A stretch of DNA of 64,000 nucleotides, from NCBI GenBank assembly GCA_964035545.1, contig OZ037766.1, forward strand, positions 29,390,640-29,454,639, written 5' to 3'. A program made the translations under genes and the position numbers. Positions 1 to 64,000 of this stretch are shown one piece after another. This DNA comes from Bugula neritina (lineage: Eukaryota; Animalia; Bryozoa). Under the pieces are notes generated by a model. That model was not told the origin of the DNA, made no database searches, and saw only the letters and a list, made by a program, of their open reading frames with translations. Each line of letters starts with the position of its first letter. Positions within the stretch are counted from its first letter, which is position 1.

Positions 1-810
1 AGTATAATCGTAATGTGCGAGATGCTAAGGGATGTAATTGAGGTGCAAGTTAGCGTCATATAGTAAGCTTTATTATTCAACTCTATACATATTACACAAG
101 CACATTCAGCATGTGTTCAAGCGTGTTAGTAAAGAGAAGACAATAATATCAAAACACAGCAACGATCATAAGCATATTTATTTTTATTTTAATATCAATT
201 TTTCAATTTCATATTAAACTTATATTTAGTTTTTCACATAGTAAATAATATATATACAAGTTTTAACTATAAGTTCACTGATATATATATTTCACAGACA
301 CAACTTGCTATTTTAAACACATCTTCACTGATAAAAATTATATGCAGTGGGCTTATAAAAATTCTATTAGTATTGTAGTAAATATTGTAGTGAATTTTGC
401 CAGTTCACTATTATTATGTGTGGGTCTACTTAATCAAAGCCACTGCACCAGGTTGTTTACGATAAGATACTTTATTATTTACACAAATACAAGAAGGTTA
501 TTTACTGCTAGCATGAATAGAAAACGATTACATAATTAGTGAGCTTTAATACACAACTACTCTAAATGAAGTCCCAAGCTGCTCTGCCGGCTAGCTACTC
601 AGCGCACTGCAACTACGAGTAGCTAGCTCCACCTGCTATCAATTAGTCTGCCTGTCCTGATTGGTGGTTACTAATGGTGCCACTGCTGTCCATAGCTACA
701 TGCCAATGTAGTCGAACTCTACTATAGCATACAATGTAGAGTTGACCTTTTTGATGCTAATTAACTCCATCCATAAGCATAACGCTATCATCTTCTACTG
801 AGCACACCAA

Positions 811-3351
811 AGCCCTGGCCACACGATCGTGAGAATGACACGAAACTCGTGTGACGATTTTCGTGAGTTATCTTTTCGTATTGACCAGCCACATGATCGT
901 TTAAACCAGGGCTGTCCAAAAGGCGGCCCGGGGGCCGGATCCGGCCCTCCAGCTATATTTGTGTGGCCCCCCAAGGTATAGCAAGTTACAAATTTTTTGT
1001 TTAAATCAAATTTGCTAACTAGCCTGAAACAGCAGCACAATTTCTATTAAAATGTAGTTTAATTTCTTGTACAATATTGTTCTGTGGGTGGCATGCGTGT
1101 TACCTACTTATTATTGTTTAGCCTGAGATCAAACTACAACCAATAACAGCAAGCTAGTCATTATAGCCTGTTAGCTAGCAAGCTTGTGACTTACAATATG
1201 TAGACCCCTCTATTATATGCTCATCTCTACGCGTTTACTGAAGCGTGAAGTGATGCACAGTGCTTACTACTTAAAAAGAAATATACCATTTCCAGTATAT
1301 AAATCCATAATTTACATAAAATCTAAGTCATTGCTTTTTTATTCAGATATCATGCTTTCTTGCTAAGTTATTTTACTGGTACTAAACAATCAACTTTTCA
1401 GGCAAAATTAGCCGAAAATGTGCAGTTTTTTTTCTACAACTTTGCAAAAGAATGAAAAAATTCCAAAAAAGTTGCACTGGAAAAAAATAAGATTCACACC
1501 ATAGTTTTTAAATTTTGATTCTAGTAGCATACAATTAAATGAGATTTTTTTTACTGGTACTAAATTTTTATACAGTTACAATGCAAACCTGAGCAAGGCA
1601 GTTGCAGCTAAAAAGTTGCCCTTAGCTATCTTGTGCAGACAGATATTTCAAAGACATTTAATCAGGACTGGCCATATATAGAGACAAGACTTTTTTGTAA
1701 GTATAACTGAGATCTCACTTTTATTGACTGTATTGTGAAAGATAAGTAGTTGAAGAATCTCTGGCACACTTCACTTATGCAGTACTAAAATATTCTTATG
1801 TATGTTAGTTTTCATTTACATATTGTTTTAAGGTTAGGTGCCTAAACAATTTTGTTTTATAATGAACTTTTGTGCGAGTATGTACTGAAATGATTTGGGA
1901 TTTGTGATTGCCTTGACCTTTGACATTTGACCTTTGACTGTTAGGTACTATAAAACTTATACTATTTATAGCTAACTTTCATAGCATACTATTGTTAGAT
2001 GCTGCATTGCACAGCACTATCACTGAGATGGCTTGAAGGTTTGAACTTTCAATTTTTAGTCAAATGAAATACACAAAAATAAATATCACAATTCACTCAC
2101 TAGTCAGCACTTAGTCCAGCAACTAAGGGTTATATGTTCTGATACGAAACCAGATATTAACAGAATTGTTCAAGGCAAACAATACTCACTGTGTACTCAC
2201 AGTGTCTCACTGATTGTTGTAAAATATAACTATACCGCTATGAGTACAGACTCTTAGCACTGGCATATCTTGTTTAAATTTTGCATGAATATCATGAATA
2301 TTTACTTTGTATGTATATATGTATAATTTGGGTTTGGTTACAATTTTGTATTTATGTTTCTTCTTTACCTATTTTAATTAAATGCGTATACACACACATA
2401 CACACACATACACACACATACACACACATACACACACACATAAATATCGATTTAATGTGTTATGGTTTTAATAAAAATGCAAAGCCTAGCCATTGCTTAT
2501 AATTACAATACATATAGCCTGCAGATGCTCAATGAATCTTGAAAATTGATTTTTAAAAACAGAAAAAATGTTGTGGCCCTCGGCTCAAGCTGAAACTTGC
2601 AGAGTGGCCCTCGGTCTGAAAAGGTTGGACACCCCTGGTTTAAACGAAAAGTCACTATGCCGAGATTGGTACCGCAAGTTTATATAAGTTATAAAGGAAA
2701 ACTTTTGCCATTTTTGTTATTTTTTTGGTATTTTATGTGTACATTTTTTTAGTTTTGTTTATTAGTAAAGTTTTTAAAAACATTTTTTATGCATATAAAA
2801 TTAAAAAAATTTAAAACTCACTCATGCACTTAAATACAAAGCTATAAAGTTTAAGCTTCGCTGTGATTACCATGTGAATATGAATTGCATAATGCTTGCA
2901 ATAGCTATTGTACGCAAAATACTTTACAGTTGCTATAAATGTAAGACTAGTAAATTGGAAGCAAATAGGCATAGTAATACTACTTAATTTATGCTATTTT
3001 TGAAATTTGTAGTAATTATTTGGCGTGCATATATATATACCCCTAATATATACCACTTTGATGACAACAAGTCATTTTTATTAGTCCGTGAATGAGTCTT
3101 GCACGAGATACAAGCAGCAGATTATTGCCAAATAGAGAAACTTAGTAGAAATGAAATAATCACTGTTGCTAAAATTCTATTGACCAATCAAATGGTACCT
3201 ATCGTCGATTGTGATTTTTCGTCCATCGTCATCGTTGTGCACACCCAACGATGACGATTTCGTTTGAATTCCCTCAAATTTTCTCGTACGAATGTTTTTT
3301 CGTGTCAAATAGACGATTTCCTGTGATTCTCACGATCGTGTGGCCAGGGCT
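811..3351. mobile_element. Non-autonomous PIF/Harbinger-like TIR element (~0.8 kb without the nested hAT)
   Basis: Perfect 26-bp TIR AGCCCTGGCCACACGATCGTGAGAAT (811-836 / 3326-3351). Flanked by CAA and TAA, an imperfect 3-bp TAA-type TSD. Confidence 0.75.
907..2637. mobile_element. Non-autonomous hAT (Charlie/Buster-like) element
   Basis: TIRs CAGGGCTGTCCAA / TTGGACACCCCTG, subterminal GGCCC motifs, perfect 8-bp TSD GTTTAAAC (899-906, 2638-2645). No transposase ORF. Confidence 0.85.
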
Positions 3352-4499
3352 TAACTGTCTATTCTGCGTACGGTTGTTGATTCTATTTAACTAGTCCTGC
3401 CTTGTTTAACTGCGTGCATTAGTAGCTAGCAATAATTGTCCAGCAGATTGTACACATTCCAATTGTCAGCTATTATGATAATTGATCTCCAGTACTTATA
3501 GCCATTATGCCAAGCGTATAGAGAGTAAGCCACAAAGAGTTATCCTTTCGATAATAACATAGTCTAAAATCCATTACAATATCTAGATATCAAGTTATCC
3601 CCCTTTGCCCATTCCCATAACTAGTGCTACAGACACAGTCTCAGTTATTATAATACTTATGGTTTACCCTTTTCTTTATTCTTACAACAATAACTCATTA
3701 CAATACTTGGTTGATCCTTTTTCTTTATACTTGTAAACCGACAGATGTGCCGATATGGGCAGGTGGCTACAGGCAGACCGAATGTCGGTTGCCGACATGT
3801 CCAGTGTCGGTAGCCGACACGACGAATGTCGGTACCCCTGCCGAATATCGGCTCCGCTGTCGGTAGAATGTTCTGGAAGGCCCAAATCCCTGTCCTTTGT
3901 TAGTATAAAAGCACACGTTTTTGCCCAGCTCAGCACTTCAGCGCTGGAGTCCGAGCTGTATACATCTTTGCTACAATAAAGATCACTATACACACACACG
4001 AAGTCACACCTCTCTTGTCTCTTCTATAGCAAGGAGTTATGTTCTCTGCCTGATTTCATTCTATAACCCACAAATCTACTACAGTATGAGTGCAGTATTC
4101 ACCACACTGGCTGATTGCAAAACCACATAGATGTGAATTATAAAGGCAAAAAACATAGTTATGATATCTTGTATGCATAAAAGCGAACATATCTGTATAA
4201 TGCAAAACCTCACACATTACACTTGATTCCTGTAATGCTAATGGACAATAGGCATAGTAATTGATCCAAATTGAAAGCAAAACTAAAATGGTTTTAGTTT
4301 AAGATTTTCTCTAACAGTTGGTGTTCAAATTTATTACTACTAGTACTTGTTAAATTGAAAAGAGCAACTTACTTGTGCTCAAACCCCATGGATGGCTTGT
4401 TTGAGCCACTCGTTTCTTGCTTTGTAATTTTGCTGACTCAAAAGGATTGACGATATTATAAAATAGGCAGCCGAATGATGGCACTGCTTTTCATTGTAG

Positions 4500-7400
4500 G
4501 GATCACGAAAAGTATCCACAGTTCCTGGACTCGAACCTAGCTCTGACTCGTAAGTTTAAATTATAATTTTGTATTTTGTCATTCTGATATTTGAGCAGAT
4601 TTTTGTGGAAATTGTAAAAAAATTAGTGCAGTATAATTTTAATTTGACACCCTAGTTCCTTTTCAATAAACAATTTATTATAAATAGTTTCTAACTCTGT
4701 ATGTCATATAGCATTTATATTGTTATATTAAAACACTGCCTACGCTTAAATGTAAGATAGGCATAGCTATAGCATATAAGATAGTTCTAGCTTATGATTG
4801 TGTAACTGTAGGCAGTTATATATAACTTTCTTAGTTTGGATTTGTTTATAGATTTAGATCATGTGCCACTCTTCCTTTAGGATTGATTACATGGTCTGGT
4901 AGAAAAGCACTAGACAAACAGTTGAGGATTTTACTAAATAGTGCTATATAGGTTTGTCATGCAGTGATAATTCTAACATATCCTATTATGTGTGAGAATT
5001 AGCATAGTGATTTTTTCAACTCTCAAAGTTCATGCACTGACAAAATGTATATTTTCTATGTATCTTAATACCTGATAACATCCATTGCAGAGATGGAAAT
5101 ATTCCGGACATTCAAAGTGCTGGTAGCATGACTGAGTTTCTTGACAAATTACATGAGGATTTTGGGCCCATAGCCTCCTTTTGGATTGAGAAAGAGTTTG
5201 TTGTTAGCATAGCCAGTCCCCAGTTGTTCAAAGAAGTTTCGCATATATTTGATCGACCAGGTAACTCTATGATGACTGAAGGTACTCTACTGTGCAGTAC
5301 TGACTACATGTTAGCTTGCTATCAAGTAAAGATATACTGTTTTCTAAATACATATTCTGTTCTTAGTAATTATTGATACGCTATTCCTCAATGTTGTAGT
5401 GTCTCTGTTTAAAACCTTTGAACCGCTTATTGGCCCTCAAAGCATTCAATACCAAAATGGACCTGATGGCCAACAACTGAGAAAACTTCATGACAGGTCC
5501 TACACTCAGGCCAAGGTGGTCTCTCAGATGGCTGTCTTTCAAGAGGTGAAGCTTTTAGTCTTTTCTTTGTACACAGATTTTCAAATTTCATCACATTTTA
5601 CACTTTTATCCTACCTCATTCTATCCTATTATTTCTTATCCTCTGCAATTTTGGTAAAATTTGCTATGTCAAAATTATCTTATTTTATTTGCACTACTAT
5701 GCTATGATATAGTTTGATATAATGAACTATATCCTGTGTTGTAATGCACTGCGTTATGATGCACTATTTATTAATGTTATGTTGTAATACACGATGTTAC
5801 AATACACTGTAATGTAATACATGTGTACAATAATAATTCACACTTATAAAATTTCCCTTTGAGATTGGTGAAGAGCTTATGGAAAAGTGGAACAAGATGG
5901 CCGCTGCTCAAGAACATGTACCGCTCGGATTGCACATGTTGACTGTTGTCATGAAATCTCTCACTCGTTTTGCTTTTGGTGAATATTTCAAAGATGAGAA
6001 ATCGTTGGTAGCCTTCAGAAAGGATTATGATTTTGTGAGTGATACAGTAGATATCAGATGTTTTCAACTGTTCTGTTCTGTCCTGTCCTGTTCTGTTCTA
6101 ACTGTAACTGAGTGATACAGTAGATATCTCATGTATCTTTGTTTCTAACCAATTGCTTCTAGTCATTCAATTGTTGAACATCAGAAGTACTTCTTCTTGT
6201 GAACTTCCTGCCCAACGCTTACCTTCTGTCTCTGATTCAAATCTTGTAAAGGTCAATGGTAAAGTTAGGGGCAGCCAATTGTAATAACAGCTGATGGTTT
6301 GTTGCCCTGATTTATGTGCAGCTGATCTTATTGACTGCTCTGCCCTAACTACATCATCTATTTCATCTATAAATAGAGAAGTCCGTAGTTCCATTAGTTT
6401 AGTTTTTACTGGGTGCTCCAATATGGGCATGTTCTATTGTTGACAGTGTTTCTGGGCAATGGAGAATACATTATTGGAAGGACCAATGAAACCTGGAAGT
6501 GATCGAGAGAAAAAGTTCAAGGAAGGTAAAATATTATATATGTTGATTTTGTATTATACTAATAAATGTACACTTTATACACTAATAGATCCGGTAAATT
6601 TTAGTGTAAAGTGTATAATATATATACCTGCATATACAGACCGTAAATTTTCCTGTATATACGAACAAGTACCTGTATGTTTTTGTATTTAATGCCAGGT
6701 ATTCAACGCTTGAAGAATATCACCAGTGAAATCATCCAACAGAGAAGACAGGAAGAAATATCTCCTGATGACCGGATCTTCATTGGTAAGAGCTGTTGAG
6801 TCATTGTAGAATTTAGTATGGTGTGTAAAATATATGACTAGATAGATGGAACGCACATAATGTATTAATATATGACTAGATAGATGGAACACACATAATG
6901 TATTAAAATTTCAATCTCCATCAACTGTTTTGTTTTGGTTGTTCATATTCACAGGCTGATATAATAGATTTTCTTAAATAGTTGGAATGCCAACATACAA
7001 AAAAGGGCGGGTGGAGCACATTGATGCTATATATCACTGCGAGGCCAACATTCTACTGATTGCAAATCTGCAAGTAACTTTTTAGTATCTGGGGGGGGGT
7101 CCTTGAAAGGGGTGGATACACAGGGGTTGGCCAATTTTCAAGTGAGCATCATGAAATTTCAAATATGCAATTATTTCAGTAGTTTGAGTTTAATATTCAA
7201 AATATTTTCTGGATAATGTTGTACACCTATGAAAGTATCTCTAAAAAACATTGCGACTAAAAATTGATAGGTGGGCGGAGCCTATGGCATGATGTGTTTT
7301 TTCGGATGTACCTGATATTCTCTAACAGCCATTTTTCCGCTGTAGCATCTAAAACGGTAATATTTTGCATGTAGACACTTTATAGTGTCCTCATGAATCA

Positions 7401-8359
7401 AACAAATTTCTAGTACATTCTCACTAACAGAACCTTGTTTACAGCTTTGAAAGTCAAAAAGGTCAAAATCGGAGTTATCTCCCCCATTTTAAAACGTTGC
7501 CCTTTTACCCGATATTAATGCATTTTATTAATTGTGTTGACATCATTATAGTATAAGTTTAAGCTTAGCCTGTTTTTCATTTCTTATATGGCTCATTTCC
7601 AGTACATAGTTAGAGGAAATACTGCTTTAAACGCACGTATGTGAAATTTTTCATCTCGAATAACTATTAACATTTAATACTTGTTTGATGATAAATTTTG
7701 TGCGTTCTGCCAGTCACGCACATGGGTAAACGGCAACTTTATAACATTCAATTAACAGAAGATTATTTTAAAATAGTAACAACTTATGAACAATGCAGGA
7801 ATAATTAATCTTGAAAATTGGCCAACCCATGTGTATCCACCTGTTTCAAGCAAGAATCCCCAGATACGAAAAGTTACTTGCAAATTTGAAATCAATAGAA
7901 TGTTGGCTTTGCAGTGATATATAGCAACAGTGTGCTCCACCCACCCTTTTTTGTATGTTGGCACTCCAACTATAAAACACATGTTCTAACCGGTAGATGC
8001 GTTTGTCATGTTATGGAGCTTGTCACTCACTCACTAGTCACTGGTTTGAAATGTATACACTATTATTAGCCATTTGTCATTTACCAGTAGTATGTGTAGT
8101 GTATGTCATCTTATTAAAGATGCTTTAATGGAGAATTATACTGACGAGGACATGATATTTTCTGACATCATCACATACTTGATTGCAGGATCTCACACAA
8201 CGTCATTCTGTAAGTCAAAATGCAAGATATATACACATACATATACACATACATATACACATACATATACACATACATATACACATACATATACACATAC
8301 ATAATTACATATACACATACACAAACACATACACATACATATACACATACATATACACA

Positions 8360-8390
<31 letters not shown>

Positions 8391-9115
8391 CACTCTCCAG
8401 CCTACTTGATGTCCTGGAAATTAATGCACATCAAGTTCAACTGATCTGTTGGAAAAGGTGAACGTAAGCACTTAGTGTAAAGTTTAGACTAGGATTATAA
8501 CTAAAGTAAATAGTTTTCTGATGTGGGATGTGTGATCAGTTTTAGAAAAATCTTAACAATCATAACATTTACTCTGAATACTTTATTTGTTTCATTTTTT
8601 TTCTATCCAATACTTATGCATATTTTAGTTATGATGTGGGCCTTATATTACCTCGCCACACATGAAGATATGCAGGATAAATTATATGCTGAAGTGACTA
8701 AGTACTACAAAGGAGGCCCTATAACTTGGGACACGATTAAAAACATGAAGTATGTTGCATTTTTCTCTCTTCCATGTTGAGAAGCCCCTCAGGCCTCAGC
8801 ACTTGCATTTGATTTGACTGGTTTTGTTAAACTGCAGTTGTTTTCTCTTCTTATTACAAAAAAATTTGCCTTTGGTAACTAGGTAAACGTGTTACAAATT
8901 AATAGTCAAAAAACATTAATATGATTTTCGCTAGTTGTAACATAGTTATATATTTGGAAAGTTGTATTTCTGAAACTTGAAACTATAGCCATTTTCAATT
9001 TGTTGTGTACAGAGGAAGTAATTATATATATTTTGCTAGCTCATGATTTGTAAATAATTTAAATTTAATTTATTTTATAGTATTCCGCACATTACAGTCT
9101 ATGATCCCATATATA

Positions 9116-9205
<90 letters not shown>

Positions 9206-9211
9206 CACGCA

Positions 9212-9258
<47 letters not shown>

Positions 9259-9274
9259 ATATATACATATATAT

Positions 9275-9355
<81 letters not shown>

Positions 9356-11386
9356 TATATATACATATATACACACATATATATATATATATACACATAC
9401 ACACACACACATACACACATACACACATACATACATATACATATATAACTTATTTCTAATTTATATCAATTTTAGTTACTTGGAGAATTTTACCAAAGAG
9501 ACTCTACGATTCTCCCGATTGGCTCCCTTCGCTGCTCGTGTTTCCTTCCATGACAGTCAGCTCGGTGGTCATGTGATACCGAAAGATGTAAGTCTGTCTT
9601 TAACATGCTTCAAAACTGCTTTGCTATAAAATTCTTAATACTTGCTGATAAAGTACCAAGTAGTTTATGCATCAACTAAACAAATAAAGCTGTATTTGAT
9701 AGACTAGGCATAGCCATCAGTAGTGCTAACAGTCATACTAGGAGAAGCCAACTACGGCCATAGGCAGCTTGCAGCTATAGTATGTTTATAGACAGATTTG
9801 TTTTGTAAATGTAATTTTCTGGTGTTGCACTTTTGATAAAAAACACTGTAGTTTTTGCATGTAAAGACGTTGAGTTATTTTTTGTGGTTTTATTCACTAT
9901 AATATTTCTTTCATTTTGGCGAAACAACTATCTGTTGTCATATTTTTATTGTATTGGGTTTGAACAACAGATTTAGCTGATACTTGAATTTGTTTTCTCT
10001 TTGTGATATTGTTAAGGTCTTATTAAAAAGGTTGCTTTTGGTTTGTTTTATAAGGAGATGTTCTTGTTCTGTAGACTCCAATAATAACATCAATAGGGAC
10101 TCTGTTAAGTGACAAGAATCTATGGAAGGATCCGGAAACGTGAGTACAATTTGCTTCCTTTTCTTTTACTACTCAGTTCCTTGAATGTATTTGTCTTTCC
10201 TTCTGAAGATGCAAAATTTCATGATGCTCTCAAGACCTGATATATTTTAATTAACTAATTTTCATTTTCTTGTCTCAAGCTTGATTATAAGTGCTACTTT
10301 TCCCACATGTCTTGTCCAAAGCCTATATCGATCAAATTAATAAAATTATCAATAAAAATTTCTGTTCACCTTCACATACTTGCAATGTCAATGGTTGTTT
10401 CTTTAAAAAGATATAAGTATGTTATTTCTCCTGGTTTTTATGTTTCACCTACTTAAGTAAAATTTGCATTGTTTTGCACTCTTACTTTTTATTATTGTCC
10501 ACTTTTATTTATTTAATTTTTTTATTCTTGTGTTAAGGTTAATAGTTTGCAATAATGAACATTAAATAGTTGATTAATTTAAATTTTAGTAAAATTTATA
10601 TATCTGGTTAGTTAGTAATACCTAGTAACAATCATGATATCAAATGACTTTGTTTAATCTGTTACTATATATATTAGTTGTTCTGTTGCTTCTTTTCTAG
10701 TTTTAACCCTGATCGGTTTAATGAAAAACCTCCACCATATGCATTTGAACCATTTGGTTTTGCTGGAAAAAGAAAATGCCCAGGCTACCGACTTTCCGAG
10801 ATTGAAACCAACATTTTCCTGATACTAACCATCAAACAATTTAAGGTAAAATACTGTGTGAGAATTTGTGTACTCTTCTTATCTAGCATACTCCAACATG
10901 GTTTATTTCGGATGAGATTGTAAATATATTTTCCAAGCTTCTAATGTTGATATAGTTTTTAAATATGAGTTATAAATATGATCATTATATGAGCTTATAC
11001 ATAATTATTTGATTTAGCTTGTATAATGACAATAAATTATTATTGCAATTGTGTGAATTCATTGCACTTTATCTGCTGAAAAATTTGCCTTGGGGACACG
11101 ACCATTTCTTATTCAGTTTACAATTACAACTTTCAATTTAATGCTTTTTTATCTTTATTTTGTAAATTATTCTAAGGATAGTTTTCTATGTCTAGATTTA
11201 TGTTTTGAGCCAATGTATCTGTATTATTCTATTCACTTGCCCTCTCGTAACAATATCTATAAGTTTACAAAGCAGCTGTTTGATTGGTAGGTTGCTTTGG
11301 TTCCTGGCCAAGTAGTCAAGAATTTGTATGGATTTGTTACTAAACCAGCTGATGAGATATGGGTGACAGTGCAAGAAAGGAACTAA
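4500..11386 (+). CDS. CYP20A1: Cytochrome P450 CYP20A1-like, copy 1 (exons 2-13; exon 1 not found in the window)
   Basis: GT-AG exons in continuous frame: 4500-4549, 5091-5260, 5400-5545, 5864-6034, 6447-6525, 6699-6785, 8120-8209, 8629-8749, 9476-9587, 10075-10139, 10701-10845, 11291-11386. P450 motifs: I-helix AGSHTT, K-helix ETLR, FNPDRF, heme loop [14 protein letters not shown]20-like segments: [32 protein letters not shown]-terminal [22 protein letters not shown]. Confidence 0.9.
6979..7972. mobile_element. Non-autonomous long-TIR DNA transposon (Academ-like) in CYP copy 1 intron 7
   Basis: Imperfect TIRs over 150 bp starting TAGTTGG / ending CCAACTA. 4-bp TSD TAAA (6975-6978, 7973-7976). 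The paralogous intron in copy 2 (near 17988) has the empty site with one TAAA. Superfamily inferred from TAG termini plus 4-bp TSD. Confidence 0.75.
8228..8392. repeat. Compound microsatellite (TACACATACATA)n / (CACG)n / (CA)n
   Basis: Visible tandem units in CYP copy 1 intron 8. Confidence 0.9.
9109..9447. repeat. Compound (TA)n/(CA)n/(TG)n microsatellite
   Basis: Visible; absent from the paralogous intron 9 of copy 2. Confidence 0.95.
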
Positions 11387-12689
11387 TATATAGCATTTCT
11401 TATTTTATTTTATTAAAAGATGATTTATCTAGATCTATTTTATTTTATTTTTATTATAAATCTTCTGGTCGAACTTCTATAAAAAGTTATATTTTTGCTA
11501 TAACTGAATGTTGGTGTTCTATGATTCAATTGAACTTGCAATACTAATAGTTTGATGATTTTATTGTAGTTGAATAATTTTAATGATTGCGTTGAACTAC
11601 TTTTTTCATTTTTAAAGGCTTGGCTTAAATATTTTAGCTACTAATTTTCTTCATTGTTGCTCTTTTTTCTTATTGATCGATATATTGATAGAGCAAATAT
11701 TTCATCATCAGCTAACTTTTTTACACATTAAATTGTGGATTCTTAATAACTCTAAAAATTTACATTGGTTTTGGCTTTTCTTTATGGCTATATTATATTC
11801 AGATCAATAAAATATTTTCAGCAATAAATTTATTGTATTGAAAATTTTTTGAAACATCTGTGTTTATGGAAATTGCATGAAAACTCGTGAATAATCATTA
11901 ATTTTACATCTTTCGGTTTACAAAATCATTGTTTGATCAAATTGGTTTGATTTGAACATTTTAGTGATTGCACTATCTAAAGTGCAGTCACTATATGATC
12001 CAATGAAAAATTAAGAAATTTGTTATAAATCTCAGTTTACATTCAGAACAAAATATACCCTACTGGAAATTATTTTTTCACCATATGGCAGATTAGAGTT
12101 AACATTCACACAATTACTTGTATGTCCACATCCAAAGTGTTTTGCCAATTACCAAATTAATTTGCCATGTACGTTACATATTAGACAGTATATTATGCAT
12201 CGAATATAAATTCCTGGATGATGTATTTGAAAATTCAATTAAATAATAATTGACCTGAAAATGATTTGACATATGACTTGCTATATCATCAGCATGTGTA
12301 TAATTTATTATAGCATTGTATACAACAAATTAAAAAAGTTTTCAGGTTAACAAACGTAGCAATTGAATTAAAAATAACATATAAAAAGATGAAGTCCAGG
12401 CAACACATATTGACGCAATCTCCTGTTACCGGTATGACGATGATGAGCTCTTTATTTGATAAAATAATACACGAAAAAAAGAAAGTACCTCTATTTGCAG
12501 GCAAAGATGAAAGGTTAATATTTCCGAATGTATAAAAATACAATCTACAGTATAATTGCTTTCTGTGCAACAGTTTTCACAAATATTATAGGGTGCATAT
12601 GATATTATGAAATACAGTATGATACTTGAAAATAAAGATTGTATTGAGTATTATATTGACAATTATTTGAGATTTGTTTCGAAGGAGTT

Positions 12690-13290
12690 ATGTAAGTGAT
12701 TGTGTTGCGTATTATCTGAGGTTGATGTCTGCGGAGCTGGTCTCCATTTCATAAACAACAGACGGCCCTAGTCGCCGCAATACCGAACCTCAAGCACCAG
12801 TTTGTAACTTTAGATTATAGCGTTGCTAGTTAGCCCCCCCCCCCTCCCCGTGAAGGTATAACCTTGTTATAGCTTGGCCTTGGTTGTCATCTGATCTGGG
12901 TATTAGAACATTAGTCTCCTAGTGATATTCAGGGATGAAATGACCGATTGCCCGTGGAGGGGTTAGTACGAGCTCTGGCAGCATCATAGTCCGCACACAA
13001 GTACATGTAGTGATATGCTGTTTCTTCTTCTATTAAACAGGTACATACTGGTGTGTATGTAAGATTTATCCTGTATTGGAAGGAAAGGAGCCTGCTATGA
13101 CCAGTGAGAAGGTCACATAATGCCCCAATATCTTTCTGCTGTTGTTCAATGGTAGTGGTTGGTGGAACAAATGTTCCAGTTCCAAAACAGGGAGTATGCC
13201 ATATGGGCACATCCCATTTGCGAGCAGTGCATTCCATTGGCGTGTCCATCCATTCTGTATGAAGTTGGTAATCTTGTGCCTTGTAAGATC
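12690..13290 (-). mobile_element. 5'-truncated non-LTR retrotransposon (LINE) 3' fragment
   Basis: ORF 12929-13249(-) contains LLTGHSRLLSFQYRINLTYTPVCTCLIEEETAYHYMYLC, matching the C-terminal LTGH...CxC...ET..H....C zinc knuckle of LINE ORF2. Boundaries approximate. Confidence 0.7.
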
Positions 13291-13742
13291 TACTGGTTGT
13301 AGATCTGTTATAACTTATAGAAAATTCTGCATGCGTCTAAAAATAGCTGTACAAGCAACTTTTATTATAATTATGCATTATTTTATTTCATATTTTGAGT
13401 TTGTGAGTTTTGAGATCACTTTTCAAAATGTTTAACTCCAACCCCTTTACCAAAACTGTAGCTACCCAACTACCAGACTCAGTGACTTCAAATTTTGTGC
13501 TGCATCAAGGGATTTTTTTTAATAAGGCGTGCAACTTGATTAGATGAGATCAAAAGGTTAAAGTTCACACCGGATAAGATAGAATCAAGCGGAAACTGAA
13601 CAGTGAACTGATACGCCTACTTGTAGTGGTACATGTAGCAAATGCAATGCTGCATCTTACACGCCTTATCACTTGATCATGCTGACTACTAAAATTGCTG
13701 CCCTGCTGTTAGGCTCATAATAGAAATACAGGTCAATCAAAA

Positions 13743-16700
13743 ATGATACTTCCATATGGCGTATCTGCATGTCTTATACTTGCAGTTATACTTATTGTCC
13801 TAGGAACTGTGTTTTGGCTTTACCAGGTGAGTTCAACAACTTTAACTTTCACGTTTAATTAGTCAATTACTCTTAGTCTTAGTCTTAGTAATAGTAATAC
13901 TAATAGTAATACTAATAGAGTAATAGTATTAGCATTACTAATGCTATTACATTACTATTACTAATACTATTAGTATTACTATTAGTATTACTATTAGTAT
14001 TAGTATTACTAATAGTTATTATAGTAATACTAATAGTAATAGTAATACTAATACTAATAGTAATAGTAATACTAATAGTAGGCCTAATACTAATAGTAAT
14101 AGTAATACTAATACTAATAGTAATACTATCAACTATAACATTAACTATTACTATTAATATTACTATTAGTATTAGTATTACTAATAGTTATTATAGTAAT
14201 AGTAATACTAATACTAATAGTAATACTAATACTATTAACTATAACATTAACTATTACTATTAGTATTAGTATTACTATTAGTATTAGTATTACAGTAATA
14301 CTAATAGTAATACTAATAGTATTAGTATTACTTTCAGTATAAGTGAGTGACTATGACCATAATAATAATCATAATGATTACTAAAACTATAACCAGATTA
14401 GGTATGACATTAACCACAAATTGAAGTATAACTATAAGTATTATATCATTTTGATGACTGTTAGTGTTAGTATTACTATGACTTTAGTATGACTATGGCT
14501 ATCAGCAACTGCAAAGTGCAATCAGCAATGACAAGCTGAATTATTATCAAATTAAACTGTCAGTGCCAATATGAATATATTTGTGCTTATGTCTATAGTT
14601 ATAGTTATACTTATACTTATAGTGATACTAATAGTAATACTAACTCTAATAGCAAATGTTTTACTAATAATAATAGTAATAGTTTAATGGATAATACTAA
14701 ATGTAATGCTACTAGTGGTAGTACTGGTTAGACTTTATAAAATATTATTTTTAAATTAAAAGAATTTCATATTAAAATCGATTTTGAAATTTTAAATGAA
14801 ATATTCATGATCTTAACCTCATGAGTTACAGTAAAACATACTTGAAGTTGATAATCAGTTTCTTAGTCATACTAAACTTGCATTTACACGTCTTCCTAAA
14901 TTTTACTTTGAACAATTCTAAACAGTTAGAGTTTAAGCCTGACCTTCACCCCATAAGAGTAATGCTACTAGTACTAGACATTTGAGCACAGTAAGATTAA
15001 TGTAAACTGTGTAATAAAAATTTAAATTGAAGGTAAAACTAAATTTATTAGTCTATGATTTTCTGTAATGTTGTATGTTGATATTTATTGGTACTGGGTT
15101 TGAGAGAGAGCTTGATTGTGCTCAAACTCAATTGTTTAAGATACTAGTAGTTGTTTCATGCTTCGTAATTTTGTTGACTCAAAAACAAAAATGATTGACA
15201 ATCTCCTAAAATGGGCAGCTGACTAGTGAAAAACGGCATTATGATTGGTTTGTTTTTCATTGTAGGGATCGAACAAGATATCTACAATTCCTGGACTTGA
15301 ACCTGGCTCCGGCTCGTACGTTTGTTTTTTGTATTATGATATTTGAGCAGTTTTTGTGGAAATTGTAAAAAAGTTAGTGCAGTATGATTTCAATTTTACA
15401 CCATAGTTCCTTTTCAATAAACAATTCAGTTTAAATAATTTATAATTATATGTATATCATACCACGTTTATATTGTTTTATTGAAATACTGCCTACGATT
15501 ATGTGGCAATAGCTATAGCATATTAGATAGCTATAACTTATGATTGTTTAACTGTAGGATGTAACTTTCTTAAATGTACAGCTTGCATGTGTCTATAGAT
15601 TTAGATCACTCTTCCCTTTAGAAAAGCAATAGACTAACAGTAGAGGATTTTACTAAATAATGCTAGATAATGCACTATAAATGTTTAGCATGCTGTGATA
15701 ATTGTAACATCTTCTATTACGTATGAAAATTAGCATACTAATTTTTTCGACTCTCTTAATACCTGACAACATCTATTGCAGAGATGGAAATATTCTGGAC
15801 GTTCAAAGTGCTGGTAGCATGGCAGAGTTTCTTGACAAATTACACAACGAGTTTGGGCCTATAGCCTCCTTCTGGATTGGGAAAGAGTTTACTGTTAGCA
15901 TAGCCAGTCCCGAGCTGTTCAAAGAAGTTTCGCATATGTTTGATAAACCAGGTAACTTGTTTGATGACTGAAAACACTCTAAGCAGAGCACTACTTACCA
16001 CATGTAAGCAGCTATAGTTGTACTGTTTTCTTACTACATATCATATTTGTAGTAGGTACGGATACGATACTCACTGACTGTGTATAACTTTCAGTTTTTA
16101 TATTGTAGTAACTCTGTTTAAAAGCCTTGAATCACTTATTGGCCCTCAAAGCATTCAATACAAAAATGGACCTGAAGGCCAACAACTGAGAAAACTTCAT
16201 GACAGGTCCTTTACTCAGGCCAAGGTCGTCTCTCAGATGGCTCTCCTTCAAGAGGTGTAGATTTGAGTCATTTCTCTTTGCTATTCTTATAGATTTCAAA
16301 AGTCGGCTTTAGATTAATCTTGTACAAGTTTCCTTATGTGGCCTGTCAACAGGCTGGACAATACTGAACATATGCTAACTGAGTTAGACTAATATTTTGT
16401 CCTATAGTTTCGAGTTGGAGGATAAAACATAGAATTGACCTAGCCATCATACTATACCGTAATTATTCTATCCTATTTTGTTCTATCCTATCTTCTGTTT
16501 TCTATTCTATCTTATGTTATCCGATCCTGTCCCATTTCAGTAGAATGAGAGATTTTTCCCGCTATGTCAAAAATGCTCTCATGTTTTCAGTTAAGACTCT
16601 TTGCTATGGTATAGTTTCATCTACTATATCATTTGTTATAATGCACTATGGTGTAAAATATTATGTTGTAATACACTATGTTATGATACACTATGTTATA

Positions 16701-19700
16701 ATATACTATGTTATAATATACTATGTTATGATACACTATGTTGTAATACACTATGTTATAATACACTATGTTATGATATACTATGTTATAATATACTATG
16801 TAATCATATACTATGTTAGAGTACAATGTGTTGTAATAGTTAATACACTGTATTTTACTTTTATAAGTCTTCTTTTTCAGTTAGCTGAAGAGGTTCTGAA
16901 AAAGTGGAGCAAGATGGCCGCTGCTCAAGAACATGTACCACTTGAAAGGCACATGTCGCCTCTTGTCATGAAATCTCACACTCGTTTTGCTTTTGGTGAA
17001 TATTTCAAAGATGAGAAAGCGTTGCTAGCTTTCAGAAATGAGAGTGATTTTGTGAGTGATACAGTAGATTTTGTATGTATCCTTGTTACTACCTTCAATT
17101 GTTTTAGGTCATTTAATTGCTTGGCATCAGAAATACTTCTTTGTGAAAATTGACTGTCAAGCATACTTTCTCTTTTGTTTCTGCTCTAACTTATGTGGAG
17201 GTCAATGGTAATGTAAGCTGATCATACCAGCAGCTGATCATTGGGTGCTCTGCCCTATCTACATCATCAATTTCATCTATAAAGAGAGAAGCCCACGGTT
17301 TCCTAGCATCTTTTTGATTTCTGAGTACTTCAATCGCCTGCTGTCATTTTACACCAAAGTCATCATGTTATGTTCATGTTCTGGTGTTGACAGTGTTTCT
17401 GGGCGATGGAGAAAACATTAGTGGAAGGACCAATGAAACCCGGAAGTGATCGAGAGAAAAAGTTCAAGGAAGGTAAAATGAAATGTTTTGTTATTTTGCA
17501 TTATACTTGTAGATCTTCTATTCACCTACATAATTTATATATTAATAGACACAATATTATTTAAGTTATTGGTATAATTTATCTCCCTTTATTTACTATC
17601 AGCTACCTGGATATACCTGTATTCACCTGTATTTACCTGTATCTTGATATTTAATGCCAGGTATTCAACGCTTGAGAAATGTCACTCATGAACTTATCCA
17701 AAAGAGAAAACAGGAAGAAATATCTCCAGATGACCACATATTGATTGGTAAGAGGTGTTTAGTATTTATATATTCTCGTATGACATGTGGAATATATGAC
17801 CAAATAAATGGAACACACATGATGTATTAAGAGCTGGCAAGAGCTGTTGTGTGTGTCTATATTTTTGTAAGGTATGTAAAATCAAGGACTAGATACATAA
17901 AAACACTCAATGTAGTAAAACTTTGATTTACACTAATTTTTTTATGTCTGTTGTTCATTTTGACAAGCTGGTATAAAATACTTTCTTTAAAACACAAGTT
18001 TTAGCTAGTAAATAAGTATATTCTGTTATGGACGTTGTCTTATACTAGCCAATGGTTTGAAATGTACAGTATTATTCATCACTTGTCAAATTCTAGTATT
18101 ATGAGCAGTATAATGTATGTCTCCTAATCACAGATACTTTAATGGAGAATTACACAGATGAGGACATGATATTTTCTGATGTCATCTCATACTTGACTGG
18201 AGGAGCTCACACAACGACATTCTGTGAGTTGAGCTGAAAGATATATTTATATAGCTCTGCGTCGGCAGTTTTCACTGCGATGACTCATATTGACTTTGTA
18301 TAATATAGTGTAGACTCTGTATAATCTACTGTTTACTTTGTATATCTACTGTTTACTTTGTATATCTACTGTTGGCTTTGTATAATCTTGTGTAAACTGT
18401 GTATAATCTACTGTTGACTGTGTATAACATACTGTTCACTTTGTGTAATCTACTATAGACTTGGTAACTAATATTAGTAATGTTTCACTTCCCTAGAATT
18501 TAATGTATTTAGTACTGATTCTTTGTGTAACTTATGTTTACCTTTAGTACTGGTCAATCACTTACCATCCCACTAGATTACTTGGAAATTAATGCATGCA
18601 TAGCTAATCTATTGGAAAATGTTAACATGTAAGCGGTTAAGGTAGAGTTTAGACTAGGATTATGATTATAATAAGTAGTTGTCCGATGCGGGAGATGTGC
18701 CAAGTTCTAGAATATATTATTAACAATCATTCTGAGTATATCTTATTTGATTTTGTGTTACTTTTCTTCTCCTGTCCAACATTGATACATATTTTAGTTA
18801 TGACATGGGCCTTATATTTCCTCGCTACACATGAAGACATGCAGGATATATTATATGCTGAAGTGACTAAGTACTACAAAGGAGGTCCCATAACTTGGGA
18901 CACGATTAAAAACATGACGTATGTTGCATTTTTTACCTTTCAGTGTTTGATATTGCGCTTACATTCAATTTGGCTGGTTTTGTAGGACTGAACTTGTTAT
19001 CATAGTACAAAAAATTGCTTTTTGTGAAGACAGTTCTTTTACAAATTGTAAGTCAAAAGAAGTTCAATAGAGTTGCTGTTAGCTGTAAAGTGATTATGTA
19101 ATCAGGGAGTTGTATTTCTGAAGCTTTTAAACTGTAAGCATTTCTAACTTTTATGTGTAGAGGAAGTTATATTGTTATGCTAGTTCAACATTTCTATTAA
19201 ATTTGATTTTATAAATATTACTTATTTCTAATGTATATGAATTTTAGTTACTTGGGAAATTTTATGAAGGAGACTCTTCGACTCTCCAGATTGGTTCCCA
19301 TCGCTGCCCGTCTTTCCTCCGATGAAGGTCAGCTCGGTGGTCATGTGATACCAAAAGATGTAAGTCTGTCTTTTCAACATGCTTCAAAACTGCTTTGTTA
19401 TAAAATTCTTACTACTTGCTGATACACTTCCAAGTAGTTTATACATAAACTAAACAAATAAAGCTGTGTTTAGGTATAGCCATCAGTAGTGCCAACAGTC
19501 ATACTAGGAGAAGACAACTAAGACAATAGGCAACCTCAATGATGTTATATTTTTCTAAATGATCCTGAGATTTGTTTTACCTTTTACAATACAATAATGT
19601 TGGGAGGCAAAAAGTTGTATGGTAACTTGCGGCTATATAGTAAGTTTCTAGACAGATTGGTTTTGTGAATGTAATTTTCTGGTGTTACACTCTTGATAAC

Positions 19701-21734
19701 AAAACCACTGCAGTTTTAGCATGTTAAAACATTGAGTTATTTTTTGTGGTTTTATTCACAATTATATTTATTTCTTTGATTTTGGTGAAACAACTGTACC
19801 TGTTGTCATATTATCTGAAAATTGAAAACATGCTTTTTGACCCTTAAGAATTGAGCTAATACGAATTAGTAAACTTTAAAAATCCTGTTAATTTAATAAA
19901 ATCTCTACAATATTCAAGTTCTAGCTTAGAGAAATAAACAAGACGTTTTTCCAAGCAATTTAAAAGTATTAGTGAGAATACATATTTTATATATTGTTGT
20001 GTTTTAATATAGAAAAATATTTATTGTCGCAGACTGAGAGAAAATAACAATGTGAAAACTGTTACATCATAAGTTATATCTGTAGTAGCAAGTTGTAAGC
20101 GGCAATTGTAAAGGTAAGTGAAAATGCTGGGTTTTTATACCAGTCAAAAGGTTAGCTATTGTGTAGTAGCCATAATGAGTGTGGAAAAAGCATAATATAG
20201 ATGATACATGAAAAGCTATAAAGAATTAAAGAAAAGCTTTCCCAGCGTATGTAAAGTCCCAACATATATTTTTTTAATTTTTATTTTATTGGGTTTGTAA
20301 CAACAGATTTAGCTCATGCTTGAATTTGTTTTCTCTTTGTGTCTTATTTTCGATTTAATCTTCATAAAAATAGCGGTAAAGGCAGAGAGCACACAACTAG
20401 TGACTTGGTCATAACAGTTCAAGGGTAATTGTTTTGTGTGCCTGTGATTCCACGTCAATGTTTTGAGATCTTGTAAGGAAATGTTCTTGTTCTGTAGACT
20501 CCAATAATAACATCAATAGGGACTGTGTCAATTGACAAGAATCTTTGGAAGGATCCGGAAACGTGAGTACAATTTACTTCCTTCTCTTTTACTACTCAGT
20601 TCTTTGTTTGTAGTTATCTTTCCTTCGGCAGATACATTTTACAATGTTCTCAAAAGATAATATTTTTAGTTGACTAATTTTTATTTTCTGGTCTCAGTTT
20701 GATTATAGATGCTACTTTTCTCGTATGTCTTGTCCAAAGCCTATATCAATCAAATTAATATAATTATCAATAAAAATTCTGTTCATCTTCACATACTTGC
20801 CATGTCAATGGTTGTTTCCTTTAAAAAAGATATAAATATATTATTTCTCCTGGTTTTTATGTTTCACCTCCCTAGGTAAAATTGAATTGTTTTGCACTTG
20901 TACTTTTTATCATTGTCCATTCTTGTTCGTTTATTTTTTTATTCTTGTGTTAGGGTTAAGAATTTGCAATAATGAACATTAAAATGTTGTTTAATTTAAA
21001 TTTTGCTGAAGTTTATATATCTGGTTAGTCAGTAATACCCGCAGCAACAATTGTGATATCGTGACTTTGTTTAATCTGTTACTATATATATTAGTTGTTC
21101 TGTTGCTTCTTTTCCAGCTTTAACCCTGATCGGTTTAATGAAAAACCTCCAAGGTTTGCGTTTGAACCATTTGGTTTTGCTGGAAAAAGAAAATGCCCAG
21201 CCTATCGACTTTCGGATGTGGAAGCCAGCATTTTCATGATACTAACCATCAAACAATTTAAGGTAAAATACTGTGTGAGAATTTGTGTACTCTTCTTATC
21301 TAGCATACTCAAACATGTTTCATTTTGGATGAGATTATAAATTTATTTTCTCAGCTTCTAATATTAGTATAGCTTTTAAATGTGAATTTTATAAATATGA
21401 TCATTATATGAGCTTTTACATATTTCGTTAACTTAGCCTGTAAAATGACGATAAATAAAATTATTGCAATTGCCTAAACTCATTGCACTTTATCTGCTAA
21501 AAATGGTGGTGGGCCTAGGGCCACCACCATTTTTCATTTAATTAACAATTGCAATTTTCAATTTAATACCTTTTCTACAGTTTGCTTTCTTGTAAAAAAT
21601 TTTTTTATCAGTTTATTAAGCAGCTTTTTGATTGGTAGGTTGCTTTGGTTCCTGGCCAAGTAGTCAAGAATTTGTATGGATTTGTTACTAAACCAGCTGA
21701 TGAAATATGGCTGACAGTGCAAGAAAGGAAGTAG
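13743..21734 (+). CDS. CYP20A1: Cytochrome P450 CYP20A1-like, copy 2 (complete, 13 exons, 471 aa)
   Basis: Exons 13743-13826 (membrane anchor MILPYGVSACLILAVILIVLGTVFWLYQ), 15266-15315, 15782-15951, 16109-16254, 16881-17051, 17394-17472, 17661-17747, 18134-18223, 18798-18918, 19248-19359, 20498-20562, 21118-21262, 21639-21734. Exons 2-13 have the same sizes as copy 1. Motifs [27 protein letters not shown]. Confidence 0.92.
13872..14335. repeat. AT-rich low-complexity array of TAGTAA/TACTAA/TAGTAT hexamers in both orientations
   Basis: Visible at the start of CYP copy 2 intron 1. Confidence 0.85.
16635..16818. repeat. 15-bp minisatellite (CTATGTTATAATATA-like)
   Basis: About 11-12 tandem units in CYP copy 2 intron 4; a degenerate version sits near 5740-5830 in copy 1. 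Confidence 0.85.
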
Positions 21735-22422
21735 TTTAACATTTCTTATCTTATATTATGTTATTAAAAGATTATTCATTTACTTATTTTTATCACAAAT
21801 TTTCTAGTCTTATTTCTATAAAAATTTGTATTTTTGCTACATCTGAATGTTGGTGTTCTATGATTCAACTGAATTTGGAATACAAATAGTTGAATAATTT
21901 TTATTATTGCGTTGAGTTACTTTTTTTACTTTTATTATAGGTTTGGCTTTCATATTTTGATTAACCATTTTAGCTACTAATTTTCTTCATTGTTACTATT
22001 TTTTTTATTATTGATCGATATACTAATATAGCAAATATTTGACTATCTGCTCTTTTACACATTGAATTGTGGAATCTTGATCACGCTGAAAATTGACATT
22101 GATGTTGGCTTTACTTTGATGACATTTAGGTCAATAAAATATTTTCAGCAATTAATCTACTGCATTGAAAAATTTTCGAGACATCTATGTACATGGAAAT
22201 TGCATAAAAACTAGTGAATTATCATTAGTTGTACATCTTTTGGTTTACCAAATCATTGTTTAATCAAATGAGTTTGATTTGAACATTTTAATTATCGCAC
22301 TATATCTAGAACCACTATGATCCAATGAGAAATTAAAAACTTTGTTATAAATCAGTTTAGATTAAGAACAAAATATTTTGGAAGTTATTTACTCACCACA
22401 TGGCACTCCATAACACGGTAAT

Positions 22423-22435
22423 ATATATATATATG

Positions 22436-22525
<90 letters not shown>

Positions 22526-22538
22526 CATATATATATAC
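22423..22538. repeat. (TA)n microsatellite
   Basis: Visible. Confidence 0.95.
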
Positions 22539-23026
22539 TGCAGCAACTCGTGTTAAGAAATTACTGACTTATGCTTTGCATTGTAAAAACTGCTGTGGAA
22601 TATTCTCATAATTTCAAACAGTAATTTTACTTTAAAAGTGATAAAAACATGATGGTGCTTCCTAACAGGTATAACATGCTTCAGATTATGATGAAAGATA
22701 TTATTTATACATTACATAACACAAATTACGTACGCAAAACCCATCATCTGATAACATTTCCCTAGAGACTTGAAGTACAAAACGCTTGACATATAAAGAT
22801 ATTCAAGCTGATTTCATATTGCACAGCACACTGTAGCCTAGCAATTTGAACTGATTCAATGATAGCTTGATTATACTAGCATTGTTCTCTTTAAGTGTTT
22901 CCTTAAATCTCAGTTTAGGTTGATTTACTTTTTAATAAAGTTATTTGTTTAAAATAAAAATAAAAATTCAACTGTTGAGAAATTCTTTTACAAGGAAGAA
23001 TTACTCATATCTACTTCAAGCTAAAC

Positions 23027-23063
23027 TATAAAACACAGCGCAAATACAGATGTGATATCATTT
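23027..23063 (+). promoter_or_regulatory. Putative TATA box plus initiator of the BRICHOS gene
   Basis: TATAAAA at 23027-23033 and TCATTT (Inr-like) at 23058-23063, about 31 nt apart and ~70 nt upstream of ATG 23131. Confidence 0.45.
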
Positions 23064-23130
23064 CTCTGTGTAACTTGCTACTCACCAGAGTTATACAGGA
23101 GATACTATATTAGGAATCCAGAACTCTATT

Positions 23131-25758
23131 ATGAATAGTAAAGAGATACAAGTAAGTACAGAGCGTCACAATTTAAAGTGAAGTTTAATACAACATATTA
23201 CAAGTTTAATATTGCCATACTAATCTATATTTTTTTAGAAACTGCATAATTTTCTTCACATTTCATTTTTATAGCATTATACACATTTTTATTAAATTTA
23301 AGTCTCATTTAATAAAAATAAAATGGTTTTCCATTTTAGTTCATCACAAGAAAATTTAAAAAATATACATAACAATTTCAATGCTGTGTCTATTAAATGA
23401 TTCATCAGCAGGAAGAAGTGACCAGTTGTAAAGTGACAAGTAAACTGCAGGTGCTTGCTATGACGATCTTCATACTGGCAGCTCTTTTGACAACTACTGT
23501 AGGTGTTCTCATTTATGCTGCCCTAGTTCCCAATGTGTCCTGTGTTCCTACAACTAGACAGCCTGCTGACTATGAAGAAACTATACATACGGTGAGTTTG
23601 GTACAGAAGCTGTTGTCATATAGTGCAACAAATAAACTAACAGTTTAGTATTCAAAAAAGTATAACCACATATCAGACAGTTAGCATAAATAAGTGATTT
23701 AACAAGAAAAAAGTATGGCTAAATAGCAGTTTTTTGAAAATACCAGCTTTTACAGTAATTTGTACACTGCAGTTTTATACTTGATTTAAGAATAATTTAC
23801 AATATGGATATATTGTAAGTTTTAATAGGAACGGTTAAAAACAGATATTATTCTAATTTTAGAAAAAATAAAAGTATCATGTAGCAAAACATGCTGTACG
23901 TTTTCGAACTAATAAATAATACAACTTTCTATGTTTGTATATAATACAGGATCAGGAATACGATATAGAGCTAGCATTCAACAGCAAGGAAAATATTGTC
24001 ACTTTAACGTCCAGAGCTGGCAGCTTCGATTTAGAAGACTTCGAAAAGGTAAATAAGAAAAAAATAAAGTTATTTAAACAGATTGGTGAATAAATAAAAT
24101 CATAAAAATTTAGGATGCTTATACGTGACTTATACAGTATATATAACAAACCACTAGCATTCAAAACTACCACAGCAATTATAACATAGGCATAGTAACC
24201 TGTATTTTATAGTTGCGTATTTTATTGCATGTTTAATTGACCTTGTAGTTCACAGAATTTATTTTATTATGTCATGTTGTTTTTATACATGATGTGCAGT
24301 TGCCTTGTCCAATAAATTAATATCACTTTGTAATTAATATATATAACTATTTCTTAATGATTTTATAGGACTTGAATGAGTTAGTGAAGCAGCAAAGCTT
24401 ATATGCAACTGTTATTCTATGATATGAGTTTTATATTAAACATAGTAATTCACACTTATTGGAAACATTACGTCTAATGTTGATAATTTTGTGTAAATAT
24501 GTTATTTGCTTTGATGGTAAATTAGGCGCCTTAATTTCTAAAGACTGATCACTCTTTAGTTAAATTGATAAATCTATATTTTATATAAATGATTTTGTTT
24601 ATGTAATATAATATGTAGGACATGTAATATAATATGTAGGACATGTAATATAATATGTAGGACATGTAATATAATATGTAGGGCATGTAATATAATATGT
24701 AGGACATGTAATACAATATGTAGGTCATGTAATACAATATGTAGGACATGTAATATAATATGTAGGACATGTAATATAATATGTAGGGCATGTAATATAA
24801 TATGTAGGGCATGTAATATAATATGTAGGGCATGTAATATAATATGTAGGGCATGTAATATAATATGTAGGACATGTAATATAATATGTAGGACATGTAA
24901 TATAATATGTAGGGCATGTAATATAATATGTAGGACATGTAATACAATATGTAGGTCATGTAATACAATATGTAGGACATGTAATATAATATGTAGGACA
25001 TGTAATATAATATGTTGGATATGTGATATAATATGTAAGATATGTAATATAATATGTAGAACACGTAATACAATATGTAGGACATGTAATATAATATGCA
25101 GGGCATACACATAACTAAAGACCTCAATTCTGGCATCTGTTATGTGCTGCCGTCCACACAATCCGCTGCCGAGAGTGACCTCCTCACCGAGCACTTTCAA
25201 GTAGGCCGGAGCAATGTGACAGTTGAGATCAACTTCACACCTGTCAGGGTGTACCCCAGTATGATTACAGACACCAGTTTTATACCAGCTGAAGCTCATG
25301 GTCATTGTGTAAATGGGTACCAGTGGGCTTCTATCTTCCAACCAGTTTCAACATCTGGTAAGTATACCATTGAATATATTAATAGCAATATCATATTATC
25401 ACAAGGCAGTTAAGGAGTCAACATATAATGTAATTGGAAATAAACATACATTTAATATTTAATATGAAAAATTAGACATCAGAAAATGCCATAAATTATT
25501 TTTGGTATTGAAAAATGATATGTCCCTCTATATAGTTACTATCATCACTAAAGAGAATGAACTACGCAATGCAATTTTATGAATTTGTTGACTAAAAGCT
25601 GCATATACAAATCAATACTAAAAACGCATGATGGTTGCATATTTACCATAACCATATCACAATGATATAAGTTAAATGAATTATTGACTTTTCTTTTAGG
25701 AATTGTTAAGAGAAAAGCCGATGTAACAATTGAAATTAAACTCATTATCAAAAAATGA
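23131..25758 (+). CDS. Type II membrane BRICHOS-domain peptide precursor, isoform a (~204 aa; C-terminus GIVKR-KADVTIEIKLIIKK)
   Basis: Exons: 23131-23151 (MNSKEIQ); 23412(or 23409, NAGNAG)-23591 (TM helix VLAMTIFILAALLTTTVGVLIYAALV); 23950-24048; 25102-25357; 25700-25758. All GT-AG with matching phases (0,0,0,1). BRICHOS-like signature DFEKGIHITKDLNSGICYVLP...ITDTSFIPAEAHGHCVNGYQWA with the two expected Cys. AATAAA near 25864. Confidence 0.8.
24601..25101 (+). repeat. 21-bp minisatellite TAATATAATATGTAGG(A/G)CATG, about 24 copies, abutting BRICHOS exon 4
   Basis: Visible tandem units; the last unit supplies the real acceptor (ATGCAG|GGCATA). Confidence 0.95.
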
Positions 25759-25927
25759 TTTGTTTTTGAACTATTATCACAATTTCGAACACAAAAGAAA
25801 ACAAAAACCACAACTTTGCTAGTGTAAACACATCATGCTGTATAATAATGTTTTTATAATTAAATAAATAAACAAAAAGACGGTGCCAAAACATTATAAC
25901 ATTATGTTGTTGATGTTTTTTTTCTAG

Positions 25928-25986
25928 GTGTTGAAAAAAGAAAAGCTGATGTATCAATTGAAATTAAAATTGTTGTCAAATTTTAG
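25928..25986 (+). CDS. Alternative terminal exon 5b of the BRICHOS precursor (GVEKR-KADVSIEIKIVVKF*)
   Basis: Strong acceptor (T)nCTAG, same phase 1 and same 59-nt coding length as exon 5a, homologous sequence, own downstream AATAAA near 26146. Confidence 0.72.
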
Positions 25987-26538
25987 TTATAATCACTGGC
26001 ATACTATTTGCATTAGTTTGTGTGCTTTTATCTTCTTTACATAAATATCTATGACAATATTTATGTGTATGATAATACTTTTAGATCAGATTTTGTTCTG
26101 CTTTATACTTTTTGTAACATTTACCTGCTGAATTTATTTTATGAAAATAAACTTACTAAAACGGAACAGCAAAAAAACTGTTTTACTTATATAATGATCT
26201 TGAGGAACAACTGTGTGCAGAAATGAAAATACAGTATGCATTCTAAGTCATAGAATTAATTCTTCTTGCAAGTTAATCTAGCAAAATTTTAATAGTTTGA
26301 ATGTATTTTTAGCTTTTCCAAAGTACTACTTGAAAATGCCTTTTAACAATCAGAATATAGATCTATGTTAAACTGATACCCTACGCATACAGTTCTAATG
26401 CTATAATAAAATATGCTGTCATGTTTTTGCCAAATTTTAGTATTCTGATATTAAATTAAACCTTATCAAAAAAAATATATCTGTTCAGCTTTTATTAGTT
26501 ATATATAAGGCTCAATATAGTTGACTATATAAAGGAAG

Positions 26539-26923
<385 letters not shown>

Positions 26924-28296
26924 GCTAAGTCTTATATACTATAAAAAATATGTGTCAGATATAAAATAAAATTCCTAAACATTTTCAGATTCTTAAATTA
27001 TATTATATTATATTATATTAATATTGCTTATGCTTACATAATGCTTACTTTTATTCTTATTTTTAATAGTTGATATCATATTAAGCAAAATGTGATGAGA
27101 ACTTGTCATTTTGATTTTGATAATAAATTATATAAAAATAGCCTACTAAGCTAAATAACCAATTTCATATATTGACAGTCAAATTTCTAACATAAAATTT
27201 GATCATTCTAAAACTAAATTTGAAAAAAATAAATTCAGGTTTCATGAAACTTCAGCCATTGACGTATATGCAACTAATATTCAAATTGTAATTTAGGCAT
27301 CCACCTGAAATTTACAGCATTTTATATTCAAGTTAAGTTTGTCTTAGATACAATTGGTAAACTATGCAAAGATACAAATACAGAAACAGCCTAATATAAT
27401 TTATTTGCTAAACAATGCTAATACTTATACAACTTTCTATACTCAAAATCTGAACCAATGCAGTTAAATGTCTGCTGAAAATCACAAAAAATCAAGAAGA
27501 TTACTGTCCAACAAATGCTAAGCCTATAGGTATCTAGCTGTTGAGCTCTATGACAGATCTATTACTTGATCACATAGACATAATACCATAGAGTACCACT
27601 TTATAATTGGGTATCAATGTTACAACACAACATATATTACAGGCTACAGTCTTTATACAGATACATATAACATGCTTTGCATTATGAAAAAAGTTTTTAA
27701 TAATAGAGCTCACAATTTTACAGTTACTCAACAAATAATAAAATTATTGTTATATAAAAATCTACAGTTTCTTGCATACAAAGTAACACAGCACATTAAA
27801 TAGTGTAATAGCCTTAGTAGTACTATATATATTATAGTGTGTAAATATGGATTTTATTTTCAGCCTCACAGAAACTGTTACCAGAAGACAACTCTATATA
27901 AGCTCACTGTCTGTAGTATGTCTCACTCCTATTGATTCATTTTTGTGTTAGTTTTGTGCACTATACATTTTAAGGCACATTCGATTGGCATTGTACCCGG
28001 GCATTGAACAAAAATTTTATTCAAATAATTTGAAGCTTGGAGGCGTAGTAATTTTTTCAACTCTCAAATTAATCTATATTGACTCAATATATAACTACTT
28101 ATATTCACCACATCACGGAATTTTCAGATAAGGCGGGTGTCAACTCTGAATTACTAATAAACTCACGCAAGTTTATAGTTGCTATCCCTGTGAGAAACAC
28201 TTGATGGAAAGGGTTTTTGTTAAAGAGGGCTAAGGACTTATCTAAATGAGGCACAGGAGCAATTATAACTGGATGCTTTTTTTAACAACACCAACA

Positions 28297-28369
28297 GCCT
28301 TTGTCCGAGCTCGAACCCAGGAAATCGTGTATACTAGGCAAACACTCTAACCCCTAGACCACGGCTGCT
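28297..28369 (-). mobile_element. tRNA-derived SINE head fragment
   Basis: Minus strand carries A-box-like TGGTCTAGGGG and B-box-like GGTTCGAGCTC; no complete cloverleaf. Confidence 0.5.
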
Positions 28370-28906
28370 CCCTAACTCTGATTCACAAATGAACCAAGTA
28401 AAATAGTTTTTTCAATAACAGATTCTGTCAATAACTATGATATAAAAAATCAGTTAATATTCCATGGCAAAAACATTTTATATCGCAGTTTAGATTGTTT
28501 GCACAATGTTAAAGTTTAATGCCATATATCTTATTACAGATTTATCTGTTTTATTATACAGCAAAGTTTCAACAGTGACAAATTATAGCTTCCAAAAAAT
28601 TGCTTAAAAATTGCAATAATTATAGAAACTAAAATGGTTTAAGCCTAATTATTACATATATTCAAAGCCAAGTCAGTAAATTAAGGCCCATGCATGTGAA
28701 CTTTGGCACATTATTTTTTACTGTCAACCAATCAAAATGGTACACAAGATTGATAAGGAAATACTGTTTGTAAAGTCAAAGTTTAAATACCAGTAGAAAA
28801 GAGAGTTGAGAGTCTTAAGAGTTAGAAAAAGCATAGTGGACTTGATATTGCTGTTGCTGCTTCATTCACTGTTTTTGATAACTCAGTCATCTATAGTTTT
28901 GTGATC

Positions 28907-30783
28907 ATGAAGATTATTGTGGCAATTTTACTCTTAATGGTTTTCTCACTGAGGTTTTCTAGTGGTGAAGATGCAAGTCTTTCTTATGACCTGTTCAATA
29001 ATGGTAAGTTTTTCTAAATCTATTTATATATAATGAAAACATACATAGTGGTAAGACAGATTAGCATAAAATTTAATATTTATATAGAAACAAATAATGC
29101 TAGTTGACAAAGTGTAATTATAATTAGTAATCTGTTAGACAATTTACATTCTATGCAAGCATCGAATTTAGTTTCTCAAAGCTGAATAATCATGACAGTA
29201 ACTTTAGTTCCTCTCTATATTTGCTGTGAAATGAAGGTATAATATGCTAGTTCTACTGTAATAAGACATATATTGTTTTAATATTTATATATACAGGTTG
29301 CATATAGTTTGTAAGTTTTTCTTCCTAAGCATTATATATTTCTATACATTATAATCCTAATAACTTTGTAATATAGTGTCATATGTAATTCAATATTATG
29401 TTACGGTAAACCTTTTCTACATATTTTGTTATAACTTTTTACACAGTATATGCATGCAATCTTTTTATATATTTAGAAAGCTAATCATATTTTTTTCAAG
29501 AATAGAGTAAGGTTATATGCTATTAGTATATTACATCAGTTACGGCCAGTTCTAATTCATTTGATAAAGTTATGTGAGCTAAAACTCAAAATATACCTTG
29601 AAGGCATTATAGCAATAACATCAATACATTTGAGAAGATAAAACAAAGCATAGGCCAGTTCTAGGATTCTATAATTAACATTATAGAGTTTCCATTCTAG
29701 CAGACTGAACTGCTTTGAACATTATAGTTCGATAAGTTTGGTTTTTGTTAATTAGAAGTCACTTTATGCATAAAGCAGTTACTTATTGAACATATATAGC
29801 TGATGATTTGCTTACAATGGAGCTAATAAAGTTATAGTTACTTATACAGCCAGGCATATGTAAGCTAGATATGTTTTATTTTATGTGAAAGAAGCAGCTA
29901 TATATAAATATAAATATCAACTATTCTTAATCTAGAGCTGCAACCCTTACAGAGCAAATAAACTATTATTTTTAGTCAAAAGCTAAAACAATAACACTGG
30001 GTTGTGTATGCAGTATGCATTTACTGATCATCGTAAATTTATATTTCTTGCATTTTAGATGACTCACTTAAACTAAGGTTTGAGCTCTTTGAAGAAAGAG
30101 TGAAACTTCTTCAAAAGATCTTAGCTGTAGACTGCACTACTGAGCAGCTTCATAGAATAAAGAGAGACATAATTTCTGGTCATGGAGAAAGTCAGTTGTT
30201 TGTGGAAAAACTTCTTTACCAGAAGTTGATCAGGAGACTCAGTGAGTGCAGGCAAAAGTCAGCATCAACATCAACAATGAGAATGTCAACGCCAACATCA
30301 ACGTCAACAGTTACATCAACATCAACATCAACAGTTACAGTTGAAAGTACTACAACAAGTAAACCATTTCCTCTGGAATGTCAGACAGCAACAAATCTAA
30401 CTGAGATCTGGAGAGCTGACAATAAAGGAATGAAACTTACACCTATAAACAACTCTCCAGCATGTGATACACGTCAAATGATAGCCAATGGCAGGCCATG
30501 GTTCAGATTTGCTGGAAAAGCAGGAAATAAGTTACTAGACACGTGCCCACCTCCTTACAGTTGCGGGTCTTATATTGGGTTTTGGAGTAACGCTACAATG
30601 CCATCTAAAGTTGGTGTAGCCACACAGGTGAAAGCGTATGGCTCTTGGACAGATGGTTGTTATGAGTTTCCAATATACATTAGAGTAATGAGATGCTCCA
30701 CACCTAGCCAGCATGATCTTATCTACCAGTATGCAGATAGAGATATATGTCACAACTCTTTTTGTGGAATGAAAGTTGAATAA
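28907..30783 (+). CDS. Secreted UMOD/GP2/OIT3 D8C-like domain protein, copy A (273 aa)
   Basis: Exon 1 28907-29003 (signal peptide MKIIVAILLLMVFSLRFSSG) and exon 2 30059-30783. Contains RIKR site, S/T-rich linker, and Cys-rich domain C..NLTEIWR..CD..WFRFAGKAG..LDTCPPPYSCG..W..C..IRVMRC..IYQ..C..FCG. Confidence 0.82.
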
Positions 30784-31415
30784 AGCTGAGTTTTATACTA
30801 TGAAAAAAATATCTTGGATAAAGTGGATTTCCTATAATACCTTTTCAAATTCTTATTATTTAGATTAGTTTTACTTATGCGCTTATATAACATGCTTACT
30901 TTTATTCCTATTTTTCTATTAGATAAAATTAAATAAAATGTGATGAGGATTTTTCATTCTGATTTTAATAATAAATTACATAAAAACAGCCTACTGAGCT
31001 AAATAATCAATTTCATATATATTGGCAGTCAAATTTTTAACATCAATAATCATCCTAAATCTTTTAATTTGAAAAGATAAATCCAGGTTTCATGAAACTT
31101 CGGTCATTGACTTATAAACAAATGATATTCAAATTGTAATTTAGGCATCAACATGAAATTTACAGCATTTTATATTCAAGTAAAGTTAGTTTTAGTTTCA
31201 AATGGTAAACTATGCAAAGATACAATTCACAAATACAAAAACAGCTCTTAATATACTTAATTTGTTGAACATACAGTATTGCTAATATTCATGTAATTAA
31301 TTTCTACTCAAAATCTAAACTGATTTTCTCAGCAAAGCACAAAAACTGCATTCTAAGTAAGACTGCATAACAAATGCTAGGCCTATCACTATCTGTTGAG
31401 GTAAACTGAATCTAT

Positions 31416-31448
<33 letters not shown>

Positions 31449-32261
31449 AGTGGCTTAGATTTTATATGACAAGTATAGTACTATAAGCTTTTCGTACAGT
31501 AAGCTGTACTTGTCATGCAGGTACTAAACTAAATACAAGCTCCATAACCAGCAATAGTGTACTATTGAACAATCTGCTTTAAGCTACATCCCTATAACTA
31601 GACTGGCAACCTCACTGCACGCACAAATACGAGCATATACACTCATGTACAAGTAAACCCTCTATAATATATTGTAAACTGAATTCATATACAGTAACTC
31701 AATTGTAAAAATTAAGCATCATAATCAAGCTTTTTGAAAAATAAATATATATAGATCATTGGTTTGTATTAGCAACATAAAAATAAACATATAATTATGA
31801 AAGCAATCCAGCCATTTATATTTTAGTTATACATTATGCAGCAATGTAAGACAACTTCCCAACACACATGCTATGATGTTTTTAATGCTGCAGTTTTGTG
31901 TTCAAATAATTATTGCTAGTTGAATAAGAAATTTTCCTTTAATCAGCTATATCGGACCTCATAACTAATAAAAGCTGAACAGACAGATTATTTTTAATTA
32001 TAAGTTGAATTTAATATCATAATGGTAAACACTTGCCAAAACATGACAGCAGATTTTATTGCATCACCTAGAACAGTATCCATAAGGTATCGGTTTAACA
32101 TAGATCTATATTCTGATTGCTAAAAGGCATATTTAAGCAGTCTTTTAGAAAATCTAAATATACATTCAAACTATTAAATTTTTTTGAGATTACTTTGAAA
32201 GAGGAATTAGTTCTATGACTTTGAATGCATACTGTATTTCCATCTCTGCACACAGTTGTTC

Positions 32262-32780
32262 TGTGGTAAATATCAGATTTATCTCCCTTGACACATTACT
32301 TATGGTTATTTTTCTAAATACTGTAGTTACAGCTAAGTCTGTGGCGTAACTTTCTAATACCTTAAAATACTATGGCTATTGTTAAGCTTTTAGCATAGTA
32401 AATAGTTAATCCCCTTTCCCCCAATTACAAGTTACAATACGCATACACTTGGTTGGGTTCATTTTTGCTTATTCATGTAAACCGACAGTTGGACCGAATT
32501 GATCGGCAGGTAGATGCCGGCAAACCAAATGTCGGTTACCAACATGTTCAGTGTTGAATGCTGCCATCCCCTGCCGAGCATCAGGTCAAAGGTTCTAGAA
32601 GTCCTTTGTCCTACTGGTATGAAAAGAGCTTCAGTCACTTGAGGACTGGAGCTTGCACTGGATGTATCTCTGCTACAATAAAGTACTGCACGCACACGAA
32701 TTCTACTCTCTCTTGTCTCTTCTATAACAAGGAGTTATGTTCTCTGCCGATTTCATTCTATAACCCACAAAACTACTACA
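32262..32780 (+). mobile_element. Solo LTR (519 bp)
   Basis: TGTGGTA...TACTACA termini, 4-bp TSD GTTC (32258-32261, 32781-32784). The empty site is visible in the paralogous sequence near 26205. Internal AATAAA; homologous to 3700-4083. Confidence 0.85.
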
Positions 32781-33902
32781 GTTCCTCAAGATCATTATGT
32801 ATTAGTAAAACAGCTTTTGCTGTTGCATTTCAATAAATTTATTTTCATAAAAATGAGTCAGCTGGTAAATTTTACAAAAAGTATAAAGCAGAACAAAAGC
32901 TGATGCAAAAATATTATCATACACATAAATATTGTCATAGATATTCATGTAAAGAGTGAAAGAAGGTAAAGCACAAACTAATGCAAATAGTATATATGCC
33001 AGTGATTATAACTAAAATTAGATAACAATTTTAATTTCAATTGATATATCAGCTTTTCTTTTTTCAACACCTAGAAAAAAATAACAGCAACATGATGTTA
33101 TAATGTTTTGGCAAAGTTTATTTATTTATTTAATTATAAAAACATAATTGTGCAGAGTGATGTGTTTACACAAAACTAGCAAAATTATGCTCTTTGTTTT
33201 CTTTTGTGTTCGAAATTGTGATAACAGTTCAAAAACAAATTATTTGTTGATGATGAGTTTAATTTCAATTGTTGGATCGGCTTTTCTCCTAATAATTCCT
33301 ACAAGAAAAAAAAATAATTTACTTAATTTACACAAATCTTATATGGTTATATAGTAAATAAGCAACCGTCATATTTTTTGTATTGATTTGTATATGGTTT
33401 TAGTCAGCAAATGCATAAAATTACATTGTGTAGTTTGTTTTCTTTAGTGATCATTATAGTAACTATATAGAGGGACATATCATTTTTCAATACCTAAAAT
33501 GATTTAGGGTGTTTTCTGAGCTTAACTTTTTAGATGATATATCTATAAGTTTATTTCTAACTATTTTGTTTTGACTTTCCATAAACTACCCTGTAAGGAT
33601 ACTAATGATACTGAAGTTAACATATAGTTAATGATAATACTCACTGGATGTTGAAACTGGTTAGAAGATAGAAGCCCACTGGTACCCATTTATACACAAT
33701 GACCATGAGCTTCAGCTGGTATAAAACTGATGTCTGTAATCATACTGGGGTACACCCTGACAGGTGTGAAGTTGATCTCAACTGTCACATTGCTCCGGCC
33801 TACTTGAAAGTGCTCGGTGAGGAGGTCACTCTTGGCAGCCGATTGTGTGGACGGCAGCACATAACAGATGCCAGAGTTGAAGTCTTTGGTTATGTGTATG
33901 CC

Positions 33903-34283
33903 CTATATATTGTATTACATGCTCTACACATTGTATTACATGTCCTACATATTATATTACATGCCCTACATATTATATTACATGCCCTACATATTATATT
34001 ACATGCCCTACATATTATATTACCTGTCCTACATGTTATATTACATGCCTTACATATTATATTGCATATCCTACATATTATATTACATGTCCTACATATT
34101 ATATTACATGACCTACATATTATATTACATGCCCTACATATTATATTACATGCCTTACATATTATATTGCATATCCTACATATTATATTACATGTCCTAC
34201 ATATTATATTACATGACCTACATATTATATTACGTGTTCTACATATTATATTACATGCCCTACATATTATATTACATGTCCTA
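33903..34283 (-). repeat. 21-bp minisatellite, about 18 copies (inverted paralog of 24601-25101)
   Basis: CATGYCCTACATATTATATTA units. Confidence 0.92.
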
Positions 34284-35175
34284 AATACATATGTATTATA
34301 TTGTATAAAAAATAATCTATTAAAGAAATGGGTAAACATATTAAGGTCCAGAAATAGATCCTAGCTATATAGAATATGTTTTACATAAAATCAAGGCTTT
34401 CTCTTTATAATCAAAGCAAATGCTTATACAAAAATTTATTAACATAAAGAGTATAGTGAGTTTTCAATATGTTAGATTTAACAAAACTAAATATCTAAAT
34501 TACTTTAATTAGAATACTTCACTAAATATTATGTTATGTGGTATACAACAATTTAAAATAGTTATGTAGTAATCATGAAATTATATTTTCATTTAAAATG
34601 ATATGAATAATTATATAAAAAGATTAGGATCTTGCAAATTACAAAATAAAAAAATACATACCAACAAGAGATTCTGACAATAACTAAGCTGAAAAGCAAG
34701 TTTAATTATTCTATGGTAAAATCTTTTACACTGCAGTTTAGATTATTTGTATAGTTTTAAACTTTTATGTTATTGTCCGACATATAATTGCAATTCTAGA
34801 TTTTATGTGCTTTATCTATGTAATTCCACCAGTGATAGAAGGCTTGTCAATTAGGCATTGTCTACAGATTACAACAACTCTGTTTTAAAAAACAACTAGA
34901 TATATATCTTGTTTATTAAAGCTTAAACAATGTAGATAAAAACATAATAAATGTATACATGTTTTTCTACTTTCAACCAATTAAGTTGCTCAGCAAGCTT
35001 GGTTTTGCATTTACTTAGTTTGGAAAAGTCAAAAGTTGAATACCAGCAAAAAAGAGAGGTGAGATCTGCAAGAGATAGAAAAAGCATAGTGGACACAAGC
35101 TGAGCAACTTCACATAACTGTAAATTGTTTCATATTCTTGTTAATAATTTAGTTTTTATATATATTATCTTTATT

Positions 35176-36996
35176 ATGATGAAGATTATTGTGACAACTT
35201 CATTTCTAATACTTTTTTCACTCAGGCTGCCAAGCAGTGAAGGAGGAGATTTGTTTGTTGGCAGTAAGTTCTTATAAGTTGGTTTAGAATGCTTGCAGTG
35301 TCAGTAATGTAGTCTATATTATAAAACATGAGTAGATATTTGTTAGGTAATTAAAATTCACCATTTATAAAAAATCGGAGTTAAAATATTCAATTGAAAG
35401 CTATCCTTTTGAAAAATTCATTTTTTCTATAAGCAATAAAATTTACTAATTTCTCATTAAAGCCGAATAATGCTTTTCACTAAATCAAAGTTTATTTAAA
35501 ATAAATAATATAATTAACATAATATATATTGTTTATCTTACTGCCAATGAATCAATTTATATTAAAAGAAATTCTATATATCCCGTATAACATACCCAAA
35601 CATACACATATGGATACCCAAACAATTGAGTGCAAATTTTGTATAAAAGGCATGCACTATTGGTTCCTTTTTTAAAATTTACTTTTGAGCAAGTTGCAAG
35701 GCTATATATATTTTGGTAAATATTAAAATATACTTATTGCAACATTATATAGAGCTAATAGGAAGATATTTTATCATCCTATAATATATAATTTGATAAT
35801 ATTATATTATACTACTATAAAACATTTTTAAAGTATTCAGTAATATGTATAATTATTTTCATATCTGCGTTTAATTGTTATTTATATTCTTTAACCGTGC
35901 AAAAAGTGCAAAATATTGTTTGGCGGGTAAAAACTGATTTAGGGTTGCATTTAGCACCTTGTTTTGTGTTATATAAAGTTTCTATTCAAGCAGAATACAC
36001 TACTTATAAAGATTATATTTCAATCTGTTGAAATTCTTTAAAACTTAGTAAAAGTCATTTCATACTTAATTTAGTTATAACAGTTTAGCAATTAACATAT
36101 ACCTGCTCTTTTAGCTATAATATAGTTGATAAAGTTATAGCCTTTTACAGTCAGACGTAAGCAGGATATGATATATATAAATACAAACATCATTAAATCT
36201 TAATCTAATCTATAACAAATCTTTAAAAGCAAACTGCAATATTTAACCGAAATTTGAATTAATTATACTGTTGTGTATGCAGCATGCATTGATGATTGTA
36301 TAAATTGAAATTTCTTGCACTTTAGATGACTCACTTAGACTAAGGTTTGAGCTGTTTGAAGAAAGAGTAAAGCTTCTTCAAAGGATGTTAGCTGTAAGCT
36401 GCACCACTGAGCAGCTTCATAGAGTAAAGAGAGACATCATTCCTGGTCATGGGGAAAGTCAGTTATTTGTGGAGAAACTTCTTTACCAGAAGTTGATTAT
36501 GAGACTCAGTGAGTGCAGGCAAGAATCAACATCAACTTCAGCAGTTACAGTTGAAAGTACCACAACAAGTAAACCATTTCCTTTGGAATGTCAGACAGCA
36601 AAAAATCTAACTGAGATCTGGAGAGCTGACAATAAAGGAATGGGACTTACACCTATAAACAACTCTCTAGCATGTGATACACGTCAAATGGTAGCTAATA
36701 ACAACCCATGGTTCAGATTTGCTGGAAAAGCAGGAAATAAGTTACTAGACACGTGCCCACCTCCTTACAGTTGCGGGTCTCAAGTTGGGATTTGGAGTAA
36801 TGCTACAATGCCATCTGATGTGGGTGTAGCCACACAGGTGAGAGCGTATGGCTCTTTCACAAATGGCTGTTATCAGTATCCAATATACATTAAAGTAATG
36901 AGATGCTCCACACCTAGCCAGCATGATTTTATCTACCAGTTAACAGACACAGATAGCTCGTGTTCCTACTCTTTTTGTGGAATGAAAGTTGAATAA
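35176..36996 (+). CDS. Secreted D8C-like domain protein, copy B (252 aa)
   Basis: Exon 1 35176-35263 (MMKIIVTTSFLILFSLRLPSSEGG...) and exon 2 36326-36996. Intact frame, RVKR site, shorter S/T linker. Confidence 0.8.
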
Positions 36997-37619
36997 AGCT
37001 GAGTCTTATATTCTATGAAAAATATGTCAGGTATAAAGTGCAATTCCTATACCTTTTCAGATTTTTATTACATTAATCTTACTTATGCTTACGTGCTTAC
37101 TTTTATTCTTACTTTTAATATTAGATATTATTAAACAAAATGTGATGAGAATTGTCATTTAGATTTTGATAATAAATTATATAAAAAACAGCCTGAGCTA
37201 AATAAGTAATTTCATATATTTGCAGTCAAATTTCTAACATCAAATTGATCATCCTAAAACTTGCAATTTGAGAAGATAAATTCAGGTTTCATGAAACTTC
37301 TGCAATCTATGAATGACAAACCTTACCACCAGCAATAATATAAATATAGCAAAAGAACTTAGATATTTCGGGCTATACGAGGCTGCAGAATTTGAGCTTT
37401 TACTACTGCCATATTTCCTGAAGATGAATTTACCATTTTATAATTTTTACAGTGTTTGTAGAAACTAAGCAAATTACAAAGTTAGTATTATAGCTCTTAA
37501 ACCTGCTAAGAAAATAATTTCAACCTCACGATATACAACAACATACCAATAAGTAAAAGAGTAAAACATAAAGATAATTGTCAGAGTAGAGTTAAGATTC
37601 TTGGTACAGACAGATCTAC

Positions 37620-38049
37620 ATTACTTTTTGTATTCCATTCACATCATCAAGAAGACTCTCTCTTGAAGTCACCATCGAAGGGTCTGTGCCCAGCTGTCTT
37701 AGTCTCTGGACTGTTATAATTTTTAAAGTTCTCCTCATGAAAAGATAACTCATTGGTATAAATCTTTTTTTGACAAGGAAAATAGGTTGCAGTAGATGAT
37801 TGCCCTCACTGTGGCCATTCTCATTTTATTAGACAGTATAGGCTAATTTCTTGAATACAAGAAATATAAAATATTATACCAGTATTTTCAACAAACTAGA
37901 AAATAAAGCTGATGTATTATCTATATGATTAGGAATTTTTTTTTATTTGAAGAATAAATTGACTGCTACGATTCCACCAAAGTATGAGCCATCATCAGAC
38001 AACCAGGTCGCAACTTTTTCATTGTGTTCATCCACCACTTCAACTAAAC
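37620..38049 (-). pseudogene. Two-exon fragment of an HCN-type channel cyclic-nucleotide-binding domain
   Basis: 38049-37975 encodes GLVEVVDEHNEKVATWLSDDGSYFG. From 37849: EISL/LSNKMRMATVRAIIYCNLFSLSKKDL...FMRRTLKIITVQRLRQLGTDPSMVTSRE, with frameshifts and a non-GT donor. Matches the HCN pattern LSDGSYFGEICLL..RRVASVRA.TYCNLFSLS...MRRT. Confidence 0.8.
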
Positions 38050-40335
38050 CTGAAAATATTAGGCTATGCTTTTACTACACTGTCTACACTGCCGCATGCT
38101 TACTTGTCTATCAGTAGACTTTTCACCCAACACGCTGATCCAGTGAGGTGTTAAAAATAAATAAAATTTAAAAGTAGCGTTATACAGTTATACTAAATTG
38201 CATTTAGTATACTAGATGTGCAAATTTATATTATATATGGAATTTTATATTGTATACTGATCAGCGATTGACTTTCCATTGCTCTAAATCTGTCGAATAC
38301 ATCTTAAAATAACAGCTTAAAAATCTACCTGCATTTGTGTGAACTTTAATTTATTCAAAGGCAACGTAACAAATGCTAAGCCTATAGGTATCTGTTGAGG
38401 TCTATGACAGATCTATTACTTGATCACATATAAAAATAACACCACAGAGTACCACTTTATAATTAGGTATCGATGCTCCAATTAACACAACATAATCGCA
38501 ATATAGCCTTTATACAAATACATATTGCTCTGATACATACAGTTCACTCAAAAATATATTGTTGCTAATATTCATAAATTCTACTCCAAATCTAAAACCA
38601 GCATAGCTTGATACCTGCTATATAAAAAGAAGTACTATATACAAAAAAATTGATTTTACTTTGCATTATGAAAAAAGTTTTTAATAATAGAGCTCTTGCA
38701 CAATTTTACAGTTATTATAAGCAACAAATACTAAAATTATTGCTATAATAAAAGCTGATCCACAGTTTTTCACATACAAAGTAACACAAGACATTAAATA
38801 GTGTAATAGCCCTTGCTACACTTGTTACTTTGCTATTATGCTGAATTGCAGTAATGTCCATGACTAAAGAAGTTATTTAGTAGATAATACTATAATTAAC
38901 AGAAAATGAGCAGAGCTACCAACTGGTTACACCTAGCTCCACATACATCATCTGGCTAGTGGATTCAAACAGTTTTATGCTTTTTGTCCTCAAAAGCAGA
39001 TTTTCTGTTTTCATATCAGATGCCATTTTCCCCTTGACCGCCAGAGTGTTGAGTTCACAACTCATTTACTGCACCCCCATGCATAGAATGAATCAGTATG
39101 GAAAGCTCATAGAAATTACGAGTGAGAACCTCATGTTCCAAAAATTGTGGTTTCAATCAATTGAAACTGTTCATATAATGCATCAAAGGAAACTTGCATT
39201 CACATGATGCAAGTATCAAGCATAGAGACGTATATAGTGATTCTTTCACTCTCAAGTGAATCTGTATTGGTTGAATAACTGCTTATATTTAACCACACAA
39301 CAGACTTGTTTTCGTTATAATTACACTTAATTTGACAGCTTATAAAGACAGTTAATAGAATTTTCAGATGAAACTGGTGTCAACTCTGATTCAACAAGGA
39401 ATTTTTGAACAAACAAGAGATTCTGCCAATCACCATGGAAAAACAAATTGAATTATATTATGGTAAAACATTTTACACCAAAGTTTAGATTATTTGTATA
39501 GTTTTGAACTTTTATGCCATCTGATGTAATGGCAATTCCAGATGTTATGCAGTTTATATCACATGCAGAATCAACAGAATGGTATTTTGTGGGGTGATAT
39601 GCTTTTAAATATTTTCTTGTATGTTCCTGGTAGACTTTACACCAATCGTGAGACTGAAATACAATTTCAAAACATAGAAATATATAATATAATGTCATGA
39701 AAGAATTATATGCACAATAACATAAGCAGTTCAAAACCAAACATATGCAAATGTAACAAATGTATATAATTAGTCAAATGTATAAACAATAGTTCATAAA
39801 AGTTATAACCTCTTTCCTCTTTTTATAGGTGAATGTGATAATTAACCAAATACAAAAACAAATTAAAACTGAATAATAATTTCTATAACACTATTTCGTT
39901 CAATTATAGTAGGCATATTATGCATATCCTCTCATATTTTATATGCTCAAAGCTAGCTTTCAATAAGATTAGCTGTCGTTATAGCTATAAGAAAAACTGC
40001 ACGTTTTATGTAATTTATGCTTCTACTGATTATGGACTTTACACAGTTCATCTCCAACATCCCACCAGCTTCATAGATGACTTGGCCAGACATTATTTAC
40101 AGTAAAAATAAGTTTGAGAACAACCAATCATGATTATATCACAGATCAAACAATGTAGATAAAAGCATGAGTAACTTCTTTACTGTTTTTTTTGCTTTCA
40201 ACTGATTGAATTGCTCAGTAAGCCTGATAGGCAGTTATTATTTTTTGAAAAAGTCAAAGTTCAAATGCCAGTATAAAAGAGATTTGAGAATTTTTAGAGT
40301 CAAACAAAGCATAGTGGGCACCGGCTGAGCAACTT

Positions 40336-43300
40336 CACAGAGAGAAATATTAGTGCAGCGCTTGCACTAAAGTTGTTCAAAGAGCCTTTTATTGTCGGTA
40401 TAGCCTGCACCACACCTCTAATAGTTGTTAGACCTGCACTTATTTTGGTGAAGTTGAAAATTAATCCGATTAGTGTAAGCTGAAAAATATTTTGTAGTAG
40501 CTCTGAAACCACTTAGTTGTTAAGTCAACGCTACTTTTCACAAGTATTACGTAACCATCATCCCTATGTCTGAATGAAGCTAAACAGTAGTTGATAGGAG
40601 CAGAAAGTGAGATCAATGCTGCAACTACATATTATGTTCAAGCAAAATTTTATTTACATAAGAATTATGGAACAATCGGCAGTTGTTCAACTAACAACAT
40701 TATTCGTTCACATGTGCACTAATGATGATCACAAACCTTTATAGGAAGATAGGATAGAGTTGAACCCTACATTTGGGTCATTTGAATTGGTGCTTCCCAG
40801 TTAGATGCTATTTATACATTTTAGGTGCAATTTATTTGAATACTATTGAAATATGTGTGTATTTAAATAAATTTGAGTCAATTGCTTTTTATAATTGGCA
40901 CACAAATAAATTTCTTTGCTCCGCATAAACCTATTAATTTTGCATTTTCCATATTTTTTGTTTTTTGAAAAAAATGTTATTATTAATGCATTTAATGCTT
41001 TTTTTCAACACAAATTTGGGAAAATTTAAATATTATTGCAAATATATCATATTAATGGTTATTTTATGTTTAGCAATTGATATGAAAGTTATATAAGGGT
41101 ATATAGGTATATAATACTTATTACCAAAACAAAAAATACAACCTAACTGGGGAGCATATAAGTGGAATGAAACTCCTTCAACCAACTAGCTGTTTATGAT
41201 TTCGAAATTTTTTTGAACCCAAGACATTTTCAAATAGTTTGTTACCAGACTACTATTAAACATTGCCCCACTCCGTTTATCAAAGACTTAAGTTGAATTT
41301 ATCAACAAACAAAAATCAACTGCGCATATCTCTTGCATGGGTAGTTTAGGCTTCACTAGTCAATTTCATTCATGGAAACGAAAGCCAACTAATTTAAAAT
41401 GTGTGTAAAAGAGAGATCAGGGAGATGCACCGTTAAACTCCAATGTACTCAGTTATCAGCAAATGTGTTTCAAACAAGAAGCTTAAAATTAACAATGAAA
41501 CAAGCTACTGAATAGTCAATTGTGGATCAGGTGAAGCACTTCAAAAGCCTTGTGTAAACTTGTGTAAACTACCTAGTGGAACAAAAGAAGATGTTGCATA
41601 ACAGAGCTATAGTAAGGAAATATTTAAATTGTAATTCAAAGGCAAGAAACTGGCTTACCAAGCATTGAAAGAGCAAAACAAAGGTTATTACATAACAGCA
41701 CATAGTTTTCATTCACGGCTATTGACAGAAGAAATATTCTGCCGGCATAGTGAACACCAGAGGCTCAGACTAAGAGGTTGTGCTTTGAGATTCAGTGAAT
41801 TTGTGCTTCCAAACAACCTCACAACATGGAAAACATTGAATCATTTCATCACATGGGTAAAGATTGCAGCTACCTCTTAGAGATAGAAGATGATCACTTT
41901 CTTTCAGAGTTAGGAACTGAAGTTGTCATTGCAGCAAAAGGTAAGTTCAATCATTTGCTTAACGTTGTCATTTTATATCACAATGACAGTATGACTATTT
42001 CTGTAGACAGATAATTAAATTTGTGCAACTATAACTTTTAAGAGACCACATTGACTGATATTTCCCAAACTACTCTATTCCTATATCAATTTGATACGAG
42101 TTTTCCTGTAACAATCTATTTTCAAAAAATTTAGCGTTTTATTTCCACTTCATCTTCTAGCAATTTGTGCTAAATTCATTAATTTGAATCCCCCCCCATT
42201 GTAGAAGTATTGTTAATAATGCAGTTTAGCAACCTACAAGTAGTTATTAGCCTTAAGCAGCTGCCAAGCTAGCTTCTTGTTTTATAGCTTAGTACCAAAA
42301 TGCCAATATTAGTGGTGAGTTGGCAAAGTTGGCAAATTTTTTTATTAATTTCCGTGCTACCAGTTTATTATTTTATTTATCTTTGCACAGCACAATTAAA
42401 TATAAAAACATGTTTAGGTAGCAATATTTTTCTTGGTAATACTTTATTTGTTTTTCAATTTATAGACATACTGAAACTTATCAATATCTGTTATCTCGAT
42501 ATGAGGGGTCCATATAAAATGCTGACTCCAGCTTAAATTGTGGTTCACTGACATTTTAAGATAATTTTAATGCAGAAAAGCTTCTATTAACTAAACTAAT
42601 TATGCCCAACAGCTCTTGCATTTGTAATTAAGAAAGAAGTAAAATAAAATGATGGCCAAAATTGTTACTAAATTTCGATAAGCTCAAACTAACCCAAATA
42701 CTACGCAACATGATGATCATAAGTTTGCCAAAGCCTGTATGGTTATTCAGAATCAAACGATTGGTCCGATGGTGCTGAAAATATGCTGAAAGATTCATAG
42801 CTAACATCATTGATACTATTAGTTTTGGCCTTAGACTTCAGCTTCTTCAAAGTTGAACTTAATTTATTTACGCTGCTTGTGATTGTATATCTTTACCAAA
42901 TGTTTACTGTTCATACTAATACAGTTTAAATATTACCCAACTTTTATCTTTTGTTGTAGATCCCATAACATTTTTTAAGAACATGCACTCAAAGATGCTG
43001 AATAGGAGCACAAAAAAGAATTTGACCGCTACAAAACTTTGAATCATGCTGAGACCTTCAGCCTGCAAGCAGGCGCACTCACCACTACATTACAAGCGTC
43101 ACTGGGTGCTCTCGACACTACACCTTACCCACTTTTCAAGAACTCAGCTGCCTTTTTTATACTACTCCTTCAAGCTTCCTTGACCACTCAACTCCTCTCA
43201 GAGTACTACCACACTTTACTAACTGCTGGAATTAGTTATAAAACTTCCCCCTCCCTCCCCCCTCCCGTACTTGGGTTACTATCACAGACCTCGGACTTGC

Positions 43301-44113
43301 ACACAGGTGTGCTAACCATCACACACCACAACCGCTTGGTTATCGCTACACTACAGAGCAAGAATGTAATGACACACACTATGGTCTTAGCAGGTTCTGC
43401 TAATATTGAGAAAAGTTAACTGAATTTACAGTCGTAGAAAAATTCTGCAAATGTTTATTTTCATGTTTTTTTTTCTTATTTTAATCTTTAGAAGTTATTT
43501 TTTGTTGCATTTCTTATATTCAACTATCATATACAATAAAATCCACATTACTATACTCTCATACTGGTTAGAAGTTATGACAAGTTAATTCAGAGTGATC
43601 AATAATAATTTTTGCAGAAGCTTATTTCCAACAAAAATTAGAGCAGCATGGAACATTTATAATTTCAGCTTTGAATATAACTTAGTTCAGCATTGAGCGT
43701 ATCTAAGATCATCATTGAACAGAAATAAGATCATCATTAAACATATACAATATCACTATTGAGCATAAATAAGATCACCATTGAATATATATAATATCAC
43801 TATTGAACATAAATAAGATAACTATTAAACATATATAATATCACTATTGAGCATAAATAAGATCACCATTGAACATATATAAGCTCACCATTGAACATAT
43901 ATAAGATCACCATTGAACATAACTTGGCTCATTGTGATAAATACAAAGAATCAACTTCACAACTCTTTATATCAACATTGATCTAACATACTATTCACTG
44001 TGAACAGTACCTGACACTAATTTCTATTCACTGCTGGTCAATTTAGGAGCCAAAAAACGAGCTGTTTTAGTTGTCAGCTAATGTTCACTCTAACACTAAT
44101 ATTTCTCTCTGTG
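40336..44113. mobile_element. CACTA/EnSpm-like (CMC) non-autonomous TIR element, 3.8 kb
   Basis: Perfect 20-bp TIR CACAGAGAGAAATATTAGTG / CACTAATATTTCTCTCTGTG, 2-bp TSD TT. It splits the conserved upstream leader of D8C copy C. No intact transposase. Superfamily inferred from CAC termini plus 2-bp TSD. Confidence 0.72.
43700..43922. repeat. 21-bp minisatellite (ATAAGATCACCATTGAACATA-like)
   Basis: About 10 tandem units inside the CACTA-like element. Confidence 0.85.
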
Positions 44114-44184
44114 TTGAAGTCACTGTTAGTGTTACTGCTTCACTCACTGTTTTTAATAACTCAGTCATCGATATTTTCGTGATC

Positions 44185-46057
44185 ATGAAGATTATTGTGG
44201 CAATTTTATTCTTAATGGTTTTTTCACTGAGGCTTTCTAGCAGTGAAGCAGCCAGTCTTTCCTATGACCTGTTTAATGATGGTAAGTTTTTTTAAAATTT
44301 GCTTACGATTATAACAAAAACATACATTGTGGTAAATATTAGTGTAATAATAATTATTTAGAGAAGCTTGCTAGTGTAATTATTAATTATTCTTTGAAAA
44401 ATTCTCATTCTAATAAGCAACAGAATTTAGTTTTCCAAAGCAGAGTAATGGTAAATTTAGTTGACTATTATTTAAGGTAAAATACAAATATATACTAGTT
44501 TTGCCGTACTAAAACATATTACATTGTTCAAATATTTACACAGGTTGCGTAATATATGTTTTTGTAAATTTTCATCTTGAAAACGATATACGTTATAAAC
44601 CTATAAATTTTATAATATAACATCAAATTAAATTCAATATTATGTTGTGGAGTTTTAAAGCTGTTAGTAAACTCATAATAATTCATATCTACATATTTTA
44701 CTACTTCTTATATTGTATCCATGCAATTTTTCGATATATACATAATTTAGAACTCTAATCATCTTTTTAAGAATAGGTAAGGTATGGTACTATACGTCAG
44801 TTACAGCCAGTTTTCATTTGATCATAAGTAATATTTAAGAAGAAAATTTTCAATGAGCAACGGCTTTAAAATATCTTAAATATAATTTATCTTGAAAGTA
44901 GTATATCATTAAAATAACAAATATAATATTGAAGAAGATAAAACAGGGTTAGTATTTCTAGGATTCTGGTTGACCTTTAGTTCTGCATTATAAAACTACT
45001 ATGCTTGGCGGATTGGACTGCTTTTAAAGATTTCAGTTCAATCAGTTTGTTTTTTGTAAACTTGATGCCACTTTATATATTATCAAGTACCAATTTATAA
45101 AGGCTTTGCAAATTAAACATATATAGCTGAGTGTTTAGCTACAATATAACTGATAAAGTTATAGTCACTTAAGTCAATTGTAATTAAGCTGCATATGTAT
45201 TTTTGTACATGAAAAAAGCAGCTATATGAATACAAGCATCAAAAATTTTTACCCTAAACTGCAAATTTTTTTAAGGGCAATGGAAGTTGTTTTTTGTCAA
45301 AAGTTAAAATAATTATACTGTAGTGTATACTGCATTTACTGATGTAGATAAATTTATATTTTTGCATTTTAGATGAATCACTTAGACTAAAGTTTGAGCT
45401 CTTTGAAGAAAGAGTGAAACTTCTTCAAAGAATCTTAGCTGTAAGCTGCACCACTGAGCAGCTTCATAGAGTAAAGAGAGACATCATTCCTGGTCATGGG
45501 GAAAGTCAGTTGTTTGTGGAGAAATTTCTTTACCAGAAGTTGATCATGAGACTCAGTGAGTGCAGACAAGAGTCAGCATCAACAGTTACATCAACATCAA
45601 CGTCAACAGTTACAGTTGAAAGTACTACAACAAGTAAACCATTTCCTCTAGAATGTCAAACAGCAACAAATCTAACTGAGATCTGGAGAGCTGACAATGA
45701 AGGAATGAGACTTACAGCTAACAACTCGCCAGCATGTGATATACGTACAATGATAGCCAATGGCAGGCCATGGTTCAGATTTGCTGGAAAAGCAGGAAAT
45801 AAGTTACTAGACACGTGCCCACTTCCTTACAGTTGCGGAACTATTGGTGGGATTTGGAGCAACGCTACAATGCCATCTGATGTGGGTGTAGCCACACAGG
45901 TGAGAGCATATCGCTCTTGGACAGATGGTTGTTATCAGTATCCAATATACATAAACGTATAATGAGATGCTCCACACCTAGCCAGCATGATTTTATCTAC
46001 CAGTATGCAGGCACAAACATGTGTCACTACTCTTTTTGTGGAATGAAAGTTGAATAA
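44185..46057 (+). pseudogene. D8C-like domain gene copy C, frameshifted near the C-terminus
   Basis: Exon 1 44185-44281; exon 2 from 45373. A TA duplication at 45958-45961 gives a stop at 45960-45962, removing the last three Cys; the ancestral stop is at 46055-46057. A 3.8-kb TE lies ~70 bp upstream of the ATG. Confidence 0.78.
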
Positions 46058-47066
46058 AGCTGAGTTTTATACTATGAAAAAATATGTCAGATATAAAGTG
46101 CAATTCCTATGCCTTTTCAAATTCTTATTACATTAATTTTACTTATGCTTAAATGCTTACTTTTATTGGTATTTTTAATATTATATATCACTAAACAAGA
46201 TGTGATGAGGATTTTTCACTTGGACTTTGATAATAAATTATATAAAAAACAGCCTACTGAGCTAAATAACCAATTTCCTATATTTGCAGTCAAATTTCTA
46301 ACATCATTGTTTATTCTAAAACTTTTAATTTGAAAAGATGAATCCAGGTTTTATGAAACTTCGGTCAAGAATTGTAATTTAGACATGCACAGGAAATTTA
46401 CAAATAATAAACTATGCAAAGATACAAATACAAAAACAGCCTAGTATATAATATATTTGTTAAACAATGCTAATACTTATACAAGTTTCTACTCAAAATC
46501 TAAACCAATGCAGTTAAATGTCTGCTGAAAATCGCAGAAGGTCATATAACAAGATGACTGTTCAACAAATACTAAGCCTAAAAGTATCTGTTGAGGTCTA
46601 TGACAGATCTATTACTTGATCACATAGACATAATACCATAGAATACCACTTTATAATTATAATCAATGTTACAACACAACATATAATAGCCTTAATACAA
46701 ATACATACTGTTCTGGCACATGCAGTTCACTAAAAATACATATTGTTGCTAATATTCGTAAGTTCTACTCCAAATCTAAAACCAAAATAACTTAATAATA
46801 TCTGCTAAAAAGTACTATGCAGAAAAATTGATTTTACTTTGCATTATGAAAAAAGTTTTTTTTCATAATAGAGCTCTTGCACAATTTTACAGTTACCCAA
46901 CAAATAATAAAATTATTGTTATATAAAAGTCTACAGTTTCTCGCATACAAAGTAGCACAGCACATTAAATAGTGTAATAGCCTTAGTACATACTATATAT
47001 ATTATAATGTGTAAATGTGGATTTTATCTTCAGCCTCGCAGAAACTGTTAACCAAAGACAAGCGCA

Positions 47067-47389
<323 letters not shown>

Positions 47390-50300
47390 AGTGGCTTAGA
47401 TTTTATATGACAAGTAGTACTATAAGCTTTCTATACAGTAAGCTGTACTTGTCAGGTACTAGACTAATTATACAAGCTCTATAACCAGCAATAGTGTACT
47501 ATTGAACAATCTGCTTTAAGCTACACCCCTATAACTAGATTGGTAATCTTACTGCACACACTCAAATACATACACTCATGTACAAGTAAACCCACGTTTA
47601 TATATTGTAAACTGAATTCATATACACTATTTTTATATGTTTATAGATCATTGGTTTATATTAGTAACATAAAAATAAACACATAATTATGAAAGCAATC
47701 CAGCCATTTATATTTTAGTTATACATTATGCAGCAATGTAAGACAACTTCCAGACACACATGCTATGATGTTTTTTTAATGCTGCAGTTTGTGTTCAAAT
47801 AATTATCACTACTCAAAAAGGAAATCTTCCTTTAGTCAGCTATCTTGTAAAACCTCATCATATGACACTGTCAGCTAACAATGACCTCCAACATTGTAAC
47901 TCAATGCTTACTACTTTGAACTAGTGAAATGTGATGAATTCTCATTGTATAATAAAACATTGTAAATATTCTATGCCATATGCAACTATTTTTTAGAAAT
48001 ATGGACTGAAATATAAAATAGTTTATATTTAGCTGCTATTTAAAGTTGTCTGCTCTTTATATATTTTAGAGATGTAAAATAGTAATATTAAAATTGATCA
48101 TAGGCAGAGTTATGCAGCTCAAATATTGTCGAAATTCAATATAATATTATAAACAATCATCAATTAATGTAGTTATTATAAATATATACTATATATAGCT
48201 ACTGCATTTATAAGATATAGTAAATTATACATATAACACATGAGTTGCTATTTAAGTGTAGACTGTAAACTTCAGTTTGTAAGGGATGCTGAATCACATG
48301 ATAGTTCTATATAGTTGGTAGTATAGAAGAAGCAGGAATTAAGTTTTTTATAAAAAAAACTTTCATAGCTATGCTTTTTGATCTTTTTACTTTAGTCTCA
48401 CTTATTTCAAAACCATACTAAATTCTTTTAGAAATATATCACATATACCTAACACTAATTCTACATGATATATGTTGATATAATATAACATATTACAGTC
48501 ATGGTAACAATTGACTTCTCATATTATTAAGTGTATCTTCTTAATTTGCATTCTGGTTAATTATTATCATATATTGTGGTCTAGAAAGTGTAGCTATGTT
48601 ATTTCCTGTAGCTGGAATGACCACTTAGAAATTCCTGCATTGGTGGGACTTTATAGTTGTATAATATATATTTATGGTCCAGTTTTTGATTAATTACCTC
48701 TCCTTAGGTGTCAATCTTTAAAATGTATGAGCACAACAAATATACACATCTGCATATGGCGGTGATCTTTCTCATGTCTGCTAACGTGACATGGCACGAA
48801 ACACGTGACACAATATTTGACAATGAAAGTTGCAATACGTTTTGATGCCATAGCAAAAAACTTTTTGGAATAACTATAACGTTTAGCAGGAAATATGAGC
48901 ATTATTTTGTATTATATATTGCATCTCATTTAATGGAATTAGGTAAATTTAATAAAATATATATTTAACTTTGTAAATTATATAGTGTCTCTGGAATTGA
49001 ACAAAACCAAAGAGAGCTAAGGATGCTAGCTAGTCTATACATACAATGCCTGTATCATAGTAGCATTATTGACTTTTCACACCAAAACTCTTGTATTGAA
49101 AGAAGATATGCACATGCAGATTTAAAAACACACGTCTTTTGGTGTCCATAAAGCTATAACCGCAATGTTCGGCAGTTGTTATCGTTGTCAATATCAAACT
49201 CAAAAAAATAGTTGCGTCGGTAAAAGAACGAATTCAAAAGCTAGGTAAGCTTGCTATGTTATTATGTCAACAATCAATTGAACTTTCAAGCTTTCAGACA
49301 AAAAGCTGCAAAAACGTTTAATGATATTTTAGTGAAATGAGTGTTGAGCCTAAAAAGTACGGTTTTTGTAAACTGCGTAAACGTAAAACGGAAAAAAGTG
49401 GCGGAAACGTAAACAGGAGAAAACAACTCAGAAAAACTTCTAACGACTACTTTTAAACATAAAATCCGGTTGCGTGAGCGTGGCCATAAAATCAGGAAAC
49501 ATCCAAGCCGTCGGCGCACAAAGAGTTTAGTTACACAACTAGTTTTTATTATGGTGTTGACAATTACATTTTTACCTGCTAATAATTAACTTTTAAACTA
49601 CAAAACCGAGCCCAATAATTGTGATTCTCGTAGTTGCATAGATACCAAAACCTTCGATGTTTTACTATTAACTAAATTTTAGTTGTTCAACTAACATTCG
49701 TACGACTTAAGTTATCTAGCCAGCATAATATTATTTTTTTATCGAAATTCCCATTAAAATATCTCATTAAAAACTACAGTGAAAATAAGTTAATATTTAT
49801 CGTTGCATGTAATTGTTATAATAAAAAATGCTTATTATTGTTATCATGCTCATGAGTATTTTCAAACTTTAACTATAAAACGTAGAACTATCGTTAGTAT
49901 TTATAGTACAATGCTATTTCAAATAGTGTGACTCAATTAGTATAATTTCATCAAATAAATAATTTGATTAATAAACCAAGTTAATACTTATGGGTTAAAA
50001 TGCAGAACTTTTTAGTTTTGTGCTTAAAGTGTCTTACTTCCACTACCTCAAACTTAGGCCTTGTGCTCAAAACTTTGATCGATAACTCACTAGAAGTAAA
50101 TGAATAGCCATGGCAGCAAAGTTGTTTTAATTTTTTGTTCTTTAAAATAATATTGTAAAGATGTGAGTGAAATTGTACATACTAGTAACTTGTATGTATT
50201 ACTGTACAGCATGATGTAATCAAAGAACACAATAACTTGAAGAACTATTTGATATTTATGCAATAAAACATAAAATATGATGCAATAATATAAGTAAAAG

Positions 50301-51003
50301 TAAGAAAAAAAAAACAAAAAAAAAAAACAAGTTTTTAGTTTTGTATAAAAATGTGTTCAAGGCACAGCAAATAAAAATTACAAAAACATATTTGCTGACG
50401 AAATGTCACCAAAATGCTGAACAACTGAAACTTCATCATGGCTTATAACGCCTCGCATATAATTGCAAATATGCAACGGCTTATCAAAGCTTTAATGCCC
50501 TAAACACCTAATATGAATGTACACATTTTGCAAAGTCTTGCTAACAGTTAAAATACCGCTAAATAAATCAATATGTTCTCAGTAGGTCTTCTTTGATGCT
50601 ACAATACGATCTAGAGGAAATATGTAAATAATAATGGAACAATCAGCTGTCATTCTTTACTTTGAAAGTGACAATCGCAATCACAGTGGTGTGACAGCTA
50701 CATTGAAACCAAACCAATTTGTAAAAAGCAACTTGATTACATTGGAGTCTTGTGACGGAGCTGGTGGTTTACTGTTCTGTCAACTCAGCAGTCAACTTCA
50801 AAGGACTTGCACATGCTAGCAAGCAAGTCCTATGAATTTGTAACAGTGAGTAGCGCAGGGAAATATTCCAAGGATTCTCTTCTTGAACACAAACAAAGCT
50901 GCCAAAACAAACAATCAACAAATTACAATTTTCTTCACAAGTGCAAAGCTAATGACAAAACACACAGCAAAAAATAAACAATATAGCTGATTATACAGCT
51001 GTA

Positions 51004-52284
51004 CCTTTATCACAGTTATTAGAACCAGAATGTCCGTAATACTTATTGCATTTATTCTTGGAGCTAATTAAATCTTTGTTCCTGCAACACCAATAAACTG
51101 CTCTTGTATTGCGCCTCTTTGTATACAAGTATTAGTTAAATACTTCTCACCCCACTCTTATCTGTTATATAAAGCAAATCCAGTACTTCCAAGTTTTTAG
51201 TTAACTTGACTCCTGGTTCATCAAATCTTTTCAAAGTGATAGCTAAGACTTTTGGAAGCTTTGTAAACTGAGACAGTTGTACAGTTATATCTAGACTACT
51301 AGAGCTCAAAAATAGTAACATGAGTATTTATTCAGTAGTCAGAAATTCTCAAGAATATGGTCCAAAATATTATGTAAACATAAAATACACAAAGTACCCT
51401 TCGAAAACATATCCATCTAGTTTCTTGGAACTGAATTGATGCCCTGCAGTGTGACCTCACTCTGTAACAAATAAAATAGCCAATACAAAAACGTGATGCT
51501 ATAGTGCCAATAAAATAAATGTTCTATTTGTTGCCAAATCACCTCTAATAGAGGAACTGGTAATAAATTCATTGACTGAGCAAATGCTGTTTCAGCATTG
51601 CAGAAATGACATTTAGTCAACTATTCAACTTCTGACCAGAACAATTTTGTCCCATTGAAGAAAAGAGCATAAGTGTTTAGTGTACCTACTAACTGTCACT
51701 TTAGGAATTATAAACTATACATAAGCAACAAATGTGTTCAAGCAATGTTAATGTTACCCAACCTATTGCATCGCATGTTATAAACTTCCATTAATACCTC
51801 GGCAACATCATGCTGCTCATTATTCATGAAATCAGGTAAAACCTCTAAAAACAAAATATGTATGTAAAAGAAGCCTTAATTGGTGGCTATTCTTGATTAA
51901 AATGTCAATTATACATTTGGTTTTTGATAAGGGATTTGAAATTTATCGTTAGCCATGAAATTCAACCCTTGATCTGTGGAATTGCTACTGGCACAGTAAC
52001 AAATGAAGCATATATAACCAAAAAAGAACACTAAAGTGAAACCAAAAGACCAAAACAGTGATCTACTTCTCGATTACAGTATGAAAAAACATGACCATTT
52101 ATTTCCTATATAAATAGAACAAGTTACTTTAAATCTAGGTTTAAAGTCATATTAATCCCCTAAGAAAAAGATAAATTAAAATTTATGTACTCACAATTTA
52201 CTTGTAGCGGTGGTGTGCGGTTTATAGTTTGAATACATGCATTTAAAAAGCATGTATTTCCAAAATTAGTTATACCTCTATAAT
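51004..52284 (-). pseudogene. Spliced, decayed ubiquitin-specific protease (peptidase C19/USP) gene inside the MULE-like element
   Basis: Exon 52284-52195 YRGITNFGNTCFLNACIQTI (Cys box). About 51844-51758 PDFMNNEQHDVAEVL (QxD box). About 51650-51540 TKCHFCN. About 51305-51150 KLPKVLAITLKRFD. About 51050-51004 YGHSGSNNCDKG (possible start of the His box). In-frame stops present. A degenerate first exon probably lies near 53726-53521. Confidence 0.78.
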
Positions 52285-52844
52285 CTGTAAAAATTATCAA
52301 AACAACAGGACCATTACAATGAATGCTAAACAATGAATATTCTTGACTTCAAATTATATTATCAGAACAACAATTTGGCTTAAAAAAAACCTAGACTTTT
52401 TGGCTTATTTAATATGAAAAAGACTGTTACTCTCACAAGACAAATGTCAAATACACTATATCTGCACCACAAGACCAAAATGAGTCTTAACAGGGTATAC
52501 AATGGGTTTTAAGATAACATGTGACTGAGTGTTATAGCCAATTCATTAAACACATATATGTTTAAGTTCAACTGCATCAATGTGAAAGTTTGATGCACTT
52601 TTTCTCAACGATTTGAATAAAACACTCAAGTAGTATAAGTATTACTATCCATCTTGTCTTAGACTTACTAATTATTAATCAATATACCATAAGTATAGTT
52701 ATAAGCTTATATTAATATCACAATACCATTTAACAATAACTGGTTAGTGAATTACATATATAATTAAATGAATTAAAATAAACATAAGATTAGCAGATGT
52801 GAATTACTACTACAGTATTAGAATAAGAATACCAATACAATTAT

Positions 52845-53460
52845 GAATTATTATTATTAATAATACAAAATTATATTAAAATAATAGGCTAATAATAATA
52901 CTACACTTTATATAATGACAATGATTATCATTATGATTATATTATTATTATTAATATTAATAATTAATTTAATACTAAAATATTAATTAACATAATACTA
53001 ATACTTATACTTATACCAAGTTTAATAGTAATAGTAATACTAATAGACAATAGACATAGTAATAGAACTAGTAGCACTAAGTTTAATAGCTATACTAATA
53101 GTATTACATTTACTATTAGTATTAATATTAGTATTAGTAATATAATTATAATTATAATAAATGTAATTCAATACCTAAAGTTAAAATGATATCGTAATCT
53201 ATAAGTTATATAATTATCACTATAACTATAAGTATAAGTATATTAATTATTATTTATATTATTAATTAAACGCTATTAGTATTACTATTAGTATTAGTAA
53301 AAGTGATACTATTACTATTAGTATTACAGCATTACTATTACTATTGAGTATTAGTATTACTATTAGTATTAGTATTACTATTAGTATTATTAATATTTCT
53401 ATTAATATTAATATTATTATTTATTAAATTTAATCGTTAATATGATTTAGATTATTATTT
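52845..53460. repeat. AT-rich TAGTAA/TATTAG/TATTAC low-complexity array
   Basis: Visible; same type as 13872-14335. Confidence 0.75.
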
Positions 53461-56400
53461 TAATCGACAATTATTTAGTTTAAAAATGTTATTAATAATT
53501 TATAAGCAGATTGAGCTTACCCATCTCTAGCTTTATTTGTTATATTGGAAAGTCGAAGTGAGAATTTTAGGTTCAAGCAAAAAGATATAAGCTGTTCAGT
53601 TGAAGGGGTGTACTTGTAGAGTTGAAGATATCACGTTGGTTGCGAGGGATGAAATAGACTAAGTACTTAACACGTTGCCGAGGTTTTCTTAATGCAAGAT
53701 TATTTTAATTTTAGAGTTGTGTCATTTTTCAACTAAAACCTATGCTTCGTGCATACACAAAAGTATTACGCAGCGATTACTAAAAAAATTGCTCGGTTAA
53801 GTACTTTTCCGCCGTTTTTGCAGAAATTTCCGCTTTTCCGTTTACGCAGTTTACAAAAACCGTAAAAAGTAGGCTACTGCGTCTACAAATATATCATATA
53901 TAAGAAAGTTACTTTATCTTTGCTTTGCAGTTTTAGAATAATAGCTAGCATACATAATTTTCAGCTAAGCTTGGTAATTAATCAAACTGCCTGCACATAT
54001 TGCAGAAAAAGTTTTCACGTATACTATCTTTGTGACACCTCTTCTTCAAGCTATGTGTAGGAGCAAGAACTAACTCCCAAAAAAATTTCATACCACATAT
54101 GAAATTTTTAAAACTTAGAAAAAGTAGTAAATTGAGCTATCACTTGGCAAAAATATAAGATATTTTTGTGTATATATGTTTTATATTGAACAAAAGAAAA
54201 TTAAATATACTTTGTTTTGCATTTTTATTTATTTTCATAAACAATAAAAAAACTGTAAAAAATTAGCTCCTTCTGTGAATACAATGTTTTTAGAAGATAA
54301 ATTTTACAAACACTATTATTTATTTAATAATTAAGTTGCTATATAGTAACCATAGTTGCATGTCTGCTTATAAAAAATTCACTATTTTTTCCAAGCTAAA
54401 ACAAGAAATGTGACCCCTAGCATAATCAACATGTTTTTGTGCATTTCTTTGTCTAAGTCATCATATACCACATTATCAGAATAAGTCTGCACTCAGCAAA
54501 TAGATAGTTTGTTTTTATCCCATTTGCCAAATAAAACAACATAAATAATGCTCATGTGACTTGGCAATAGCTTAGCTAAGTTCCTAGAGTAGTAATATCG
54601 TGTGAGAAAGTCTGCCTAGTGCAAAGTCAAGTCAAAAACACAATGCCTAATTCTGAACACCTCGTGGTATAAATGAAGCATAATTGTCGGTGTCTATAAT
54701 TTCTAACCTGCGCAAACATCATGCATAAGTTTGATAGTCTTTTCAATCTATCAGGAAATAACAATTGCCTGACAAAAAAGATTTACATTGCATTTGTTTT
54801 TGTTATTGTTTTTGCTTCTGTTTGATTTATTTATGATTAATATGAGATGTTTCATTATATACCAACATATTTAAATTCACATCAATTCTGGTTGTAAGAG
54901 AACCATACAAAAACATCATGTTAATTGTTCTGCATAACGCAAGTGTCAAATACCAGTGTTAATATAAATTATTATATTATTTGTAGTGTAAATAAATATG
55001 CATTAGTGTAAATTTTTAATGTTTAGTGTGAAGTAGTAATGTTTAGTGTAAATTAGTAGTGTTTAGTGTAAATTTTTGGTGTCAAAAGCTCAGCTAAAGT
55101 TTAGTAGTCTTATTCAAGCCAGACAACAGAGTGTAAATTAACAAATACCTGAACAGGTTACCACACAAGCAAAATCCTATTGCATTTGATTAATGCTTTT
55201 ACATGTTTGCTTGTTTTTTGTAACGCTGTAGTTATATTATATAAACAACGTTGCAACGTAATACGTACTGATCACAGAGATGAAATTTAAACTGCAATGC
55301 GGCATAGACTCTTTGCTATTGGCTAAAACAACTTCAAATAAAATTTCCGACCAATCAAAGTTTACTTGTCAGCACTCTAAAATTGACTTGCATACATGTA
55401 AAACGAAAAATTTGGGGTTGGAAAAAAATTCAAAGATGCTGTGTCTAGTTTTATTTTTAATCATATAAAACTTTGGGATCATTTTGAAACTGTTAAAAGA
55501 AATTGTATCAGAGGCCTATGAAGTCTATTTAAATTAGCTGACAATCTTTAGGTATAGGCAGCTGTACATCAATTCAAAGAATTTAATTAAGAAGCTATGG
55601 TCTAAGCCTGCTTTCTGAACAGAATCATATGTGCAGGACATGACGTATGGAAACACTGGCTGTCTAAACAACAGGAGCTGGTAACTTTAGCCAAGATTGT
55701 TTGGCAAACTGAGCGTAGTAAAGTCACTTGGTTACAGTTGATAACCTTACATGCAGGTGCTGAACAGGGCAAAGTATATAGAAATTGACGTTGTTGGCTG
55801 ATACAGCTATACAGCTTACGGTGTTTTTTATTCTAATTGAATCTTACATGCAGCTGCGTGACACAGATGGTTTAGCATATCTTTCTTTGTGCCAGTACTT
55901 TTCCACATATTTAAGAGCTACTATATAGCTAACTAAAATTGGTAAACCTTTTACATATAATTCCTTAAAATAAGCAGTTTATTTTCTTATAAAGTTTAAT
56001 GCTAAGAAAACTCTTTTGACTCTATTACAGTATGTGTAACAAATTCAGCAAAAAGCTAGCCATATAGTAATGATGACTTTATAAAGAGATGAAGTCTTAC
56101 ACGCAGGTCTGTAAGTTGTGTGCACATGATGATTTCAGTGCTGCACATTTGTAATATGATATTTTATAAGTACTTGTGGCTTATTATAGAGTCTTTTATA
56201 TAGCCTGCAATATATTTCTTCAATACTCAATAATTTTGATTTGCAACATTTAAAGTGTACTTACGGTGGGTCTTCACCAATAAACCAGTACAAAGCCTCT
56301 CAATTTTATACAAATACTTCGCTATGTTATAAATCTTATCTTATAAAAAATTGGCATTTTAATTACTTGTTAAAGCATCATATTATTATAGTATTTGCTT

Positions 56401-58516
56401 TGGTGAAAGGCTTCACATATCATTTTAGAATTAGTTCCTACCAACTAAAACTTTTAATATATTTATTATAATATTATAATCATTAATATAAGTCTGCTAG
56501 TTACTAAAACTCGATCATTTGGCAAGTAAAGAGTTTAGTTGCAGTGGCTACCAGCAAAAGCTATTAGCTAAAGCTATATTAGCTAAAGCCAGATTTAAAA
56601 ATCGAAAAACACATGAGATCCATTTGACAAAATATCTGTTATTAAAATGTATAAATACATTCAAGAGAGTAACTGCATGTGGTATAACTGGTATAATTTG
56701 GTAGGATATTCTACACTGCTGAGTCTAATCTCAGCTGGACTATATTTGATGTCAAAAGGATCCTCACAGCACCTGTGCTACCCTGGAAGTATCTAGTCAT
56801 TTTGTTACCCTAGTTTGATCTACTTAAAGCTCTGGCAGATTGTGTCTATTTATAAACGTGAAGTATCTAATTGATGCCGCGAATGCAATCAGGTCATTGC
56901 CCTACCCGTACCCTCTCAGTCGATCATCAGCTTTGTTTGCCAAAATCTGTGCCAACAATCTTGAATTATGTCAAGTCATTTGTTGGCAACAATTTTTTGC
57001 TCCAGAAGTAACCAGATATTTCTAGCAATTTATATAATATTTTGTTTGAAGGAAATAATAATATAAGTTTACTTTGGTAGTGCAATTCTTTATGCGTTTG
57101 CCAGAATTTCTTGTAACAAAAATGTTTATTGTTTCAGACAAAGAAAGTCAAAATGTTTGGTATGCATATGATTAATTTGACAGCTTTTTTTTATAAAGGA
57201 TGTGAACACTAATATATATATCTTATTAGACCATATAATGAATAAAATAATACTGCTTTTTGTTCACTAGAGTAAATTATCTGATGGCTTTAGCATTAAT
57301 TTGTAAACATTTATATTTAGGTGTCAAAATAGTTGTCCTGACATCTTTTTACTGTAAAATAGCAAATAGTTTGCAAAAACAAAACCATTACTTGGCAGAG
57401 AAGGGGTTCATTTTAGAAGCAATGTGTTTTCCCGGTGTTGTTTTTGGAAAGAACCTATCTTTAATGAGATTAAAGTTTCCCAGCTTGCAAAATAGGCAAA
57501 AAAGCATAAATAAAAAATAATTTGGTGGAAGAAAAAAAAGTTTGTAACTTGATCTTTTGTAAGAGAGTTGTTGAAAAGGTGGCGACATATGCACAGGACA
57601 TCTGCAGCTACATGTGACACACACTTGGCTTTGCATCAACCCCATCTGCTTGTGTATGACTATAAAAGCAAATGGAGCTACAGAGTCTTAGCAGTTTCTT
57701 TTGCACATCCTAGGATTACCAAGTTTCTGAAGAAACCACATTAGTTGCAACTACTTGTCAACCTTTACTTGTCAACATATTATTTTCTTTTGAACACTTG
57801 TAAAAGTGTTGCAAACAAACTTTTACATATAATTTTCCATTGTTGTTCAACAGAGTTGATCTTCAAACATCATTTATAGGTAAGCTAACATATTTAAATA
57901 ATTAATTTATTTGTATCCTAATAAAATCAGATACAGTATGCTTTTAAAATATTGAATAGCAGTTTGGTTGGTGCACATAACATTTAACTTTAGCATAAAT
58001 TGCTGATTTTAATCGTGAACTGTTTCACAATATAAAATATTTGGGAAAAATGAAATTGATCGGTTTTGAAAATTGCAGAATTTAGCAAAGCCTATATAAT
58101 AACTATTCCGATATTAGATCCTATAGATCTACATACAGGAGCAACTATAATGATCTCTTTGTATATATTTGTAGCAGTCTCTTTAGTTATTGCATATATA
58201 TCAATACAGGTATTATTGCCAATATTACTCATAAGTATGATTGCAGTTGCATCTAGATATGCAAATCACTTTAAAATTTAGAAAAGGGATCCAAATTTCA
58301 TAAGCTGCAATAATGACACTAATCACAGTGAAATTAGTAACAAAAAAAAAATTCTTGTGGTTGTTTATAGATTAAAAATACTTTAACTATTTCTTTATTA
58401 TCTGTATTTTTAAAATTACAATGCAAAAATATATATTTATTGAAGTTTCATTGAACTGTAGAGAGAGCACAACTTTTGATTGAGTGATAATTGTATGACT
58501 TGCCATTACTTTTAGA

Positions 58517-58720
58517 ATGGGTCATGTTGGGAGAGAATCCGACATCCTGGACTTGTTGGAATCCCCGGACTTCAGATGTGACCAGGAAGTTGTAGTCATA
58601 ATAAATGGCAACAAGAAAGTCATAAACCTGCCACGACTCAACTTTCAAAAAATGTCGATGCTGACCCGTAGAATGCTGTCTAAGAAAAGTCATATGTTAC
58701 ACTCCTCCAGCAAAGCTTGA
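58517..58720 (+). CDS. Small orphan protein 1 (67 aa, MGHVGRESD...)
   Basis: TATAAAA at 57661; putative non-coding exon ending 57879 (AG|GTAAGC); acceptor TTTTAG 1 nt before the ATG; AATAAA just after the stop. N-terminus conserved with 62185-62382. Confidence 0.6.
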   Translation: MGHVGRESDILDLLESPDFRCDQEVVVIINGNKKVINLPRLNFQKMSMLTRRMLSKKSHMLHSSSKA

Positions 58721-61700
58721 ATGTAATAAAACAGAATAAATATGATCAACACGACAGATTCAGAGTAAATAGCATTAGACGTGAAAATTAGGTAGTAGAT
58801 TACTGTGTGTGATATTTATTTTAATGTTATTTGAATTGCTATTGTCATATTTTATTTATGTGACAAGTTCATTTGGGTTAGAGACATTTCCTCAGCATGC
58901 ATGAACACACAAATTCATAACTTGTTTATATAATGATGTAATGTCGCATTCTGGTATTTTTAATGCCCATAAATATGCTATTTAACAAATATTGATATTT
59001 TTATATAATCAATATTATTATTAATTATAGTAAAGTGTTGTAATTTATTTCTTTGGCCAGTCTTTTCTAAATGCTTTTGCTATTATAGATTCACTGATGT
59101 TGTATATATAAATATTAGCTTTAGACTAGAGGTTGTGGTAATAACTAACTATACACTTGTACTTGTGAGAGCAGTCTTTGTCTATTTGTTTAAATATAGT
59201 AATAAAATTTGTGTGTACTTTAATCTTTTCACTCATATATATAGTGCTCAAATCCTAGAAGCAAAATATTGATGCAATTATTTTATTGCAGTGCACATCT
59301 TGATTCGTGAGCTTACATATAACATGAACAGTCTCTCTAGCTAGTTGCATTATGTGACATAATATATAAGCTCTGATTTGTGATTGTAAGCATCAAACAT
59401 TAAAACTGCTTAATAATTACTTACTTACACATTTCATTGCTAGAAGTTTTGCTCATATTATAATATATGTAAATTTCATGGTAGATAACTCCAAATTCCA
59501 AGTAGGGCTGGTTTTGGAGAATGGTATCAGGGAAACGTGTCAGTGAACTGATGAAAGTGAATTACCCATAGTTCATGTTGATTCACAGTTCAGTGACTGA
59601 TATGCACATTTTCACGGAATAGATTTTGGCAAGAGAGATATTAGGCAATACATAATAATTACCTTCTTCTAGAGAACAGGATGCCCAAAGGAATGTAGAC
59701 AGAGTAAAAGGATGTTGAAATTTCTTTTAGGAGCAAAAAACACTGCCAGGCAATCTTTATTACAATATATAAATTATTGCAAAGAATTTCTTAAGCAAAT
59801 AAAATCCTGATATTTTTACAAAGAGGAAAGTAGGAGTAGTCACAAAAGAGCTAGGGTTGCTGTCATTGTTTGCCAGTTCGATGACATAACGCTGCCAGGG
59901 CATTAACATAATAAAATGTTGGCAGATATAAAAACTGTCACTACTGTAACTTGTTTCACAATAAATTGCTTATTATAGTGTTGAACAATATTAGTGTTGG
60001 CTCAAGTGAGGTGTTGAAAACCGTAGGAATATAATTTGGACAGTGACACATCTATTGCCACCTCAGCATTTCCAGTTGTCTCAAAGACTTTGATTGACAG
60101 GGTTTGTCAATAGGTATAGCAGACACAACTTGGGTGGTATAAAATTATAATTCTGATTAAATAACATTTCAAATTTCACAGACACCCTTATGTGGCATAT
60201 TTATCTCTTATTAGTGTATAACCAAAATTTTATTGCAAGCGGCTAATTTATCCACCTAAATTTTAGGGTAAAGCCCAGTTTTTCATATTTTTGTAGAATT
60301 TGATAATAACGTAATGCTGTCACTTTTACTGTATTATAGCCACATGACATACAGTGAAAATCTAAAATGATGCATGATATGTAAAGATTTATGCAATTCG
60401 ATATACTAAGATGCTTATAATATACTTCTTAAGCATTGTCATAAAAAAACGCATTGTTTTCATAAATAAAACACAAATATTATTGTAAGTGGCTTGACAC
60501 TGGCCATAGAGTAGTTCTTTGGAAATTAACCAATGACTTAGATGACAAGATAGCCTAAAATTCTCGTCAACATGTTCGATTTATTATTTGAATACCAGTT
60601 AAAAACACTTCAATATATCATTTGCTGCATGCGAGTGACCATCAGTTGTTATGCATTTAAAAGCCGTATTGAATTTGACACTTCTTTGCAATATTTTAAT
60701 ATCAGACAGGTAGCTAGGATAATGTGTATTAATGGTTCATTGAGTAATGTTGAGTAGATCTATCTTTTTATATTATCGCCATATTTTCACAAAAAAACAA
60801 TTTGACATAAAATAATTTTGTAATAATCTCAATGGTCATAATGTCTCATTTAAGAAAAATAATTGCACAATAAATAAAGATTAATATGACCGACAATTAT
60901 ATTTATGGCCTATATGCCTACATGCTTGTGTATCGCATAGAGAGTTTAATTTGAGAAAGAATTTTAGTTTCTTTTATAAGAAACAGCTATAAGAAGTGTG
61001 TAATTATCTATTGCACATGCATTACAATACTATTTACATGTCGAACCAACAATTATTATTTATTTTCAGTATCTAATAATTATAGTATGATTGATAAAAT
61101 TTAAACTAATATTTTTGCAGCTATATTGGCTACAACAATGTAAATAAAATACATTTATTGTATGGACAAATTAAATAAAATACAATAATTGTATAGAAAC
61201 TACAAAACTGCAAACATAATTATAATACAATGATTGCATTAACATTGTAAATAAGATACATCTACTAGGCAGGCATTGTAAATAAATTGTAATTCTTATA
61301 TAGAAATTATAATCAAAATAAATATTTTGTAAAAGCTTGAAAATAATCAGTCTTGTTGCCTAGGAAATGCAAAACAGCTGCAAGTGATTAAAGCTCACAC
61401 TACATGAATCAACACTTACTGCTTCGTTTCATAACAATTTGCATTTAAAGTAAACATCTACTGGCTAAGGCAACAGCTGATGGAATAATACCTCCACATC
61501 TGATGGCCATTGTAATTTATGACTTTGGAAAATTTAGTGTAGGCAGAAGATATCAACTCTAGCAATTGCAACGTCCCGGTGCAACTCTTAAACTAATTGC
61601 ATGAATAATGCTTTACATCAACTGGCGAATTCATTGATGATTGATCGCCAGTGGAATGATTCCATCTGCATCAGTAAAACTGGTATATAAGAGGTGGGTA

Positions 61701-62184
61701 ACAAGATTGAACCAACCATTCCACTAGTGAATCTCGGCTAATACACATCCACAGGTGTGAACAGCTGCTAGTACAGATTATATAAAATTATTCAAGAAGA
61801 TCTTAATCTATAAAGTATCACCTTTCACTCTACAAAACAGGTAAGCATTGTGCAAAGTATACATAGTTATTGGAACAGTATACCTACTATTTACTTTTTA
61901 TACCATGCGTCCACAGTTTTAAATGAACAAAATGCTAGATGTAGCTTCAGTTTTCCAAAGTAACTTTTTAACAGGTTCATATATTTCCAAATTTAAGAAA
62001 TCGATATATACCTTCATCCCTTCTAAATTATTTTATCATTTTACTTGTTTACATGTTTAAATAAAATAAATATTATGTAATTAGAGTATTAAGGCATACT
62101 TTTAAAAGCATTAAATCTGAAATTCACCTGTTTAAATTACCTCTATCTTCAAACTAAGAACAAGGTTAAATTTATTTTCTAGAA

Positions 62185-62382
62185 ATGGGTCACATTGGAA
62201 GAGAATCTGACATGTCAACTTTGGTGATGGACACACAAGATACAATTTCTAATATCGTCATGGCAACAGCAGCAACAACACAAAAGCCTATACATGAAAT
62301 TGGGTTAGAGATGTCAAAAAGCATTGCTTTTAGCAACCAGAAATATCTATTCACGAGCATGCATTCCTGCCTGTTGGGCTAA
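62185..62382 (+). CDS. Small orphan protein 2 (65 aa, MGHIGRESD...)
   Basis: TATATAAG near 61684; putative non-coding exon ending 61840 (AG|GTAAGC); acceptor TTCTAG 2 nt before the ATG; AATAAA near 62664. Paralog of 58517-58720. Confidence 0.6.
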   Translation: MGHIGRESDMSTLVMDTQDTISNIVMATAATTQKPIHEIGLEMSKSIAFSNQKYLFTSMHSCLLG

Positions 62383-64000
62383 AATCATGAATAGCCGGGA
62401 TGAAATCAGCGAAGAACTTCTAACCACTACCTCTAAAGATATTATAATTGGTTTAATATTGTATTCAATGTCCTTATCTAAAAACCTACGAAACCTCAAC
62501 GGAACTTTTGTACATTACAGCTGATGTATCTATATATAACTATAGTTTCTATACATGCCTTTATTACTTTATTATATAAATTATATCTTTCAAACATATA
62601 AGCTGATTATATAATATTTTGAGTTGTGAACAGAGATATGTTTTTTATTCAAGTATCATTTTCAATAAAGTGTTACATAAAATTTAAAACTACAGCTGAA
62701 TATCTTCCTACTTGTACCATAAGCAGTAAACATATAGAAATTCATTATATAGAGCTACCTTCAGTAGTGTGGATGATATCGCAGCACTAACTTAGCACGT
62801 GATGGTTGGGACCACAGGTGCATGATATTACCTAACAGCTTGCGTAATCAATTTCTTATGTAACTAACTGAAAAGCTCTAGAAAACAATTATACACATTC
62901 AAGGAGTCATTGACACGAGTTTGTTAATAAATAACAGAGAAACTTTTTTCTAACTGCTTCAAACCCGGTACTTCAACATAATTATAAATCAATTTTCCTG
63001 ACATCATAGAAGTTTGAGCAAAGCAACGGCTCCAATAGTCAAACACGTGAATCTAGAGGAATTTAGTTTACACAAGAAGTTTGAGATGAAGTAGATACTG
63101 GTACGCGTATAGCTCACTATGTCAGCTAAAAATTCAATTTTAATTCATTAAAATAAAAGCATATCCTACATAATACTGTAAGACATTAAAATTGTGAATG
63201 ACCCAACTATAAGAGTGGTTGAACAGAATGTGTTCTAAATTTTATGCTGTGAAACTTATTGGCTACCCAATCACTGGACCACCCAGTGTATGGTCACGTT
63301 GTACGTCCAACAAAAAGAGCCCAGGAATGATTGATGGTAGAATAATGTGACACATTTAGAACAGAAGGAAACGTTTCATTATTGTTATATTATCATTATT
63401 GTTCTATTATCGAAAAAGGCAAATACAACATCTTAAAGCACCAGTCATTCCAAACCCTATCAGTAATTATATCTAAAAATAACAGCCATATGGCAAATAT
63501 CCAATATAGTATGGTGAGGTATACAGTAGCATCTCGCAGTGAAAGGAAAAACTAAATCCAAAAAAATATTTGACAAAAATAATAGTTCTCAGCAACCAGC
63601 TAAAAGCAGGCAAAGAGAATAAACAACACGGAAGGTTTATACAAATATATAAAAAAATAACCCGTGATAAACAAAATATTGCATGTAAAGGAAATATGAC
63701 CATCACTATAAATTAAAATAAACAATCAATTTTATGTCTGACAATTGATGTAGCAGGATATAAGTAGAAGAGATCAAATGGTGAATATTTTAGGTCTGTT
63801 CTGTAGCGCTGCAGGTAGAGATGTACAGAGAAGTGATCTATAGCGAGGGATCTCTTCAGTGTGTGGTACCTCCACTTGTAGGATGGGAATTTGCTGACCA
63901 GACAGTACCTACAATTGACTGTAAACTATCAAACGAGTGGAGATAAACCAGAATAACTACAGATGTATGATATTAGCCATGTTAGGGTGGCCAAATGGTA

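Follow-up and report, generated by a model that had tools for sequence, protein, structure and literature searches.

Two tandem terminal peptide exons in a probable BRICHOS-type precursor gene of the bryozoan Bugula neritina

The BRICHOS precursors of polychaetes begin with a hydrophobic segment, continue through a BRICHOS proregion and a dibasic cleavage site, and end in a short peptide (PMC6265681, PMC10745061). Alvinellacin belongs to a multigene family, and its peptide lies on the last exon (PMC5431198). The Bugula precursor described here has the same order of parts as those of arenicins, alvinellacin, nicomicins, capitellacin and HfBRI peptides, and its peptide is encoded by a last exon as in alvinellacin. 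The polychaete peptides are disulphide hairpins or helices, whereas the Bugula cargo is a cysteine-free single strand of 14 residues with a net charge of +1/+2. Worm precursors vary by gene duplication, whereas a single Bugula gene carries a pair of terminal exons. No such pair is described for a worm gene (the word “alternative” is absent from PMC5431198, and the string “alternative splic” from PMC10745061) and no paper on bryozoan BRICHOS peptides was found in the literature searched.

The Bugula precursor also resembles ITM2B/Bri2 in its type II transmembrane (TM) segment, linker, BRICHOS-like domain, putative convertase site and short beta-prone C-terminal peptide. The language-model and Atlas fold searches place ITM2 clusters among their best matches; there is no sequence-level match, and the Bri23 peptide of ITM2B differs from the Bugula peptide in being a disulphide-linked hairpin cut by furin. 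We know of no tandem alternative terminal exons in ITM2B/Bri2. Such a layout is found in the calcitonin/CGRP gene (CALCA), where common upstream exons join one of two terminal regions, each with a peptide, a stop codon and a poly(A) site. The calcitonin and CGRP peptides are unrelated in length and their choice is proven and tissue-specific, whereas the Bugula exons are duplicates of 80% identity and candidate alternatives; the calcitonin/CGRP scaffold is not a chaperone domain. In cathelicidins a conserved prodomain is encoded by upstream exons and the hypervariable mature peptide is confined to the last exon, but the prodomain has the cathelin fold, not BRICHOS, and the diversity of cathelicidins stems from duplicated genes, not from a pair of last exons within one gene. 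The designed self-assembling peptides of the EAK/RADA/IEIK type are synthetic repeats of alternating hydrophobic and charged residues. The Bugula peptides share with them the alternation, an IEIK core and a strong strand-type amphipathic moment. Unlike the synthetic repeats, they are natural 14-mers with a hydrophobic tail (LIIKK, IVVKF), and their self-assembly is hypothetical.

The gene, its exons and its relatives

The window, i.e. the whole stretch of 64,000 nucleotides analysed, carries the gene on its forward strand. It was compared with L017, the orthologous contig of a sibling Bugula lineage, with the paralogs L003 and L004 on another contig, and with an inverted duplicate termed copy B.

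23131..23151 (+): putative exon 1, coding MNSKEIQ in phase 0, donor GTAAGT; ATG, frame and GT are retained in L017
23409..23591 (+): exon 2, short cytosolic part, hydrophobic signal-anchor/TM segment of ~26 residues and linker
23950..24048 (+): exon 3, N-terminal strands of the BRICHOS-like domain with the conserved Asp motif SFDLEDF
24601..25106 (+): minisatellite of intron 3, 24 copies of a 21-nt unit (TRF)
25102..25357 (+): exon 4, core of the BRICHOS-like domain (GICYVLP ... HGHCVNGYQW), phase-1 donor
25485..25559 (+): 75-nt block of intron 4, 100% identical to L017 and ~95% identical in copy B
25700..25758 (+): terminal exon 5a, after ttttcttttAG, coding G-IVKR-KADVTIEIKLIIKK-stop; homologous to the single terminal exon of L003/L004
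25863/25867 (25863..25872, +): AATAAA signals past 5a, retained in L017 and copy B
25928..25986 (+): terminal exon 5b, after ttttttttctAG, coding G-VEKR-KADVSIEIKIVVKF-stop
26146..26151 (+): AATAAA past 5b, retained in L017 and copy B
31961..34324 (-): copy B, a 5'-truncated inverted duplicate and pseudogene, 86% identical to 24580-26502
33646-33902, 33240-33298 and 33012-33070 (-): exon 4', 5a' and 5b' of copy B, which also holds the minisatellite

The coordinates, phases, acceptors, stops and peptides given for exons 4, 5a and 5b in a preliminary description of this DNA all match the sequence. The gene itself is real: exons 2-4 and the phase-1 donor (...TCT G/GTAAGT at the 3' end of exon 4) recur in L003 and L004, each of which has one homologous terminal mini-exon, and L017 keeps all open frames and 9/9 splice dinucleotides. 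The terminal exons of the paralogs code E-IVKR-RIKWPKIKITITITIRF and E-IVKR-RIKWPKITITIKITIRF, in which IVKR is followed by an alternating peptide. Divergence between the window and L017 is 1.7-6% in the exons, 12-20% in most introns and flanks, and 7.5% in the remainder of intron 4.

Exon 2 of the paralogs has no in-frame ATG and a start exon is therefore needed upstream. The putative exon 1 reads MNSKGIQ in L017, two of its four changes being synonymous; divergence in its 5' flank is only 8%. Position 23409 is the most likely start of exon 2, judging by the acceptor ttcatcAG, which is homologous to that of the paralogs. Exon 2 shares 57% amino acid identity with exon 2 of L003/L004. From L017 it differs by 4.4%, compared with 16-19% for the introns around it, and the L017 indel is in frame. 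Its hydrophobic stretch is unbroken, lies behind a charged N-terminus, is conserved in the paralogs, L017 and the Watersipora models, and corresponds to helix 19-43 in the structure model of a homolog. Exon 3 (6.1% diverged from L017) has identical boundaries and phase in L003/L004. Exon 4 (3.9% diverged) has 16 homologs in the genome and is homologous to full-length Watersipora models. The minisatellite between them has 18.6 copies in copy B and about 10 units in L017. The 75-nt block of intron 4 is unchanged in L017 although its surroundings are 7-20% divergent; it is a candidate splicing-control element or a relic cassette. An Rfam search of 22800-26600 gave no match.

The inverted paralog had been described as preserving the two-cassette layout. 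Both 5a' and 5b' are indeed present, but copy B is not a working gene: it lacks exons 1-3, exon 4' has a 2-bp insertion and a TAA, 5b' has an early TAA, and both cassettes are deleted in L019, its ortholog. Truncation, frame breaks and loss of the cassettes in L019 led to its rejection as functional support.

The two terminal exons and their peptides

Exons 5a and 5b are 80% identical over 64 nt (25689-25752 versus 25917-25980; local blastn E 2e-12), which is beyond chance. Their similarity is limited to the branch point, the pyrimidine tract, the acceptor and the coding part, and ends at the stop codon. They differ mainly by amino acid replacements. The locus thus has the layout of alternative last exons, with one upstream donor and two terminal exons, each with an acceptor, a compatible phase, a stop codon and a poly(A) signal, and this layout is retained in L017. 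Note that AATAAA occurs by chance at ~1.9 per kb in this AT-rich DNA, so that these signals are weak evidence alone. Cassettes of the KADV..IEIK type were found genome-wide only here and in copy B, and those of the RIKWPK type only at L003/L004; the two-cassette layout is likewise confined to this locus and its broken copy. The idea that the region is a repeat family was rejected on the basis of this search. Metagenome contigs scanned for the cassette core, a set in which near-identical records may be missing, gave no match, and a search for conserved long-range RNA pairing able to loop out 5a returned only AT-rich, low-information pairs.

Between the two lineages both cassettes are conserved islands. 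One of 59 nt is changed in 5a, synonymously, and three of 59 in 5b, all non-synonymously (VEKRRADVSIEIKIVIQF) with frame and acceptor intact, while the cassette flanks carry 58 substitutions in 333 nt (16-20% diverged; Fisher test of cassette versus flanks, P = 0.0006 for 5a and 0.011 for 5b). The two homologous terminal exons first noted from the sequence are confirmed, both being less diverged than their flanks. Since all three lineage changes of 5b are non-synonymous and 5a and 5b differ mostly by replacements, the low divergence of 5b speaks for constraint on its DNA and is not evidence of selection on the peptide.

The far stronger constraint on 5a (one synonymous change, against three non-synonymous ones in 5b) would be expected if only 5a works. 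Exon 5b would then be a leftover of the duplication, situated immediately beyond the 3' end of the gene or within the 3'UTR of an extended 5a mRNA. Its conservation would be due to a function in the UTR or in regulation, or to chance over a stretch of 59 nt. This is a possibility to be taken seriously, though we consider it rather doubtful. It agrees with the single cassette of L003/L004, with the rule that a proximal acceptor and poly(A) signal normally win, and with contigs of four RNA-like runs, among which no 5b junction occurs; it accounts less well for an exon that keeps its AG, pyrimidine tract, TTGAT branch-like motif, phase and KR in the window, L017 and copy B, has an open frame (apart from the early TAA of the copy B exon), has a divergence 3-4 times below that of its flanks, and loses its likeness to 5a precisely at the stop codon.

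The two peptides are each of 14 residues, lack Cys, are amphipathic and have a net charge of +1/+2. They have an IEIK core followed by the hydrophobic tails LIIKK and IVVKF, and their hydrophobic moment is 2.1-2.3 for a strand versus 0.6-0.7 for a helix. Their length suits one strand only, and the disulphide-linked antiparallel hairpin that is a feature of mature BRICHOS polypeptides is absent here. In Watersipora relatives the C-terminal peptides are Cys-rich. A dibasic site precedes the peptide in both cassettes (IVKR/K in 5a, VEKR/K in 5b), and KR or RR stands directly before the hypervariable C-terminal peptide in the paralogs and the Watersipora models. The architecture that had been proposed, in which a TM segment and a BRICHOS-like scaffold precede a dibasic site and a short beta-prone peptide at the C-terminus, is common to the Bugula paralogs and the Watersipora RefSeq models. 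Cleavage at KR, like any activity of the peptide, is a prediction from sequence.

The P4 Arg of furin sites is missing from both IVKR and VEKR, which leaves room for a C-terminal strand that is not released: it would dock on the beta-sheet of the domain or mediate oligomerisation, KR would be no more than a polar linker, and the role of the two exons, if both are in use, would be to tune the scaffold and not to supply cargo. For the disulphide-stapled hairpin that is typical of BRICHOS cargo (PMC9714404) the peptide is too short, and the C-terminal part forms strands, at low confidence, in a full-length Watersipora model. We judge retention of the strand unlikely, as the KR/RR before the hypervariable C-terminus is conserved across Bugula and Watersipora members with wholly different cargo and worm BRICHOS peptide precursors of this design are processed (PMC6265681).

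Expression was assessed with twelve candidate RNA-like runs, all with small shares of query words; the contigs of four were compared with the locus. Contigs of all four cover exon 4, with a word depth of 5-13 in runs of ~40 M letters from three studies. This depth is too high for a DNA coverage of ~0.2x and therefore indicates expression. Neither of the junctions 25357>25700 and 25357>25928 occurs among the contigs of the four runs, which as Logan contigs show presence, not absence. No contig of these runs covers 25366-26400; their source lineage differs by ~4% within exon 4 and by 16-20% within the UTRs. A homologous-protein search with exon 4 returned solely one read-through ORF of 65 amino acids from a metagenome contig. 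The locus is best explained as a genuine gene that is expressed in a bryozoan of the Bugula neritina complex, with a product of ~206 residues.

One contig, X3 (depth 13), passes the donor of exon 4 by 8-12 nt in an open frame, into sequence foreign to this genome. A main transcript that uses neither cassette, and either reads through into intron 4 (stop at 25413, with AATAAA downstream at 25439) or, as X3 hints, has another 3' end, is in our view very improbable. The X3 tail matches neither this genome (≤3 mismatches) nor L017-L019, the ortholog included, and may derive from a third copy or an interrupted intron; both the window gene and L017 retain the donor GT, as do L003/L004 in the same phase; and the paralogs have conserved the homologous terminal exon. 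In the read-through stretch the divergence from L017 is 12.5%, mostly as amino acid changes, and the AATAAA of this stretch is lost in L017; the peptide that the stretch would code was rejected as a conserved coding sequence on account of this divergence.

Kinship of the luminal domain

The scaffold is probably a member of the BRICHOS family, though below the Pfam threshold. The gathering threshold of PF04089 is 25 bits, and the best-scoring homologs stay under it (P0006, 17.2 bits, E 0.006; P0012, 13 bits, E 0.12). Pfam found no BRICHOS match in the single-exon translations of the window, a six-frame Pfam BRICHOS scan of the genome did not match the locus, and the family profile gave only chance matches to PDB sequences. 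In the language-model search the top matches are gastrokine, ITM2 and proSP-C clusters (score 0.89; 182-184 of 256 features shared), and the ten best family-bearing matches all belong to the family or clan of the best one, the BRICHOS clan. The four best clusters of the ESM-Atlas structural search are BRICHOS/OAF (132-139 residues aligned, rmsd 3.1-3.4 A).

The BRICHOS fold has four antiparallel strands, helix 1, a short helix 2 and strand 5, with extra N-terminal strands in the Bri2 type; a disulphide pairs a Cys in strand 4 with one at the short helix 2, and a highly conserved Asp ends strand 2 (PMC9714404). The structure model and the fold searches were made on homolog P0005, which is 35% identical to exon 4 (alignment A2). 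Strands and helices of its domain model (pLDDT 84) are ordered as in the Bri2-type description (PMC9714404). Both Cys of the pair are present: that of GICYVLP aligns with the near-invariant C114 of A2 (C60 of A3) and that of HGHCVNGYQW with the invariant C172 of A2 (C118 of A3). In the P0005 model strand 60-64 holds the first Cys and the second follows closely on the short helix 112-115, the bond being predicted only. The Asp motif (SFDLEDF in the window, GFDLEDY in the paralogs, SFEVDDF/GFDFDDL in Watersipora) stands ~17 residues before the first Cys; it was aligned by inspection, MAFFT having misplaced the short exon-3 row in A1.

Foldseek matched the P0005 model to 2yad with a probability of 0.82-0.87, TM 0.52-0.55 by target and E 0.15 or worse. 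In VIA, solved BRICHOS structures reach Z 4.5-4.9 and LolA, LolB and ependymin about Z 5-6.1, all weak at Z < 8. With both programs, and for the full as for the domain-only model, BRICHOS entries appear amid many equally weak matches to solved structures. The BRICHOS assignment made from the sequence is backed by the language-model and ESM-Atlas searches, which rank BRICHOS/OAF first, but falls short of the threshold in Pfam (17 bits against 25), and the solved-structure scores are no better than for LolA/ependymin. A LolA/ependymin-like lipid-binding half-barrel in place of BRICHOS would suit the sub-cut-off Pfam score and the best solved-structure Z values (5.5-6.1 for LolA, LolB and ependymin versus 4.5-4.9), but is most unlikely given that no PDB match stands out (all < Z 8) and solved BRICHOS structures are small and partial, that the four top predicted-model clusters are BRICHOS/OAF, that only BRICHOS-clan families occur among the ten best family-bearing language-model matches, that the two Cys and, by inspection, the Asp are at BRICHOS positions, and that the TM-domain-KR-peptide architecture is that of BRICHOS (PMC9714404).

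Proposed mechanism and significance

We would give an even chance to the reading as a whole, namely a BRICHOS-like scaffold gene with a tandem-duplicated KR-peptide exon, whose donor joins either 5a or 5b. The precursor would run from a cytosolic N-terminus through a signal-anchor TM helix, a BRICHOS-like luminal domain (exons 3-4) and a short linker to the Lys-Arg site and the peptide of 14 residues. The KR site and the peptide share one terminal mini-exon, which was duplicated in tandem long ago. The exon-4 donor would be spliced to 5a, which is proximal, more constrained and probably the default, or to 5b, which is distal and faster evolving, with a separate poly(A) site for each cassette as in calcitonin/CGRP. 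As the donor would join either cassette, one chaperone scaffold would take one or the other of two related beta-prone peptides along the secretory pathway. Release of the peptide after KR would then fall to a proprotein convertase; candidate roles are that of an antimicrobial or of a self-assembling or adhesive material. A more specific proposal, that regulated last-exon choice loads one BRICHOS chaperone with either of two natural IEIK-type self-assembling beta-strand peptides and that the 75-nt block of intron 4 is the switch, is tentative.

BRICHOS domains are studied as anti-amyloid chaperones and, in worms, are carriers of potent antimicrobial peptides. If the client peptide is carried on an exon module that is separable and has been duplicated, the gene would offer a natural experiment in which one BRICHOS domain meets different beta-prone clients, and the locus would be a compact case of peptide diversification through exon choice instead of gene duplication. 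It points to very short, cysteine-free and strongly strand-amphipathic natural peptides as candidates for antimicrobial activity or self-assembly. Should 5a alone be in use, the locus still gives a clear picture of how members of a fast-evolving family of peptide genes are born and decay. The locus would extend BRICHOS-peptide precursors to Bryozoa, and if the more specific proposal is true, a bryozoan would switch its secreted peptide (defence versus material or adhesive, zooid versus larva) without duplicating the chaperone.

Exon organization and the paired terminal cassettes

The sequence was read over 22800-26400 and the proposed exons were translated. The coordinates of exons 4, 5a and 5b advanced in the preliminary description, together with the phase-1 donor, acceptors, stop codons and peptides, were exact to the base. 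The small exon 1 suggested there is supported by the paralogs' exon 2, which is without an in-frame ATG. The start of exon 2 is placed at 23409 because the acceptor preceding the paralogs' exon 2 has its homologous counterpart at window 23408/23409.

Exon model of the BRICHOS-like precursor gene
23131-23151, plus strand: small exon 1, putative start exon supported by paralog exon 2
23409-23591, plus strand: exon 2 (TM segment), acceptor homologous to that of the paralogs
23950-24048, plus strand: exon 3, same boundaries in paralogs L003/L004
25102-25357, plus strand: exon 4, ending ...TCT G then GTAAGT, phase-1 donor
25700-25758, plus strand: terminal exon 5a, after pyrimidine tract and AG
25928-25986, plus strand: terminal exon 5b, after pyrimidine tract and AG

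The modelled coding sequence spans ~206 codons and would end in either 5a or 5b, whose translations, including the carried G, are G-IVKR-KADVTIEIKLIIKK-stop and G-VEKR-KADVSIEIKIVVKF-stop, respectively. AATAAA is found at 25863/25867 after 5a and at 26146 after 5b, but the hexamer is frequent here (1.9 per kb locally) and thus has little weight as poly(A) evidence. A minisatellite of 21-nt unit ATGTAATATAATATGTAGGAC in intron 3 (24601-25106) directly adjoins the exon-4 acceptor, with 24 copies in this gene, 18.6 in its inverted copy (33898-34287) and ~10 in L017, a metagenome contig carrying the orthologous gene of a sibling Bugula lineage.

The two cassettes are 80% identical across 64 nt (local blastn E 2e-12). 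Beyond the coding part, their similarity takes in only the pyrimidine tract with its AG and a TTGAY branch-like motif; it ends at the stop codon, no alignment of the 3' flanks being possible. Both encoded 14-mers are strongly strand-type amphipathic (moment 2.1-2.3 at 170 degrees versus 0.6-0.7 at 100 degrees), with net charges of +2 and +1. A genome-wide search found such a tandem terminal-exon pair solely at this gene and at its broken inverted copy. Note that the KRK codons, purine-rich and lying just within each exon, are complementary to the pyrimidine tract of that exon's acceptor (25683-25722 and 25917-25950; 16 nt, 81% at 5a). A small hairpin could mask each acceptor, or the complementarity may simply follow from composition.

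Conservation, paralogs and the inverted copy

The whole gene is present on two JGI metagenome contigs, L017 and L018 (99.97% mutually identical), with every open frame and 9/9 splice dinucleotides intact. Substitution levels of this ortholog against the window are 4.4%, 6.1% and 3.9% in exons 2, 3 and 4, 1.7% in 5a (1/59, synonymous) and 5.1% in 5b (3/59). They reach 16% in intron 1, 19% in intron 2, 11.5% in the first part of intron 3, 12.5% in the first 56 nt of intron 4 and 7.5% in its rest, 20% in the 5a-5b spacer and 16-18% after 5b. Both cassettes are conserved islands relative to their own flanks (Fisher P = 0.0006 for 5a, 0.011 for 5b), which is the strongest indication in the analysis that 5b is more than inert sequence. 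The 5b changes are all amino-acid replacements (3/3: KRK to KRR, V to I, K to Q), so that constraint is apparent for the 5b DNA but not demonstrated for the peptide. A 75-nt block of intron 4 (25485-25559) matches L017 at 100% identity, where neighbouring DNA is 7-20% diverged, and the inverted copy at ~95%; its start (25496-25518) weakly resembles that of 5b. This block is a candidate control element.

Exon 4 has 16 matches in the genome (216 Mb assembly, 321 contigs). The closest intact paralogs are the tandem pair L003 and L004 on contig C3, which have exons 2 (TM segment), 3 and 4 in common with the window gene at ~57% amino-acid identity, with identical exon boundaries and phase-1 donor. 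They carry one terminal mini-exon each, E-IVKR-RIKWPKIKITITITIRF and E-IVKR-RIKWPKITITIKITIRF. The mini-exon (IVKR plus alternating peptide) is thus a conserved part of the gene type. Across the family, a conserved KR stands immediately before a hypervariable C-terminal segment. The closest proteins in the databases come from bryozoans, namely Bugula neritina KAF6016716.1 and several Watersipora subatra RefSeq models. KAF6016716.1 matches a paralog on contig C9 (L005/L006; G000:C9:7900543-7900789) that has a frameshift in exon 4 and an internal TGA (two reported in the L006 match). A terminal cassette is absent within 1.4 kb, and this paralog is probably a pseudogene, although a B. neritina gene model was built on it.

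On the minus strand, the inverted copy (~34324-31961) starts within the minisatellite. The two-cassette layout had been described as preserved there: both cassettes are indeed present, but exons 1-3 are missing, exon 4' has a 2-bp insertion and a TAA, and 5b' stops two codons early, so that a second working gene with this layout is not supported. Its ortholog in the sibling lineage (contig L019, recognised by flanks) has an intact exon 4' and has lost the whole stretch with both cassettes. The inverted copy is a decaying partial duplicate, whose layout shows only that cassette duplication predates it.

Repeated ORFs with a Cys-rich WFRF...CG...W motif flank the two BRICHOS copies and also occur in the interval separating them (26542-26892, minus; 30100-30783, plus; ~36270-37300). 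For these ORFs, the orthologous gene on L019 has a precomputed PF23283 D8C_UMOD match; a Pfam scan of the window's ORFs at E <= 0.01 gave none. A single stretch, L017:4242-11050, matches window segments ~4440-11540 and 15190-21880, so the window holds a ~7 kb segmental duplication, in which one called gene has a weak p450 match. On L017 the stretch is located downstream of the BRICHOS gene, in inverted orientation compared with the window; gene order therefore differs between the two lineages.

Probable transcription of exon 4

No listed run was recorded as RNA, and those presumed to be RNA contained only 5-10% of the query words. Four of these RNA-like runs were aligned to 25095-26400; each yielded a single contig, located on exon 4, and none showed a joint. 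Their six listed differences from the window all match L017 (6/6), which assigns the source animals to the sibling lineage. Word depth is 5-13 in three runs of ~40-50 M letters each, which is incompatible with ~0.2x genomic coverage; exon 4 is thus very probably transcribed. No contig of the four runs lies on either cassette or its UTR; such contigs show presence, not absence, and sibling-lineage UTRs fall below the likeness threshold. The contig of run X3 (depth 13, at 25095-25365) runs 8-12 nt beyond the exon-4 donor, followed by 34 further letters with no match in this genome or in L017-L019. Possible origins of this tail are a third copy, an interrupted intron and a different 3' end; it backs neither cassette junction.

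Probable BRICHOS relationship and proposed working

Family tests were run on single exons or database homologs. Pfam gave no BRICHOS match in the window's exon pieces or for the locus in a six-frame genome scan, and two homologs reach 17 and 13 bits (cut-off 25). The family profile gave no BRICHOS match against solved-structure sequences. Structure tests used P0005, a Watersipora homolog that shares 35% identity with exon 4 in the family alignment. Its domain-only AlphaFold model is confident (pLDDT 84, pTM 0.78) and has, in order, two N-terminal strands, then four strands of which the last bears the first Cys, a long helix, a pair of strands, a short helix adjacent to the second Cys, and one closing strand. 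As modelled, this order corresponds to the Bri2-type BRICHOS topology of PMC9714404. The four nearest ESM-Atlas clusters are BRICHOS or OAF, and the first language-model matches are gastrokine, ITM2 and proSP-C clusters (0.89, 182-184 shared features). Solved BRICHOS entries (2yad, 8rnu, 8ovi) recur at Z 4.5-4.9, with LolA/ependymin at 5-6, so BRICHOS is no better. The BRICHOS identity proposed earlier is backed by model topology, ESM-Atlas and language-model matches but not by Pfam or solved structures, and the family quite likely belongs to the BRICHOS superfamily. The gene would work like a BRICHOS precursor while staying outside formal Pfam membership.

The literature searched yielded no account of BRICHOS peptide precursors from bryozoans, nor of BRICHOS genes with alternative terminal exons for the peptide. 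Following work on BRICHOS proteins (PMC9714404, PMC6265681, PMC5431198), the luminal domain would shield the beta-prone tail in transit, a Kex2/PC-type convertase would cut after KR, and the freed peptide would act outside the cell. The exon-4 donor would pair with either acceptor, as read from anatomy and conservation only, 5a being the constrained default and 5b a faster-evolving alternative. The diversity of worm BRICHOS peptides is described as arising by gene duplication, whereas the gene of B. neritina has a tandem terminal-exon pair.
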